Shown here: in pieces, positions 1 through 64,000 of the stretch
Layout: each line of letters begins with the position of its first letter
How positions within the stretch are numbered: the first letter of the stretch is position 1
Virus record (IMG/VR): IMGVR_UViG_2883187667_000001
Span: 22,140 to 86,139 of that record
Origin: a virus
Lineage: Duplodnaviria > Caudoviricetes
Direction: 5' to 3' (one strand)
DNA: 64,000 nucleotides
Notes under the pieces: model-generated
Database searches by the model: none
What the model saw: only the letters and a program-made list of their open reading frames with translations
What the model was told of the DNA's origin: nothing
Position numbers and translations under genes: made by a program

Positions 1-2
1 TC

Positions 3-182
3 AACAGCGAGGTGCGCCTGGAAGCCGAAAGCCTGTCGTATTCCGGCATGGACGCTGACCGGTTCGATCTGGTTTACCGCGCAGTGCGGAATGTCGTCTG
101 GAAGCATGTGCTACAGCACGCCGGTTATCGCAGTGAAGCGGAAGTTGACCGTGTTGTGAATGAGTTGATGGGGTTTGATTGA
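3..182 (+). CDS. DUF1367-like phage protein, C-terminal part (5' end outside window)
   Basis: Frame 3 reads NSEVRLEAESLSYSGMDADRFDLVYRAVRNVVWKHVL...VVNELMGFD*, resembling the DUF1367 C-terminus; its stop overlaps the next ATG. Confidence 0.55.
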   Translation, partial: NSEVRLEAESLSYSGMDADRFDLVYRAVRNVVWKHVLQHAGYRSEAEVDRVVNELMGFD

Positions 183-490
183 TGAGCACAGCCGCCGAAA
201 AACGCTACATGGCGCAAGTAGCGGCGCTGGGATGCGCGATATGCCGGCGGCTTGGTTTGGGGGTGACGCCGGCGCAAGTGCATCACCCGCGGGCAGATGC
301 GGGCATGGGGCAACGGGCCAGCGACTTCGACACGATACCGCTTTGTCCCTATCACCATACCGGGGACGGCGGGTTTCATGCGCTGGGGCCTGTTCGGTTT
401 GCGGCGGAGTACGGGGTTACGGAGCGCGAGTTGACGGAGCAGACGCGGCGGGATGTCGAGCAAGCGAATACCGATGCGCGGTTGTGGTAG
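182..490 (+). CDS. ref: Ref-like (recombination enhancement) HNH/zinc-finger nuclease
   Basis: GCAIC...AQVHH...GMGQRASDFDTIPLCPYHH...GFHA motif set. Confidence 0.7.
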   Translation: MSTAAEKRYMAQVAALGCAICRRLGLGVTPAQVHHPRADAGMGQRASDFDTIPLCPYHHTGDGGFHALGPVRFAAEYGVTERELTEQTRRDVEQANTDARLW

Positions 491-684
491 GTCAGGCGCC
501 CGTTTGGTTGAAATGCTCCGAATGCAAGTACCTGTTCATGCCGGAGGGTATTTGCAAGGTAGCGGAGCGTAGGCAGCAGGAATACCATCATAATCCGGAT
601 AACGTGATCGGATTATTTCCGCGGTACCGATACAGGCCGGTGCTTGATAAGTATCGTTGGTGTGATTTTGGGAGGATCAGATGA
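484..684 (+). CDS. Small hypothetical phage protein with a CxxC motif
   Basis: In-frame GTG at 484 overlaps the ref stop; C-terminal part of ORF 175..684 (LKCSECKYLF). Confidence 0.35.
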   Translation: MVGQAPVWLKCSECKYLFMPEGICKVAERRQQEYHHNPDNVIGLFPRYRYRPVLDKYRWCDFGRIR

Positions 685-839
685 ATAGAAAAACACGACA
701 GGTTTTACGGCGCTGCTTCAAGCCCCGCATAAAGCGGATCGGCGACGTTTATTGGTGCAGGTATCGGGAGTTCAATATTTCAGGATGGACGCCAACCGAC
801 GCCTATAGAAATCTAATGCAGCAGGTGTTACATGGATAA
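681..839 (+). CDS. Small hypothetical phage protein (52 aa)
   Basis: GGAGG Shine-Dalgarno before ATG 681, ATGA overlap with the upstream ORF, reads MNRKTRQVLRRCFKPRIK...; below the ORF-track size cutoff. Confidence 0.4.
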   Translation: MNRKTRQVLRRCFKPRIKRIGDVYWCRYREFNISGWTPTDAYRNLMQQVLHG

Positions 840-864
840 AAACTAACCCGAGTAAGGCTGAAAT

Positions 865-1596
865 ATGAATGACACGGCGATTCCAGAAGCTTCAGGACCG
901 GTTAATCAGGGTACGATAACCGGCGTTATCAATCGCAACCATAAAAAACCGCAGCTCAGGAAGGCGGTTTCATACCACGGAGCAACGATAAAGGAAGAGC
1001 GTCGCGAGTTGGTTCGAACCTTCGGTGAACGCATGCGAGCGGCTCGCGAGCTATGCAATCTGACGCAAAGCGAGGCGGCCAGACGCTTGGGGTATGGAAA
1101 CTCATCGAAGCTCGCAAAAATTGAAAATTCGTCCGACACCAATTCAATTCCGTTCCTGCTGATCAGGCGCGCCGCCAAGGTTTATGAGGTTTCCGCCGAT
1201 TATCTGCTCGGCGCGGCCGATGATTGGGAGACGGACGCACGAATGACTCAAGAGCGGGCCACTTCCGCTTGGCTCATGGATGCTTGGGAAAACACGCGGC
1301 GGCGTGACTTGGAAACCCTGCGAAAATTGCATGACAAGTTTTCGAATATGGAGCGCTGCATTGTCGCAATGGTGGCCGCTGGCCATGACGCAGAGCAAGC
1401 GATACTCCGGTTCAGTGAGTTGAACCCCACGTTCGAGGACGAGATGCGTGGCGGCGCCAAACTGATAACGGCTATCGGCGACATATCGGATATTACCCGG
1501 TATGCCGAAGAGGTTATGCGCAGGTTCCGCATTGAGTGTATAGCCACCAAGCAAACGGACATGTTCAACTCGTCATGGCAGCAAAACCTAAACTAA
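865..1596 (+). CDS. XRE-family HTH transcriptional regulator
   Basis: FGERMRAARELCNLTQSEAARRLG...AAKVYEVSADYLLG HTH pattern. Confidence 0.8.
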   Translation: MNDTAIPEASGPVNQGTITGVINRNHKKPQLRKAVSYHGATIKEERRELVRTFGERMRAARELCNLTQSEAARRLGYGNSSKLAKIENSSDTNSIPFLLIRRAAKVYEVSADYLLGAADDWETDARMTQERATSAWLMDAWENTRRRDLETLRKLHDKFSNMERCIVAMVAAGHDAEQAILRFSELNPTFEDEMRGGAKLITAIGDISDITRYAEEVMRRFRIECIATKQTDMFNSSWQQNLN

Positions 1597-2423
1597 CCCC
1601 GGGGGAGTGGCTTAATGTCAGATCCAGATGGCAGGAAGACCCGAGAAAGGGATTCTCGTGGCTGATTGAGGAACTCAGCTTGCCGGTGAGCGATGAAGCC
1701 GTGCGTCAACGATCAAAGGCCGAAGGTTGGGCCAAAGGATCGGTAGCGCCACAACAACCCAAGAAACCAGCCACAACAAGACCTGCTGCCTGTATCAAGA
1801 AAAAATCCAAGCTTGGAAATACAGAAACCAAGCTTGGAAAAGCAAATCAGCATCAACCCAAGCTTGGAAGCGATGAGCCCAAGCCTGGGAGTGAGCGTGG
1901 GATTGGTCGCCCTACCCTGTACCGTGACGAGTATGCGGAGCAAGCATATAAACTTTGCCTGCTTGGCATGACCGATGCGGAAATGGCCGAGTTCTTCGAA
2001 GTTTCCGAATCGACGATCAATCTATGGAAGATAGAGTACCCCGAATTTTCGGAGTCCATAGCGATGGGTAAAGGCGTAGCCGATGCAGCCGTTGCGGAAG
2101 CGCTCTACAAATCGGCAACCGGCGCTCATTTTATCAAGGAAGACCGCGCCGTCAGCGATGGCTGCGGCGGAACCAAGATCATCACCATGGAGAAGCAACT
2201 ACCGCCAGAATCGCGCGCGCAATCCTTCTGGCTGAAGAACCGGCAGCCCCAGCAATGGCGCGACAAGGTGGAAGTCAATGCGACTATGAAACTGGATCAA
2301 GAAACCCTGGCGATGATAGAAACGCAGTTCGTCGCCCGAATGGCCGCTGCCCATGAACGGCAGCGCGCGGTGCTGATCGAGCGCGGGATCGTGATTGATG
2401 CCGAAGACACTGATCTTCCATGA
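1575..2423 (+). CDS. pacA: Terminase small subunit (PacA-like)
   Basis: GRPTLYRDEYAEQAYKLCLLGMTDAEMAEFFEVSESTINLWK...FWLKNRQPQQWRDK; directly upstream of the large terminase; ATG at 1575 chosen. Confidence 0.8.
   Translation: MAAKPKLTPGEWLNVRSRWQEDPRKGFSWLIEELSLPVSDEAVRQRSKAEGWAKGSVAPQQPKKPATTRPAACIKKKSKLGNTETKLGKANQHQPKLGSDEPKPGSERGIGRPTLYRDEYAEQAYKLCLLGMTDAEMAEFFEVSESTINLWKIEYPEFSESIAMGKGVADAAVAEALYKSATGAHFIKEDRAVSDGCGGTKIITMEKQLPPESRAQSFWLKNRQPQQWRDKVEVNATMKLDQETLAMIETQFVARMAAAHERQRAVLIERGIVIDAEDTDLP
1807..1890 (+). repeat. Four CCAAGC(T/C)TGG repeats inside pacA (candidate pac elements)
   Basis: CCAAGCTTGGAA at 1807, 1828 and 1858, CCAAGCCTGGGA at 1879; spacings 21/30/21 bp. Confidence 0.7.
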
Positions 2424-3963
2424 TCCGCGTTACCTCGACTTTGTAGACAAGTACCACGCCGATCCCCTGCGTTTTGCTGTCAGCGTATGTGGCATGTCGC
2501 CGTCTCAGGACCAGGAAGACCTCCTGCATGCCATCACCCCGGCCAACGCCAAGGTATCGGTCGTATCAGGCACATCGACAGGAAAAACGGCTGGTTTTGG
2601 GCGAATTGCCCTATGGCACCTGCTCTGTCACCCCGTTGCGGTTTACGAAGGAAAGATCGAGATAGGTTCGAACACCTACATCGGCGCGCCGCGAATCAAT
2701 CAGGTGTCCGATGGCGTATGGAAGGAGATGAACGACGTTTATCTTGCCATCGCCAGCGGGCCGTATGCCTGGATCAACGACTATTACGAAATCAACAAGA
2801 CGCGCGTGGTGGTCAAGGGGTTCGAGGATCAGTGGTTTATTGCCCAGGTCGCCATGCAACAAGGTCAGTCGATTGGCGTGGCCGGCAAGCACCGGTATTG
2901 GCAGCTCATTATCATCGACGAAGCCGCCGGCGTGTCGGATGATCACTTCGATGTGATTGATGGCACCCAGACCCAGCCCGGAAACAGAACGCTGATGGCG
3001 TCTCAGGGAGTCAAGAATGCCGGGCGTTTTTATGAGTCACACAACAACCTTTCCAAGGCCAATGGCGGCTCATGGACGGCGCTGCGCTTCAGTTCCGAGC
3101 GGTCGCCATTCGTTACGCGGCAATGGCTGAAGGATCGCGCCGATGAAACCGGTGGGCGGAAGTCCATAGAATACCGTATTCGCGTGCTTGGTCAGTTTGC
3201 CGAGGATTCAGGTAGCATTCTGCTGACGCGCGTGGATCTTGAAAAAGCGTTTAACCGTGGCAGCATCATCGGCGATGACGAGCCTTACGGCATACTGGTG
3301 TTGGGCGACGTGGGCATGGGCGAATACCGCGACGATTCAGTTGCAGTCATCGCCAAGGTAATCGGATATGGCGATTTCGGGCCGGACGCAAGGCGCGTCG
3401 AATACATTGAAATACCCTACTGCACCAACAGCAAAAACGAGATTATTTTCGCGGGTGACTTGGTAAATCTGGTTGGCAAACTGTCGAACGCTACGCTGCT
3501 GGTCGACAACGGCGGCGTCGGCGCCACGGTCAACAAACTGATTGAGGCCTCCGGCGTCCCAGTGGTAAAGATCAACTGGGGCAGTCCATGCTTCAAGAAG
3601 GAGTACAAGGACCGGTTTTACAATCGCCGGGCCTGCGCCATGGTCCGCTTCCGCGATGCCATCAAATCCGGGCGCGTATCGTTCCGAATGGAGATAGACA
3701 AGCGGCTGAAGGAAAAGATTCTGCTACAGGGTTCCCGCCTGCCCTACCACTTCGCGGAAGCCGGTGGGCTGCGCTATGTCATGGAGAAAAAGGAAGTGAT
3801 GCGCGCCAATGGCATCAAGTCGCCGGACATCATCGACGCGAAGTCGTTCGCGTTTCTGGAGGACGCGGTTTACATGGCGCGCGAGGGAGACGGTGTCAAT
3901 TCTGCCGGCGTGGTGGCTTCGGCTCTGGCAGAGGCTGAAGAGATGTTTGCGGATTTGGTTTAG
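2395..3963 (+). CDS. pacB: Terminase large subunit (P1 PacB-like)
   Basis: Walker A VSGTSTGKT, Walker B IIIDEA, nuclease LGDVG...DDSV and C-terminal GIKSPD motifs. Confidence 0.9.
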   Translation: MMPKTLIFHDPRYLDFVDKYHADPLRFAVSVCGMSPSQDQEDLLHAITPANAKVSVVSGTSTGKTAGFGRIALWHLLCHPVAVYEGKIEIGSNTYIGAPRINQVSDGVWKEMNDVYLAIASGPYAWINDYYEINKTRVVVKGFEDQWFIAQVAMQQGQSIGVAGKHRYWQLIIIDEAAGVSDDHFDVIDGTQTQPGNRTLMASQGVKNAGRFYESHNNLSKANGGSWTALRFSSERSPFVTRQWLKDRADETGGRKSIEYRIRVLGQFAEDSGSILLTRVDLEKAFNRGSIIGDDEPYGILVLGDVGMGEYRDDSVAVIAKVIGYGDFGPDARRVEYIEIPYCTNSKNEIIFAGDLVNLVGKLSNATLLVDNGGVGATVNKLIEASGVPVVKINWGSPCFKKEYKDRFYNRRACAMVRFRDAIKSGRVSFRMEIDKRLKEKILLQGSRLPYHFAEAGGLRYVMEKKEVMRANGIKSPDIIDAKSFAFLEDAVYMAREGDGVNSAGVVASALAEAEEMFADLV

Positions 3964-3970
3964 AGAAAAC

Positions 3971-4678
3971 ATGAGGATAGTAGGAAAATCTATGCACGAT
4001 ATTTTAAGGCGAACCATTTATTCACTGAACGATCGGAAAGAAAAACTCGCACGCTTCAGTTTGAAGGCCGCAGGACTCAATGACGACCCATCGTTTCTCG
4101 CAATTGGATTGCGGGAATATCTTCCAACAAAAAAACTTACCGTACAACAGGCCGTAGCCTTATCCGTAGGGATTAATCCCAAGCATGAGTTCAGCACCCT
4201 TACATACGATGAACGCGACGTTATCCAATACGCTACCGGCGACGCTCAGGCGCGTTTAAAGGAGTTTTTCGAGCGTTGCAAGCTGATTCGGGATCACCTG
4301 CACGAGCGATCTATCCCCGTACTGGAAGTTTCTCCGAATTATCTGTTCCACAAGGTCATGCTTGATGATGTATTGTCATGGGTTGAAACAATTGTCGAAC
4401 AGAAACCTAAAATTGGCGTAACTAAAGCAACAACAAAGCCCCCTGGAAAAATGTCTGATGTCGAGTTAAGTCAAGCCTACGGAATGACGGTTTACATGGC
4501 AAACAATCTTCTGATAATTTTTCTGGAAGCGGACAGACTAAGTATTGATCTTAACGCACCGCTCCGTGGTGAGCGCGCCAAACTACAGCAGAACGTCATA
4601 AAACATCTTAGCGTAGGTAAATTCAATCGTGCCTGGAAATCCGGACTAGAATGCGGGGTCATCGCTCAAGGAACGTGA
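3971..4678 (+). CDS. Hypothetical protein (lower-GC, moron-like)
   Basis: Long ORF after pacB; ATG at 3971; no recognised motif. Confidence 0.55.
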   Translation: MRIVGKSMHDILRRTIYSLNDRKEKLARFSLKAAGLNDDPSFLAIGLREYLPTKKLTVQQAVALSVGINPKHEFSTLTYDERDVIQYATGDAQARLKEFFERCKLIRDHLHERSIPVLEVSPNYLFHKVMLDDVLSWVETIVEQKPKIGVTKATTKPPGKMSDVELSQAYGMTVYMANNLLIIFLEADRLSIDLNAPLRGERAKLQQNVIKHLSVGKFNRAWKSGLECGVIAQGT

Positions 4679-4839
4679 AATTAACACTCGTGAACAGCCC
4701 ATCGAAGGTCGCCAATTCCAATGACTCCTTGGTTTTACTGGGTACCCGCCGGTGAATAACTTCGGATTTGTACAAGCCGTTGATGGTTTCAGCTAGCGCG
4801 TTGTCGTAGCACACTGCCAGCTGTAACCCATCAATAAAG

Positions 4840-4880
4840 CGGAAACTCGCCCGTTTCGCCCCTTTCGCATCAGGTATTTT
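4840..4880 (+). promoter_or_regulatory. Putative late promoter (CGGAAACT-N27-TATTTT)
   Basis: Variant of the 7-copy motif; precedes the prohead protease operon. Confidence 0.5.
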
Positions 4881-4912
4881 GACTGCATCATCACAAAATA
4901 CCCAGCCATGCC

Positions 4913-5749
4913 ATGGAAACCCCTTTAATCGTTTACAACCTGGGCGATCGCGGACGCAAGCACCGGGGAAAGGAACGAAACTTCAACCTGCGCAAGCTGG
5001 CGGCGGCCATCAACAGCGACGAGACTCAGGAGCGCGTCAAGAACCGCGACATGCCGGGTTTCTACGGGCACCTGTTCCGCGCGCGCTTTGGCCTGAACCC
5101 ACCGGAAACCGTCATCGTCGGCGGCAATGTCGTGCGGCTGGACCCTGCTTTCGTAACCACCCACCTGCGCGCCCTGCCCGATGGCACCATTGAACACAAG
5201 GCCGAATTTCTCAATACCGACGCCGGACAACTGGCGCAGAAGGCCTATGCCAGCAAGTTCGGAGGATTCTCCTCGGCAATTGACCAGATAAAGCCGGAAT
5301 TCTGTGGATTCGATTATGTGTTCGAGCCCAATTTCAACAACAACCGCGGCTACAGCGTGGCGCTGGATTCTGTTTCGGTCGCTGAACGCGATGCCGTGTT
5401 CGACAGCATTATCGTGGCCGAATACAAAGACCAGATGACCGGCTGCCTGCGCCTGCTCGACAGCGTGTCCAAGGCGCATGAGTTGGCCCTGCAGTCGGTG
5501 GACCATCTTCGCCAGGAGAACGAGGAGTTGATGTCCATGCTGGCTGTGGGTCGAGACGAGGCGGCGCTCGATAGCGTTCCCATTCTCCCGCTGTCGGTTT
5601 CTCGCGCTCCCGCGCAACGCATCATTTCCGACATCGCCTCATTTCGCAACGCGCGCCTACCCCGCTTTGTCGAGCCCAAGGGCGACGAATCAGGGCAGAT
5701 GGAGCGCGCCTACGACAGATTATTAAACCGTTTCGGCATTGGAGGATAA
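4913..5749 (+). CDS. Prohead protease / head processing protein (P1 Pro-like)
   Basis: GFYGHLFRARFG...EHKAEFL...GGFSSAI...GFDYVFEPNF prohead-protease pattern. Confidence 0.75.
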   Translation: METPLIVYNLGDRGRKHRGKERNFNLRKLAAAINSDETQERVKNRDMPGFYGHLFRARFGLNPPETVIVGGNVVRLDPAFVTTHLRALPDGTIEHKAEFLNTDAGQLAQKAYASKFGGFSSAIDQIKPEFCGFDYVFEPNFNNNRGYSVALDSVSVAERDAVFDSIIVAEYKDQMTGCLRLLDSVSKAHELALQSVDHLRQENEELMSMLAVGRDEAALDSVPILPLSVSRAPAQRIISDIASFRNARLPRFVEPKGDESGQMERAYDRLLNRFGIGG

Positions 5750-5755
5750 ACCAGT

Positions 5756-6484
5756 ATGTTCCAGCCAGTAAAAGCAGGTTTTGGCGAGTATATGGGCGCG
5801 TTTTACGCGCAGTTGAGCGTCACCACGATGCCCATGCGCGAATTTTGCACCCGAGGGTTGGCCAAGAGCATCGCGTTTGTGCCTGGACGCATGATCGACT
5901 CGGTAGAGGAAATGCTGGGGCTATGGCAGCGCAACGATAACGACAACGCGCCTACCCAGCCGCGCAAGCTGCCGGTGGTGTTGGTCGCGGTTGACAAGGA
6001 TTACACCCCTACCGCCCGCGATTTTACCCGTCAGGTGGTTGACGCCCAGTGGTTGACGATTCCCTCGGATACCAAGGAACGCGCGTTCAAGATACGCACT
6101 ATCGCCGGAGACATTCGCGCCCAGGTGGTGGTGATCGCCGCCGACGACCCTACGGCCAAATCCATCGCCGCGCAGTTCGATTTGTTCATCGACTCGCCGT
6201 CGAATCGCGCGTTCAATGCCGCCTATGAATTCGCGGGGCAGGTCATGGATTGGCCGGTGATGCTGGAAACCAGCGATACACCGGCCAGCAATATCAAGGT
6301 TGAGGCTAAAAACCTGAGCATTCTGGCCCTCGACCTGAATCTGCACACCACCATCCCGCTGTTCGATGCGCCCAAGGATGGCGAGGTAAGCGACGGCAAG
6401 GGAGCGGCGGGCGATGCCGGTGATCCATCAGGTTACCCGGTTGTCATCCAGACCAATCGCACCGCAATGGATGTGGAGCCATGA
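5756..6484 (+). CDS. Virion structural protein (possibly P1 gp24-like tail terminator)
   Basis: Position in the late operon; size and beta-rich composition; orthology from recall only. Confidence 0.45.
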   Translation: MFQPVKAGFGEYMGAFYAQLSVTTMPMREFCTRGLAKSIAFVPGRMIDSVEEMLGLWQRNDNDNAPTQPRKLPVVLVAVDKDYTPTARDFTRQVVDAQWLTIPSDTKERAFKIRTIAGDIRAQVVVIAADDPTAKSIAAQFDLFIDSPSNRAFNAAYEFAGQVMDWPVMLETSDTPASNIKVEAKNLSILALDLNLHTTIPLFDAPKDGEVSDGKGAAGDAGDPSGYPVVIQTNRTAMDVEP

Positions 6485-6987
6485 GCATGACGCCCATTCA
6501 AGCCACGTTTGTCGGTTATTCGTCGCGGCCCTGCACGCTGTTCTCCGCCTACAACACCCATACCGGCGTGTTGGCCATCAGTGTCGAGGCCGATTATAGA
6601 AAGGATCGGCGCGAGGGCTGCGTGGTAATCACCAACGACAAAACCGTCGACCGAGACGCCCTGTTCAGTGATGACCACCTACATGACGCCATTGCCGCTT
6701 TCTTCTTGCTGCAGGCCGGCATGGCTTCCGACAACAAAAGCCCGCGACTCGTGTTTTCCGAGAAAACGCAGCGCGTTAACCCTTCCAACGCCATTGAAAA
6801 GGATGGAATGGATGCCTCCGGACCACGCTATCGCATATCCGAGAGCATCACCTGCGCACAGATGGCGGCGCTGGCGACGGCCTGGTATGCAAGCTGTCGC
6901 GCGGATTCCGTTGAAGGGGCGTTGGAAATGTTCGATAAAGTGAATGCGCTTAACGATTTGCTGTCGGGGAAAATCGTATCCATATGA
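6481..6987 (+). CDS. Phage protein of the late operon
   Basis: ATGA-coupled to both neighbours. Confidence 0.6.
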   Translation: MSMTPIQATFVGYSSRPCTLFSAYNTHTGVLAISVEADYRKDRREGCVVITNDKTVDRDALFSDDHLHDAIAAFFLLQAGMASDNKSPRLVFSEKTQRVNPSNAIEKDGMDASGPRYRISESITCAQMAALATAWYASCRADSVEGALEMFDKVNALNDLLSGKIVSI

Positions 6988-7316
6988 TCGACAACCAGAC
7001 AACCGCCGCAAAGTCGTTTTACCGCGAAATAAGAACGTTCTCGGAGCGCACGCGGCCATGGGACACCGCAGTGTTCTATCACACCAAGCCGGATGAGGCT
7101 TTGGACGCCACGCTGGTATCGGAGCGGGTATATGGTCGGCGCGACGAATTCCTGGCGGTAATGGCCGCTGCCGGGATCGACACCGCGAATCAACCCATAC
7201 CGCAAAAAATGCTGACGCTTCCGACTGAAACGCAATTGGCGGCTATCAAGCGCCGTACCGGCTTCGAATCGATTGCCGATTATCGCGAAAATTTCGCGCC
7301 GACATGGGCAAGTTGA
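6984..7316 (+). CDS. Small baseplate protein (LysM/gpX-like, possibly P1 gp26-like)
   Basis: YHTKPDEALDATLVSERVYGRRDEFLAVMAAAGID resembles tail-X/LysM-type wedge proteins. Confidence 0.5.
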   Translation: MIDNQTTAAKSFYREIRTFSERTRPWDTAVFYHTKPDEALDATLVSERVYGRRDEFLAVMAAAGIDTANQPIPQKMLTLPTETQLAAIKRRTGFESIADYRENFAPTWAS

Positions 7317-7317
7317 A

Positions 7318-8334
7318 ATGGTAGATACCTCATGGCTAGGTAAGCTAAAGGGATCTGCGGGAGAAGCCAAAGGACGATTGGCTGATGATGCCGCGCAACG
7401 CTCTGCCGCAGCCAAAGAAAAGCACAGCATCATCCTGAATCAGAATGAGGTGCTGACAGGAAACTGGGACGCGCACAAGGTTCTCTTCACCACGCTGGGT
7501 GGAAAGTTAAGGACGATAACATCCGATGACCTCACCGCGTTCAGGAGAAATATTCAAACCGCGCAGGCAAACTTCACCAAGGGTATCACCGCCAAGCAAG
7601 TAATTGAGCTTTCCTTGCACGCTGATCGCATGGCATCGACGGAAGAAATACACATGGCGGTTCCCGTCAGCGCAACTAACGGAACCGTGCGCTATATCAC
7701 CAACTCCGGCCCCAACTCCAAGGTGACGCGCCATCATGTCACGGTTCAATTTCTCAACTACATGGCTGAGGCATCCTCCGGAGCCGGTGGTGCGCGCAAG
7801 TCCGCTCAGCGCCTGCGCCTTGCCCCGCTTAAATTCGATTGCGATTGCGAACGGCACCGCTACTGGTTTCGGTATATCACCACCATTGGTGGCTTCAATG
7901 CTGGCCGCGCTGAAACCGGATATCCGAAAATAAGAAATCCCAATCTTTATGGCGTGGGCTGCAAGCATGTCCTGCGCGTCATGGCCGACATCCGCAGCGG
8001 CGGCGCAACGCTTGCGTTTTTAACCAGGCTACTGAAAAAAGGCAAGGCTGCTGACAACGCCAAGGCAGCCGTGCGGCAGGCGCAAAGCGAAGCAGAAAAA
8101 GTTGCCGCCAACCAGGAAAAAAGGAAATCGGCAAAAGAGCTTAACGCCATACGAAAGGCGGTCAATAACGCCACGAAGCCGAAGAATCTCTCCGCGCGGT
8201 CGAGGCAGGTGAAGCGGTCGCCAGATCCAGAGGAAGCTATTCGAGTAAATATGCGCGCGATGGGTATCAAGGATGAGCGGCAAATTGAATCAATGATCCA
8301 GCTGATGCGCACGCAAGCGCAGGCAGACAAATAA
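7318..8334 (+). CDS. SWIM-type zinc-finger phage protein
   Basis: FDCDCERHRYWFRY...GCKHV (CxC...CxH). Confidence 0.55.
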   Translation: MVDTSWLGKLKGSAGEAKGRLADDAAQRSAAAKEKHSIILNQNEVLTGNWDAHKVLFTTLGGKLRTITSDDLTAFRRNIQTAQANFTKGITAKQVIELSLHADRMASTEEIHMAVPVSATNGTVRYITNSGPNSKVTRHHVTVQFLNYMAEASSGAGGARKSAQRLRLAPLKFDCDCERHRYWFRYITTIGGFNAGRAETGYPKIRNPNLYGVGCKHVLRVMADIRSGGATLAFLTRLLKKGKAADNAKAAVRQAQSEAEKVAANQEKRKSAKELNAIRKAVNNATKPKNLSARSRQVKRSPDPEEAIRVNMRAMGIKDERQIESMIQLMRTQAQADK

Positions 8335-8346
8335 AACGGATACCCG

Positions 8347-8835
8347 ATGCTGAGCAATGTGCCAACGGCTATCAACAAGATGACGCGCAAGGTGATCAAA
8401 CATCACCCGAATGCCTATAACTGCCAGATATTCAGAAAGGCGGTGAATCGCCCCGACCCACAGATGGGAGGAATCCCCACGCTCGGCGGCATCGGCGTCC
8501 TTGATACCGAGGATGAGGAAGATATTTCATGGGAGTGGATCGCGAACGGCTACTCAATGACGGTGGAATCGTTCCAGCCCAGCCCGATGATGTCCAGACA
8601 GGACGCAAACAACGGCGATACCGAGGAATACCGATTTCTGATCGTCCCCGAGGATGACGCCGCAGATCTTCAGCTAAAAAAACATGATGTGGTGTACCTG
8701 CTGCTGGGTGAGTTTATCCGACTGGCCTACGAGATCGTCGGCATCGAGACCGTCATCAACATCCCGCCTTACGCCATGCGCTATGTCATGAACCGGCGCG
8801 ACGATCTACACATGGTTGGGCAGTCGGCTTGGTAA
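8347..8835 (+). CDS. Virion protein (possible head closure/stopper)
   Basis: Beta-rich 162 aa protein ending the operon; function inferred from size and context. Confidence 0.45.
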   Translation: MLSNVPTAINKMTRKVIKHHPNAYNCQIFRKAVNRPDPQMGGIPTLGGIGVLDTEDEEDISWEWIANGYSMTVESFQPSPMMSRQDANNGDTEEYRFLIVPEDDAADLQLKKHDVVYLLLGEFIRLAYEIVGIETVINIPPYAMRYVMNRRDDLHMVGQSAW

Positions 8836-8873
8836 TCATCTCAGATATAAGCCTGTAACCGGGCATCAATTAG

Positions 8874-8915
8874 CGGAAAACCGCGCAAAGCTCCCCATTG
8901 TCGTCGTCATATTCT
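8874..8915 (+). promoter_or_regulatory. Putative late promoter (CGGAAAAC-N28-TATTCT)
   Basis: 7-copy motif directly upstream of the darA-like gene. Confidence 0.6.
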
Positions 8916-8922
8916 TTTCGGT

Positions 8923-11900
8923 ATGACTACCGACACGCCGATCTACACGCAATTCAAACACAACGCCAAAGCCGCTATTGCCCACTTAATTAAAGAGCAA
9001 AAGGGAATCGCAGTGGCTGCGCTCTATCACCCGGAAATAGGCGATATTGATCTGGTCTGGGGAAAAACGACAGATGATGCGAGATCGAAAGGAACCGGCA
9101 TTGCCAAAATACTTAGGTGGCATCCCGAAGTCCTGCGCGACCTGCAAGGTTTTATCTCATCGCTACACGTTCATCAACGACACGGCAAAAAGATTCACTT
9201 GACTGGAAACGCTGGTGAGAGGGCAGCTGTGCAGGTTGATTACGATCAACGCAATGGACATTGGTTGTTGACCGCGTATATCAAGGGATATGCCGCCACC
9301 CATGCCGATACTTCAGCGGCAGACATGGCGAACGGGAGACCGGATTCTGCTATTCCCCCGAGCGGCGACGAAAAAACATTAGACTCATTAGTGTCTAATG
9401 TCAATACCTCCTTTGAAAAAGGTCGCAGCAGTCTTGGTACGAGGACGGACACTACCAAGTTTGACGCCAAGGATGACACAGCTCGCCTTAACCCTGCTAC
9501 AGGAAAAACTGTAGACTCAGCAAATACGCCTGTCAATAGCGCTGATGCGCTTCTTCACATCGAAAACGCCGCCCACGAAGGCGCGTTCGGTAATAACCCC
9601 CTGCCCTCGCCCAGCGATGCCCAATGCACTGCCGGTAACTACAAGGTTGGGCGAGTTGAAATTGCCGGGTTCAAGATTGCCATAGAGCAGCCGCGCGGCA
9701 CCTATCGCACTGGAATCGACGCCAAAACCGGAAAGCGCTGGGCTACGCGTCTCGCCGGACACTACGGCTATTTCTCTGGAACCAAGGGTGCTGACGGCGA
9801 CCCGGTTGACGTGTTCATCGGTTTTTACCCCTACTCTGAAATGGCCTACGTCATCAACCAGTTCATCAATGGTCGCTTCGACGAGCATAAAGTAATGCTG
9901 TGTTACCCCGACGAATACAGTGCGCGCAAGGCGTATCTCGACAGCTATGAGCGCGGCTGGAAAGGCCTGCAAAACATGATCCCAGCCACTCTGGAACAAC
10001 TTCGCTGGTGGCTTAAAAACGGCAATACCAGCCGACCGCTACGCCCTGAATTTCTCCCCTTTGCCGGACTTGAAACCATGAACCAGAAAATTTACTGGGA
10101 TGGCAACGCCATGCCCATTGATGCATCGCTCGATAAAGTGCTGTACGACATCCGCCGCTCCGTGGATGGCGCGCTTATTTTCGATGCGGTCAGCATGACG
10201 GACATTGTTGAGGATGCCGATGGACTGGCAGCGTTCGATGCGCTGGTTACGCCCTATGCGTCACTGGAACGCAAGATGGCAGTGCTGCAGCGGGTGATGG
10301 ATCGTTACGGACAAGCGGTAAAGGTAACCGCGATGCAGATCAGCGATCCGTTCACGCAGCGCGGCGTCGCCAATGTCGCCGTCATCTACGAACTGAGCGA
10401 CGGGCAAACGGTAAGCGTTTTTCTGCACAACCCGGATGTAACGCCGAGAAAGATCGCGCCTACCGACGAGCTGATTTCATGGAAGTGGCTGCTTAACAAG
10501 AAGGACATCACCATCGTGGTGGCGCCCGAAAAAGGCCAGGACTTGGACGTTAAGGAGGTAGGTAAGCGCATCATGCGACTGGTCGAGAAAAATAGCGCGT
10601 TGTTCGGCAAGGCCAATGCCCAACGCGCCGAGCGCATGCAGTCCATAGAAGATATTAAAACTGAAATCGTCGGCCTGGAGGCCGAGCTGAAAACCAAGCT
10701 GCATGAGCTTGAGGTAGCGAAGGTTGAGGCCGAAGACCGGGCGATGAAATCAACGCCTTCAGAGGGTGTTGTGGTTACGTACCGTGAAGCACTTCCACCT
10801 ACAACCAATGCCGTGGAATCGCCAACACCAGAAGCGCAGGAAGGTACAGATCATCAGGATGTATCCGACATTGATGTCGGATACATCAATGAACCTGTAA
10901 CTGAAGCGCCCTTATCGGAAGCGCGGCCGCAACATGATGGTCAACAAACGCCAGACACTGCCGTCGCAGTTTTAAAGGATGGATATTCCAAGCTATCCCC
11001 GGAAGAGATCATCGTTACCAAGATGAACGAGGCAATGCTAGCATTGATTGCAGCAAAGGATAACGGCGATGCGCGCAGTATCTCGGAAGCAGAGCAATTG
11101 ATGCGTGAAGCCTATGGCTCGGAAGAAGCGACGCCGATGCTGAAAATGTCTGCGGCAGAACTGCGCGACCTGCATAACGCGGTTGCTGGGAAGCCGTTTG
11201 AGGCTACCGTAGCGGCGTCTGCTTTTGGTGGGCTAAGGCCTGCGCTTGATCTTGTTGGCGCGGAAGTACCTGAAAATAAAATCGTCTTAGCTGGTAACGA
11301 GATTGGAGATTTCCCCGATACGCCCGAGGGAAAAAAAGAGTTAAGAGTGGCGGCGCGAGCGGTCTTCGAATCTATGCTTGGAAAGTGGGTTTCATGCCCC
11401 GCTCTGGATGGGGACGTTGAGATTCGCAAAAGCGGTATGAATAAAACGCTAAGCCTGAGCGGAGACCCACGCAAGTTGAAACTCGTTGCCGCGCTAGAAG
11501 AACTTATTCGTATCGGAAAGAAACTGGATACCAAACCCAGCTATGCGCCAGAAATTGAAAGAAGTGTTATAGCCTACCACTACATGCGATCTCTTGCGAA
11601 TCTTGAGGGTACGGACATCGCCGTTCGCTTTATCGTTAAGGAAGATGAAAAAGGTAAATTCCACTGGGATCATAGCGTTCATGATACCGATGCAACGTTT
11701 GATAGCACAAAAGAAAACGGGCCGAATTTCTCCGACCCGCTTCTTGTCACTACTTCATGCGGCGGGGGAACGTATCCTTCCCGCTTAGCGAGCGACCAAC
11801 TTGATGGCACTGTAGAAGAAGGATCAGCAGATTTCAACGGTGATTTCATTGTTGATGAAAACGAAATTGGCGATACATTTGAAGTTGAAACTTCCACCGA

Positions 11901-12720
11901 TGAAGAAGACATAACCAATACGCTGGATTCAGCTGTAGGTGGTGGGCATATGGTATTCAACCTGTTTATTGAAGGTGAGCCGCCTGAAGTAGTTGATGAA
12001 AATGATTCTGGAGATAACCCCGGAGACGAAACCACCAAGCCAGCGCCAGAAATACCCGTTATCGAGCTGACCAGCGAGAGCGGCGGAGAAAACGTGAATG
12101 CCGATGGAGGAAAAACGGGCTCCGTCGACGCCGCCTACCTATTCGCCAACGCAACCGATGAATTCAAGGAATGGCTGTCCGAATACCTGAAAAAGCCGGA
12201 TTATTCACCATTTGTTACCGCCAGGGAAATGGATCAAGCGGCCAAACGCAACGGAGCCAGTGTTGACTGGGGCGTGTTTTCCGGCACAGACCAGGATATC
12301 GACTCAGACGGCTATGTGGGCGAGGTCAAGAAGGGCGGAGAGATCGTTGGCCGCATCGACATTGGCAATGATGGCAAGGCGATGGTGTTCGTTGGTGCGA
12401 CCGGAGATCAGCGCGTTGTCTTCCCATCCGGCGTGGAGGCGGTCTATTCCGATGATGATGCCATCGAAATGGTTGACGTCCTGTTTTCTACCCAATCTGG
12501 AGATACGCAGCCCGCTATTGCTACTGACCCGCAGCTGGTAGCAGACTTAGCCCTGCTTCACTCCGTCATAGATGGGACCGTAGCCGATATCCTTTCTCCC
12601 GAACTCGGCGAACAGATGGCCGCCACATTCGAGCGCAATCAGGACAACGCGGAGTTCATGGAATTGTTCAACCGGGCTGTGAATGCCTACACCGCCGCCA
12701 TGATGGCGGCCACGGCATAA
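8923..12720 (+). CDS. darA: Polyvalent DarA-like protein (PBECR-like nuclease, InPase, DarA_N/Hdf, LPD3-like, DarA_C)
   Basis: IGDIDLVWG...GIAKI (PBECR-like); AGNYKVGRV...HYGYFSGTKGADGDPVDVF (InPase); YELSDGQTVSVFLHNPD...KWLLNKKDIT (DarA_N); C-terminal VIDGTVADILSPELG...AVNAYTAAMMAATA (DarA_C). Confidence 0.75.
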   Translation: MTTDTPIYTQFKHNAKAAIAHLIKEQKGIAVAALYHPEIGDIDLVWGKTTDDARSKGTGIAKILRWHPEVLRDLQGFISSLHVHQRHGKKIHLTGNAGERAAVQVDYDQRNGHWLLTAYIKGYAATHADTSAADMANGRPDSAIPPSGDEKTLDSLVSNVNTSFEKGRSSLGTRTDTTKFDAKDDTARLNPATGKTVDSANTPVNSADALLHIENAAHEGAFGNNPLPSPSDAQCTAGNYKVGRVEIAGFKIAIEQPRGTYRTGIDAKTGKRWATRLAGHYGYFSGTKGADGDPVDVFIGFYPYSEMAYVINQFINGRFDEHKVMLCYPDEYSARKAYLDSYERGWKGLQNMIPATLEQLRWWLKNGNTSRPLRPEFLPFAGLETMNQKIYWDGNAMPIDASLDKVLYDIRRSVDGALIFDAVSMTDIVEDADGLAAFDALVTPYASLERKMAVLQRVMDRYGQAVKVTAMQISDPFTQRGVANVAVIYELSDGQTVSVFLHNPDVTPRKIAPTDELISWKWLLNKKDITIVVAPEKGQDLDVKEVGKRIMRLVEKNSALFGKANAQRAERMQSIEDIKTEIVGLEAELKTKLHELEVAKVEAEDRAMKSTPSEGVVVTYREALPPTTNAVESPTPEAQEGTDHQDVSDIDVGYINEPVTEAPLSEARPQHDGQQTPDTAVAVLKDGYSKLSPEEIIVTKMNEAMLALIAAKDNGDARSISEAEQLMREAYGSEEATPMLKMSAAELRDLHNAVAGKPFEATVAASAFGGLRPALDLVGAEVPENKIVLAGNEIGDFPDTPEGKKELRVAARAVFESMLGKWVSCPALDGDVEIRKSGMNKTLSLSGDPRKLKLVAALEELIRIGKKLDTKPSYAPEIERSVIAYHYMRSLANLEGTDIAVRFIVKEDEKGKFHWDHSVHDTDATFDSTKENGPNFSDPLLVTTSCGGGTYPSRLASDQLDGTVEEGSADFNGDFIVDENEIGDTFEVETSTDEEDITNTLDSAVGGGHMVFNLFIEGEPPEVVDENDSGDNPGDETTKPAPEIPVIELTSESGGENVNADGGKTGSVDAAYLFANATDEFKEWLSEYLKKPDYSPFVTAREMDQAAKRNGASVDWGVFSGTDQDIDSDGYVGEVKKGGEIVGRIDIGNDGKAMVFVGATGDQRVVFPSGVEAVYSDDDAIEMVDVLFSTQSGDTQPAIATDPQLVADLALLHSVIDGTVADILSPELGEQMAATFERNQDNAEFMELFNRAVNAYTAAMMAATA

Positions 12721-12733
12721 GGGAGCGCTGGCG

Positions 12734-15700
12734 ATGTCACTATTAGAAAAGCTTTTCGGCGCAATCGCCACAAGAAGGAGCGCGCTTGATGCCGCCGCCC
12801 CGCCCTGCCCCGTCTTGGATGCCGTTACCAACCCAATTGAGCAACTGAAGCTGACCACCGAGCTGGGAAAAGTACGCAAGGAAATTGCTGGGCTGGGTGA
12901 TTCGGCAATGGACGCCATGAAGCGCCTTGGGCTTACTACCCGGCTTGGCAAGATTCGCATGGAGCTGGGCGGACAACAGAATCAAGCTCTGGCTTTGGAG
13001 CCAGATACAGCGCCCCAGCAACCTGAACCAATTCAGGAAGCCCATGACGCCCCCGTGGAGACCGTTCAATTCGGCCTGCAAGCAAGTGGCGTCAAGACCC
13101 GTGAAAAGATCAACGCGCAGGTGTCGGCCATAACCGACCAGATTCGCGCCGGCAGAAACCCTGCGACGCTGACCGACGATGAAATAGCGCTGCTCAAGCA
13201 ATATTCCGGCAAGGGTGGGTTGACGATCAACTCCCAGCACGAGTATTACACCCCGCCCCATGTTGCCGAAGGGGTGTGGGACGCGCTTAAAGCCAATGGC
13301 TTTGAAAATGGCAACGCTCTGGAACCGGCCACCGGCGCCGGTGTATTTCTGGCTACCAAGCCCAGCGGCGTCATTGCCACAGGTACCGAGATCGACCAGA
13401 CCAGCGCCACTGTTGCGCAGATCTTGAACCCTGGGGACGTGGTATCTAACCAGTCATTCGAGTATCTGGCCGCGTCATCGCCCGATAACAGCTTTGACGC
13501 CGTGATCGGAAACGTACCCTTTGGCAACGCCCGAGGCCCGAGCGCGCACGATGACCCGCCCTACAAATCCGAAAAGCTGATCGAGCGCTATTTCGTGCAG
13601 CGCGTGATTGACAAGGTTAGGCCGGGCGGACTCATCTGCCTGGTTGTGCCGGTGAATATCATTCAGGCAAAGGGCAAGGCTTGGGAGAAGTTTCGTATTG
13701 CCATCAGCAAGAAAGCCGAATTCCTGGGCGGTCACAAGCTGCCATCCAAGACGTTTTCGAAGCAAGGCACCGATGTCGTGGTCGACGTGCTGGTGATGCG
13801 CAAGCATGGCGCCGATTTTCTCGCGCAAGTGGATAACCTGCCGTTCGACACATTGACCGCGGCCAACGTGGTTTGGGCGGAGTTCATCGAGGGCCGCTAC
13901 TGGCAAGGCGAAGGAAAGCGCTACATCAAGGGCGAGTTCGTACCCAAAGACCCGACCAAGTTCCGCGACTCGGACAAGGTTATCGCCGGCGAAAACATGA
14001 CCGATGAGGCGCTAAAGCGCGCGCTTGCGGTTAAATTCCACTCTCGCATTGATTGGGAGATGCTGGATAGCGCCGAACCGATTGTCCGCAACTACATAGA
14101 CGGCGACCGCAAGGAGATCAATGGCATTGATTACGAAATGCAGGGCGGCGCGTGGGTAAAGATAGCCTACACCGAAAGCAAAACCGAGCTGGATACGACT
14201 ATTTACGGCGTTGACTCGTTGGACGCGCTGGAGTCCATCATGCAATCGGATTCCGGCATCCTGTCGTTGGGCTGGGGAAATATCGAAGCGGCATGCGATG
14301 CGTTTCCCAACCTCGTGCCGCAACATGTCAAGGACGCGCTAAATTTTTCTCGCTTGCAGTCGGATGACAACCAATGGCGGGCATTTCGCGGCGCGGTAAT
14401 CGGCGCCAGGATCGAGTCGTACCTGAACAGCGGCAGCGATGACGCAAGTGATCTGGCCGAACTGAAAGAATTGATCCTGCATGAGATCGTTAAATACGGA
14501 CACCCCAACAGCGTTACCGGCCTGACCGTGGCCGGCAAGGAATCGAAGCGTTTAGGATTGTTCATCAACTCGGTGGATGAGGCGGGTAACTTCTCGCCGC
14601 TACTGGAAACCGGGACCATTCGCCAGGAAACAGCGGAATTTAATTCCGCCGATCCGGTATCGATCGTCACCTATCTGTTTGAGCAGAACCAGGACCCGGT
14701 AGAACTCAGTACGGTGCTGTCGATGTACGACGGAGAAGCCATGATGGAAGACCTGGGCGACATCACCAAAATACCGGGGCTGGCCGTGTCGCCCGATGGT
14801 TTCATCTACCCATTCGATCAATATTGCTCGGGCGATGTATTCCCCAAACTCCGGGCAATGCGCGAAGCGATGCTATCGGAGAAAGATCCGCGCATTATCG
14901 AGCAATACAAGCGCCAGATCGAAAGCATCGACGCCAAGCGCCGCAAAACGCCGACCGAAGACATTACCTTCCGCATGAGGCAAAAGTGGTTCGATCAGAA
15001 AAACTACGTGATTGAATTCCTGCATGCCAATGGGTTTAAGGTTACGATTCAGTACGACGAAGAACGTGGTGAATTCGTTTCCCGGGGAACCGGTGGCGGA
15101 CTGATACCGCAAATCGTCAATTACCTGAACGAAAAGCCGGTAATGGGCGGCGTCAAGGTCTCGGATTACAAGGACGCCATCAAGGCGCTGGAGGATCAAT
15201 TCGACGCCTTCATGAAGTCGCACCCGAACAGCGAAGACCTGACCAATCAGTACAATGAAAAGTTTAACGGCTATGTCGATTTCAGCTACTCCTGTAGCGA
15301 CCTGGGGCTGACCAATCTGGGCGACAGAATTAAGCCGCATACCTACCAGAATGAAGCCATTCGCCGACTGTCGCGTGAAGGAAAAGGGATTCTTGGTTTC
15401 GACGTGGGCCTGGGAAAAACCTTTACCTCCCTGGCGCTGCAAGCCTACAACGAGCAGATGGGGCGTTCCAAGCGCACCTGCATTGTTGTTCCTGACTCGG
15501 TGTTGGCAAACTGGTATCACGAACACAAGGCGTTCTATAAGGATACCTCACGCATGCTGGTTGTCGGCATGTCGCCGAAAACAAACAAGGATGGCACTGC
15601 GCAACGTGAGGCGATTGTCGACGAACAAGGCAATCCGAAGCTGCTCAACGGAGAACCCATATACCAGGATGTCTTGACCAAGGACGACGCGGAAACCATC

Positions 15701-18700
15701 TGGGCGAAAATGCACAGCATTCCGCAGTCCGACTTGTCGCTGGTGATCATGTCGCATTCCCGCTTCGGCATGATACCGGTCAAGCAGCAGACCAAAAAGA
15801 AATACACCGAAGAAATGCTGTCGCGGGAGCTGATGAGCGCCGGGGATGCCGACAAGCTGATGTCCGCAAATCCGGGCAAGCTGTCATATGCCGACGCGCA
15901 GAATCAAGACCGCATGGAGCAGAAATACTCCGACGAAGGCACGCGCAAACAGGACGCATACCCGTATTTCGAGGACATGGGGTTTGATACCGTCATGCCC
16001 GATGAGGCGCATTTTTATAAAAACGCCTTCAAGCCGGGCAAGGAAGCGAGCCGCATCGCTTATCTGCCAACGCCCGACCCATCGCAACGCGCCATCGACC
16101 TGTCGTTGAAACTGGCGCATATCCGCGAAATGAACGGCGGGCGCGGCGTTGTGTTGCTGACGGCCACCCCGGTTACCAACAGCCCGCTTGAAATCTACAA
16201 CATGTTGTCATTCCTGATTCCGGCAGAGGAATTCGAGCAGTTTGGCGTCTACACACCCGATGATTTCGTGCGCGTGTTCGCCGATGTGCAACAGATCGAG
16301 AAGCTCAAGGTTTCCGGAGACGTGGGTAACGTCGACGCGATGGTCGGCTTCCAGAATCTGGATGGCCTGCGTTCGCTGTTCCACAAGTACGCGATTATTA
16401 AAAATGCCGAGGACGTAAACCTTCCCCTCCCCGGCATCGAAGAAACCCAATCAACCGTTGAGCTATCCGAGGAACAGCAGGGTATCTATGTGGCGCTGCG
16501 CGCCGAGGCCAAGACGGCATCGTCTCCCAAGAAAGAGGAGCGTGAAACGGTACGACCGCTGTTCTCTATCATCCGCGACATGGACAGAACCACCACCGAT
16601 CTGGACATGTATTACAAGCAGATCACCTTCATCTTCGCGCCCGCGCACAAGGAAGCGCTGGAAAAAGCGCTGGCGATGATGCCGAAAACGGTACAGCGCA
16701 AGGAGTACGACGCCGACAAGGAAAGAGATGTGGTCATGACGGTGCCGTTAGAGTACACGCTCACCGAAAAAGACGGCAAACTGGTGGTGGTCATGACCGA
16801 CGCCGGCGAAGAGGACATGGTGGCCGCCATGCAGAAGGTCGGCATCCCGGAAGATGAAGTGGCGCACCCGATCACGCCAAAATATGCCGAACTGCTGAAG
16901 AACCTGAAAAAGGAACTGGATGTTGGCGGAAAGCAGCTAATTTTCATCGAGGAAAAAACCCAGCACCGGAAGCTGGCCCGGGTCATCGTGCATCACCTGC
17001 CCATTACGCTGGAGAACATCGGCATTATCAACGCCACGGATGCCTCCGGCGAAAAGCTACAGCGCATTTCAGACAGCTACAACGCCGGCAAGATCAAGAT
17101 TGTTATCGCCAACAAGAAAGCGGAGGTCGGCGTCAACCTGCAAAAAGGCACGACGGCGATTCATCACCTGACGTTCCCCTGGGTTCCGGCCAGCATGCAG
17201 CAGCGCAATGGCCGCGGCGTCCGGCAAGGCAACACTGCGGCGACGGTCAATATCTACTACTACATAGGGAAAGGATCGTTCGATCTGTTCCGCCTGAACC
17301 TGATCAATAAGAAAGGCAACTGGATTAACGATGTGCTGCGCGGCACCGAATCGAACATGGAATCCAAGGGCGACGGCCACCTGTCGGCGGAGGATGTCAT
17401 GGTGCTGCTGTCCGATAACCCGGAAGAGGCCAAGGCGCGCATGGAGGAAGCAAAAGCCAAGCGCGAAGCCGCAAAACGGGCTAAATCCGACAAAGCCATG
17501 GTCATCAACCTGAACCAGCTCATAGAGGCGCGGCGCAAACTCGCATTGCTGGATGGCTGGAAATCGGACGAAAAGACCAAGATAGAAGCGGAGCTGGCGA
17601 AACTGGCGGCGCGCATTGCCGCGCTTGAGGAAGATGATGGCGAGGAAGCCCGTAAAGACCGCTCCGATAGTAGGCGCAAGCAGTCCCTGCAGCAAAAAAA
17701 GCTCGATACCCTGGACGCCCGTTATCTGGCTATCGAGGAAAGCGCATCGGCGACAGTGAAACAAAAAACCGTATTCCTGAAAGCCAAGGCGGCAGCAGGC
17801 GAACTACCCTTTGATGCGGGCGCTGTCGACAATCCGGAATCGGTGCTGGTTACCAACGATGGCCGGATAATAAAGCCGGGCATGGTGTTCGACATTAAAG
17901 ACGCGAAGTACGACCGTGACCGCAAATTGACCAAAGGCCTAAATCTGGTTGAAGCCATTGACGCATCGGCGCGCACCATCACCTTCAAGCCCAAGAGAGA
18001 AAATTACAGCTCGCGGCCCATCAGTCTGAACGATCTGCACAACTACGAGCTGAAGCCGGTATCCATGACGATTGAGGAATGGGACTTGGCGAACAAACTC
18101 GCCAATAACCTAACGCTGAAGGATGTCATCGGGTTGGGGTTTGCCACCTACGACAAGTTCAAGGATCAAATCAAACTGGCCTATAGGGAATACTATATCG
18201 CCGATCTGGGGGACGGCACGGTAACACTGACCAGGGAAAGCTCCAGTTATCGTTCCCTGGTGGATGCCCGCTTCGTCTGGCCGGATGGCGGCAGCGAGGC
18301 CATTAAGCGCCAAGTGGTCAAGGATTACTACCGCAACATCACTGTTTATGGCACGGACTACGGCGGCCCGATTATGGAAACCCTGTTCGGCGAGGATTGG
18401 AATGCCGCCATTCAGCAATATGCAGAAATGGCGACGCAGGAAGACGTGTTGCGTCAGGCGCAAGCCATTTTTGAGGCCGACGTTCAATCCAGGGGCATGG
18501 ATGAATACCAGTTCATCGAGCGCAACAAGTGGTTCGTAGCCAATAATTGGCGCGAATATACTGCAAAGATACCAGGCGACAATGTACAGGAGATAATGGA
18601 TTGGGTGCGAACATTCATGGCGGACAAGATTGCGGCCTACGAAGCCGAGTCCCGGAGACGCCAGGACGAGGCCAACCAGAAAGCCGCCGAAGCGATTAAA

Positions 18701-19216
18701 TCCAGCCCGGACTACAAAGAGATTCCAGAGGGTATTGCGCTAAAGCTCTCGGAAAAAGGCATCACCGCCCTGTACAACACCGAATCGGTCTACATTAAGC
18801 GGAGCAATTGGCCGGCCTTCTCGCTGCTGCTGTTGCAGGACTCGAATGGCAAGCAAGGATTGCTGTACGCCGCCAAGGAGCGGCTGAAAAGCGCCTATGG
18901 CGCGCAATTCGCCGCCGATATATCGACAAAGTTCAGCGGCGCATGGTGGTATATGCCCTCCTCCCATAAGCTCGACGATATCGTTTCCGTTATACTCAAC
19001 GATCAGGACGCGCCGGTGATCGAGACCAACAGGGACGCTCCGGAAAAGCTGAAAGTTCCTGCCGACAAAATAGCCGTTGGCGATGAACTGAATGGATTTG
19101 TCGTCCGATCGCTGGGTAAAACCTGGGCGGCTAAGGAATATGAAATCAGCGCCGTCAAGCGGGATTCGGGCTTCGATATCGAAGAAGGCGACTTGATCCA
19201 ATACGCGAGATTTTAA
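12734..19216 (+). CDS. darB: DarB-like N6-adenine methyltransferase plus SNF2-family helicase
   Basis: YYTP, LEPATGAGVF, VIGNVPFG (MTase); FDVGLGKT, DEAH, LTATPVTNSPLE, QRNGRGVRQGN (SF2 helicase); 2160 aa. Confidence 0.85.
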   Translation: MSLLEKLFGAIATRRSALDAAAPPCPVLDAVTNPIEQLKLTTELGKVRKEIAGLGDSAMDAMKRLGLTTRLGKIRMELGGQQNQALALEPDTAPQQPEPIQEAHDAPVETVQFGLQASGVKTREKINAQVSAITDQIRAGRNPATLTDDEIALLKQYSGKGGLTINSQHEYYTPPHVAEGVWDALKANGFENGNALEPATGAGVFLATKPSGVIATGTEIDQTSATVAQILNPGDVVSNQSFEYLAASSPDNSFDAVIGNVPFGNARGPSAHDDPPYKSEKLIERYFVQRVIDKVRPGGLICLVVPVNIIQAKGKAWEKFRIAISKKAEFLGGHKLPSKTFSKQGTDVVVDVLVMRKHGADFLAQVDNLPFDTLTAANVVWAEFIEGRYWQGEGKRYIKGEFVPKDPTKFRDSDKVIAGENMTDEALKRALAVKFHSRIDWEMLDSAEPIVRNYIDGDRKEINGIDYEMQGGAWVKIAYTESKTELDTTIYGVDSLDALESIMQSDSGILSLGWGNIEAACDAFPNLVPQHVKDALNFSRLQSDDNQWRAFRGAVIGARIESYLNSGSDDASDLAELKELILHEIVKYGHPNSVTGLTVAGKESKRLGLFINSVDEAGNFSPLLETGTIRQETAEFNSADPVSIVTYLFEQNQDPVELSTVLSMYDGEAMMEDLGDITKIPGLAVSPDGFIYPFDQYCSGDVFPKLRAMREAMLSEKDPRIIEQYKRQIESIDAKRRKTPTEDITFRMRQKWFDQKNYVIEFLHANGFKVTIQYDEERGEFVSRGTGGGLIPQIVNYLNEKPVMGGVKVSDYKDAIKALEDQFDAFMKSHPNSEDLTNQYNEKFNGYVDFSYSCSDLGLTNLGDRIKPHTYQNEAIRRLSREGKGILGFDVGLGKTFTSLALQAYNEQMGRSKRTCIVVPDSVLANWYHEHKAFYKDTSRMLVVGMSPKTNKDGTAQREAIVDEQGNPKLLNGEPIYQDVLTKDDAETIWAKMHSIPQSDLSLVIMSHSRFGMIPVKQQTKKKYTEEMLSRELMSAGDADKLMSANPGKLSYADAQNQDRMEQKYSDEGTRKQDAYPYFEDMGFDTVMPDEAHFYKNAFKPGKEASRIAYLPTPDPSQRAIDLSLKLAHIREMNGGRGVVLLTATPVTNSPLEIYNMLSFLIPAEEFEQFGVYTPDDFVRVFADVQQIEKLKVSGDVGNVDAMVGFQNLDGLRSLFHKYAIIKNAEDVNLPLPGIEETQSTVELSEEQQGIYVALRAEAKTASSPKKEERETVRPLFSIIRDMDRTTTDLDMYYKQITFIFAPAHKEALEKALAMMPKTVQRKEYDADKERDVVMTVPLEYTLTEKDGKLVVVMTDAGEEDMVAAMQKVGIPEDEVAHPITPKYAELLKNLKKELDVGGKQLIFIEEKTQHRKLARVIVHHLPITLENIGIINATDASGEKLQRISDSYNAGKIKIVIANKKAEVGVNLQKGTTAIHHLTFPWVPASMQQRNGRGVRQGNTAATVNIYYYIGKGSFDLFRLNLINKKGNWINDVLRGTESNMESKGDGHLSAEDVMVLLSDNPEEAKARMEEAKAKREAAKRAKSDKAMVINLNQLIEARRKLALLDGWKSDEKTKIEAELAKLAARIAALEEDDGEEARKDRSDSRRKQSLQQKKLDTLDARYLAIEESASATVKQKTVFLKAKAAAGELPFDAGAVDNPESVLVTNDGRIIKPGMVFDIKDAKYDRDRKLTKGLNLVEAIDASARTITFKPKRENYSSRPISLNDLHNYELKPVSMTIEEWDLANKLANNLTLKDVIGLGFATYDKFKDQIKLAYREYYIADLGDGTVTLTRESSSYRSLVDARFVWPDGGSEAIKRQVVKDYYRNITVYGTDYGGPIMETLFGEDWNAAIQQYAEMATQEDVLRQAQAIFEADVQSRGMDEYQFIERNKWFVANNWREYTAKIPGDNVQEIMDWVRTFMADKIAAYEAESRRRQDEANQKAAEAIKSSPDYKEIPEGIALKLSEKGITALYNTESVYIKRSNWPAFSLLLLQDSNGKQGLLYAAKERLKSAYGAQFAADISTKFSGAWWYMPSSHKLDDIVSVILNDQDAPVIETNRDAPEKLKVPADKIAVGDELNGFVVRSLGKTWAAKEYEISAVKRDSGFDIEEGDLIQYARF

Positions 19217-19218
19217 GC

Positions 19219-19632
19219 ATGAGACTCTACAGCAAAGACGATTTACAAGACGCCCTGTTCGAAGCGCTGAACAGCAATAAAAGCTCGGCTGAGTTCGTCA
19301 AGAAATATGTCACCAATCTGGGCAAAATCATCAAGAAAAGGCCGCAGCATTACCGCTATTTCGGTCCGTACTGGTGGGCGCTGAAGTCGATCATGCTCAA
19401 GTACGAAGTACCCGGCATTGATGATTTTGTAGATCTGGAGTGGCTGGAAAAAATCAATCAGGCGCTGACCGGCGATGACTATGTCTGCGTGGCGTCCTGG
19501 GCCATGCAGGAAAGCCGGTTCGGCGGTCTGGAACTACCCACCAACACCGTGATGCTTGAAGACGCCGAGGGCAATATGACCGAATGCGTCACCATAGACC
19601 CGTTTCTTGAGGCGCTGATTAAAAGCGGTTGA
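19219..19632 (+). CDS. Small protein after darB (possible Ulx-like chaperone)
   Basis: Position and size similar to P1 ulx; no direct motif evidence. Confidence 0.45.
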   Translation: MRLYSKDDLQDALFEALNSNKSSAEFVKKYVTNLGKIIKKRPQHYRYFGPYWWALKSIMLKYEVPGIDDFVDLEWLEKINQALTGDDYVCVASWAMQESRFGGLELPTNTVMLEDAEGNMTECVTIDPFLEALIKSG

Positions 19633-19640
19633 TTTTGGAC

Positions 19641-20036
19641 TCACTTACCCATCGCTAAACGGGCGGCATCCGCCAGAAATCCACTCCGGGTAGAGTGATG
19701 GGCGCGGGCGTAATCGTCAATCTTCGCCAGCAGTCGGCGCGGCAGGGTGATATTAATTTTTTCGGAACGCCCATCGAAACGCGCGGTATCTACGTCGACC
19801 AAGGCCCATACGCCGCCCTCGAAGTCAGGGTTTAGCCTATGCTCGGCGATCGGTCGCGGAACCGGAATTTCCTCATCGTCGTCGGTCATGCCTTCAAGGT
19901 GCAGGTCAATAGCTTCCGCCACACTGTTCAGGGCGTCGTCGAAGGTGTCGCCCGCCGAAAAACATCCGGGAAGATCGGGAACGGTAACGCCAAAACGCAC
20001 GCCGTCATCGGTATGCAATACCACGGGAAAGCGCAT
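19641..20036 (-). CDS. hicB: HicB antitoxin
   Basis: FGVTVPDLPGCFSAGDT...KINITLPRRLLAKID (HicB core plus RHH). Confidence 0.9.
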   Translation of the reverse strand: MRFPVVLHTDDGVRFGVTVPDLPGCFSAGDTFDDALNSVAEAIDLHLEGMTDDDEEIPVPRPIAEHRLNPDFEGGVWALVDVDTARFDGRSEKINITLPRRLLAKIDDYARAHHSTRSGFLADAARLAMGK

Positions 20037-20045
20037 AATAAACTC

Positions 20046-20246
20046 CTATTTCCACCCCGCCTGTTTCTCGATGCTGCGTAGCGCACCGGCAGGGATGTCG
20101 CTGTCAGGGTGCTTTACAGTCACCCGGCCCGGATTTGTCGGATGCTTGAATTGATGGTGCGAACCTCTGACTCTATCCAGATACCAGCCTTCCGACTCCA
20201 GGCGCTTGATGACTTGCTTGCTGTCCCTGGTGGTTATTATAACCAC
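20046..20246 (-). CDS. hicA: HicA toxin (start codon uncertain, possibly lost)
   Basis: GWYLDRVRGSHHQFKHP...VTV HicA motif; the expected ATG position reads AGG at 20228-20226. Confidence 0.8.
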   Translation of the reverse strand: MVIITTRDSKQVIKRLESEGWYLDRVRGSHHQFKHPTNPGRVTVKHPDSDIPAGALRSIEKQAGWK

Positions 20247-20263
20247 CAGTCAGTAATTGACAA
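20227..20263 (-). promoter_or_regulatory. hicAB sigma70 promoter with palindromic operator
   Basis: Minus strand TTGTCA-N16-TATAAT; 11-bp perfect inverted repeat CTGGTGGTTAT-N-ATAACCACCAG (20227-20249) overlaps the -10. Confidence 0.65.
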
Positions 20264-20503
20264 TGTATTTGACAGGGACGCGGCTACCGGAAGATTACCA
20301 CTGTCAACCTGTCAATTTTTACAGTTACGCCGATGCACGGCGCAGGGCTATAATGCCGGTGAGCAATCAGGAAACATAAGCCGTGCAGGGACAGCCGCTT
20401 CAACCGTTTACCGCAATAATCACAATAGCCGCCGATATGAGGCAAAGTTTTGCGTCATATAGGTGGGCGAATTTTTCGTTATGCCCCTTAGGGATTTGCA
20501 CGA

Positions 20504-21352
20504 ATGCAAACTATAGATGAAGCCCTGATCGAAAAATTCAAACAAATCCTTTGTGAGCCCCCCTCCCCGGGACGCCAGAAGGAGCAGGTTGTACAGGACT
20601 TTCTTGAGCAACACACAGAGCTGATTCCGATTCCGAACCGCTTGAACCACCATCTCCATTTTCAATCTGTAGTGTCCAAGTTCCCACTTGGTACTGAACT
20701 GACTACAGACTACGTCTACATCACAAAAAGTTCTGACGTTTGGAGAGTAACCCTTGTCGAATTGGAGTCTCCGGATAAGCGCATCTTTACCAGTGACGTT
20801 AAGAAAACGAATACTTCAGCAGAGTTCAATGCAGCGTTGAATCAGGTAAGAAGTTGGAAACACTACCTTGATGAAAACAAAGCCGAAGTAATTCGTCGCC
20901 TTGACCCGTTGCTACAACCAATAAACATGAGGCGGAACCCCATCGAGTTTCACTTCCAACTCATCATTGGCCGATCCGAAGACAAAAACCTAAGCGTGGA
21001 ACGGAAGAAACACTTTAGAGGACTCATTGATGAAACTGGGATCGACCTTTTAACATTTGACCAACTGATTGACTGGTACAGAAACGATCAGCGCTATAAG
21101 AAGCTTGTGCTGCGCCTCACGGGCGCGCAATACGCTTTCAAGCATATGCATTTCGAGCCGACACAAATTCTTTCGTATGTGGGGCCTGACCGTCTATCCC
21201 TAAGCTCCGACGAGTTTGGGCGCTTAAAGGCTGCTGGATACGAAATGGACAAGTGGAGCAAGGGTGACTTGCTCACCTACAACGTCAAATTTGCAGAATC
21301 GACAAGAAACCAAGAGCTAAATAAAGGACGGCACTCTTTTTACTCTAAATAA
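20504..21352 (+). CDS. sduA: Shedu-type (DUF4263) anti-phage nuclease, minimal form
   Basis: EQVVQDFLEQH...FPLG...DYV...LVELESP...ALNQVRSW...LIIGRS...LLTFDQL. Confidence 0.8.
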   Translation: MQTIDEALIEKFKQILCEPPSPGRQKEQVVQDFLEQHTELIPIPNRLNHHLHFQSVVSKFPLGTELTTDYVYITKSSDVWRVTLVELESPDKRIFTSDVKKTNTSAEFNAALNQVRSWKHYLDENKAEVIRRLDPLLQPINMRRNPIEFHFQLIIGRSEDKNLSVERKKHFRGLIDETGIDLLTFDQLIDWYRNDQRYKKLVLRLTGAQYAFKHMHFEPTQILSYVGPDRLSLSSDEFGRLKAAGYEMDKWSKGDLLTYNVKFAESTRNQELNKGRHSFYSK

Positions 21353-21393
21353 AGGTGTATAATTTACTTTAGTCGCAACAGGCCATCATTCAA

Positions 21394-22176
21394 ATGAGCT
21401 GTTTAGCAATGAAGACCAAGGAAAGATCTATGTCTCACGATAATACAATCAAAAATTACATGAAGTTTCTTTGGGGACCTCACTTAGCGGAGATTGTTTT
21501 TGAGTCGCCCAGCCGACAAGCAGTATCTAGCTCCGTTCAAAATGCTTCCGTAATTTCCGGGTTTAGTATTGCAGCTATAGCCATAATTTTGGCTACCACC
21601 CCTCTAACCTCACCTTTATTGATCACTCTTGTTTATTTATTTCTAGCATTAATGCTACTATTTAAATGCGGCGATTGCTTGACCAATTCACTGCATTTTG
21701 ATGACCCCATAACCAACCAGAAAGAACTAAAGTTTTATCGCAGGCAGGTTTACTGGGGATGGAGGCATTATAATCTGGCCATAATAATAATTATTGCATC
21801 GATAGCATTTTTTTCCATTATAAAAATACAAGACCAAAATATACCAAGCCACCTAAAGCTATCCTTGTACACTGCAATTACCTTGGTTTTCGCATGGTGG
21901 GCATCATTTTGGTTTGTGGATTTATGGAAAACAATTATTTTCATTGTAAAATGTGAAGACAAGAATTACAGCAACTACTCGACAGAGCAAAAGAAGTTAA
22001 TTGAGCGCAATATTCTTTTCAAGTTAATCTTGTATTCCGGTATAACTGTAACTTTAACTATATTATTAACTCTTTTGCCTTTTGGTTTTTTTTCTTCATG
22101 TGTAGATGTGCAGGCATTATTAATTACATTGATATTGTTTGCAGTCCTTCGAGCGATAGTAATAGATACATTTTGA
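21394..22176 (+). CDS. AT-rich multi-pass membrane protein, unknown function
   Basis: About six hydrophobic segments; alternative start at 21430. Confidence 0.65.
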   Translation: MSCLAMKTKERSMSHDNTIKNYMKFLWGPHLAEIVFESPSRQAVSSSVQNASVISGFSIAAIAIILATTPLTSPLLITLVYLFLALMLLFKCGDCLTNSLHFDDPITNQKELKFYRRQVYWGWRHYNLAIIIIIASIAFFSIIKIQDQNIPSHLKLSLYTAITLVFAWWASFWFVDLWKTIIFIVKCEDKNYSNYSTEQKKLIERNILFKLILYSGITVTLTILLTLLPFGFFSSCVDVQALLITLILFAVLRAIVIDTF

Positions 22177-22295
22177 CCAGTCACTATGCTTGAGAGATTT
22201 ATGATCTACGCTGGATTCTGCCTTGTTTTCTGTCTTGGATTAACAAAAAAAGCACCCACTTCGGCGCTAGACTCAGTCTCGTTTGTTGTGCCACG

Positions 22296-22382
22296 GCCTA
22301 ACGAAGCGTTCGAAGCGGACGCGCTTGACGATCAGCCTACTTACCACAGTTTTTGCGCGTACCGCTCAACTTTGCGTTGGTC
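22296..22382 (+). other. Integron attC-like recombination site 1
   Basis: GCCTAAC-GAAGCG-TTCGAAGCGGACGCGC...GCGCGTACCGCTCAA-CTTTGC-GTTGGTC: RYYYAAC...GTT ends with imperfect inverted L boxes. Confidence 0.75.
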
Positions 22383-22405
22383 ATCTTGATACTGAGGCGC
22401 GAACG

Positions 22406-22897
22406 ATGAGCGAATTTGATACGCGGAAGAAGGCTCTACTAGAACCATTATTCATCGAAGCTGGCAACGCATTGATGGATTGCCAGACTTTCGAGTACGG
22501 CCTAACGCTTCTGCTCTTTCATCTTGCCAGACTCGATAGCATAACTCTCGACCCTCAAAAGGTTGCTCTAATTTTGGAGAACCAAGACAAGAAAACGGCA
22601 GGCCAGCTAATTGCCATGCTGAAGAAAAAGGCCAACGTAAGCGACGGTATCGAAAAAGCCTTGGAAGTTGCTCTCGCTTCACGCAACACACTTATCCATC
22701 GCATATTGATAGACAACGCAGAGAAACTTCCCCAAGCAGAAACGAGGGCATCGCTGCTTAAGGAAATTCGAAGCCTGCGCGCTAATGTTCAAAAGGCAGA
22801 CAAGAAGTTGCGCCCGTTCATCCACGCATTTGGTCTCGAACTCGATGGCTTTGACAATCGCCAATTCGAAGCCGAAGCAAAGGCAACGTTTACGTGA
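22406..22897 (+). CDS. Cassette-borne hypothetical protein (HEPN-like RxxxxH)
   Basis: Single ORF between two attC-like sites; KKTAGQLI...SRNTLIH resembles the RxxxxH motif. Confidence 0.6.
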   Translation: MSEFDTRKKALLEPLFIEAGNALMDCQTFEYGLTLLLFHLARLDSITLDPQKVALILENQDKKTAGQLIAMLKKKANVSDGIEKALEVALASRNTLIHRILIDNAEKLPQAETRASLLKEIRSLRANVQKADKKLRPFIHAFGLELDGFDNRQFEAEAKATFT

Positions 22898-22904
22898 ACC
22901 CGAT

Positions 22905-22970
22905 GCCCAACCCTTCAGTCGAGAGGGGCTGCGCAAAAGCGCGCAGCCCCTCACTTTTACGTTGTTGGGC
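22905..22970 (+). other. Integron attC-like recombination site 2
   Basis: GCCCAAC...GAGGGGCTGCGC-AAAAGC-GCGCAGCCCCTC...GTTGGGC; outer GATGCCCAAC/GTTGGGCATC are perfectly complementary. Confidence 0.85.
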
Positions 22971-22973
22971 ATC

Positions 22974-23900
22974 ATGATGAGGATCGTGCCATTTATTCTT
23001 GGCTTGGCGCTAGATATTGCACTCAAGCGCCTGACGCGGCCGCATACGGTCTACTCGAAGCTTGCGATAACAGCACTGCTCATCAGTGGCGGAGCCTTCA
23101 TCACCCCATTTTGGCAACAAGCCGTTGAAGGTCTCATTGCGCCCTTGGACAATCCAGGATGCACCGGCCCACTTCCATCTATCGCATCAGGTTCGATTTT
23201 TCTCTTGTTATCCTTTTTGTTTGGATCTATATCGCAAAGGCATTCAACGCAACAACGGGAATCACTTGTAGACACAAAATCGCTCAGTGGTCCTATCTCA
23301 ATTGGGCAGGCGCAAGTTTATTGCTACTGCGGGTCGGTATTGGCAATGTCAAACATTGATGTGGTCATTACCTCAGAGAATAGAGATCTACATCTTGGAA
23401 GTATTAACGGCACTTCTGTTTCAGGAAGAATTAGGCGACTTGCCGCTTCATATAACAGCGATGGAACACTAAGCGCCGACCATCTGCTTAATCACACCAT
23501 CCAATGGAAATCGAATCAGCATCACAAGGGACCATACAGATTGGGGCAATGCATAGTCTCTCCCCCATTTAATGCCAAACGTCGCGGCATCAAATCCATA
23601 GTTCATGCAATCACACTTGAAAAACGTGACTCAGGATTAAATATCGTAGAGGAATCTGCGAACCGAGAAGTAATCGATTTTGTTATCAAACATTGCAACG
23701 TACAACAGTATTCTTCCTTTTTTCTACCAATATTTGGACTCGGTAGTGGTGGCCTATCTCGAGATGATGCGATCTCCAGAACATTAACCCCTCTCATTGC
23801 CAAGCTTCGTACCACGGCTGCGCCCCTTTCTGTTTATGTGGGAACCTATCGTCTCTCTGATGCAGCAATTGCTTCGACATTTTTGCTGAGAGCGCAATGA
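22974..23900 (+). CDS. Transmembrane plus Macro-domain protein (ThsA type II-like architecture)
   Basis: N-terminal hydrophobic helices, then GSVLAMSNIDVVITSEN...GTSVSGRI...IVHAIT...LPIFGLGSGGL Macro pattern. Confidence 0.7.
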   Translation: MMRIVPFILGLALDIALKRLTRPHTVYSKLAITALLISGGAFITPFWQQAVEGLIAPLDNPGCTGPLPSIASGSIFLLLSFLFGSISQRHSTQQRESLVDTKSLSGPISIGQAQVYCYCGSVLAMSNIDVVITSENRDLHLGSINGTSVSGRIRRLAASYNSDGTLSADHLLNHTIQWKSNQHHKGPYRLGQCIVSPPFNAKRRGIKSIVHAITLEKRDSGLNIVEESANREVIDFVIKHCNVQQYSSFFLPIFGLGSGGLSRDDAISRTLTPLIAKLRTTAAPLSVYVGTYRLSDAAIASTFLLRAQ

Positions 23901-24391
23901 CCCCCCATCTCGCAGAGGATGTTGCATCGCTCTTATGTCGGCTAGATGAGCGCAGGACAGGAGCAATTATAGGTTACACAAGCGGAGTCTTTGATCTTTT
24001 TCATCAAGGGCATCTCAACTATCTAAACGCATGCAAACTGGCTGTGGATGTATTGGTTGTCGGTGTAGACGCCGATATCTTGGTTCGGATTAGAAAGGGC
24101 AGTCATCGTGCTTACGAAAAATGCAACACAAGGGTCGCCCATGTACAAGAGACAGGCCTTGTAGACGAGTTATTTATCAAGACGAATTCCTCCGACGAGA
24201 TAATTCCCATCATTCGACCGCATAGATACTTTATTCCAAGCAACCGCCAAATCAGCGCTCTGCGATCCCAACTTCTAAACGACTTATCAGTACGACTTGA
24301 TGTGCTTCCTTATACAAGTGGGGTATCTACAACGAAAATGGCACGGCTAATTGGAATTTCTTCGGATAGCAGTGACTTTGAAAATAAGTGA
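23897..24391 (+). CDS. HIGH-superfamily cytidylyl/adenylyltransferase
   Basis: YTSGVFDLFHQGHLNYL...LVVGVD...LPYTSGVSTT (TagD/RfaE-II-like); ATGA overlap with the Macro gene. Confidence 0.85.
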   Translation: MTPHLAEDVASLLCRLDERRTGAIIGYTSGVFDLFHQGHLNYLNACKLAVDVLVVGVDADILVRIRKGSHRAYEKCNTRVAHVQETGLVDELFIKTNSSDEIIPIIRPHRYFIPSNRQISALRSQLLNDLSVRLDVLPYTSGVSTTKMARLIGISSDSSDFENK

Positions 24392-24399
24392 ATTCGATC

Positions 24400-24445
24400 G
24401 ATGCCCAACCCATCATTCCACCGGACTTGCGCGAAAAACCACGCA
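24400..24445 (+). other. Truncated attC-like site 3 (left half)
   Basis: GATGCCCAACCCATCATTCCACCGGACTTGCGCGAAAAACCACGCA; no right arm or GTTRRRY; GATGCCCAAC complements GTTGGGCATC at the cassette start. Confidence 0.65.
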
Positions 24446-24494
24446 TGAAGCCCAATATCATCGCCACCTGACAAGCTTATCGCTAACTCAACTT

Positions 24495-24519
24495 AAGCCC
24501 GCCCCACGCGGGCTTTTTT
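24495..24519 (+). terminator. Rho-independent terminator
   Basis: AAGCCCGC-CCCAC-GCGGGCTT followed by a T run. Confidence 0.75.
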
Positions 24520-24564
24520 GCGCCCGCAAAAAATAACCACCCCGCACCCCGCCCCCACCAAAAC

Positions 24565-24605
24565 CGGAAAACAGCGCAAAAACCGCCCTACCCTCACCCA
24601 AAACT
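24565..24605 (+). promoter_or_regulatory. Putative late promoter (CGGAAAAC-N27-AAAACT)
   Basis: 7-copy motif upstream of the major capsid gene; near-identical to the copy at 33231. Confidence 0.65.
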
Positions 24606-24663
24606 ATCACCTGAACCTCGGCGCGTCGCCGAACACAGTCTGATAACTTTTGGCGAGATCGAT

Positions 24664-26379
24664 ATGCCCAATAAAATCAAGCACCAATACTCCCGTAAAT
24701 CAACCGCCGAGGTGGATGCGTTCACCCAGGGGTTGCGGGAAAACGCTTTTAACCAGCAGGGAACATTCGACTCTGCGGCAACCTACGACTTCCTGTCTAA
24801 TGTCACCAACCAAAACACAGGAATCAAGGTTCCCGACAACCTGCAAGCGGTTTACGATGAAGTCGGCGAGAAGGGGAGCGATGTCGTTACCCGAGCCATT
24901 CTCGATGGCATCAATAACTATGAAACAGCGCACGGCTGCTCGGTTCCGGCTGACATTCTGGAGCAGGCGATACATGCCGCTTACGGAACCACGAATGAGG
25001 CGCGCCGAATAAATCAGCTTCCGGCGCTGGACTCGGCGAACAGCAACCACATGGACGAGCTGAGCCTGCAGCCCAATCGCGCCGTTGTCGCCATTCTTTC
25101 GATAATGGCGGAGGCGATCCCGTTCGCGCATTACCTGCCGGCGGACATCGGTTCGAATGAAGCGCGTCTGGCGATCATGCAACATCAGGCCGGCAGCACC
25201 TACGGCGGCTATCTCGAAAACGCCATTCTGGATGGGATCGCCAGCGGCGAAGTCTTTATCACCTCGTCGCGGATTCATAAACTGGATATCAACAGTCAGG
25301 GCGCGGCTACCGCGAAACTGACGACAATCCAAACAGACGATGAGCATTGCGATCAAAGCGACACGGCGGTAGCGCCAAAGCTGTTGCGCGGCACAACTAT
25401 CGTCTACGTGAACGGCAAGGTGGCCGCGCGCGAAGTCGATAACACCGGTAGCGGCAATTCGCCCATCAGCGGTACCGCGATCGTTGCGGGAACCAGCTAC
25501 GCCATATCGGGAACCATTAATTCCGATACCGGCGTGGTGACGCTGGCGACCACGCCAGCTATCCCCAACACCAGCGATGTATCGGTCATTGTCGAAGGCT
25601 TTATCGACTATGAACGGAGCCCTGAGCTGACGCCGCGGATTATAACGGCGGTCAACATTTTCAAGCTGCACGCCAGCCCCTGGCGCGTGTTCACGCAACA
25701 GACCATCGACAGCCGTACCCAGATGTCGAACGAATTGGGGCTGGACCCTTACGGCGAAAGCGTGATCGGCATTCAGCAGCAATTCGCCAACGAGCGCCAT
25801 TACAAGGTGCTGGCCATGGCGCGGCGCTTGGCGGTCAACAACCACACGCAATTCGATTTCAATTGGGCGACCAATAATGGCGGCGAAAGCCTGCAAAAGA
25901 CCCGCTCTCAAATCCTACAGGACTTCGCCACCCCGCTGGGCGTCGCCGATCAGCAAATGGCGAACGACACCATGAACCACGGTATCACCCACTTGTACGT
26001 GGGTAAGTTCATGGCGTCCATGCTGTTGTCGATGCCGAGCGACATTTTCGTGCCGTCAGGGCTACCCGCTCGTCCGGGCATTTACCGCGTTGGGCGTCTG
26101 TTTGGCCGTTTCGATGTGTATTACGCGCCCAAGGGCGTGAAGGAAGCGATCGTCAATGGCACGCAAACCGCTCAGGTTTTGTGCATCGGACGCGCAACCG
26201 ACGTCACGCGCAACCCGTTTGTGCTGGGCGACGCCGTGGCGCCCCAGGTTATACCGTTGGCGGTCAATTCCGACATGAAAACCGGGGCCGCGTTCTACGC
26301 GCGCAACTTTACCTCAGTCAATCCGCACTGCCCGTCTTCCATGGGCTGCGCGATGATCGACGTCTACAACCTGACCTAA
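24664..26379 (+). CDS. Major capsid protein (P1 gp23-like)
   Basis: 571 aa, first gene of the operon, followed by the sheath gene; size and processing-site position similar to P1 gp23. Confidence 0.75.
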   Translation: MPNKIKHQYSRKSTAEVDAFTQGLRENAFNQQGTFDSAATYDFLSNVTNQNTGIKVPDNLQAVYDEVGEKGSDVVTRAILDGINNYETAHGCSVPADILEQAIHAAYGTTNEARRINQLPALDSANSNHMDELSLQPNRAVVAILSIMAEAIPFAHYLPADIGSNEARLAIMQHQAGSTYGGYLENAILDGIASGEVFITSSRIHKLDINSQGAATAKLTTIQTDDEHCDQSDTAVAPKLLRGTTIVYVNGKVAAREVDNTGSGNSPISGTAIVAGTSYAISGTINSDTGVVTLATTPAIPNTSDVSVIVEGFIDYERSPELTPRIITAVNIFKLHASPWRVFTQQTIDSRTQMSNELGLDPYGESVIGIQQQFANERHYKVLAMARRLAVNNHTQFDFNWATNNGGESLQKTRSQILQDFATPLGVADQQMANDTMNHGITHLYVGKFMASMLLSMPSDIFVPSGLPARPGIYRVGRLFGRFDVYYAPKGVKEAIVNGTQTAQVLCIGRATDVTRNPFVLGDAVAPQVIPLAVNSDMKTGAAFYARNFTSVNPHCPSSMGCAMIDVYNLT

Positions 26380-26392
26380 TATCGAGGCGATC

Positions 26393-26812
26393 ATGTCAAG
26401 AATCATTGAAATTGGCGCGCCGGTATCCGGTGAAAAAAGCGCAAACGACGCGTTGAAAGAAGCGTTTGAAGGAGCTGGTTACCCGCTGGATGTAACGATT
26501 GAAAGCCACCTGCAACGCGCTATCGCGCTGCCGGAAATCGGGGTCTATTTGCCCGCGTCGAAGAGAACGTTCGCCACCATACGCAATGAGGATGCGTTTC
26601 ATCGCGCGGTATCCAGCATCGAGCAAATCGCGGCGCTCAACGGTTACCAGAAAATCGTGACCATCGAGGAGGGGCATGCGGACCCGGCCGCGGACGGCGC
26701 AGCCGGCGCGGATGCAACCGAAACAAAGAGTCGAGCCAAAAAACCAGCGAATTCCGGGGCGGATGCGTCCACGCATAACGCATCCGATCCCAATTCCAAG
26801 CAAGGAGCATAA
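26393..26812 (+). CDS. Hypothetical virion-operon protein
   Basis: Between capsid and sheath with SD-like sequence; low-complexity C-terminus. Confidence 0.6.
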   Translation: MSRIIEIGAPVSGEKSANDALKEAFEGAGYPLDVTIESHLQRAIALPEIGVYLPASKRTFATIRNEDAFHRAVSSIEQIAALNGYQKIVTIEEGHADPAADGAAGADATETKSRAKKPANSGADASTHNASDPNSKQGA

Positions 26813-26815
26813 CCC

Positions 26816-28456
26816 ATGACCGGAGTGGCTTTTACTCGTCAATTGGGTTCGGAATCGGGAGTCCAGCTCAACCCGCTGAGGGACGAGTCGGAACTCCCAA
26901 CGCTGGACAACGCGGACCAGACCTTCGCCGTCGCCATGCGCGCCACCCGTGGACGCATCGACAAGCCGTTTGCCGTCAATAGCGGGAACATCGGCAAAAA
27001 GCTGGGCAGCGGCGAGTCGATTCGCCTGTCCGCGCTGAACGAAGCGTGGGTTCAGGTATGGGAGGCGGTGAACCGTGGCGCTTACAACGCCATAGTGCAG
27101 CGCCTGATAACGAATGCGGCGGTTATCAAATGGGCTGTGGTCACGCTGCCCGATTCCGCTCCCGATGCCCCGGCGTTTTCGGTATCCGCCATCGATCCGG
27201 CGCCGCCCTACCTGCTCGCCATCAAGCATCTGGAGTGCCATAACGACGGCATTAAACTGGCGTTTCATGCCGATGAATCTCGCTCTGGCGGGGTGCTGAC
27301 CGAGAATAGCAAGATAACGCTGAGAATATTCGATTCTGCCGACATATTGCTCTATGAGTTCCGTGGATCGCTAGATCCCGCCGCCCGCGATGATTTCGGG
27401 AATTCAGCGTTTTTGCCGGATGTCGTGTCCGGGATAACCGACGCGGTGGAAATCGAAGTTGGCGCAACCACCGCGATCGCCATCACCTCGAATGCCTATG
27501 GATACGACGCGGCGGGCAAGGAGAAATGGGTTAAGTCGGACTTGCTGATGTGTTTCGATGAAGGGGGCAAGGCGTACAGCACTCAAGACTACCATAATGC
27601 GCGTGATAAACTGCAGCGCACGCAATTGGGTTATGCCTACATCGCATCGGGCGGCACGCAATCAATCGGACTGATTGCGGCGCTGGCTCAATTATCGTTC
27701 GACACCAATAAGCAGTTCCGCCTCGACATACCCGGAAATTTAACGGTGGAGGAAGCGATTACGTTTAAGGAACAGCTTAATCTGGAAGCCGTTGAAACGG
27801 CTCACTTGATACATGTGTACTGGGCGCCGCTAAAAAGCGACGATCCGACCGGAGTGAACGGTAAAGGCTATATTGGAACCTCGGCGCTTAATATCGCGTT
27901 GTCGTGCCTGCGTAACGCGCAGGCCAATTCCAAGGGGTTCGCGTCTAAAAACTACCCTATCGCCGGGCGCGAATGGCCGGTACAGCGCACCGGGCTGGTA
28001 CAGGTCGTCACCCCTGGCGATCAGGAACTTAGCGCGCTGGCAAAAGCCAGGATCAACCCGGTGATTTTTGAAACATACACCGGCGGTGGGCGCTATGTGT
28101 TCAGAGACTCCTTGACCTGCGCTCCGGTTGAAAACGTCCTCAAAAAACTGATTTCCGTGGTTGAAATGTCCACCAGCATCGACGATGCCGTGACGCGCTA
28201 CGCAAAGGATGTGCTGCAACTGCCGATGGACGTATGCATCAAGCGCATGACCGACTTTCTTCAAAATCTGTTCGAGGGGGCTCAGGGCGCAAAATGGATT
28301 ACCCCGTCGAGCGATCCGGCCATGGGCGGTTCCGCGTTCCGTTTTACGGTTCAGCCGAACGCGGCGCGCCCTTACGACACAATGGACTATGCATACTGGC
28401 TGCATTATGACGGAACAAACCGCCAGAGCTATGTAACCCAGACATTAAGCAGGTAA
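26816..28456 (+). CDS. Tail sheath protein (P1 gp22-like)
   Basis: 546 aa; RGRIDKPF N-terminus; LAKARINPV...FRDSLT C-terminal sheath pattern. Confidence 0.75.
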   Translation: MTGVAFTRQLGSESGVQLNPLRDESELPTLDNADQTFAVAMRATRGRIDKPFAVNSGNIGKKLGSGESIRLSALNEAWVQVWEAVNRGAYNAIVQRLITNAAVIKWAVVTLPDSAPDAPAFSVSAIDPAPPYLLAIKHLECHNDGIKLAFHADESRSGGVLTENSKITLRIFDSADILLYEFRGSLDPAARDDFGNSAFLPDVVSGITDAVEIEVGATTAIAITSNAYGYDAAGKEKWVKSDLLMCFDEGGKAYSTQDYHNARDKLQRTQLGYAYIASGGTQSIGLIAALAQLSFDTNKQFRLDIPGNLTVEEAITFKEQLNLEAVETAHLIHVYWAPLKSDDPTGVNGKGYIGTSALNIALSCLRNAQANSKGFASKNYPIAGREWPVQRTGLVQVVTPGDQELSALAKARINPVIFETYTGGGRYVFRDSLTCAPVENVLKKLISVVEMSTSIDDAVTRYAKDVLQLPMDVCIKRMTDFLQNLFEGAQGAKWITPSSDPAMGGSAFRFTVQPNAARPYDTMDYAYWLHYDGTNRQSYVTQTLSR

Positions 28457-28461
28457 TACTC

Positions 28462-29154
28462 ATGAGCTTGACTGAAATTTTACGCAGCGCCATGGCGCGC
28501 AGCAAAACGCTGGACAGTTGCAAGGAAGAAAAAACCGTCGACTCGGCGGACACGCCCGAGCTGGAAGGCGCGGACCAGTACACGTTGAACGACGTGGCGT
28601 TAAAAACGGCGGCAGCCATACAGCAGTGGTGCGAAACCGATGACCTGGATTCCGGGGAAACCTCCGCGAATCGCCTGATGGCGTTGATCGTGGGCATCGC
28701 CGATATCAATAAGGACGGCGACATCACTGATGATGAGGCCGATCTGCTGGATATGGCCCTGAACGCGGCGTGGGATTATCTCGCCTCGAAGGGGGCCGAC
28801 GAAGAAGACATCGGCGCGCTGCTGAACGATTGGGACGACGATGCCGCTGACCGCATCCGGGATCTGGTCACCAGCGCCTTGCCGGATGGCGATGACGCGG
28901 CTTCCGATGACCTGAACAGCTTCGTGTTCGGCGTCAGCCAGGAACCGGCGCTGGATGCCGTCTACAGAAACAAGGTAGCCATTCGCGGCGGTAAAAAGGT
29001 GCGCATACACAAGCGCATCTCAGGAACCGTGCATTTATCGGCCAAGCAAAAAGTGGCCGTGCGCAAAATGCTGATGAAAAGCCACTCTTCCACGGCGCAG
29101 ATGCACCGGATGAAGTCGGTGCGCGTCCGTGGGCAATTTGGGATGAAGGTTTAA
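28462..29154 (+). CDS. Acidic/basic bipartite virion protein (possible internal head or scaffold protein)
   Basis: Very acidic core, basic C-terminus after PALDA, carries putative protease motifs. Confidence 0.55.
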   Translation: MSLTEILRSAMARSKTLDSCKEEKTVDSADTPELEGADQYTLNDVALKTAAAIQQWCETDDLDSGETSANRLMALIVGIADINKDGDITDDEADLLDMALNAAWDYLASKGADEEDIGALLNDWDDDAADRIRDLVTSALPDGDDAASDDLNSFVFGVSQEPALDAVYRNKVAIRGGKKVRIHKRISGTVHLSAKQKVAVRKMLMKSHSSTAQMHRMKSVRVRGQFGMKV

Positions 29155-29157
29155 TGG

Positions 29158-29916
29158 ATGGTCCTTGGCGCGCTGTCATCGCTGTGGGGCGAATTATCGC
29201 CGCACCTGATCGCCAGTTTTTTTGAGGTTGATCGAAGCGGCGCGCGTATGGGCTCCGGCGCGGAGGTAAAAGCGCCGCTGACGGATTCGAATCTGGAGGC
29301 TACGCTTAACTGGCAAAGCCCGTTCGAGCAGGCCGGGCCTGAGTCAAAGGCTCCGGCTCTACTGGCCATGCTGCAATCCGGAGCCTTGCAGCCCATTATG
29401 GATGTAATGCTTGGAAAAGCTGCCAATGCAACCGGCATCGATGTGTCGGGAGCGCAACAGAAATCCAACGCCTTTCTTAAGCAATTCGACGGCAGAACCG
29501 GCATCACCAAGCTGAATTCCACACAGGTTTTTACCGGCATGCCGCCGGTAAAAATATCGGTCACCGCGCTATTTCGGGCATGGCGGGATGCTATTTCGGA
29601 AGTTGAGGCTCCAGTTGATCAGCTTTGGGATTGGGCGCTTCCGCAAGAGCTATCGAAAGACGGCGCTATCGTCGGTAGCCTGAAGGCGGCAAGCGGGGAA
29701 CAAAGCGCGCTGGATGCGTTACTGCCCTCGCACGCACCGACCATGATCGGCGTGACGTATAAGGGGCGGACCTATGCGCCGCTGGTAATCGAGTCAATCG
29801 GCTACCCCATAAGCTCGCCCATTTCATCAAGCGGCAATTATGTCGAGCTATCCGTACCCATGACGCTGTGCACGCTGACCGCGTGGGATCGAAACGACCG
29901 GAAAAAAACCCGTTAA
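29158..29916 (+). CDS. Baseplate/tail tube initiator-like protein
   Basis: WQSPFEQ...TQVFTGMPP...YAPLVIESI; tail operon context. Confidence 0.5.
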   Translation: MVLGALSSLWGELSPHLIASFFEVDRSGARMGSGAEVKAPLTDSNLEATLNWQSPFEQAGPESKAPALLAMLQSGALQPIMDVMLGKAANATGIDVSGAQQKSNAFLKQFDGRTGITKLNSTQVFTGMPPVKISVTALFRAWRDAISEVEAPVDQLWDWALPQELSKDGAIVGSLKAASGEQSALDALLPSHAPTMIGVTYKGRTYAPLVIESIGYPISSPISSSGNYVELSVPMTLCTLTAWDRNDRKKTR

Positions 29917-29932
29917 TTTATGTGAGAAACAC

Positions 29933-30718
29933 ATGATTTACATACCGCCACTCAGAACAAAACGCCTCACGGTACAGCTCAAGGAGCTGTCCATTATGGA
30001 TAGCATCGCGCTGGCCGGAATGCCTATCGCGCACGAGCAATCCAACATAACGCAGTTCCTGCGGCGCGCCACGGACAGCGCCAACGGCATCGATCCCGCC
30101 TTATGGACGGTTCAGGAGCGCCTATTGGCGGTTTGCCACTATATTGCCGCGGTAGCCGATGACGGCCCTGATTTTTCAGTCGGCGCTGCGGCGCATTATT
30201 CCGATTACCTGGATGGCGAAGTCGATATCACCGGCGATGGAAAACCGCTGCCGGCCGGTGAGCTGTCCGGCGATAACTGGTCCATCCGGCATCTGACCGG
30301 CTGGTCCGCCGAGGTCATCGAACGCCTGGAAGGGGAAATACCGGGTCTTTCTGCAAGAGCGCATTGGCTGTTGGGCGCCATGGCCGCGCAACTGGTGCGC
30401 GACTCGGAGGAAATCAACGATGAGTTTACCGATGAATGGCTGCTGGAGCGCATGCGGATCATGGCGGCGTTCCCGGAAAGTGACTTCATCGCGTTGAGCG
30501 CGATATTCATGGAGGGCAAGGCGACGCTGCATCACCTGATGCGCATCGAGTTCGGCGACGACGGCGGCATCGTGGTACTGCCGAAGGAGGGCGGCCTGTT
30601 ACCGCCCGCCCGATTTCGCCTATATTCCTGCCTCTCAACGTTCGCGCGCGGAATGGGCGGAAAACCTGACGAATCTGGCGATCAGCGTCAGTCTATTCTC
30701 TTCGACACCGCTGCATGA
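29933..30718 (+). CDS. Putative tail assembly chaperone
   Basis: Tail operon; overlapped by a start-less +1 frame ORF, as in G/GT-type chaperones. Confidence 0.45.
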   Translation: MIYIPPLRTKRLTVQLKELSIMDSIALAGMPIAHEQSNITQFLRRATDSANGIDPALWTVQERLLAVCHYIAAVADDGPDFSVGAAAHYSDYLDGEVDITGDGKPLPAGELSGDNWSIRHLTGWSAEVIERLEGEIPGLSARAHWLLGAMAAQLVRDSEEINDEFTDEWLLERMRIMAAFPESDFIALSAIFMEGKATLHHLMRIEFGDDGGIVVLPKEGGLLPPARFRLYSCLSTFARGMGGKPDESGDQRQSILFDTAA

Positions 30719-30890
30719 GGCGTTGCGGCTCACGAGCAACCAGGCATCCCACTTCTTTGAGTCCAAGGCATTTACCGACTATAGGAAAAATCGCGACGCC
30801 GAGATGAAAATACAGGTGGCGGTCGTTAACCGGCTGAATGACGTGGTCAAGTCGGTGGGCATACTGGCGAAGGTGATGAGTAAACGGTAA
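30540..30890 (+). CDS. Start-less open frame, candidate frameshift extension of 29933..30718
   Basis: Open from 30540 to TAA 30888-30890; reads ...EWAENLTNLAISVSLFSSTPLHEAL...VVKSVGILAKVMSKR*; fills the gap to the next gene. Confidence 0.45.
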   Translation, partial: CASSSATTAASWYCRRRAACYRPPDFAYIPASQRSRAEWAENLTNLAISVSLFSSTPLHEALRLTSNQASHFFESKAFTDYRKNRDAEMKIQVAVVNRLNDVVKSVGILAKVMSKR

Positions 30891-30895
30891 CGATA

Positions 30896-31333
30896 ATGGA
30901 AATGAACAATGTCGAAACAATGCTGGCCGGCGGCGCGGGCGGCATCACCGTAACCGGTTTTTTATTCTGGTCGGTGCGCCGCATGTTCCGGCAGTACTCG
31001 ACCGAGATCACAGAGAAGCGCAAGGACGAAGCCGAGGCGGCGCTTTTTACCAATCTGCGCGCGGAGATAACGCGCATGGGCGAGGATATTCTCAAAATCA
31101 AGGAAGCGCATCGGCAGGAAAAGCATGCGCTTGACCGGCGCATTGAGGCGCTGGAACATAAAGTAGCGACGCTAAACGGCCAGCGCAACCGCACAAAACA
31201 GATCGCGGTGGACGGATACCGCAGTTGCGCGAAAGGAAGCTGCCAGCATCAACCGGACACGCTGGGCAAGTTCAACCAGATCATCGACCACGGCGATCCT
31301 AATAAGGAGTGGGATTTTAAAACCGCTCCATAG
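30896..31333 (+). CDS. Membrane-anchored coiled-coil protein
   Basis: N-terminal TM (GGAGGITVTGFLFW) followed by a heptad-rich region. Confidence 0.6.
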   Translation: MEMNNVETMLAGGAGGITVTGFLFWSVRRMFRQYSTEITEKRKDEAEAALFTNLRAEITRMGEDILKIKEAHRQEKHALDRRIEALEHKVATLNGQRNRTKQIAVDGYRSCAKGSCQHQPDTLGKFNQIIDHGDPNKEWDFKTAP

Positions 31334-31408
31334 ATTGACAGTAATTGCAGAGTGCAGCAGAATAATTAGCCGTAACATAGCCGCCTCAGTCATTCTGGAG
31401 TAACCACC

Positions 31409-31681
31409 ATGTACCGCCTCGGCTGGCCTCTGTCCACATTTCTTGCATCACTCGGCATCCCGCTGCTGGTTAAAATTATTGTTTTTTATGACGATGAAGC
31501 GCATGTTTATGTTGCGACAAGTCCGGATGTAAAGGGGCTGGTCGTAGAATCCAGCGACTTTGAGGAACTCAAGCGCGAGATTACAGATTTGGTTCCCGAG
31601 CTGCTGTCGCTTAACCGGCCCAATCTACGCTCAAAACCCGCAACAGACCTGACGTTTACCCAGCATCTTTCCCATGCATGA
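31409..31681 (+). CDS. HicB-like antitoxin (DUF1902-type)
   Basis: YDDEAHVYVATSPDVKGLVVES...LVPELL; coupled to a hicA-like gene. Confidence 0.75.
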   Translation: MYRLGWPLSTFLASLGIPLLVKIIVFYDDEAHVYVATSPDVKGLVVESSDFEELKREITDLVPELLSLNRPNLRSKPATDLTFTQHLSHA

Positions 31682-31869
31682 ATGGCTACGAGAAGCAGGT
31701 TAAAGCGCTGCTGCTCCAAGCCGGTTGCAAACTGATACGCTCTGGAAAAGGATCGCACGAAATCTGGCAATGTCCAAATGGCGTGAATGTTACGGTAAAC
31801 CACGCCTGCAAATCCCGTCATACAGCAAACAGCATCTTACAGGCTGCGGGTATCAAGTTCAGATTTTGA
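31678..31869 (+). CDS. hicA: HicA-family toxin
   Basis: GKGSHEIW...VTV...SRHTANSILQAAGI. Confidence 0.85.
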   Translation: MNGYEKQVKALLLQAGCKLIRSGKGSHEIWQCPNGVNVTVNHACKSRHTANSILQAAGIKFRF

Positions 31870-31898
31870 GCCGCGTCCCTGCGGCTGGATTACCCGGT

Positions 31899-32582
31899 TC
31901 ACCAAGCCTTGCTCAACTCCTCCACGCAGAAGCGCCGCGCCTTTTCTCGGTACTGAGGCGACAGGTTCATGGTGCGCAAAAACGTCGCCATCAGCGCGGG
32001 CATGGTGGCGATGCCTTCGGATATCGAGGTCAGGCCCAAGGTGGACAGGTATTCGTCCACCAGCTCGCGCGTTAGCGGCTGGATGTTGCTCTGGCCGTTT
32101 TCGATGGTCAGCAGGTAGTGATTACGTCCGGCAGCCGAAGGGAGAACCCTACCCAGTAACCGCTCCCCTATTGTCTGGAGTATGCGCGCAGCGGCATACT
32201 GCACGCGCCTGATTGATCCCAACTCGATATCCCTGCAATGCGCCCATAGGGTTTCGTTTGGCAGCAGTATCAACTCAATCGCCATTTGGTCTTGCGGGCT
32301 GGCATTGCAGTAATGCTCGAATAGGGATTGTTTGAGGGATGCGTCCGGGGTTGCTTCCTGAGCGGGAATAAACTCACCTTCCAGCGGCAGCCGCGCAACC
32401 AGCGAGCAAACATCGGTAAACGACTCGGCGGGAACCTCTTTGTAACTGCATCCGAACTTGGACTTGATCGACGACCAGCACTTGATGGCGGCCTTGGCGT
32501 GTTTGTCTTGCGGAAGTTCGGCGACGCGGGATTTGACCAGCGCCTTGATGACGTCCTGCTGGTCTGGCGTCAGGCAGATCAA
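31899..32582 (-). pseudogene. 5'-truncated duplicate of the antirepressor gene
   Basis: Protein nearly identical to the C-terminal ~225 aa of 46220..47284; lacks the N-terminal domain and a good start. Confidence 0.8.
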
Positions 32583-32669
32583 ATTTCCCCCTCAGTCTTA
32601 TTGCTTCTTTTCTGACATTTACAATGCTAATCGGTTGAACTAAATAACCTCGAAGTTGATAACTCTCCA

Positions 32670-33026
32670 TTAATCCTCTTCTTTCTTCGCTCCCAACAAA
32701 TCCGCAAGTTTAGCAAGAGTTTCCGCGTCAAAACTCGATCTGGCAAAACCGGCGATTAACATCTGCTGCTGCGGGTCGCATCCTTCCAGCGACACGCTTT
32801 TGTTTGCCATATCCGCGTAAACCCCTAAATCTTTAACCATAACGCCGCGCTCTTCAAAAAACTGGGTGGTTTTTTTTACCCACTCTTCGGGAATTTTTTT
32901 TCTTCCGGTTTCCATGGCACTAAGAAAGGCCGGTGATACTTCGAGACTTTCAGCCATGGTGGACAAGGTTTCATGGGCATCCAGTCTGGCCTTTCTGACA
33001 GCTCTTCCAAAGTCAGTAAGCCTCAT
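32670..33026 (-). CDS. XRE-family HTH regulator
   Basis: TDFGRAVRKARLDAHETLSTMAESLEVSPAFLSAMETGRKKIP. Confidence 0.85.
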   Translation of the reverse strand: MRLTDFGRAVRKARLDAHETLSTMAESLEVSPAFLSAMETGRKKIPEEWVKKTTQFFEERGVMVKDLGVYADMANKSVSLEGCDPQQQMLIAGFARSSFDAETLAKLADLLGAKKEED

Positions 33027-33230
33027 TTTTTCAATCTCCCCTTTAGTTTGTTACACATTACGGATCAATCATGATCCTGAGACGCGATTATACCTATCCG
33101 CACAACAATTTCAACCGTTTTGGTTAAAATTTTTTAACATGCGGTTCTTCCTGTCAATCGTGAACCTTATACGCTCCCCCAACTATCAAAAACTAAGGTA
33201 GCCCGATATTGCACGCATACCATTCAAAAC

Positions 33231-33272
33231 CGGAAAACAGCGCAAAAACCGCCCTACCCCACACTCAAAACT
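33231..33272 (+). promoter_or_regulatory. Putative late promoter (CGGAAAAC-N28-AAAACT)
   Basis: 7-copy motif upstream of the endolysin. Confidence 0.65.
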
Positions 33273-33301
33273 ACCCCCTGATAACTACATCAGGTGGGCA
33301 T

Positions 33302-33832
33302 ATGACCAAACACAGACAGGTATGCGACGCTGCCGTCGCTATCATTAAAAAATTCGAGTCCCTGCATGACGGCGATCTGAGTCATGTCGGGCTACAGCCC
33401 AAAATGGACCCGATTGGCATCTGGACTGAGGGCTGGGGTCACGCGATGCGTGATCCGGCTACCGGTAAATTTCTCAAGGGTGCTGAAAACAAGGCAAAGG
33501 CCTACCGGTTGCACAGCATCAGCGACGAAGATCAGGCCAATGCTGTCCTGGACGAAGACTTGGCCGAGTTCTCCGATCACATTGCCACGCTGATCAAGGT
33601 TGATGTCAGTGACGACCAATTCGGCGCATTGGTCAGCTTTGCGTACAACGTGGGCTACGGCAAGGGTGGGTTGGGTGATTCAACGCTGCTCAAGTTGCTG
33701 AATGCCGGAAACTACATTGGCGCTGCCGACCAGTTTCCGCGCTGGAATAAATCCGGTGGCAAGGTACTTAACGGGCTTGTGAAAAGACGGGATTCCGAGC
33801 GTCTTCTGTTCCTGGATGGAACTTCTTCCTAA
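33302..33832 (+). CDS. Endolysin, GH24 lysozyme
   Basis: IKKFES...DPIGIWTEGWGH...QFGALVSFAYNVG...STLLKLLNAG...RWNKSGGKVLNGLVKRR. Confidence 0.92.
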   Translation: MTKHRQVCDAAVAIIKKFESLHDGDLSHVGLQPKMDPIGIWTEGWGHAMRDPATGKFLKGAENKAKAYRLHSISDEDQANAVLDEDLAEFSDHIATLIKVDVSDDQFGALVSFAYNVGYGKGGLGDSTLLKLLNAGNYIGAADQFPRWNKSGGKVLNGLVKRRDSERLLFLDGTSS

Positions 33833-33843
33833 GCGGGTACATC

Positions 33844-34104
33844 ATGAGCATTCTATTTTTCACGTTGATTGGGGCCTCCGGCCTCATTGCGCACTGGTGT
33901 AAACGCTGGCTGCGCGAACAAACCACGGCATCGCTGCTCGACTATTACCTGAAATACAACCGGCGCGCGACGGCGGCAACCGCCATTACATTTTCGGGCG
34001 CGCTATTCGGGTTTTTATCGAGCAGCCCCGAGCTTACGCCCGTAACGGCCTACGCCGTGTTTTTAACCGGTTACGGCATTGATTCTGCCATAAACGCTGA
34101 GTGA
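33844..34104 (+). CDS. Putative holin
   Basis: 86 aa with about three TM segments, next to the endolysin. Confidence 0.6.
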   Translation: MSILFFTLIGASGLIAHWCKRWLREQTTASLLDYYLKYNRRATAATAITFSGALFGFLSSSPELTPVTAYAVFLTGYGIDSAINAE

Positions 34105-34114
34105 GGCAGTAAAG

Positions 34115-34669
34115 ATGAATAAATACAAAACGATATCGATTGTGGTATTGTCCTTTATGCTGTTTGGCATGGCCATGGGGGTGAAGTCCGCATCGGCGGA
34201 TGACGCCGTGCCGCCAGTGCTCGTAGGCTTCTCGCGCGGCGAACCGTCGGCCAAGGACATTGTGTTGCAGGCCATCGCCGACGCGCAGGTATCGATCTAC
34301 ATGGCCGCGTACCAGTTTACCCAGGACGATATTGTCGGGGCTTTGCTGGGAGCGCAAAAGCGCGGCGTCAAGATCGCGGTTGTGCTGGATAAAACCCAGG
34401 CGCATGGCGCCGTGCAAGCCGAGCTTGTGAGATCGGGCATCGGTTGCGCAATCGACCACCGGCATAAGATCATGCATCACAAGTTTCTCGTGGTGGACAT
34501 GACATCCGTGGAAACCGGCAGCTTCAATTACTCCGAGTCCGCCGACAAGGCCAACGCCGAAAACGCGATCTATATTCGAGGCTCGCCCAGCCTCGCCGCG
34601 AAGTACAAAGCACAGTGGGAAGATGTGAACCGCAAGGCGCTGCTGTGCGGCGGAGTCCGCCCCATATAA
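34115..34669 (+). CDS. Secreted PLD-family nuclease (Nuc-like)
   Basis: Signal peptide; single HKD motif MHHKFLVVD...TGSFNYS...NAEN. Confidence 0.85.
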   Translation: MNKYKTISIVVLSFMLFGMAMGVKSASADDAVPPVLVGFSRGEPSAKDIVLQAIADAQVSIYMAAYQFTQDDIVGALLGAQKRGVKIAVVLDKTQAHGAVQAELVRSGIGCAIDHRHKIMHHKFLVVDMTSVETGSFNYSESADKANAENAIYIRGSPSLAAKYKAQWEDVNRKALLCGGVRPI

Positions 34670-34672
34670 AAC

Positions 34673-34713
34673 CGGAAAACCAAGCAAAAACCACGCTACC
34701 ATTGTTCAAAACT
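34673..34713 (+). promoter_or_regulatory. Putative late promoter (CGGAAAAC-N27-AAAACT)
   Basis: 7-copy motif upstream of the tube operon. Confidence 0.65.
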
Positions 34714-34747
34714 AAGCCCTTACGCAGCATGCATAAGGGCTTTTGTT

Positions 34748-35251
34748 ATGGCGATTTCATTATCCAGTTACATGAAGGGTTTCTTCGATCTAACCAAGGC
34801 GATCGGATTGAAGGCCATATCCAGCGATTTCGCGTTCGAGATCGCCGGTTTTGAGGGGACTTATTTGCTGGTGAAGCAAGCGCCGTGGCCGGAACTGACG
34901 CCACAGGGCGAGATCGAGGTTCCGACCGTTCTCGGGGGCATGGCCTATCAGCCGCAACAGGTGAAGTTTGCCGGACAAGGCCCAATCTCGATCATGGAAA
35001 CGCGCGCCGGTTCCGTCAATCAGTTGCTGGTTGGTCTGATTACCAAAAACCAGGGTGTTTTCGACGCGAAGATCTACGAAGGCACGCCCATGAAGTACAT
35101 CAAGGCGAAGTCGATTCGCGATTGTTTTATTCAGCTGGACGCCCCGGATCGTGACTGGGAGAACCGTTCGCAGGTGCTGACCTTTTCCGGAACGCTGTTC
35201 TTCCACTATTTCGGCGACGACATGGCCGGTAATTCGACAGATTACCGTTAA
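34748..35251 (+). CDS. Tail tube protein (P1 BplB-like)
   Basis: 167 aa, T4 gp19-like pattern FAFEIAG...LVKQAPWP...IEVP; head of a late operon. Confidence 0.6.
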   Translation: MAISLSSYMKGFFDLTKAIGLKAISSDFAFEIAGFEGTYLLVKQAPWPELTPQGEIEVPTVLGGMAYQPQQVKFAGQGPISIMETRAGSVNQLLVGLITKNQGVFDAKIYEGTPMKYIKAKSIRDCFIQLDAPDRDWENRSQVLTFSGTLFFHYFGDDMAGNSTDYR

Positions 35252-35259
35252 CACGCGTC

Positions 35260-35634
35260 ATGGCTTCTATTTCCGCGCTGTCGGCTAGATTTTCCAAAGA
35301 TGAGCGCCCTATCGGCATTGTTATCGACCCGGAAACGGTGCTGAGGCAAGCGCTGGCCGCGACGCGCATGTATGCAGGGTATGGGGTGCTGGAATGTGGG
35401 AACACCGGCGCTGAAATTACCGCCGATACCGATCTGAGCGATTCGGAGTGGGCGGTAATTCGTCCGCTGTTCCTTCTGTACGTCGAGCGCGAGTGCGCCA
35501 TCCATCAGGAAGCGTCAAGGGCGATGGGGCTGGAGACTTTTGGACGAATGTCGTCGGAAATCTCCGGGGATATCGCCCTGGCCGAGCAGAATCTTCCTGG
35601 GCAGGCGTTCTGCTATACGGTCATCACGGTATGA
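35260..35634 (+). CDS. Virion protein (possible head-tail adaptor)
   Basis: Helical 124 aa protein in the late operon. Confidence 0.5.
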   Translation: MASISALSARFSKDERPIGIVIDPETVLRQALAATRMYAGYGVLECGNTGAEITADTDLSDSEWAVIRPLFLLYVERECAIHQEASRAMGLETFGRMSSEISGDIALAEQNLPGQAFCYTVITV

Positions 35635-36527
35635 ATGTCACGCTGGAAAACGGCAAGCCTGTGCGCGGAGACCTGATCAAGTCGGTCATACTACGCTCGG
35701 ACGCCACGCCGATACCATCCACCGTCGAAGCCGAGATTAGAGTAGACGCGGACATGCGCAGGCAGTTGGCGGAGGGGAAAAGATTTTATGCGGGCAAGGA
35801 CGGCGACGCCTACCGCATCATAAACGACCCCTATTCGGCTGGCGGCTATTACCAGGGCGGTCACGACATGGGCGCGGTCAAGCTGATCGGCGTGCTGGAT
35901 TGCTGCCACGCGGTTTCGTTTGTCCGTTCGACGGCGATCATCAAGGAACGCGCCACGCTATCGCAAATCTACCGGGCCTGCGGCGCGACGATAAAGGCAG
36001 TTGACGCCGACTTTCCGGTGCCACGCTTCGTATGCCCAATAGGCCAACCGCCTACCTTCCCCATCGCGCTGGCCCTACAGGAAGCGGGCGGAATTGTGCG
36101 CTGGAAGAGCGGTAAGCTCCGGTATTTCCGGCTGGCGGACCTGTTTACCCAAAAGACGGTCATGTCCATCAGAAGCGAGTCTGCGGAAGATGTTGGCAGC
36201 GGGTTTTCCGAGCGCCCCGAGATACCCTGTTTTTATTCTGTCGACGATGCGGGTCAAATTATTTTCGGCAATAGGGACAAGGCTCGGACGGCGCGTTTCG
36301 TGCCGGGAAAAAATATCCAGCAACTGCGCAATATGACGCGCTGCTTGGTCAAAAGAAAAATTGCCCAGGTAGGTTTCACCCCGGCGATTGCAGCGGGCGA
36401 TTTAATCGACGTTGTGGGCGGCGCGCCGCTGGCGGTCGTGACCGCCGCCCATGTGTATCAGTCCGGCACGGATGGCAGCGGCAGCAATCAATACAGCAAA
36501 TTGTGGTTATCGAGTCTGGAGGGGTAA
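35631..36527 (+). CDS. Baseplate hub-like protein
   Basis: Directly precedes the spike and PAAR genes; ATGA coupled. Confidence 0.55.
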   Translation: MNVTLENGKPVRGDLIKSVILRSDATPIPSTVEAEIRVDADMRRQLAEGKRFYAGKDGDAYRIINDPYSAGGYYQGGHDMGAVKLIGVLDCCHAVSFVRSTAIIKERATLSQIYRACGATIKAVDADFPVPRFVCPIGQPPTFPIALALQEAGGIVRWKSGKLRYFRLADLFTQKTVMSIRSESAEDVGSGFSERPEIPCFYSVDDAGQIIFGNRDKARTARFVPGKNIQQLRNMTRCLVKRKIAQVGFTPAIAAGDLIDVVGGAPLAVVTAAHVYQSGTDGSGSNQYSKLWLSSLEG

Positions 36528-37046
36528 GTGGAAAAAGGAGCGCTCATTGGCCGGCAACCGGCAGTCGTGCACAGTTACGACCCGGATACCCGTACCTGTA
36601 TGGTAAAGATACCCGGCATCAGCGATGGCGGCGATACGCCGCTGGAGGCTGAAATAGAATATTCGCTGGGCGATAGATCGGCACAATCCGATGGTAAGAT
36701 TGCAACCGAGGTCGAGATACTTTCCGGCGATACCGTATGGGTTGATTTCATCGGCGGCGATTCGCGCTATCCGTTAATCACCGGCTACCGTAACCCGCGC
36801 GTCGGCAACGACAAGGAGACGCGGCGCTGGCATCACCTCAATATTGCTCTTGAAAGCGACAAGGATACGATCATCAAGGCGGGGGGCAATGTAACGGTGA
36901 TCTGCGAAAAGGATGTGTCGGTGCAGGCCAAGGGTGATATCAAGGGCAGCGCGCAGGGGTCAATATCCTGGGAGGCGCGGGGCGATATGTCGTTAACGGC
37001 GGGCGGCGCGATGAAAATCAACGGCGAAACAGTGGACTTAGGGTAA
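36528..37046 (+). CDS. Baseplate spike (gpV/gp5-like)
   Basis: OB-fold GDTVWVDFIGGDSRYPLITG plus beta-helix-like C-terminal repeats. Confidence 0.8.
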   Translation: MEKGALIGRQPAVVHSYDPDTRTCMVKIPGISDGGDTPLEAEIEYSLGDRSAQSDGKIATEVEILSGDTVWVDFIGGDSRYPLITGYRNPRVGNDKETRRWHHLNIALESDKDTIIKAGGNVTVICEKDVSVQAKGDIKGSAQGSISWEARGDMSLTAGGAMKINGETVDLG

Positions 37047-37309
37047 TGGCCGGTATAGCACGCGTAAACGTGGACAGCGCCGGCGGTGTGATTACCGGGG
37101 CGCTGGCACCAAAGGTGCGAGTAAACGGCGCGCCGATCGCGGTTGTCGGGGCGACGGTTGCGCCGCACGGACAGTATCAGCATGCGGCGCCGGTTATGGT
37201 TCAAGGATCTTCCAAAGTCCGCGCGGGCGGACTGCCGGTATGCCGCGCCGGAGATGAGGCTAGCTGCGGGCATGTGGCATCCGGTTCGGATACAGTTTCA
37301 GCAGCATAG
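37046..37309 (+). CDS. PAAR spike-tip protein
   Basis: GIARV...VNGAPIAVVG...GLPVCRAGDEASCGH. Confidence 0.9.
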   Translation: MAGIARVNVDSAGGVITGALAPKVRVNGAPIAVVGATVAPHGQYQHAAPVMVQGSSKVRAGGLPVCRAGDEASCGHVASGSDTVSAA

Positions 37310-37319
37310 GGAAAAACAG

Positions 37320-37820
37320 ATGAGCATCCAACACTTATTTTCATTCGCGGACTTATCGGTAAAGGACAAGGCGGCAAAGGCCGCGATGAAGTATTTCTCG
37401 CGCGCCGGCGCCAATGTCGCGCAGCAGGACGTTGACGGCAAAATCAAGCGGACGTCAGGTATCAACTACCGGGAAATGACTTTCACCTTCGATGATTCTC
37501 AAACTGTGGTAATGCGCATCAACGCGACGGGCGACGTATTCCAGGTACTCATCAACGGCGCGGTTACGCCGATCAAGAACCAAAGCGACCAGGTTGCGGC
37601 CATCGCCGAAATCGTGCAGAAGCTCAACGCCGGACGCATGAAGTTTCAGCAAAAGTTGGCCAAGGCGCAGGTGGCTATTCCGCCCGGCATCAAGACGGCG
37701 GCTCCGAGGATGCTGGAGGTACTCACGCAAAAGCGCGATGGGTTGAAATCCGCGATTCAGGCGGTCGTGGAGGAAATTGCCATCGTGACCGGATCGAACA
37801 CACAAGCGGCGGGCGAATAG
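37320..37820 (+). CDS. hdf: Hdf/DarA_N-like protein
   Basis: KRTSGINYREMTFTFDDSQTVVMRINATGDVFQVLING, similar to the DarA_N segment of 8923..12720. Confidence 0.65.
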   Translation: MSIQHLFSFADLSVKDKAAKAAMKYFSRAGANVAQQDVDGKIKRTSGINYREMTFTFDDSQTVVMRINATGDVFQVLINGAVTPIKNQSDQVAAIAEIVQKLNAGRMKFQQKLAKAQVAIPPGIKTAAPRMLEVLTQKRDGLKSAIQAVVEEIAIVTGSNTQAAGE

Positions 37821-37883
37821 ACTTGCGGCAAATTCGACAGGTAAACTCATCGGCGCTTACCCGCCCGCACTGATAAACCTAAC

Positions 37884-38319
37884 CTAAATCCCAAGAAACG
37901 CCCTGATTTGCGCATCCAGCGCGTCGCGGTTTTTAAGCTGGCACTCCCAGATCACCAGCGCCTCCCAGCCCATCGTCTTCAGCGCGTCCAGCGCTCCGGC
38001 GTCGCGCGCCCGGTTTCGTGAGATTTTATTGGCCCAATAGTCGGCGTTTTCCTTGGGAGCGCGCGCGCCGCGTTTGCAGTCGTGCCCACGCCAAATCAGC
38101 CGCGCTGGGCATGTCGGTCGCCGCGAGGGTTTTGACATCGGCGGTTTTAAGCGCGCCCGCGCCCCAATTCAGCTCATAGCTACGGCTTTTTTTATAATCG
38201 AAGTCGTTGGCGAAAAGACATGTCCACTCCGGCCCCAGGCCGGCCCGCGCCATGCCGCCACCCGCGAAGAATTCATAAAACGTGTACTTTCCACGCCGTT
38301 TTGGTTGATAGCTGTTCAT
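37884..38319 (-). pseudogene. Deletion-fused remnant of a C5 DNA methyltransferase (N-terminus) and Vsr endonuclease (C-terminus)
   Basis: FYEFFAGGGMARAGLG...LFANDFD (motifs I-II) stops near 38090, where WRGHDCKRG...YWANKISRNRARD...VIWECQL (Vsr) begins in another frame. Confidence 0.8.
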
Positions 38320-38653
38320 GGATTGTATGATAGCGGCAATGCGTTAAAGTGCAACCGCGCTGTAAGGTTTGAGAGTAATCTTTGACTAAGAACTAATCAT
38401 ACGCTTACCGTGGTGCAACCGGCTGAAATCGCCAGCGTATACTACGCGCTGGAGCGAGCTGCCTATCGTGCGGGGGTAGCGGGCGGCGCGGCATACCCGG
38501 CCAGCCGTTCGCTCAGCGCAGAATAGACAGTCCGTACCAAATTGTCTTATGTTCGCGCTATATTGCGGTGGTTAAGCCAAACCGGCGGAATGTATCCAAT
38601 TGAGTGACAAGCCGCTTCTGGCCTGTACCTTTAGAATGTTAGGTTGGGTGTTT

Positions 38654-38872
38654 TTACTGTTGCGACGTTGCCCATTCTTTTACAAAAGCGGTCATCTTTG
38701 CTCTTGCCTCTGAATCTGTTTGCCCAAATACCTCGCCAAACTCATGCGATATTCTCTGTCTCTCACCACCCTGCATCACATACAAAGCCTGGACTTTCGC
38801 GGCATATTTGAAATCGCCTATCGGCCGTATTTTTTTCGTTGTCAGATACAGGTCATTTTCATCGATTTTCAT
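38654..38872 (-). CDS. Small AT-rich hypothetical protein
   Basis: 72 aa ORF with AGGT SD-like sequence; natural-looking composition. Confidence 0.55.
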   Translation of the reverse strand: MKIDENDLYLTTKKIRPIGDFKYAAKVQALYVMQGGERQRISHEFGEVFGQTDSEARAKMTAFVKEWATSQQ

Positions 38873-39097
38873 ATTTTTACCTATTGCTATGCGGCCTAGA
38901 CACCCAAAGTAAATTATGTAGTGATTTTACTATATAAAACCAGTATTTTTGATTGGATAAAATGAGCCAAAATATCTCGTGGCTATCGTGGCTACTCAGG
39001 CACGGCGCTGCTTACAGCGCGTCTTTCACTCCCCAACAACGACTGGCTTAACCACTTGCGTCTGTCGGGTGACGGACGATTCCACCTCCCAACAAAC

Positions 39098-39139
39098 CGG
39101 AAAACACAGGAAAGCCTCCAGCCACTCAATTGACAAAAT
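39098..39139 (+). promoter_or_regulatory. Putative late promoter (CGGAAAAC-N28-CAAAAT)
   Basis: 7-copy motif upstream of the portal gene. Confidence 0.65.
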
Positions 39140-39166
39140 AGCGCATGACCAAACAAATGCGCGCAC

Positions 39167-40699
39167 ATGGCCGAAAACCTTAAAACCAAGCTGATGAGCT
39201 TCGGCATGTCGGCGCGCCGCTTTGCCGCGTCGTTTTTGTCTCCGGCAAAGGAAATCACACAGGCCGATACCTGGATGTATGGCGCAGGTGCAACGACGGT
39301 TGCATCCCTGCTTACTTCCGGCAAGCGTCAAGCCAGAACGCGTCAGGTCATCTACCAGAAGTGGAGCGAGATGGAGGGAGACCCGCTGGTATCTTCGGCG
39401 CTCAAGCTTCAGGTGACATCCGCGCTAGGCGGGCATGAGACCAGCGGCAACACCGTATTCATCGAGAAAAACCCGAAAATCGGCGCGGACCAGCGCAAGG
39501 GGAAAATCGTCGAGGAAATTTCTAAGGATCTAACCCCGCTGCTGAACCGCATCGCCTTTACCATGGCGTACACCGGAGCGGCCTTCGGCGATGCCTACGC
39601 ACGCATCTACACGAACTCGAGCGGCGTCGTCGATATTTATACCGATGAAATGGTGCGCCCTCCCCTCGTCCAGCCGTTCGAGCGCGCCAGTAGGACAGTC
39701 GGGTTTGCGGTCTATGTCGGGGAGCGCAACTTCGAGCGCCTGGATATATCGCAACTGGCGCGCCTGAAAATGCCGCGCACTCAATGGGTGCCGCAGTACG
39801 GCGTGGTTGAAAAGTCCCTCCGGCTGGCGTTGACCGAGGACGATGTGGACAATCTGCCGGTCATGCCGTCTATGGTCGGCGGCTCCATGCTCTACAACGC
39901 AGAGCCCTCATACGACAACCTCATCGCCTCACTACTCGGGCTGGTTGGTCAGCGCTGGATTGATTCCATCGACGAGCAAATCCTGATGCCGAACCTGGAG
40001 TCCATGACGCGCGCCCAGCAAGAGCGCTTTGTTTCGTCGCTGAAATCAATGTTGCAAGCCTCCAAGGAGCGCGCGGAACGGGCGGTGCGCGATGGCATGC
40101 CGATCATGGAGCGCATCCGGCACATTATCCCGGTCTTCAACGAAAAACAGATGACCAGTCTGGCGCCGGCCAATGGCGGTGGCACAAACCGCACGGCCAG
40201 CATCAGCGTCGACGACGTATTGCTGCACGCCAAGATGATGGCCGGGGCGCTGGGAACCGATCTCGCCATGCTGGGCTTTGCCGACCAGTTGTCTGGCGGG
40301 CTGGGCGAAGGCGGCTTTTTCCGCGTGTCCGCGCAGGCGGCTGAAAACGCGCGCACCATGCGCAACGCCCTGGCTGAACTCTACAACGGCATCATCGACA
40401 TCCACACGCTGAAACGTTACGGCATGGTGTTTGGCGAGCATGAGCGCCCGTGGACCATCAATTTTTACGGTTCCATATCGGCGCTGGCGGCTGAACAGCA
40501 AAAGACGCGTAGCGACGCGATGAACGCCGGCATGATGCTGGTGCAGACGATGCAGGGGTTTAAGGACATGGGCGCGGATCAGGAAATGATGGAGGCATTT
40601 CTGTCGAAAACGCTGCTGGTCGATGAAGATCTGGCAAAACAGTATTCGGCGATCGTCAAAGCGCCCAATGCAAATGAACCGCCAAACAATCAGGAATAG
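39167..40699 (+). CDS. Portal protein (P1 Prt-like)
   Basis: 510 aa; IYQKWSEMEGDPLVSSAL, FGDAYARIY, LGFADQLSGGLGEGGFFR T4/P1 portal-like pattern. Confidence 0.75.
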   Translation: MAENLKTKLMSFGMSARRFAASFLSPAKEITQADTWMYGAGATTVASLLTSGKRQARTRQVIYQKWSEMEGDPLVSSALKLQVTSALGGHETSGNTVFIEKNPKIGADQRKGKIVEEISKDLTPLLNRIAFTMAYTGAAFGDAYARIYTNSSGVVDIYTDEMVRPPLVQPFERASRTVGFAVYVGERNFERLDISQLARLKMPRTQWVPQYGVVEKSLRLALTEDDVDNLPVMPSMVGGSMLYNAEPSYDNLIASLLGLVGQRWIDSIDEQILMPNLESMTRAQQERFVSSLKSMLQASKERAERAVRDGMPIMERIRHIIPVFNEKQMTSLAPANGGGTNRTASISVDDVLLHAKMMAGALGTDLAMLGFADQLSGGLGEGGFFRVSAQAAENARTMRNALAELYNGIIDIHTLKRYGMVFGEHERPWTINFYGSISALAAEQQKTRSDAMNAGMMLVQTMQGFKDMGADQEMMEAFLSKTLLVDEDLAKQYSAIVKAPNANEPPNNQE

Positions 40700-40714
40700 A
40701 TCCACGAGGTATTT

Positions 40715-41137
40715 ATGAATTGGAAAGCAGATATTGTCCGAGTAGTAACCGGCATTGAAGAACTTGCATCCGCCCAGGATGAGGCCGCAATACGGGAATC
40801 AGAACGCCGCAAGGTGTTTAACGAGCAACGGGATCATGCGCTGTTCGTATTGCGCAACGGTGCGAACGAGTTTTGTCGTGAAGCCAGGGTGACGGGCATT
40901 GATGCCTTCGTTAAAACCGAAGAAGACGGATTTTCGGTAACTGCAAACATCCGAAATGCCAGCGTTAAACTATTCGTGCTGGGTCGTGCGTCAAGTCAGG
41001 ACTGGCATGTATTTTACACGGCATCCATCAAGCCGCAGGCGGGCCGCAAAATTGATCTTCCAGCCACTTTTATTCAGGTGTTCGACGAAGTAACGATTCC
41101 CGAGTTGATGACGAAACTCCTGGATAAAACGCTGTAA
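40715..41137 (+). CDS. Hypothetical protein
   Basis: GAGG SD; lies inside the operon. Confidence 0.6.
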   Translation: MNWKADIVRVVTGIEELASAQDEAAIRESERRKVFNEQRDHALFVLRNGANEFCREARVTGIDAFVKTEEDGFSVTANIRNASVKLFVLGRASSQDWHVFYTASIKPQAGRKIDLPATFIQVFDEVTIPELMTKLLDKTL

Positions 41138-41142
41138 CGATC

Positions 41143-42042
41143 ATGAGCCTTTTTAACGAAATTGCATCGTCGCTGGCCCAGAGTACCGGCATCGGCGGCG
41201 CGCTATCGAGTCTTAACGCGCAGATTAACGCATTTACCGGCATGAATCCCGCCACTGCTGCGATGGCCGCGCAAGCGCGCGGCATGGCATCTACCGCGGT
41301 GGCGCAGTTGGCGAACAAATACACGCCGGCAGTGGTGAAGCGCATGGATGCGACAATGGGGGCAAGCGGTTACGGCGGATTGCTGGGCGGCGGGACCAAT
41401 TCAGGCAATGTGCTGGATGCGATGGGCGTCACCACCTATTCAGCCGTAAACGGACTATCGTCCGTGAACAGCCAAGCACCTGGGGCTATCAGCATTCGGG
41501 GTTTTGACGGCAACCCCAACCCGCTATTCGGCGGCATCAGCATGGCCGAAGCCCGGCAAATTTACCAGGAAGCGCAGTCAACCCGGTTCGCCAAGAAAAA
41601 CCTGTTCCTGATTGACGTGTCCAGCAGGCTCAAGGGCAGTATTTCCAACTTCAACCTGTTCGTTACCGACATCGAATACGCGCCGTTCACCATCACCGGG
41701 GAAAAACGCCGGGTGGGATCGTCGGTGCTGGACAGCGTGCAATCGGGCGAACCGGTCGAGCTGCGCATTACCACGATGGACGATCAGGCGGGGACGCTGA
41801 AAAACTGGTTTCAGGCGCACTGCATGGCCGCTGTTGCGCTGGACGGAACCGTGGGGCTGCCGGAGCAGTACGCCATTAAGATCGTGATTACCCATGCGTT
41901 CATCAAGCCTGCATCCGGGGCGTATACCGACACTGGGCTTTACCGGCCCGCCAACATAGAATTCAGTCTATCGCGTAGGGAAGACGCCCTGCAGGAGATT
42001 CAAATGTCATTTTCTCAGCTCGATACATTCATGGCGCCCTAA
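41143..42042 (+). CDS. Tube-like baseplate protein (P1 Tub-like)
   Basis: C-terminal tube-fold pattern KKNLFLIDV...FVTDIEY...LKNWF; upstream of the tape measure gene. Confidence 0.5.
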   Translation: MSLFNEIASSLAQSTGIGGALSSLNAQINAFTGMNPATAAMAAQARGMASTAVAQLANKYTPAVVKRMDATMGASGYGGLLGGGTNSGNVLDAMGVTTYSAVNGLSSVNSQAPGAISIRGFDGNPNPLFGGISMAEARQIYQEAQSTRFAKKNLFLIDVSSRLKGSISNFNLFVTDIEYAPFTITGEKRRVGSSVLDSVQSGEPVELRITTMDDQAGTLKNWFQAHCMAAVALDGTVGLPEQYAIKIVITHAFIKPASGAYTDTGLYRPANIEFSLSRREDALQEIQMSFSQLDTFMAP

Positions 42043-42044
42043 CT

Positions 42045-45000
42045 ATGAGCAAACTAAACCACGACGCAGCTGGCTTTCTGATTGGCGACAAAATTGATCT
42101 TGGCAAGGAAATAGCGCTGCTTGAACGCATTCGGGCGGATGTGAGCGCGATACGCGCGGCCTTCACCGGGGTAAAACCTTCGGCAACCGAAGCGGCGGCA
42201 AACAAGCTGTCACGACAGCAAAGCAACCTGACGCATATAGCGGAACCGCGCGCGCGGGGTGACGATGGCCGCTTTATTCGGAAACAGCCCGCCGCCGAGC
42301 CGAAAGGTCGAAGCGATACGAAAGGCGTTTCTGTCGTCATCAACCAGCCCGCCGACGCGAAGCCCAATAAAAAATATGATGTGTGGCCGCAACTGCAACC
42401 GTCGGTATCCACAAAACCACGGCGCGATAAAAGCGGTCGGTTTGCCGCGCAAAACAATGGCGACGGCGGAAGTAATCCTCGCGAGCCAAAGGAAACCCCA
42501 AAAGACCGCGCGCTACTCGCCAAGCTGGCCGAACGCGTCACCGATACCGCGCGGAACAGCGTCCAGGGCATGGGCGATGTTGATCCCACCCTGAAGGCTC
42601 TCGGCGAAGTCGCCGAACCGCTAGGGCGCGGATTCAAGAGCATAACCGGCATCGGCGAAGGCAAGGATAAGTCCAAGGAAGGCTGGTTCAGGAAAATCTT
42701 TGGCGCGCTGCAGGGACTTCGCAGCGAAGACTCGGCATTCAACAAAGCCGCAAAGAAAAGCCTGAAGGCGATAGAAGACAAGCCGATTGCGGAAGGCGGC
42801 GGCAACGGCGGCGGTTTGTTTAGACTGATCGGCGGACTGCTGAGCAAAATACCCGGCATAGGCCTGGCTGGCCGTTTACTGGGCGGGGCCGGAACCGCTG
42901 TTGCCGGTGGAGCCCTGAGAGCCGCTGGCGGCATGGCGCGCGGCGCGGCAAAAGTTGCGGGCAATGTCATCAATAAAATTCCCGGCGTAGAAAGGCTTAA
43001 AAGGGCTATCGGCGTCAGCACAAGCGATGCAGTGGACGCATCAGCCGGAACTGCGGCTAAGTCCACCAAGGGCGCGCCCTCCGTTGCCAAGTCAGCGAGC
43101 AAGTTTGGCGTCAAGTCGCTGGGTAAAGGCTTGCTTAAACGCATTCCGATCATCGGCGCGCTGGCGGGTCTTGGCATGGCGGCGTCCGATATCTACGCCA
43201 ACGAAAACGATCCTGAGAAGACCCCGGAACAAAAGCGGGAGGATAACTTCAAGGCTGGCGGGTCTGCTGTTGGCGGCATGATCGGCGGTGCTATAGGCAT
43301 GATCGGCGGCCCGCTTGGAGCTGTAGTCGGCAGCATGATTGGCGACCAAGTGGGCGGCATGATCGGCGGTTGGTTGTCTACCTTCAGTTGGTCCGCGATA
43401 GGCGACCAAATCACATCTACATGGACAAGTTCAGTTGAAAACCTTAAAGGCGTATGGACAACGGTAACCGATGGCGTTTCAACCTGGTTCAAAGAGAACT
43501 TCGGCGGCGCTGTCGAGCGTATCAAGGAGGTTTTCGGTAGTGTTAAAAACGCTTGGGACGGCATCACCGAGCAAGCGGGAAAAACCTTTGACTCCTTCAG
43601 CAATTTGCTCAAGGACAAATTCGGCATTGATGTAAAGAAAATTACCGCAGATATTACGGAGGGTGTTGTCAATGCGGTTGAAGGCACCAAAGAGTTCATG
43701 GACAGAACCGTGGATTGGGGTAAGGATGCAGCCTACGAAGGCAGGAAAAAAGTTAGTCAACTGCGGTTTAATGATGTCGATGCCGCCTTAAAGATGGATG
43801 CTGGAGGAGATACCATAACCGGACTTTCAGATTCCCAGACCAGGGCGTTTGCCGCCAACACCATGAAAAGTGAAAGCGGTGGTGACCAAAGAGCGGTGAA
43901 TCAGTTTGGTTTCTCTGGGCAATATCAATTTGGAGCCGAGGCCTTGGCCGAAGAAGGGTTGATTGATGAAAAAAAGATGCACGCGGCCAGAAACAGCATG
44001 TCTTCTGCTGAGTGGTGGAAAGGCGGCGGTCATAAACGGTTTCTAGCCGATAATTCAAACTGGACAATAGCGGGTGGACAAGAAGCGTTCTTGGCCGACA
44101 AACAGCTCCAAGACAAAGCGTTTATATCATTTACAAATAAAAATATTGCTAGGGGGATTGATGCTGGAGCCATATCAAAAAACTCCAGTCCCGAAATGAT
44201 CGCAGCTTACGCCAAAGCAGCCCACCTTAAAGGCGCTGGCGGGGCAAACAAGCTGTTCCTTGATGGAAAAAACTCGGTAGATGCAAATGGCACATCCGCC
44301 AAGACATACGCCAATGAAGGAGCCGCAGCCATGCGCGAGCTTGCTGGAAAGGTTGAATCAGCAAAAGCCAGCCAAGCTGCGGCCGCACAAAAAAAAGCAG
44401 CGGACGCAAAAGCCAATGCATCCGACGTACCAACCATGGCCGACGTGTATCAAGCTGATCCCAAGACGCCACCTACCAATACGCCGCAACAATCGACGGA
44501 TGCAAAAAAATCAGCAGATGCAGCGGCCAACACATCCGACGTTCCTACCATGGCTGACGTGTATCAAGCTGATCCCAAGACGCCACCTACCAATACGCCG
44601 CAACAATCGACGGATGCAAAAAAATCAGCAGATGCAGCGGCCAACACATCCGACGTTCCTACCATGGCTGACGTGTATCAAGCTGATCCCAAGACGCCAC
44701 CTACCAATACGCCGCAACAATCGACGGATGCAAAAAAATCAGCAGATGCAGCGGCCAACACATCCGACGTTCCTACCATGGCTGACGTGTATCGGGCAGC
44801 ACCAGCGCCCCAGCAGATGCCTTTCATCAACAATAAGCCCTCCCTGCCCGTCGTCAATGTGTCGGCGCGAATGCCATCCGCTCCGGCCATGCCACCTATC
44901 CCTACCCCCAATCCATCGCCGGAAATTCAAATACCGCTGACGGGCTTCGGCGAGAACAGGAACATCACGGTAGTGGCCCCGCCCGCCGAGGTCGGGCAAG

Positions 45001-45056
45001 ACCTGAGTGATCGGCGTATTGCGCACATCGTCACGGGCGGGTATGGCAGGTATTAA
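42045..45056 (+). CDS. Tape measure protein with a lysozyme-like domain (P1 Sit-like)
   Basis: Gly/Ala-rich and W/F-periodic regions, TM-like GGxxGG stretch; KSESGG...AVNQFGFSGQYQFG muralytic motif. Confidence 0.8.
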   Translation: MSKLNHDAAGFLIGDKIDLGKEIALLERIRADVSAIRAAFTGVKPSATEAAANKLSRQQSNLTHIAEPRARGDDGRFIRKQPAAEPKGRSDTKGVSVVINQPADAKPNKKYDVWPQLQPSVSTKPRRDKSGRFAAQNNGDGGSNPREPKETPKDRALLAKLAERVTDTARNSVQGMGDVDPTLKALGEVAEPLGRGFKSITGIGEGKDKSKEGWFRKIFGALQGLRSEDSAFNKAAKKSLKAIEDKPIAEGGGNGGGLFRLIGGLLSKIPGIGLAGRLLGGAGTAVAGGALRAAGGMARGAAKVAGNVINKIPGVERLKRAIGVSTSDAVDASAGTAAKSTKGAPSVAKSASKFGVKSLGKGLLKRIPIIGALAGLGMAASDIYANENDPEKTPEQKREDNFKAGGSAVGGMIGGAIGMIGGPLGAVVGSMIGDQVGGMIGGWLSTFSWSAIGDQITSTWTSSVENLKGVWTTVTDGVSTWFKENFGGAVERIKEVFGSVKNAWDGITEQAGKTFDSFSNLLKDKFGIDVKKITADITEGVVNAVEGTKEFMDRTVDWGKDAAYEGRKKVSQLRFNDVDAALKMDAGGDTITGLSDSQTRAFAANTMKSESGGDQRAVNQFGFSGQYQFGAEALAEEGLIDEKKMHAARNSMSSAEWWKGGGHKRFLADNSNWTIAGGQEAFLADKQLQDKAFISFTNKNIARGIDAGAISKNSSPEMIAAYAKAAHLKGAGGANKLFLDGKNSVDANGTSAKTYANEGAAAMRELAGKVESAKASQAAAAQKKAADAKANASDVPTMADVYQADPKTPPTNTPQQSTDAKKSADAAANTSDVPTMADVYQADPKTPPTNTPQQSTDAKKSADAAANTSDVPTMADVYQADPKTPPTNTPQQSTDAKKSADAAANTSDVPTMADVYRAAPAPQQMPFINNKPSLPVVNVSARMPSAPAMPPIPTPNPSPEIQIPLTGFGENRNITVVAPPAEVGQDLSDRRIAHIVTGGYGRY
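44420..44793 (+). repeat. 114-bp in-frame tandem repeat, about 3.3 copies
   Basis: TCCGACGT recurs at 44421, 44535, 44649 and 44763; 38-aa unit SDVPTMADVYQADPKTPPTNTPQQSTDAKKSADAAANT. Confidence 0.95.
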
Positions 45057-45160
45057 CCGTGTATAGCTGTGCCCCGATAGTTGCGCCCATCAATTTTTGA
45101 TACACTCAACGTGGGAATCGATTATTCTATACTACAAGACGATAACAACAAAAAACTCAG

Positions 45161-45727
45161 GTGGACACAATGTTCAGCGAACGAAAAGCGGCGCAAATGG
45201 CGGCGTATTTCCTAGCAAAATCGCCAGACCGAAAGATGCCGCACCTTAAGCTCATGAAGATGCTGTACCTTGCTGACCGGGAGTCTATCCTGCGTAGCGG
45301 CTTCCCTATTACCGGTGATCACTTTGTTTCCATGCCACATGGTCCTGTGCTATCCATGACGCTAAATCACATGGATGGCGATGTTGAGTCATGCCCGGGC
45401 GGGTGGGAAGAATGGATTTCAGATAAAGAGAATAACGAGCTGTCACTGCGGAAGGCATTCGAAAATGATGACCTTGATGAGCTATCTGAGGCCAATATCG
45501 AGATACTGTCTTCAATATGGGACACGTTTGGCTCCATGGGGAAATGGGAGATTCGCGACTGGACGCACGATAATTGTAAGGAGTGGGTGGACCCGCACGG
45601 GTCATCTAACCCTATAACTTACAAAAGTGTTGCCGTTGCCCTCGGGTTTAGCAGTGAAGCGGCCAGTAATCTCGATTCGCGCATACGAGATGAAATCGAA
45701 ATAGAAGGTATTTTTGCGGCTCTATGA
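45161..45727 (+). CDS. Panacea (DUF4065) antitoxin
   Basis: LKLMKMLYLADR...ITGD...MPHGPV...WTH...EW. Confidence 0.85.
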   Translation: MDTMFSERKAAQMAAYFLAKSPDRKMPHLKLMKMLYLADRESILRSGFPITGDHFVSMPHGPVLSMTLNHMDGDVESCPGGWEEWISDKENNELSLRKAFENDDLDELSEANIEILSSIWDTFGSMGKWEIRDWTHDNCKEWVDPHGSSNPITYKSVAVALGFSSEAASNLDSRIRDEIEIEGIFAAL

Positions 45728-46167
45728 AGCTGTTTCTGCCGCTCAAAAAAGCAACGATCCTCGTGCCTTCTGGTCCCGTTCACGACATAAATCGCAAGCA
45801 TCTTTTTGTTATCCTGGCGAATCACCCAACCGGCGACACCCCTGAAAGCAGTGTTTTACTGGTGTCGGTATCCAGCATAAAACCGGAAATACCTTACGAC
45901 AACGCTTGCGTTCTCAGACCGGGAGACCATCCATTTATAAAGCACGATAGCTTTGTGGTGTATGCCCGAGCACGAATTGAAAATACCAACGCAATACTCC
46001 GTGGCGTCAACGATGGCAAGCTTATACCCCAAGAGCCCATGAGCCAACCGGTTTTCGACAGAATTTGCACAGGCTTAACGGTATCGATTCATACGCCGCG
46101 AAATATCAGAGATTTTTTCGAGGTACTTAACAAGCGCGCTGTAACAAGCACTCGTATTATCTCGTAA
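45724..46167 (+). CDS. Putative toxin partner of Panacea (PemK/MazF-like)
   Basis: ATGA coupled; KHLFVIL...LVSVSS...GDHPFIKHDSFVVY. Confidence 0.55.
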   Translation: MKLFLPLKKATILVPSGPVHDINRKHLFVILANHPTGDTPESSVLLVSVSSIKPEIPYDNACVLRPGDHPFIKHDSFVVYARARIENTNAILRGVNDGKLIPQEPMSQPVFDRICTGLTVSIHTPRNIRDFFEVLNKRAVTSTRIIS

Positions 46168-46219
46168 TCCGTAGTTTTCATTTTTTAATAGCCGCGTCCC
46201 TGCGGCTGGATTACCCGAT

Positions 46220-47284
46220 TCACCAAGCCTTGCTCAACTCATCCGCGCAGAAACCCCGCGCCTTTTCCCGGTACTGAGGCGACAGGTTCATGGTGCGCAG
46301 AAACGTCGCCATCAGCGCGGGCATGGTGGCGATGCCTTCGGATATGGAAGTCAAGCCCAAGGTAGACAGGTATTCGTCCACCAGCTCTCGCGTTAGCGGC
46401 TGGATGTTGCTCTGGCCGTTTTCGATGGTCAGCAGGTAGTGATTACGTCCGGCAGCCGAAGGGAGAACCCTACCCAGTAACCGCTCCCCTATTGTCTGGA
46501 GTATGCGCGCAGCGGCATACTGCACGCGCCTGATTGATCCCAACTCGATATCCCTGCAATGCGCCCATAGGGTTTCGCTCGGCAGCAGTATCAACTCAAT
46601 CGCCATTTGGTCTTGCGGGCTGGCATTGCAGTAATGCTCGAATAGGGATTGTTTGAGGGAGACGTCCGGGGTTGCTTCCTCGGCCGGAATAAACTCACCT
46701 TCCAGCGGCAACCGAGCGACCAGAGAGCAAACATCGGTAAACGACTCGGCGGGAACCTCTTTGTAGCTGCATCCGAACTTGGACTTGATCGACGACCAGC
46801 ACTTGATGGCGGCCTTGGCGTGTTTGTCTTGCGGCAGTTCGGCAACGCGGGATTTTACCAGCGCCTTGATGACGTCCTGCTGGTCGGGCGTCAGGCAGCC
46901 GGGTAGCGCCTTCTTGGTTTTGGGCTCGCGCTTCGCCTGCCCTTTCGTCCAGTAATCCCAAAGCGCGTCATCGCACTCGTTCTGGTACATGATGATGGTG
47001 TCGCGCAGCTCGGGGCGCACTTTGTTCGGGCTGATGGTGGCGAGCCAGCCGGCGAGTTTGCGGAGGGGCATACAAATCATCTTTTGAAGACCGCCAAGGG
47101 AAGGTATAACGATTTCCGTTATACCCCACCTCGCTTCATTGCCGCGCAGCTTTGCAAGCTGGGATTGCCAAGCAAGGCCCATACCTTCGACGATGGTTTT
47201 CATCGGCGTAAAAGGCTGATTCTCGTGGTCAATGACAAATAATTCTGTACCGTGGAAACTGACAGTTAGTGGTTGTGCAGTCAT
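46220..47284 (-). CDS. ant: Phage antirepressor (P22 Ant N-terminal domain)
   Basis: VSFHGTELF...PMKTIVEGMGLAWQSQ...LPLRKL-type motif (MPLRKLAGWLATISPNKV)...YQNECDDALWDYWTKG. Confidence 0.9.
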   Translation of the reverse strand: MTAQPLTVSFHGTELFVIDHENQPFTPMKTIVEGMGLAWQSQLAKLRGNEARWGITEIVIPSLGGLQKMICMPLRKLAGWLATISPNKVRPELRDTIIMYQNECDDALWDYWTKGQAKREPKTKKALPGCLTPDQQDVIKALVKSRVAELPQDKHAKAAIKCWSSIKSKFGCSYKEVPAESFTDVCSLVARLPLEGEFIPAEEATPDVSLKQSLFEHYCNASPQDQMAIELILLPSETLWAHCRDIELGSIRRVQYAAARILQTIGERLLGRVLPSAAGRNHYLLTIENGQSNIQPLTRELVDEYLSTLGLTSISEGIATMPALMATFLRTMNLSPQYREKARGFCADELSKAW

Positions 47285-47324
47285 GGCTTTGCTCCTGATA
47301 GTTTAGTAAATATCGCCAATATGA

Positions 47325-47410
47325 GGGCGAGCGGGACTCAACTACCGCTATCAGGCGGCGGGCATATTCCCCTTGCGGGTCTTGTATTTTGGCCTCTCAT
47401 CCCGCCCATA
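47325..47410 (-). ncRNA. C4-type antisense RNA (P1 immI-like)
   Basis: Minus strand GGGCGGGATGAGAGG...AATACAAGACCCGCAAGGGGAATATGCCCGCCGCCTGATAGCGGTAGTTGAGTCCCG; CTGATAG is complementary to CTATCAG sites upstream and over the ant SD. Confidence 0.75.
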
Positions 47411-47425
47411 GATAAATTTTGGGCG

Positions 47426-47454
47426 AAAAAAAACCGCTAGGCTGTCGGGTGCGG
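47426..47454 (-). terminator. Attenuator-type terminator in the ant leader
   Basis: Minus strand CCGC...GCGG followed by TTTTTTTT. Confidence 0.5.
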
Positions 47455-47482
47455 AAGGCCGCTGATAGGAAGTAGTGAGGGA

Positions 47483-47529
47483 AGCCTACACCCGAAAGAT
47501 TGCGAATGTCAAGCTGTCAATTTCGACAG
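47483..47529 (-). promoter_or_regulatory. ant operon promoter with adjacent CTGT-N8-ACAG box
   Basis: Minus strand TTGACA-N18-TAGGCT; CTGTCAATTTCGACAG at 47514-47529. Confidence 0.55.
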
Positions 47530-47591
47530 GTTACGCTCCCTCAAGCGCTTGATAAAATGCGAACCTCCGCGCGAAAACAGCATTAACTTCT

Positions 47592-47819
47592 ATGCGAAAA
47601 TCTTTTATTCAGAGCGTACTGTCCACCAAAAGGCAGCGGCAACGTTACTACTATTTCAGAAATGGCGCTGCTGGCCTTTGTGGCGTTGCCGCATACGCAC
47701 ATCTGGGTGGTGGTGGACTGGGCGCTTCCCTTGGGATTGCTGCAGCCATATTATCTTATTTAACTATAGCCCCCATTATCGCTTTCTTAATTTGTTTATT
47801 TGAACAAATGAGCTCATAG
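47592..47819 (+). CDS. Small membrane protein
   Basis: Two hydrophobic segments; first of three tightly packed ORFs. Confidence 0.45.
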   Translation: MRKSFIQSVLSTKRQRQRYYYFRNGAAGLCGVAAYAHLGGGGLGASLGIAAAILSYLTIAPIIAFLICLFEQMSS

Positions 47820-47821
47820 AA

Positions 47822-48163
47822 ATGGATCTTAAAACAATACTAATTTTGGCAGCTACGACAATAGTAGCATGGAAAATACTCAGCTATTTTGTACGCCTGT
47901 ACTTTAGAAAAAGACGTAAAGCGCGATTACTGGAAAAGTACGATGACGAGGAAATTGTATGTTTAATCATGAATCGCAAGTTCTGGCAAGGACAAACACC
48001 GGAACAACTTATAGATTCTATCGGGCAACCCCACGATATAGACAGAAAGGTTCTCAAATCAAAAACAAAAGAGACATGGAAGTATTACCAAGTACGCAAA
48101 GGACAATTCTCTTTAAAAGTTTACTTTGAAAATGACATTGTCATAGGATGGGAAAAGAAATAA
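47822..48163 (+). CDS. Membrane-anchored SmpA/OmlA-like (BLIP-fold) protein
   Basis: N-terminal TM; GQTPEQLIDSIGQP...ETWKY...VYFENDIV. Confidence 0.55.
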   Translation: MDLKTILILAATTIVAWKILSYFVRLYFRKRRKARLLEKYDDEEIVCLIMNRKFWQGQTPEQLIDSIGQPHDIDRKVLKSKTKETWKYYQVRKGQFSLKVYFENDIVIGWEKK

Positions 48164-48744
48164 TGATACACATCACAAAAAAAACAATTACATATTCATT
48201 ATTTATTTTATATTCTGTTTTATACGGTTATTCACTTAGCGCTTCAGCAACCACACTTGAAGAACTTGCAAGCGTGATTTCTCTTCCTGAAAATGCAGAT
48301 TATTCAGCAAATGACTGGTCATCAACTGATGGTGTATCCGGTGTAAAATGGAAACAAAAAGGCATACAGTCAAACCCGTCAGGTTCGTTTACGCGCACTG
48401 GAAAAACAACTCTCGATAAACTAGGGCCTGCTATCGTTACCTACATTGGCCCCAGAACAATGATCTTCGCTATTCATGTCGATATTGATAAACCAATGGT
48501 TTCCGATGAATACAAAACAATACTTTCATCGCAGTTCAAAAAATCTACAACAATACATACAATTCGTGATAATTGTAAAGATGAAGGACCGTCGTCATCT
48601 TCTGGAGTATATGAAGCAATCTTGACCGGAAAGAAGCCTGTATATATTTTAGTCGAAAGCTCATCCGGTGCGAGTGGCATGGATGGAACGACTGGTTTTG
48701 ATATTTCTCTTGCGTCTGAAGACAGATGGAAGTGTAGTCCATGA
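48163..48744 (+). CDS. Secreted hypothetical protein
   Basis: Signal peptide ending ASA; two Cys. Confidence 0.6.
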   Translation: MIHITKKTITYSLFILYSVLYGYSLSASATTLEELASVISLPENADYSANDWSSTDGVSGVKWKQKGIQSNPSGSFTRTGKTTLDKLGPAIVTYIGPRTMIFAIHVDIDKPMVSDEYKTILSSQFKKSTTIHTIRDNCKDEGPSSSSGVYEAILTGKKPVYILVESSSGASGMDGTTGFDISLASEDRWKCSP

Positions 48745-48931
48745 GTAAAGTGCGAAGAACCCGAAATTAAAATACCGCTGCTGACGGGCGGATATGGCAG
48801 GTATTAACTGTAGACCCGCCTATCAAGCGGGGGATTACGTGCGCCCCTAGCACTCTATCCTGCCTAAAGTCGGTCAGATACAGGCGTCAATAATATTTGC
48901 GCGTTAATAACATATTTGTTACCGTGCAACC

Positions 48932-49261
48932 ATGAACTACACCATCACCTACTACAACGAAGCCGTTGAAGCCGACATACTGGCGTTACCCGCCACTTTG
49001 CGCGCACGATACTTCAGCTTGTCCGACCGCATGGAGGTTTATGGCGCGAATTTGGGCGAGCCGCATACCAAAGCGTTTGGTGATGGTTTGTTCGAGCTGC
49101 GCATGAAAGGTGCCGAAGGAATCGCCCGCGTTTTCTATTGCACCTTGGTAGGTCGCCGTATCGTGATGCTGCACAGCTTCGTCAAGAAGTCGCAGAAAAC
49201 CCCGCCGAAAGAGCTGCGGATTGCTGTAACTCGTATGAATGAGGTTAAAAATGAACCCTGA
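48932..49261 (+). CDS. higB: RelE/HigB-family toxin (Gp49-like)
   Basis: LGEPHTKAFGDGLFELR...ARVFY...LHSFVKKSQKTP. Confidence 0.9.
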   Translation: MNYTITYYNEAVEADILALPATLRARYFSLSDRMEVYGANLGEPHTKAFGDGLFELRMKGAEGIARVFYCTLVGRRIVMLHSFVKKSQKTPPKELRIAVTRMNEVKNEP

Positions 49262-49565
49262 ACGCAAACCACCCACGATGACACACGCAGAATTAAAAGC
49301 AAAAGCCTTGGCAGACCCGGAAGTACGCGCCGAATATGAACGGCTGAACCGCGAGGAATTCGCCATTTTAGATGAAATCCTGGCCGCGAGGCGCGAAGCA
49401 GGACTGACCCAAGCGCAAGTAGCCGAACGCATGGGCACCAAAGCGCCCGCCGTGGCCCGGCTGGAATCTTCTCTGGCATCCGGCAAGCATTCCCCGAGTA
49501 TAGACACGTTACGCAAGTACGCTGCGGCGCTCGGAAAACGCCTTGAAGTGCGTTTCGTGTCGTGA
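49251..49565 (+). CDS. higA: HigA-like HTH antitoxin
   Basis: ARREAGLTQAQVAERMGTKAPAVARLES...PSIDTLRKYA. Confidence 0.88.
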   Translation: MNPERKPPTMTHAELKAKALADPEVRAEYERLNREEFAILDEILAARREAGLTQAQVAERMGTKAPAVARLESSLASGKHSPSIDTLRKYAAALGKRLEVRFVS

Positions 49566-51162
49566 CTCGACGCCACACGGAAGGATAGCACCCGAAAGAT
49601 TACCACTGTCAACCTGTCAGAATTGACGGGTATCTGCGCATTAAGCTGCTTGATAAAATGCAGGTATATGAATGCTAATCTAATATCTGGAGGAGAAATG
49701 CATAAAGCAGGCGGAATAATTGGCATTATTGCTGGGATATTTGGAATTATTGCAGCAGTAGCTACGCTATTTTTTGGTGGCATAGGTTCTGCGTTCGAGG
49801 CAGAAGGAGCAAAGACAGTAGTTGGCCTTGGCTGGGGAGGGGTTGCTTTCTCCTTTCTCTCTATTATCTTAGGTGCCGTCGCATTCGCTCGCCCAAAGGC
49901 GGCAGGTATCGGGCTCATTATCGTCTCTATCCTTGGAGCCATTCTAGGGGGTACGCTAGTAGCAGTATGCATGGCCTTGTCATTGATCGGCGGCATTCTT
50001 GCCCTCATTGGGGCAAAAAATGAAGCCCAAACTACTCATCAACATAGCATAAGCGACTCCCCCCCTCCTCCCCAAACAAAAAAATACACCTGGATATGGT
50101 GGACGGCTGGTGCAGTGGTATCAATTATCGTACTCTCAATGGTTGGTAGCAATGATGCGCAATTACCAAAAGTTGATCCAATAGTAGATCTTGCAGGACA
50201 ACAGCCAAGCGACTTACATCCAGATGGTGAGTTGTCTGACATATTCGCACTTGGCAGTAAAAATACCGAACTCCAGCGCGAAAATAAACTTAAAGAGATA
50301 AAGGGGAAAGTAATCCAATGGGAACTACCTGTCTATGAAGTATCACGATCTCATGATGGATATAAGGTTCAGACCAAATCTAGTATACGCATCGGTCAGT
50401 ACGGTAAAAATGCTGTCGGGGTATTTATCTATATAACCCCGAGAAACGATGACGAAAAACATAAAATTGAATCTTTAAAAACTGATGACATCATAAAATT
50501 TAAAGGGCGTATTGCAGGGACTTCCATGCGTTCTTTAGAAATAAAACCAGCGATACTTTCCAATAACAGCACTGCAACTATTAATAAAATTGAACCGGCC
50601 AGTACCGCTGACATTAACACTGATAAAGAATTTCCTATAGTTGGGGAAAAAAACCAATTATCAGATCAGAGTCAACCGGCTGAAACTGTATCTACTGCTA
50701 CGGGCACTCCAGCACCAACGACTCCAGCAGCCCCTGCGCTTCATTCAAACGATCCACTGCCCGGAGAGTGCAGTGAAATTCAGTCCTGTATTGAGCAAAG
50801 CCTAAAAGCTGCTCGGGATAATAACATTGACATTGTGCGCCATATCGCCTCGCGCATTGACTCCCTGCCCAAACCTGAACTGGGAAATAAAGTACAGAGT
50901 AGAAAACTCAATGCGCAAGGACTGGAAACATTCAAGGCAGGCGACTACAACAATGCCGCAGCCTACTTCCAAATGGCTCTGAAAGAAAACCCTCGTGATG
51001 CCGAACTGGAGGCTAATCTTGGTTCAGCGCTGACCGAAGCGGGTCGCGCCGGTGAAGCGGTTACTCCGTTTTTATCTTCGCTACAGCTTGATCCACGGCG
51101 TTCATGGACGTGGGCTCCATTGGCTGAGGCGTATGTGGTAACGGGACAGCAGGATAAAGCTG

Positions 51163-52257
51163 GGCGGTTTCAAATTCCAAGTGCAACGGTTGTTGATTCG
51201 CACATAGCCTCATCCTTTTGGCAATTATGCAGGAATTCGGCATAAACTTCCAAGGGGGTTCTAAACCCGAGAATTTTTCTCGGTCTCGTGTTCAGTCTGT
51301 ATGCGATTTCATCCAGTTGCTCCTGCGAGTAGGTCGACAAATCGGTTCCTTTGGGTAAATACTGGCGCAGTAGTCCATTGGTGTTCTCGTTACTTCCGCG
51401 TTGCCAAGGGCTATGAGGGTCGGCAAAGTAGATGGTGATGCCCGCTCGCTCACTGAGCGTTTTATGGCAGCTCATTTCCTTACCTTGATCATAGGTCATG
51501 GTTTTGCGCATCGGCTCATGGACACGGTTCAATGCGTTACTGAAGCCTTCCAGTGCGGCTTCAGCCGTGCCGGACGTCATAGCCGCCAGCATCACAAGGC
51601 GGCTGCTACGCTCGACCAGCGTGCCTACCGAAGAACGATTGCCTGACCCCTTGATCAGATCACCTTCCCAATGCCCTGGAACCAGCCGGTCTTCAATCTC
51701 CGGTGGACGTACATGCAAGCTGTTCATATCAGGTATCTGACCACGCCGATCGGTTCCTCTGGCGCGAGGACGTCTGCCCGTGTGAGATTGCCGCAAACAG
51801 CTCAACAGTTCGCTGCGTAATTCACCGCGTGGGAAGGCATACAGTGCGGTGTATATCGTTTCATGTGACACCGTAAGGGCTCCCTGCTCTGCATACACGC
51901 GCTTGAGTGTGCCAGAAATCTGTTCAGGCGACCAACCTTCATGCAGAAAGTAATCGACTACGCCAAAAAGCAGGCTATCCGGTAATAATTTGCGCGGCTT
52001 TCGAGCCATATGGCGTAACTGCCTCGCTCGTATCCCCGCCGTACCTGCGCAATAGCTACCAGACTTGACTGGATTGCGTAACAATTCGCGACTGATCGTT
52101 GACGGAGATCGCTGTAATCTCAAAGCCATCGCCCTCAGGCTATGTCCATCTGACTTCATCAACATGATCGCGGCACGATCCTCTGCACTTAAGTGATTAT
52201 ATTTCTTTTCCATTGCAACACCTTATCATAGTGTTGCACTTGTATTTTGAGCCCGCC
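51163..52257 (-). mobile_element. IS30-family insertion sequence
   Basis: Imperfect terminal IRs GGCGGTTTCAAATTCCAAGTGCAAC / GTTGCACTTGTATTTTGAGCCCGCC; 3-bp CTG direct repeats. Confidence 0.92.
51170..52213 (-). CDS. IS30 transposase
   Basis: GHWEGDLI, TYDQGKEM, PHSPWQRGSNENTNGLLRQYLPKG. Confidence 0.95.
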   Translation of the reverse strand: MEKKYNHLSAEDRAAIMLMKSDGHSLRAMALRLQRSPSTISRELLRNPVKSGSYCAGTAGIRARQLRHMARKPRKLLPDSLLFGVVDYFLHEGWSPEQISGTLKRVYAEQGALTVSHETIYTALYAFPRGELRSELLSCLRQSHTGRRPRARGTDRRGQIPDMNSLHVRPPEIEDRLVPGHWEGDLIKGSGNRSSVGTLVERSSRLVMLAAMTSGTAEAALEGFSNALNRVHEPMRKTMTYDQGKEMSCHKTLSERAGITIYFADPHSPWQRGSNENTNGLLRQYLPKGTDLSTYSQEQLDEIAYRLNTRPRKILGFRTPLEVYAEFLHNCQKDEAMCESTTVALGI

Positions 52258-52830
52258 CTGTTTCCGCCTTGTTGCTTTCCTATTATTGGTCGTCTAATCG
52301 CGAAAAAATAGCCAATTTCTACAAGGAACACGCCGAAAAGGATGCCATACAAAAACCGGATAAGGCCGCTGCCTATCGCACCGCCTACAGCATAGTAAAT
52401 AACGGCGGAGTTAATACGTCCAGCTACAAAATAACGGAAATGGGAGTTTCATCCCCAACGACATCGGCGAAAGATGCGCTTGATGAGGCAAACAAACAAA
52501 TCAATATTGTTTGGAATGGAACAACAAAACAAAATAGAGCATTGCTTTTGCCGGAGCAACGGGAATGGTTAAAGATACGCGAACAGGAATGCCAGATTCA
52601 AGCCGCAAAAGATGAGCCTAATAACTTCGTGGCTCAAGACGCGGCTCGCATGAATTGTATGGCTGCGATGACGCACGAAAGAACAAGGGTTCTGAGACAA
52701 AAGATTGTTTCTATGTCAGGCGGCACGCGCGGTTGATCTCCGATCATAGACTGCGCCGAAACAAGCCCAATAGTTGAGCGATCGGCGCACTGCGCCATCG
52801 TGACGGGCGGGTACGGCAAGGTTATACCCC

Positions 52831-53280
52831 CTATTCCGCCGCCTTGAGGTCAATCCCCTCAATATTTTGAACGATGTTTTTTCCGGCACAATTTACGGTG
52901 GCAACCAGTTTACCATCTACTTCCACGTTTACCCCAGCCTCGATTGCGTGTTTATCTGAAAGCCGGTCAGATCCCCAAAAAACGCCATAAACGGTATTAC
53001 CGTTTGGAATATTTACCGTATACGTCAAATAACGTCCCACCCCGTTCCACTGCGATGTCGATGCTTCACTCCGGGGTGATCGTACTACTATTTCCGGCTT
53101 CAAATTTGGCTTACCGAAAGAGTAGTCTATCGATTTCCCTGAATCACAAACCTCGATTAGTTTTCCGCTTTTGGTTAAACAGGAAAATACCTTTTTACTC
53201 CCGCTATCGCAGTCCGCCATCACAGTAGAGGAAAACAAAAGACCGAAAGTTGCTGATGCAAGCAATAGCATCTTAGACAT
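52831..53280 (-). CDS. Secreted Cys-containing hypothetical protein
   Basis: Signal peptide, C..FSC..GK.IEVC motif, AAGGAG SD. Confidence 0.7.
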   Translation of the reverse strand: MSKMLLLASATFGLLFSSTVMADCDSGSKKVFSCLTKSGKLIEVCDSGKSIDYSFGKPNLKPEIVVRSPRSEASTSQWNGVGRYLTYTVNIPNGNTVYGVFWGSDRLSDKHAIEAGVNVEVDGKLVATVNCAGKNIVQNIEGIDLKAAE

Positions 53281-53421
53281 GGTTGCTCCTTGAAAATGGG
53301 GGGGATGGAAACGGCTGGGCCATCGCGCTTATGCAACATCAATCATGCCGCGCGGCATGAAGCTTATCCCAAGCGCCCACACAATCCAACCAAATCCGCA
53401 GACAATGTTTAGCCAATTTTT

Positions 53422-53463
53422 CGGAAAACCTCGCAATCGACCTCGCATCACGCCGCATACACT
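53422..53463 (+). promoter_or_regulatory. Putative late promoter (CGGAAAAC-N28-TACACT)
   Basis: 7-copy motif upstream of the baseplate operon. Confidence 0.65.
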
Positions 53464-53469
53464 TGCGGC

Positions 53470-53757
53470 ATGTCTACGATAACCGGAAATGATGTACAGG
53501 CAATGGTCGGACACTGGCTTAAAACGCCGGTGGGCGGATACCTTGGCTCATCATATGGAAGCAACGCGAAGGAAATGCTTCAGGCGCCCCAAGCCTCCGG
53601 GGTAGCCGATAACTTCCTGCGTAAACTGCGCGCCGATGTCCCGGTGCTGTCCGCGTTGCCGGGCGACGCGGTAAATCTGTATGCCAGAGCCACGCCCCCA
53701 GATCGTACCGATCTCTTCATTGATATTTCCGGTCGGGCAATACAGGTAGGCGACTGA
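53470..53757 (+). CDS. gp25/W-like baseplate protein
   Basis: HWLKTPVGGYLGSSYGS resembles the gp25-like TP.G..YGS motif. Confidence 0.6.
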   Translation: MSTITGNDVQAMVGHWLKTPVGGYLGSSYGSNAKEMLQAPQASGVADNFLRKLRADVPVLSALPGDAVNLYARATPPDRTDLFIDISGRAIQVGD

Positions 53758-55256
53758 TGTATACGAAATCAGACTTTCAACAAGCGGCCAGGGATACGAT
53801 CAACAACTATCCCGCTATCGCGCCACTGTACCAAGCCGGCGATCCGCGCATACATCAGCCCATCGACGCGATGGCGACCATGCTGGCGATGGTGTCGGGA
53901 CAGGTGGAAGTGGCCCTGTCCGAGCCGTTCGAGAAGGTTCGCGACGCCACCATCCTGGCTGACGCGGCGTTGAAAGGGATTATTCGTAAGGCGATTCCGG
54001 CGCGAGTAAGCGTGTCGGCCACCAATAAGAATGCCACGCCATTCGACTTGGCTTCTGGCGCAACAATCATCGACTCGAACGGCAATCCGTATATCGTCGA
54101 AACACCGATCACCATTCCACCCGGCGTAACCGCCGCTTTCAACGTCGCGCAGTACAAGCTTCGCACAATAAGTCATACCGTGAGCGGTAGCGCGCCGTTT
54201 TATTCGATAGAAATTCCGCCCTCTCTGGAGGACTTATTTTTGGCTGGGATCACGCTGAGCGATTCCAGCGGCAATTATTACGATTACGCGCCGAAATTTA
54301 CCGGCATTGCCGCGGGCGAGCGGGTTTATCACATCGAAATAGACGAGTATCAGCGCATGTTTATCCGGTTGGGCTACGCCGGCGTGGTCGGTTACCAGCC
54401 CGTTGATGGCGAAGGCTTCACCATTTTGCTGTCCGAATGCGTTGGCGACGTGCGTCCGGCCAATGGCAGCCCGTTTTCATTCGAGTACCTGTATACGCCC
54501 CAATATTCTTTGGTTGATTTATCCATGGGCTCCTTGTTATCTCCTGGTGAAAATCCGCCTGACATGGCTACGCTACGTGATTTATGCCGCTATCCATCCG
54601 TTTATGACGAGTCCGCGGTTTACCTGGGTGAGTTTGATTTCGTTATCCGGCGGAATATAACCGGACTTTCCTTTCTATCCGTGTGGAACGAAACGCTGGA
54701 AGAAGCGGTTCGCGGTCATAGCATCGACAACATCAACACGCTGTTCGTGGCGCTGATTTCTTCAGCCGGCGGCGAAACGTTCATGGATGAGCCCGATCCA
54801 TCGCAACCGGTTTCACCGCGCGTAATTCCGGTAGACGCCCTGACAGGCGTACAGAAAGACGTTTTGAACATCATCGTGAATGCGGATAACAGTTATCGCG
54901 TTCGATTTATTACGCCGATTCGCGCAAAAATTGCCGTGTCCATCAACGCGACCATCGCAGCCTCTTTCGATACCGAAGCGGTGCGCGCGCAAATCATCAC
55001 CCTATTGTTAAGTGCTTACGGCGTCAGTACCGCGGTAGCCCAGCGCGGACGGTTAAACCCACTTTACCAGATGGTTTACGACATGCTGCGCAAAAATGTT
55101 TCCGCGCTTCGTGATCCGGGCAGCGATTTCACCGTGCAAATCGCGCAACCGCCCAACCCGATCCGCCCGGAACACTGGCGCTATATCTCCGAGGACAGTC
55201 TTACCGTCAACGTGGCGCGCACAAACACCATCACACCCTATTGGAGACCCTCATGA
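53757..55256 (+). CDS. Baseplate wedge protein (BplA/gpJ-like)
   Basis: 499 aa following the gp25-like gene; typical order. Confidence 0.65.
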   Translation: MYTKSDFQQAARDTINNYPAIAPLYQAGDPRIHQPIDAMATMLAMVSGQVEVALSEPFEKVRDATILADAALKGIIRKAIPARVSVSATNKNATPFDLASGATIIDSNGNPYIVETPITIPPGVTAAFNVAQYKLRTISHTVSGSAPFYSIEIPPSLEDLFLAGITLSDSSGNYYDYAPKFTGIAAGERVYHIEIDEYQRMFIRLGYAGVVGYQPVDGEGFTILLSECVGDVRPANGSPFSFEYLYTPQYSLVDLSMGSLLSPGENPPDMATLRDLCRYPSVYDESAVYLGEFDFVIRRNITGLSFLSVWNETLEEAVRGHSIDNINTLFVALISSAGGETFMDEPDPSQPVSPRVIPVDALTGVQKDVLNIIVNADNSYRVRFITPIRAKIAVSINATIAASFDTEAVRAQIITLLLSAYGVSTAVAQRGRLNPLYQMVYDMLRKNVSALRDPGSDFTVQIAQPPNPIRPEHWRYISEDSLTVNVARTNTITPYWRPS

Positions 55257-56701
55257 TCGGCGGCACTCCCGTAGAAACGCTTGGGCCGCTGAGAAACAGC
55301 TTTGTCGTCGATGAAGTTGAAAGCGAGCTGCGACAGCTTTTTCTTGACTTGTACGACGCCCATCTTTCCCCGCAGGTCGCTGATGAGAACGTCCTGGGCG
55401 TCGCGCATCTGGGCTCGATGGAACTACTCAACCGGGCGATGCAGGCGGATGGCTTGGCGCTGCCCAATCGCGGAAACGCATTGGCGTACCAGTATCTCTA
55501 TCGCGCGTGGAAGGGCAGAAACTCCGGGCGCGGTCTTGAGTTTTTGCGAACCGCCATGCAACTGATCTGGCCTACCGGCTGGGAGCTGGATCAAATGATG
55601 CAGCTTAAGTCGGCGCCCTACCCTGCCGCCTTGTCTCCTGCATCGACTACCGGCAACGATGATGACAAGTTTTTGACAAGCCGCGTCCGGGTACTGGTCG
55701 ATAACACCGAAAACGATTTTCATGATATCGACCAGCTCGCTCCCCTGCTCCGGACAACCACGCCGGCGCGCATAACGCTGTATTTCTCCATTCTGAACCG
55801 AATGAAAATTCAGCCAACGGCCGGGGCCGCCATCGGACGACAAGCGCTTAGATCGAAGATTTCGAGCGCGATAACGGGCTCTGGACGTATCCAGGCCGGC
55901 GTGTCTCCCACGGCAACCGGTAGCTTCAGCGATCATCGCGGCGCGAAACGGGATGTCATGGGTAGGTTATTGCGCTCCGCAGAACTGCGCATGGCTAATC
56001 AACGCCCCTTATTGCCACCGTCCTTGACCCCGATCATGGTGACGGCCGCCATCGCAGAGCGTATCCAACAGGAAATGGCGCGCATCGCCAACAGCACGAT
56101 TAAAGCGCCTGCGCTGGTTGCGGGCGTCGCGATGCACGGCTCGGCGGTCGACGATCCGAACCGGCCCAGCGCGACCATTTCGGCTCAGATGCGGCGCGCG
56201 GCGGGCGCGAGCCTGCTGGGCCATTTCACGGATCAAACCCGTAGCGTCAGAGTAAACGGCGCACGCCGAATAGCCGCCGGCGTCCGCGCGCATAACCAGC
56301 GCGCTTTATTGCCGCAATCGATGATGCCGATTCTGGTGTTTGAGGGGTTGTCGCTGGTTAAGGGCGGGCTGCGGACAGGCAGCAGCAGCATGCTGGAGCG
56401 TGCCTACGCGGTGTCCGCAAACAGCGGTGCGCATCCCGTATCGGTGGCAACCGAACAACACACGGTCATAACCAGTGATGGCCCCTTGCAGCCCCACTGC
56501 AGCAGCGTGCAGGAGCGCGTCACTGGCGTAACCGTCAACGGCAGCGAGCATCCCACTTCAGTTGCAACCGAGCGGCACACGGCAGCGGTCTGCGATAGCG
56601 GTATATCCGGTCTGAAATCCTCCTACGAATGGGAGGGGGAATGGGATGGGCGCTACTGGGACGGCAACGTGTCATTTTTCTACGATTCGACGACAGGCTA
56701 A
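55253..56701 (+). CDS. Baseplate wedge partner (gpI-like) with a long C-terminal extension
   Basis: YLYRAWKGRNSGRGLEFLR...TPARITL; ATGA coupled. Confidence 0.55.
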   Translation: MIGGTPVETLGPLRNSFVVDEVESELRQLFLDLYDAHLSPQVADENVLGVAHLGSMELLNRAMQADGLALPNRGNALAYQYLYRAWKGRNSGRGLEFLRTAMQLIWPTGWELDQMMQLKSAPYPAALSPASTTGNDDDKFLTSRVRVLVDNTENDFHDIDQLAPLLRTTTPARITLYFSILNRMKIQPTAGAAIGRQALRSKISSAITGSGRIQAGVSPTATGSFSDHRGAKRDVMGRLLRSAELRMANQRPLLPPSLTPIMVTAAIAERIQQEMARIANSTIKAPALVAGVAMHGSAVDDPNRPSATISAQMRRAAGASLLGHFTDQTRSVRVNGARRIAAGVRAHNQRALLPQSMMPILVFEGLSLVKGGLRTGSSSMLERAYAVSANSGAHPVSVATEQHTVITSDGPLQPHCSSVQERVTGVTVNGSEHPTSVATERHTAAVCDSGISGLKSSYEWEGEWDGRYWDGNVSFFYDSTTG

Positions 56702-56703
56702 GT

Positions 56704-57465
56704 ATGACGACTTTTACCGAATCCGGCAGTATCGCGGCGGCAGTTGCGCTGCTCTCACGAGCGCTACACATTGCCTGGGGAAATGGTAATCCGGATTGGG
56801 AAACCACCCGGACAATTGCGGCGGCCCAGTTCAACAATGACACCATTACGCTGCCCTACCGGCAAATCAGCCAACTGGTGATGACATCTGAGGACGGTAA
56901 AACAGTTTACCAGCCGAATGTTGACTATAAAGTTCCCGACAGCATCGGCGGCTTTCTGTATGACACCGATAACGGCTGGTACATAAAGCTCATCGATGCC
57001 GCCAGCACCGATAGCCTGACCCTGGTGCGCAATCCCACCGGGACCATCCCTGCCGGCGCCTCCGTGGCGGGCAGCTACTTCGTACCCATCCCGCCGGAAC
57101 CGTACAACTCCACGTCGCTGATCAAGGAGGTTGGACGGCGCACCGTGGATACAGCCGCGTTTATTGTCCCTGATAGCAACGGCGCCATCCTGATGCCCGA
57201 CGGCAGTTTTTCTGTGTCGAGCAAACCGACCAACATGCTGTTTGTTAGCGCGCGCTTTCAATTCGGCGACGCGGTCGGTGAGTTCATCGGGGAAACAGGC
57301 GTGTTTGCTGATACGCAGATCGTTTCCGGTTTGCCGGCTGACCAGCGCTATTTTTTGCCGGCACAGATACAGAATTCGGGGCTGCTGCTCTCGATCGATT
57401 ATCGCCCTCGGCAAAAGCGCTACGGAACGCAGGGCGAAACGATTTCGCACCGGTTGATTCTGTGA
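56704..57465 (+). CDS. Tail fibre adaptor / baseplate protein (P1 gpR-like)
   Basis: LHIAWGNGNPDW...LIKEVGRR...IGETGVF. Confidence 0.6.
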   Translation: MTTFTESGSIAAAVALLSRALHIAWGNGNPDWETTRTIAAAQFNNDTITLPYRQISQLVMTSEDGKTVYQPNVDYKVPDSIGGFLYDTDNGWYIKLIDAASTDSLTLVRNPTGTIPAGASVAGSYFVPIPPEPYNSTSLIKEVGRRTVDTAAFIVPDSNGAILMPDGSFSVSSKPTNMLFVSARFQFGDAVGEFIGETGVFADTQIVSGLPADQRYFLPAQIQNSGLLLSIDYRPRQKRYGTQGETISHRLIL

Positions 57466-57472
57466 GGCGGCG

Positions 57473-57664
57473 ATGAGCGAAGTAGTCACACCTAATTTAC
57501 GGCTGCCATTGCCGCACGAGACACTCAACAAGGACCGGCCGCGCATTGCTCAGTCTTTGCTGATGATCGATGTGGCGGTGACGGCAGCGAATAACGCTAC
57601 AGCCGGGTTGCAAGCGCAGGTTGACCAAATGCGGTTGCGAGATTTGTATCAATTGTACATTTAG
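57473..57664 (+). CDS. Small tail-fibre-associated protein
   Basis: TPNLRLPLP N-terminal tail-fibre-like motif. Confidence 0.55.
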   Translation: MSEVVTPNLRLPLPHETLNKDRPRIAQSLLMIDVAVTAANNATAGLQAQVDQMRLRDLYQLYI

Positions 57665-57676
57665 CAGGTAACAAAA

Positions 57677-58945
57677 ATGGCAGACAGTTCAGCAGCGCTA
57701 CAGGCTGTAATTGACAGCGTTTCCGCTCAGGCGGCTTCAGCCTCGGCAGGCGACTTGGCGTATCTCGCAAAAGCCCTGGAGGCGATCGGACCAGCCAGTC
57801 AAACCGCATTCATCGCCCAACTGGGAGGAACGCAGGTTAACCTGATCAACTCCGCGAGCAATTCCGCTCAGACGGCTATTTCGAGCGCGGAGCAGGCCGC
57901 CACGCAGGCGATTTCGAGCGCGGAGCAGGCCGCCACGCAGGCGATTTCGTCGGATCAAACAGTCGCCGTTGGAGCTGTTACTACTGCGGGCGCTAATGCC
58001 ATACAAGCCATTTCGACGGCACAGACCACTGCGACAACGGCGGTCAACACCGCCGGGGCGTCGCAAATCGCACAGATCGGCTCGCTCGGTAAATTCAGTG
58101 TTGGTATTGAGCCGGCGTCCGGCGGTACGGCTCTCGTCATTCCGACAATTTACACGGAAAATGATCGGAACGGCTTTGGCTGGCCGTTTGGCGCGCAATG
58201 GTCAAGCACCGGCCCCTGGACAACGCTATTCGGTTACGGCACCAATGGTGCGCCCGATGCCGTGCAGTGGATGAACATTGCTCTTGGTACCGGGTACGCC
58301 AACTATTCCGTCCCCAGTCACGGAGCGTCAGCCTTCAACCGGTACACGACCGGAGCCCGGCGCGAAATCGAGTACGCTTATGGTGACGAGGTGTGCGCGA
58401 CGCGGGAAATCATCCAATTCAGCGGCGGCAATTATGCGCCGGCCGGTATCCGGCTGCTGCCGATCCGGAACACAGCAAACACATCGAAAACCATCACTAT
58501 CGGCGTGCATTATTCGACGATGTGGAGCTCGGGATATGAGGGAGCTGGTTTGTATCTGCTGTCTCCTCCCGCGAATACGACATATGGAAATGTTACGAGC
58601 GTTAGCGTGTCCGTGCCATGGAGTATTACATCGAATGCCGCTCAATCATATACCACGGTATCGGCCACTCTGCCCGCAAATGCCACCAGTATTTTGATGC
58701 TGGTTACCTCCGCTTATACGACAAGCAATGTCGCATGGTCAGCGAATGGTCAAAGTGCCTACGTCGCGAAACAATGTAACGGCTTTTACAACCTGAACAA
58801 TGTGTTTTCCGACACTGCCCTGCAGCCGGATATGCGCATGGCATCGGTATTAGCCGCCGACCGAGGGCATGCATCCATGGCCTACAACAGCAATACACTA
58901 CACCTCATCTGGCAGCGCACCGCAACCCTCGAAGGAGATCGATAA
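57677..58945 (+). CDS. Tail fibre / receptor-binding protein
   Basis: Ala-rich coiled coil with a 33-bp duplication (AISSAEQAATQ x2), then a beta-rich C-terminus. Confidence 0.6.
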   Translation: MADSSAALQAVIDSVSAQAASASAGDLAYLAKALEAIGPASQTAFIAQLGGTQVNLINSASNSAQTAISSAEQAATQAISSAEQAATQAISSDQTVAVGAVTTAGANAIQAISTAQTTATTAVNTAGASQIAQIGSLGKFSVGIEPASGGTALVIPTIYTENDRNGFGWPFGAQWSSTGPWTTLFGYGTNGAPDAVQWMNIALGTGYANYSVPSHGASAFNRYTTGARREIEYAYGDEVCATREIIQFSGGNYAPAGIRLLPIRNTANTSKTITIGVHYSTMWSSGYEGAGLYLLSPPANTTYGNVTSVSVSVPWSITSNAAQSYTTVSATLPANATSILMLVTSAYTTSNVAWSANGQSAYVAKQCNGFYNLNNVFSDTALQPDMRMASVLAADRGHASMAYNSNTLHLIWQRTATLEGDR

Positions 58946-58948
58946 ACA

Positions 58949-59656
58949 ATGAAATTGTATGCAATTTTCGATAAAAACGGACGGCACGTTGACTCAGTTG
59001 AACTCCAGGATAACGAAGCGCCACCGGCAGGCGCGACCGAAATCAGCGAGACGCTGTACGGCCATGCGCTGCGGCTGGATAACGGCGTGCCGATCCTGGT
59101 GACAATCAAAAATTATGCGTTGTTCGATGCAACCGGACGACATACCGGCACGGTACAGCTGGCCGATACTGAAGCTGCGCCGGTAGGCGGGATTGAGATC
59201 GCTGCAAATTTACTTGGTACGCCGTTGATCCTGGTTAATGCCGTGCCAACGCCGCGCCCGGCGGCCGATATTGAGGCAGATCAGGCAGCGCTGATGCTCA
59301 CTGCCTCGCGTAATGCGGCGCTGCAGCATATCGACGCCGAGTGTGCGCGCGCAGTTGGCGCGTTGAAGTCCGGCTACCCGTCGGATGAGATTCTGTCATG
59401 GGATCAGCAGCTGCGTGAAGCGCTTGCGTTTTCGGCGGATAAAACGGCGGCCACGCCGATGTTGAGCGCCCTGGCTACCGCGCGCGGCAGCACAGTCGAT
59501 GCGGTGGCACAGCGGGTCAGTAACAAAGCTGCTGCTTATGCGGCTGCTAGCGGCACCGTCATTGGAAATCATCAACGGCTGCGCGCCGAAATCATGGCAG
59601 CGATAGACATGCCGGCGCTGGCGGCGATTGACTTAACAACCGGCTGGCCGGCTTAA
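58949..59656 (+). CDS. Tail fibre assembly protein
   Basis: YPSDEILSWDQQLREA...TPMLSALATARG motif; duplicated N-terminal YAxFD..GRH repeats. Confidence 0.65.
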   Translation: MKLYAIFDKNGRHVDSVELQDNEAPPAGATEISETLYGHALRLDNGVPILVTIKNYALFDATGRHTGTVQLADTEAAPVGGIEIAANLLGTPLILVNAVPTPRPAADIEADQAALMLTASRNAALQHIDAECARAVGALKSGYPSDEILSWDQQLREALAFSADKTAATPMLSALATARGSTVDAVAQRVSNKAAAYAAASGTVIGNHQRLRAEIMAAIDMPALAAIDLTTGWPA

Positions 59657-59668
59657 GGAGAAGCAGCA

Positions 59669-60229
59669 ATGATCGTTTTTACAATTACCGCTGCCGGCAT
59701 AGCGACAGAAAACGCGGCCATGGAAACGGGAACCATGCCGGTGTACGGCAATATCGTCATCGGCGATGGAACCCCTGCTGATGTGCCGTTCAATGCCAAT
59801 GATCTCACGCATCAGGTGTTGTCGGTTCCGGTATTGGTCGTCGAGCGCCTGTCCGCAGGAGCTGTGCGTCTACACGCGAATATTCCTCCGGATGTCGAGC
59901 TGCGCATAAGAGAAATCGGCCTGCGTCTGTCGGACGGAACGTTATACGCCTATGCGCCGTATGACGAAGCCGCCGGAGGCTTCTACAAGCCAAGCGGATT
60001 TGATTTCTCCTTCGACGTAGTGCTGGCGCGCGAGCAGCTTGCCAATCTGACGTTCACCTACACGCCGGTTGACGTTCAGTCGATCGCGGACAGCATCACC
60101 AATACCGCGAGAAACGCCATCGACGCATACATGCAAACTTACATCATCGATCTGACGGCGATGTGTAGCCGCATGAGCCGCAATCTGATCGAGCTGCAGC
60201 AGCGATCCACAAACGTAAAACTGGGTTAA
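59669..60229 (+). CDS. Tail-collar fibre protein (DUF3751-like)
   Basis: ITAAG...IVIGDG...IREIGLRLSDGTLYAYA. Confidence 0.7.
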   Translation: MIVFTITAAGIATENAAMETGTMPVYGNIVIGDGTPADVPFNANDLTHQVLSVPVLVVERLSAGAVRLHANIPPDVELRIREIGLRLSDGTLYAYAPYDEAAGGFYKPSGFDFSFDVVLAREQLANLTFTYTPVDVQSIADSITNTARNAIDAYMQTYIIDLTAMCSRMSRNLIELQQRSTNVKLG

Positions 60230-60245
60230 CACAAGGAATACACAA

Positions 60246-61952
60246 ATGACCACCATTGATGAATTGATAGCCCGCATAGACCGGGATCATAGTGATATCT
60301 ACAGCCTCGTATCGGGACTCCCGCAATTCCTCGCCGGTGATCCCGGCGATATTCCGGTCACTCTGAACGGAGTTCAAGGCTCGATACCGAATCTAAAGAA
60401 GCTGACGGCTGCTATCAATATGGCTATTGTGTCGTCGCAGCTGGCTGCTCTTAACGATCAGATGAACAAGCAGTCCGTCACATTAAAGGGGGTAATTTCA
60501 GACGTATCCAAATTGACAGGACACGGCTCTCCATTCTGGAACGCCTATAATCTCAACGACCCGTCTATCGGCGATACAAGCGACCCGACATTCCGGGCAA
60601 ATATTGAAAACGGGCTTCGATTCCCGTTCGATGGGTATGTGGTTAACAATCTAGACCGAAAAGACCCCTCGGTATTTACCAAGATCGGCAATCAAATGTT
60701 GCCGAACTATACGGAAAAGCTGATTCCTGGCTACCCGCTGACGTCGGGCGCCGACACCCCTAGCGCGATCGCAACGGGTTATCTCAACATAGCGGCGTAC
60801 CCGGCATTTTCGCAAACCACCTACTACAGCGAAAACTATTGGGGGTGGTACGGGTGGTACTATGGTTATTATTACTACTGGTGGAATTACTATTATAGCT
60901 ACAGTCGCGTTTATGCAGTTACCACCACGATCGCGATTAACGGTAGTGCAACGGCGCAGAGTTTCCAGGTTAGCTCGGATCAGATATTGACCGGCGTAAA
61001 TTTCTGGGCCTATGCCGCAAGCAGCAATCAAAGCTCGAACCCCTATGTGCTGTTGTGCGAATGCACACAGGGTATTCCTGACCCAAACAAAGTGATTGGC
61101 CGAGCCGACCCAGTAAAGGACGCGAACTATACCGGGGGCGCATTGACCACTGCGGCCGCGCTAACGCCGACAAACAACATCCGGTTCAATTTCGGTCAGG
61201 CTACTTATTTGCACGCGGGTAAATCCTACGCATTCATCGTTGTATCGAACGGCACATATAACCTCTGGTACAACAGCAACTCGTACAACAAAGGTGGGGC
61301 ATTCTACACACAGGACGGTGCTCAGTTCTCCGTTGACCTGCAAAAAGACCTCATGTTTGAGCTGGTGGTTGCACAGTTCAGCGCCGGACAGCAGATTGTC
61401 GAACTCGCGCCGGTATCGTTGTCGGGCGGCATCGCATCGATCAAAACCGAGTTGCAGGCCGTTATCCCTGCGGGTACTCAATTACAGCTACAGGTGTCCA
61501 TCAATGGCAACTGGCAACCGCTGACCGTGCTGAACAACCTGGACTCCCTCCCGCCCTATACTCCGATTCGAGCCGTCTATACTTGCACCACGGATTTGGC
61601 GCCGATCGTGGACGTAGTGAAGTCCAGCGTCACGGCGTTCCGCCCCGCTACGGCGCTGAACTTTTTTGTTAAGCCGATACCGATCAAAAGCGGCTCAACA
61701 TCGCTGAACCTCACATTTAATATGGTGGGATTCGATAAAACCATGCACACGCTTGATATCAAGATCAAGTTGGATAACGGGACTATTCTCTCGCCCGATG
61801 TGGTGCGCCAGTACACGGACAGCGTGGCTCAAGGCATGTTCGACACATTTTTCACTATCCCAGCCGGCGCCATCAGCTATCAATTGATAGCGAAAGCGAC
61901 AACGCAGGTAGCAACACGGGTGTTCGACGTTACATCGATAGTCGAGTCGTAA
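60246..61952 (+). CDS. Virion structural protein (DUF4815-like)
   Basis: ENGLRFP, AQSFQV, QDGAQF...DLMFEL motifs; tail module context. Confidence 0.55.
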   Translation: MTTIDELIARIDRDHSDIYSLVSGLPQFLAGDPGDIPVTLNGVQGSIPNLKKLTAAINMAIVSSQLAALNDQMNKQSVTLKGVISDVSKLTGHGSPFWNAYNLNDPSIGDTSDPTFRANIENGLRFPFDGYVVNNLDRKDPSVFTKIGNQMLPNYTEKLIPGYPLTSGADTPSAIATGYLNIAAYPAFSQTTYYSENYWGWYGWYYGYYYYWWNYYYSYSRVYAVTTTIAINGSATAQSFQVSSDQILTGVNFWAYAASSNQSSNPYVLLCECTQGIPDPNKVIGRADPVKDANYTGGALTTAAALTPTNNIRFNFGQATYLHAGKSYAFIVVSNGTYNLWYNSNSYNKGGAFYTQDGAQFSVDLQKDLMFELVVAQFSAGQQIVELAPVSLSGGIASIKTELQAVIPAGTQLQLQVSINGNWQPLTVLNNLDSLPPYTPIRAVYTCTTDLAPIVDVVKSSVTAFRPATALNFFVKPIPIKSGSTSLNLTFNMVGFDKTMHTLDIKIKLDNGTILSPDVVRQYTDSVAQGMFDTFFTIPAGAISYQLIAKATTQVATRVFDVTSIVES

Positions 61953-61992
61953 TTCAGCCTCGTAATCAAATCAGAAACAGCAGGTAAACGAA

Positions 61993-62409
61993 ATGGCAGA
62001 ATCAACAGAACAGGTATTGGCGCAGGACATCATGCTAGGCGGCCGCATCATCCTCGCCGGCGAAACCGTGCAGATCGATCAGGCAACGCTTGATGCAGGC
62101 ATTGCGGCGCTGGCGAAGTATAAAAAGCGTGGCGTCATACAGCGCGGTGCCGGGGACATTGAGTCGCAACACGGCAGCACGAACGATGCCGCGCTGATGG
62201 CGCTGACGCTGGTGAGCCGGTTGATTGTCGGGTTGCAGGGGGCTCAGTCGCTCGCGGACGTACGGGCCGCGACTGACGCGATAGCGGCGGATGCGACGGC
62301 GATATCCGACGTCCTCGTTAATGTTAAGCAGCCGTGGCAGGCAAAGGGCGCAGCAGAGGCATCGAAGAAGATTGCGAACAGGGCGGCAGCGGTATCGGCG
62401 CAGCTATAG
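61993..62409 (+). CDS. Hypothetical tail-module protein
   Basis: Last ORF of the operon; Ala-rich. Confidence 0.6.
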   Translation: MAESTEQVLAQDIMLGGRIILAGETVQIDQATLDAGIAALAKYKKRGVIQRGAGDIESQHGSTNDAALMALTLVSRLIVGLQGAQSLADVRAATDAIAADATAISDVLVNVKQPWQAKGAAEASKKIANRAAAVSAQL

Positions 62410-62516
62410 CTGCGGCGTCTAACGCTGTGTCGTCTTTCGGGGGTTGGAAATAGGTTGTTGGTGGCCGGACATTACCCGGCTACGTCCGGCAATCTACGAT
62501 TTTATGGATTTATCAC

Positions 62517-62564
62517 CAACAAGAAAGAGCGAACCACGTTGCACGCCCGCGCTCTTTCTTGTTG
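62517..62564. terminator. 15-bp inverted repeat, probable terminator
   Basis: CAACAAGAAAGAGCG ... CGCTCTTTCTTGTTG after the last phage gene. Confidence 0.55.
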
Positions 62565-62716
62565 ATGCTCCCGTGCTATATTTTAGCAAGTAACACGAAA
62601 ATCATCTGCCGGAGATTTGCCGGTTTTAACTATGGCGTAGTTTGGCTTTATTTGGTTTGAGAACGAAAAGCCGATCTTTATGTTATTGATTAATATACGT
62701 CATTATAGAAAATACC

Positions 62717-62764
62717 GCCTTCGGGAGGCAGGGGCCGGAGGTTCGAATCCTCTCACCCCGACCA
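62717..62764 (+). other. att site: duplicated 3' half of tRNA-Pro(CGG)
   Basis: GCCTTCGGGAGGC anticodon arm (CGG), GGAGGTTCGAATCCTC T arm, ends CCGACCA; no 5' half upstream. Confidence 0.85.
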
Positions 62765-62825
62765 ATAATACAACAAGTTACATTTTGATCAAATTACCTT
62801 GCGTTTTTTTGCGTGTTTCACTAAA

Positions 62826-63224
62826 TTATCCCGCCTTTCTCAGTAGCACCATTTCTGCGGAGTTTCCATCATCATCCGCCAATTTATCGAGGCAGGAAAA
62901 CAGCCTTTCAATCGCCGCCTTACTATAATGCTGCGTCACTGTCCCATATCGATGACCCAGCAGCTCAGCAATATCCTCTTGCGATACATCAACGCTCCGT
63001 AACCGCCGGGCAAATGTGTGTCTCAGGTCATGGATTCTAACATCCGGCAAGCCAGCGCGCTTTCTCCCGCTCTTCCATGCCGTATTCGTCAGCCTGGTTA
63101 TGCGATTTCCATCGCAAGTAAACACCCATTCTGCTGATCTCCCCCTCTGCGAGTTTACCGCAGATGCCGCAACGGAGCTCAGTGGCACAAGTTTATCGTG
63201 ACCGTTTTTCGTAACCGATCCAGG
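62826..63224 (-). pseudogene. Tyrosine integrase C-terminal fragment truncated by IS3
   Basis: TKNG...RIHDLRHTFARRL...LLGH...TQHY; frame is cut at the IS end at 63226. Confidence 0.85.
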
Positions 63225-63225
63225 T

Positions 63226-63370
63226 TGTAATGTTCAACAAAAACCGGACACCTGTTCAGGCAGCGTTTCTATAAAACTCCCGCTCGAATTCGAGCGGGGA
63301 CCGATAGCCCAATGTTGAGTGTGCCGGCGGCCATTATAAAAAGCCAAATAATCGATCACACTCAGTTTTG
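63226..63370 (-). mobile_element. IS3-family remnant (terminal IR and transposase C-terminus)
   Basis: TGTAATGTTCAACAAAAACCGGACAC end; minus strand GFYNGRR / HSTLGYRSPLEFE (frameshifted). Confidence 0.65.
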
Positions 63371-63389
63371 CCGCTGCTTGGGTCTTGGC

Positions 63390-64000
63390 GCCTGATGCGA
63401 CAAGCCGATTTACGCTGTAAAACCCGGCGCCGCTTCAAGGCGACCACGAATTCGCGGCATAACCTGCCGGTTGCAGCCAACCTTCTGGATCGCCAGTTTA
63501 GCGTCCAGCGGCCCAACCAAGCTTACGTGGGTGATATTACCTATATTTCGACGCAAAAAGGCTGGTTGTACTTAGCGGTGGTAATCGACTTATACTCTCG
63601 CCAAGTCGTAGGCTGGTCTATGGCTGAACATATGCGCACTGCGTTGGTCAACGATGCCTTTTTGATGGCGGCTTGGAAGCGTAAGCCGGAAAAAGGCCTG
63701 ATCTGGCATACCGACCGCGGCAGTCAATACGCATCGGAAAGTCATCGGATGTTATTGAAGCAATACGGTGTTCGGCAAAGTATGAGCCGTAAGGGGAATT
63801 GCAGGGACAATGCTGTTGCGGAAAGTTTTTTTCATACACTCAAAACAGAGCTGATTTATCAGGAAAACTACAAAACTCGGGAGCAAGCCAAGCAAAGCAT
63901 ATTTGAATATATTGAAGTCTTTTATAACCGGGAGCGGCTTCATTCGGCCAACGAGTATATGTCGCCAGTGGACTACGAATTGCAGTTTAAAACTGCTTAA
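63390..64000 (+). mobile_element. IS3-family transposase OrfB fragment
   Basis: VGDITYI...WLYLAVVIDLYSR...HTDRGSQY...DNAVAESFFHTLK; 5' part missing. Confidence 0.9.

Follow-up and report, generated by a model that had tools for sequence, protein, structure and literature searches.

In a large integrated prophage of the myovirus type, between its capsid gene and the gene for a DarB-like protein, I find a series of integron recombination sites and genes which is very probably a fragment of a cassette array of the chromosomal-integron type (a CALIN), carried in an accessory region of the prophage. The host is a methanotroph-type genome, and the window, i.e. the whole stretch of DNA that was analysed, is 64,000 nucleotides long. 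From left to right, the order is a Shedu gene with the gene of a membrane protein, attC1, a HEPN-like gene (cassette A), attC2, the genes of a macro-domain membrane protein and a nucleotidyltransferase (cassette B), and one half of attC3. With two complete sites 522 nt apart, a half-site, and the nearest intI above the model cut-off at a distance of 1,267,882 nt, this is the composition of a CALIN; the intI, attI and cassette promoter of a complete integron do not stand beside the array, and no promoter-like site was found on the + strand upstream of it. The features of the region are as follows.

12734..19216, + strand: DarB-like methyltransferase/helicase, 2160 aa, left phage flank (PHROG phrog_1685 1627 bits, phrog_11801 1264 bits, DarB-like phrog_10089 364.6 bits)
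19641..20246, - strand: toxin-antitoxin pair, hicB at 19641-20036 (Pfam HicB_lk_antitox 167 bits) and hicA-like at 20046-20246 (PADLOC HicA-like 15.6 bits, weak)
20478..20484, + strand: possible left boundary, core GTTATGC, 20 nt 5' of the Shedu start, proposed by comparison with a Shedu locus in another genome (G061)
20504..21352, + strand: Shedu defence nuclease SduA, 282 aa (PADLOC SduA PDLC00378 299.8 bits over 4-269; Pfam SduA_C 85.3 bits, cut-off 27)
21394..22176, + strand: 260-aa protein with hydrophobic stretches in its translation, 36% GC, between Shedu and attC1
22296..22382, + strand: attC1, 87 nt, complete, R'' GCCTAAC, R' GTTGGTC
22406..22897, + strand: cassette A gene, 163-aa helical protein with an R-N-x3-H motif (HEPN-like; alignment, AlphaFold)
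22905..22970, + strand: attC2, 66 nt, complete, R'' GCCCAAC, R' GTTGGGC
22974..23900, + strand: cassette B gene 1, 308 aa, macro domain and, at the N-terminus, three helices taken as membrane anchors (homologues, AlphaFold, Foldseek)
23897..24391, + strand: cassette B gene 2, 164 aa, adenylyl/cytidylyltransferase-like (Pfam CTP_transf_like 32.3 bits; TIGR00125 36.5 bits, cut-off 27.7)
24403..24446, + strand: attC3, 5' half only (R'' GCCCAAC, L'', loop), without the 3' arm (5'-arm matrix, blastn)
24664..26379, + strand: major capsid protein, right phage flank (phrog_1014 413.6 bits)

The DarB-like and capsid PHROG matches on the two flanks agree with the first-pass annotation, which had placed the array between darB and the capsid gene of a prophage. 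The gene set of the prophage includes terminase, portal, sheath, baseplate and Dar proteins, its packaging, head and tail genes are present, and the capsid gene shares 70% nucleotide identity with the gene annotated as major capsid in Xanthomonas phage Rb1. The GC content of the island is 44.7%, against about 54% in the phage flanks, and the earlier description of its open reading frames as AT-rich holds only relative to these flanks. The hicB/hicA-like pair, with a promoter-like site on the minus strand (20263-20236, 11/12), has a phage-like GC content and lies outside the attC-bounded part. A transposase gene is located within the prophage at 51170-52213. No RNA runs are listed for the stretch; the sole run containing a part of it is a DNA metagenome with a small share, in which the uncovered parts are uninformative.

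Recombination sites and the host integron

An attC site is an imperfect palindrome which begins with R'' (consensus RYYYAAC) and ends with R' (GTTRRRY) on the coding strand of the cassette, with an L''/L' stem, a central spacer that stays unpaired and additional unpaired bases in the R''-L'' arm; the integrase recombines it as a folded bottom strand. Qi et al. (PMC9892861) give the core as G|TTRRRY. In order to score the sites I used a covariance model, R1, made from 22 attC sites adjoining intI in three related genomes (G009, G011 and G019), which contains no sequence of the host genome; in its training set 92.5% of the cells are paired, 10 pairs are changed on both sides, and none of 500 shuffles scores as high as the real alignment. 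A search of the whole window with filters off returns 22 matches at E<=10, with attC2 (39.1 bits, E 9.9e-9) and attC1 (27.2 bits, E 2e-5) as the best two, where the E-values are rough, R1 being a model of one attC type. The third match is an echo of attC2 on the reverse strand, and the next independent place scores 14.2 bits (E 0.08). Both complete sites are far beyond chance, and both align with the full 21-pair structure of the model, in which the C and A that bulge from the 5' arm of the top strand are G and T when read on the bottom strand. R1 can be fooled at low scores, as the unrelated hairpin of an IS91-family element receives 17.8-18.9 bits.

From these foreign sites I also derived a weight matrix for the 5' arm; run over both strands of the window, it ranks the three sites first (24403, 22.5), second (22296, 17.6) and third (22905, 16.0), with the next place at 12.5. 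The third site is truncated, because its homology stops after about 24446, just past the loop; up to 24445, blastn finds 90.7% and 87.8% identity with two attC sites of the host. It neither folds (z +0.3) nor obtains an R1 score. The first-pass annotation is upheld here in its two complete sites, in the truncation of the third and in their common orientation, all three being on the + strand, and an attC covariance model, in this case R1, does score the complete ones. The folding of the bottom strands, proposed there as a check, gives a divided answer: attC2 forms a stable fold (-27.8 kcal/mol, z -7.7), whereas attC1 folds no better than shuffled sequence (z -0.7), its R''/R' pairing having two mismatches and its minimum-energy fold consisting of the inner stem only.

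The absence of intI from the window also stands. Nothing in it matches TIGR02249, and the sole match above the cut-off in the genome lies at G000:C1:3623502-3624446 (495 bits, cut-off 265), in an open frame of 331 aa; this host IntI is full-length and has the integron-specific patch. Beside it are three attC sites (3625212, 3629407 and 3631994), a further one that is interrupted by an IS, and an attI-like GTTGGGC, and the host chromosome has further integrase-less arrays. In the suggested comparison with chromosomal attC sites, attC1 is 83-94% identical to four host sites, including the IS-interrupted attC of the host integron, and group II introns are found at the R' end of four host sites from these attC families. 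Judged by sequence, the sites of the array belong to the same families as the attC beside the host intI, and structure, an independent model and this homology together identify them as attC.

The earlier note had the phage capture part of a host integron array. The attC families common to both speak for this, but the cassette genes are absent from the present arrays of the host, and the only matches of the island elsewhere in the host genome are pieces of attC. Derivation from this particular host is thus a conjecture, because it is the attC families that are shared and not the cassette genes.

Cassette boundaries and cargo

The decamer GATGCCCAAC occurs at 22902 and 24400 of the window, its complement at 22964-22973, and GTTGGTCATC is found at the end of attC1, as previously noted for self-complementary cassette boundaries. 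The first bases of cassette B match the R'' of attC3 in 10 of 10 positions and those of cassette A match the R'' of attC2 in 9 of 10. Each cassette start hence pairs with the R'' of its own attC, in agreement with the prediction from circular cassette intermediates.

The left third of the array is a cassette by analogy only, because R1 finds no complete attC 5' of Shedu, nor between Shedu and the 260-aa protein. The analogy is provided by a Shedu gene in G061 (70% identical), with GTTATAC and then a comparable leader upstream of the gene and, 22 nt 3' of it, an attC that scores 35.5 bits. Two candidates for attC remnants were rejected. At 20469-20484, a 16-nt matrix of the 3' arm scores 9.3, which is rank 8 in the window and is reached by 422 sites in the genome, and R1 gives nothing there, its best match nearby having 5.4 bits (20258-20327); the two array ends, taken as halves of one attC, form a duplex of rank 8692 of 42638. 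The Shedu gene itself, SduA with the DUF4263 nuclease domain, is assigned by both PADLOC and Pfam, while the adjoining 260-aa protein has no match in Pfam, PADLOC or NCBIfam.

Cassette A is the only one between two complete sites. HEPN domains are helical bundles with an R-x4-6-H motif; in the protein of cassette A (AlphaFold pLDDT 89.9), none of the 21 aligned sequences deviates at R93, N94 or H98. HEPN chains (Csm6, sacsin, AF0298) are retrieved at Z 6.1-7.3, which is within the noise range for helical bundles, and Foldseek gives no match at E<=0.001. The protein was not found in 300 other genomes of the order. The host has a paralogue (28% identical) that lies 27 nt upstream of one of its attC sites. 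A contig of 606 nt in run X1 corresponds to 22369-22931 apart from 14 differences, its homology starting beside the R' of attC1, and many contigs of this run match 22905-22964 only, diverging at both ends.

The homologues of the first gene of cassette B are named macro domain-containing (PF01661), and its AlphaFold model (pLDDT 85.8) retrieves macro domains in Foldseek (E 8e-10, TM about 0.8 on target). The start of the second gene overlaps the stop of the first; its product scores 63 bits against RfaE domain II, which is below the cut-off. Of 22 metagenome loci, 20 have the two genes side by side and the remaining two are truncated by contig ends. In one of these loci (L075), attC sites at 3915-3980 and 5386-5443 exactly enclose the pair, in a long array with 13 R1-scored attC on the + strand, and in three more (L074, L078 and L082) attC sites abut the pair. 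A search of the 300 other genomes of the order for the macro protein was negative, as was tblastn against 72,556 plasmid and 50,697 phage records; neither protein of the cassette has a PADLOC match, and a literature search found no paper joining macro domain, cytidylyltransferase and anti-phage. In these comparisons the pair, the Shedu gene and cassette A each recur beside attC or with homology starting next to the attC core, and the genes between the sites appear elsewhere as attC-bounded units.

Origin and present state of the array

The fragment would derive from an array of the lineage of the host or of a related one, and its route into the phage was probably something other than a clean insertion by the integrase, because the last site is broken in the loop and there is no complete site before Shedu. 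The genes of the island probably defend the lysogen against other phages. The first-pass annotation held that host IntI could reshuffle the cassettes. Recombination in trans is indeed possible, given the full-length host IntI and its integron-specific patch. Acting on folded bottom strands, this enzyme could remove cassette A by attC1 x attC2 recombination, or attC1 and attC2 could each receive new cassettes from it. However, the reshuffling would be limited, because two complete sites surround cassette A only; cassette B and the Shedu segment should not be excisable by host IntI.

Alternatively, the array may be a dead relic in a decaying prophage, with no cassette traffic at present. The truncation of attC3, the poor pairing of attC1 and the transposase gene inside the prophage would fit such decay, as would the fact that the sole run with part of the stretch is a DNA run. 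I consider this possible, though I lean against it, as all five open reading frames of the island are open, attC2 is perfect (z -7.7), and packaging, head, tail and baseplate genes are present.

A different origin of the same array would be that IntI used a secondary GTT-type site of the phage to insert the cassettes, either singly or together in a multi-cassette circle, and that the missing arms were deleted later. The putative left boundary reads CG|TTATGC, as expected of an integrase junction, and the host IntI appears intact. However, attC3 lacks its entire 3' arm and no G|TT junction follows the break, the left boundary has no statistical support, given the 422 equally high sites of the genome, and the array ends failed as halves of one attC; I therefore regard this origin as rather unlikely. 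That the hairpins are ordinary terminators or REP-like palindromes resembling attC is very improbable and already largely refuted: the stem of attC2 is followed by ACTTTTACGT and listed as terminator-like, an Rfam scan of 19000-26000 gave sub-threshold noise only and no attC family match, and R1 does respond to the IS91-family hairpin, but both complete sites score far over that false-positive level, they share the identity with host sites and the intron-bearing families described above, and the homology blocks of run X1 stop precisely at R'' on one side and the G of R' on the other.

Integron cassettes have come to be regarded as a store of anti-phage systems, which prophages are also seen to carry. 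The CALIN fragment described here joins both ideas: its cassettes are carried by a temperate phage, and their recombination sites suit the integron machinery of the host, which would offer a concrete route for defence genes between a chromosomal platform and a virus. A bolder reading, which I hold to be improbable, is that the phage keeps a live attC docking point for IntI-driven exchange of anti-phage cassettes with the chromosomal integron, and that the macro and adenylyltransferase-like cassette is an undescribed signalling defence system. If true, the temperate phage would be a vehicle for the integron defence pool, and the transferase, by analogy with type II Thoeris, might make an ADP-sugar-type signal that is sensed by the macro domain. 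Host IntI and phage-borne attC in one genome form a clean test pair, and the conserved two-gene cassette is a candidate worth testing for defence.

Comparison with known systems

The searches gave no close relative of the phage that shares its darB-capsid junction. Nine loci with the capsid gene (63-68% amino acid identity) have other genes upstream of it and no attC at E<0.01, with two weak matches over 85,372 bases, both at one place in L057. Of 63 other genomes of the family, one has the capsid; for the C-terminus of DarB, the 300 other genomes of the order gave no relative, and IMG/VR gave only a 31% fragment.

As in ThsA, the type II Thoeris effector with a transmembrane part and a macro domain, cassette B combines helices with a macro domain and has the gene of a small enzyme adjoining. 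However, the partner in Thoeris is a TIR protein (ThsB), unlike the adenylyl/cytidylyltransferase-like protein here; the pair is not type II Thoeris and might at most work in a Thoeris-like manner.

In the accessible text of Darracq et al. (10.1101/2024.07.02.601686), Shedu is the second most frequent defence system in sedentary chromosomal integrons and HEPN-only cassettes are described, and the present array resembles such integrons in having a Shedu gene and a HEPN-like gene. That text does not mention the macro and nucleotidyltransferase pair, and unlike its cassettes, the present ones reside in a phage and not in a chromosomal platform.

Integrons and CALINs in phages were described in 2023 by Qi et al. 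(PMC9892861), who set the minimum of a CALIN at two attC sites and catalogued 17 phage CALINs. The locus is like these in being an integrase-less cluster of co-oriented attC sites with open reading frames in a phage or prophage. It shares with the Vibrio anguillarum prophage of that text an attC type that is the one of the host's sedentary chromosomal integron, and with the Shewanella prophage M16-3 the phage structural genes on the flanks of the cluster. It differs from the cases given there in its methanotroph-type host and large prophage encoding DarA/DarB, in its defence-type cargo and the half-site at one end, and in that the prophage is 1.27 Mb away from the host integron, neither inside nor adjoining it. 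The locus represents a further case of the phage CALINs already described, and may overlap with those 17.

The three sites of the island are attC sites

Rfam yielded nothing useful for the sites in the low-GC island, and a test was therefore built without any input from G000, the genome that carries the window. Integron integrases were sought in G000 and 40 relatives; of these 41 genomes (G000 counted), 30 reached E<=1e-60 and 28 exceeded the family cut-off. From the cassette side of intI, 14 stretches of at most 20 kb each were taken, and a core-plus-fold filter found sites in only four of the 13 scanned. The training set consisted of 22 aligned sites from those four stretches, in three genomes (G011, G019, G009). 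On a hand-written attC structure, 92.5% of the alignment cells are paired, with both-sided changes in 10 of 21 pairs, a pairing approached by no shuffle and no slid register. The resulting covariance model, R1, searched with filters disabled against the full 64 kb, gave 22 matches at E<=10. All three sites are found where the first-pass annotation had placed two complete attC-like sites and a truncated one, with the decamers it quoted:

attC sites in the window
22296-22382, +: attC1, R1 27.2 bits, E 2e-5 (second)
22905-22970, +: attC2, R1 39.1 bits, E 9.9e-9 (top)
24403-24446, +: attC3, 5' half only, without R1 score

Both complete sites are scored by this attC covariance model, R1; next in rank came the reverse-strand echo of 22905-22970, then noise at 14.2 bits. 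In the R1 alignments the R''-L'' arm carries bulged bases; these are C and A in the top strand, and so G and T in the bottom strand. Folding of the bottom strand supported attC2 (z -7.7) and gave no support for attC1 (z -0.7), whose minimum-energy fold is the inner stem only, given the poor pairing of its in-array R' (GTTGGTC) with its R'' (GCCTAAC). As for the supposed truncation, attC3 is indeed a half-site; it has the highest score in the window with a 5'-arm weight matrix derived from the same foreign sites, and it shares 90.7% and 87.8% identity with host attC sites up to 24445, beyond which homology is lost.

The 3' end of attC2 (22956-22970) reads ACGTTGTTGGGC, with a GTT triplet immediately 5' of the GTTGGGC core. 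As the alignment with host sites expects the core at the first GTT, the extra triplet may have arisen by duplication of 3 nt at the point of crossover.

Cassettes and their phage setting

The window corresponds to G000:C1:2331176-2395175, + strand, in a genome of a single contig (4.70 Mb, 54% GC). The GC content of the island (20.4-24.5 kb) is 33-49%, against about 54% in both flanks, and every ORF lies on the + strand:

Island genes, in order, with flanks
Left flank: terminase-like gene, tail genes
Left flank: 1265-aa protein with lysozyme and virion-protein matches, DarB-like included
Left flank: 2160-aa DarB-like protein
First, +: Shedu SduA gene, PADLOC 299.8 bits
Second, +: 260-aa hydrophobic protein, without family match
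Third, +: 163-aa protein gene (cassette A)
Fourth, +: 308-aa protein gene (cassette B)
Fifth, +: 164-aa cytidylyltransferase-like gene, overlapping the 308-aa gene (cassette B)
Right flank: capsid, sheath, portal, tape-measure-like and baseplate genes

The first bases of each cassette complement R'' of its own attC (10 of 10 in cassette B, 9 of 10 in cassette A). The cassette genes are unique in G000, except for a paralogue of the 163-aa gene (28% identity) that ends 27 nt upstream of a host attC. Homologues of the 308-aa protein, many annotated as macro domain proteins, occur in distant lineages (under the record names Hydrogenophaga, Pseudomonas and Vibrio) with identities of up to 84%. The transferase gene directly follows the macro gene in 20 of the 22 metagenome loci examined (L072-L093), the other two being cut by contig ends. 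One locus, L075, holds the pair exactly between two attC sites of a long array (13 R1-scored sites, + strand), and attC sites abut the pair in L074, L078 and L082; the remaining loci, many of them short or maybe with other attC types, have no R1 match at E<=0.1 beside the pair, bar an opposite-strand one in L083. In G061, a genome of the same family, a Shedu gene (70% identity) has an attC 22 nt downstream (35.5 bits) and is preceded by GTTATAC and a leader resembling the GTTATGC leader in the window. In a groundwater metagenome run, where contigs indicate presence only, a contig of 606 nt aligns to 22369-22931 with 14 differences, its upstream divergence starting beside R' of attC1, and many contigs share the attC2 block only, diverging at 22905 and 22964.

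Phage replication and Rha-like genes go on to the left of the window, with no further attC within 15 kb, and ordinary chromosomal genes (porin, citrate synthase) begin immediately to its right. IMG/VR contigs and MAGs titled Methylococcaceae contain relatives of the capsid gene, in a different gene order. A transposase gene among the tail-region genes (51170-52213, -, phrog_4646, 295 bits) may belong to an IS that damaged the phage. A terminator-like hairpin with T-run (22251-22268, -) lies between the membrane-protein gene and attC1, where the minus strand has no gene to terminate. A 28-nt stretch (24-nt core AAGATTACCACTGTCAACCTGTCA) occurs twice in the prophage with 96% identity, at 20287-20314, about 190 nt ahead of Shedu, and at 49592-49619, directly ahead of an ORF starting at 49623/49658; it may serve the phage as an operator or promoter and drive the island too.

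Host integron and origin of the fragment

One integron integrase of G000 lies above the cut-off (3623502-3624446, 495 bits, open frame of 331 aa), with the integron-specific patch and catalytic motifs present by eye. An attI-like core adjoins it, followed by cassettes with attC sites:

Host integron attC sites
3625212: attC, 46.1 bits
~3626283: attC cut by an IS3-type element
3629407: attC
3631994: attC

This integron (G000:C1:3623502-3632053; fetched loci L001, L063) looks complete: besides intI and the attI-like core it has four or more cassettes. The IS3-type element interrupts one of its attC sites, at ~3626325, and a group II intron another. Further integrase-less attC clusters lie at 2.096-2.102 Mb and 3.222-3.230 Mb.

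By blastn the island matches the genome in attC pieces only. attC1 shares 83-94% identity with four host sites, the IS-cut integron site among them, and attC3 matches two; attC2 can be likened, from the alignment, to the integron's first attC, with compensating stem changes. The island sites are kin to the host integron, as the first-pass annotation had supposed.

Four host attC sites (2099073, 3629467, 3229496(-), 3222316(-)) carry identical group II introns at the G of R' (Rfam RF02001 120-132 bits, RF01998 and RF00029). They share the orientation of the attC top strand, whereas attC-targeting group II introns are usually described in the opposite orientation. Three host copies of the attC1 family (near 765520, 2101475 and 3723781) end in ...ATACATGGAC without a GTTRRRY core, and this shared foreign end suggests that another element inserted at their R'. 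One of the five copies of another element (L067 2783-5101 = G000:C1:2397958-2400276) lies 2.8 kb to the right of the window. The element has genes for an IS91-family transposase (Y2_Tnp) and for a tyrosine recombinase, which scores 84 bits with the model for integron integrases. With R1, the element's 63-nt terminal hairpin reaches 17.8-18.9 bits, and it therefore likely represents a false-positive class in attC searches.

The phage could have gained the fragment through an integrase acting at a secondary site, with later decay. However, the break in attC3 falls within its loop, Shedu has no complete site upstream, and none lies between Shedu and the membrane protein, for which reasons I consider break-and-join, with an array as the source, the probable route by which the phage took up the fragment, rather than clean integrase insertion. 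The two island ends were also tried as halves of one site, which failed. As attC1 and attC2 are both complete, cassette A could be excised by IntI, or further cassettes inserted at either of these two sites; cassette B and the Shedu segment would be fixed.

Cargo and comparison with known systems

Shedu nucleases form a family with a known role in defence. In the 163-aa protein an R-N-x3-H motif is invariant; its structure is confidently modelled as helical, and the match of this fold to HEPN is within the noise range. The 308-aa protein consists of three N-terminal helices and a macro domain, and its 164-aa partner most resembles sugar-phosphate adenylyltransferases (RfaE domain II, 63 bits, below cut-off); no PADLOC defence model matched this unit. 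If the transferase made an ADP-sugar that is read by the macro domain of a membrane effector, the pair would parallel type II Thoeris.

In the work of Qi et al. (PMC9892861), a screen of 10,705 phage genomes yielded three complete integrons, a single In0 element and 17 CALINs (attC clusters without integron integrase), with prophages carrying pieces of their host's sedentary integron among those found, and recombination of phage attC sites with IntI1 was demonstrated. This kind of feature is therefore already known. What is new here, and differs from the phage CALINs described there, is the host and phage group and the defence-type cargo, together with the recurrent macro and transferase cassette.
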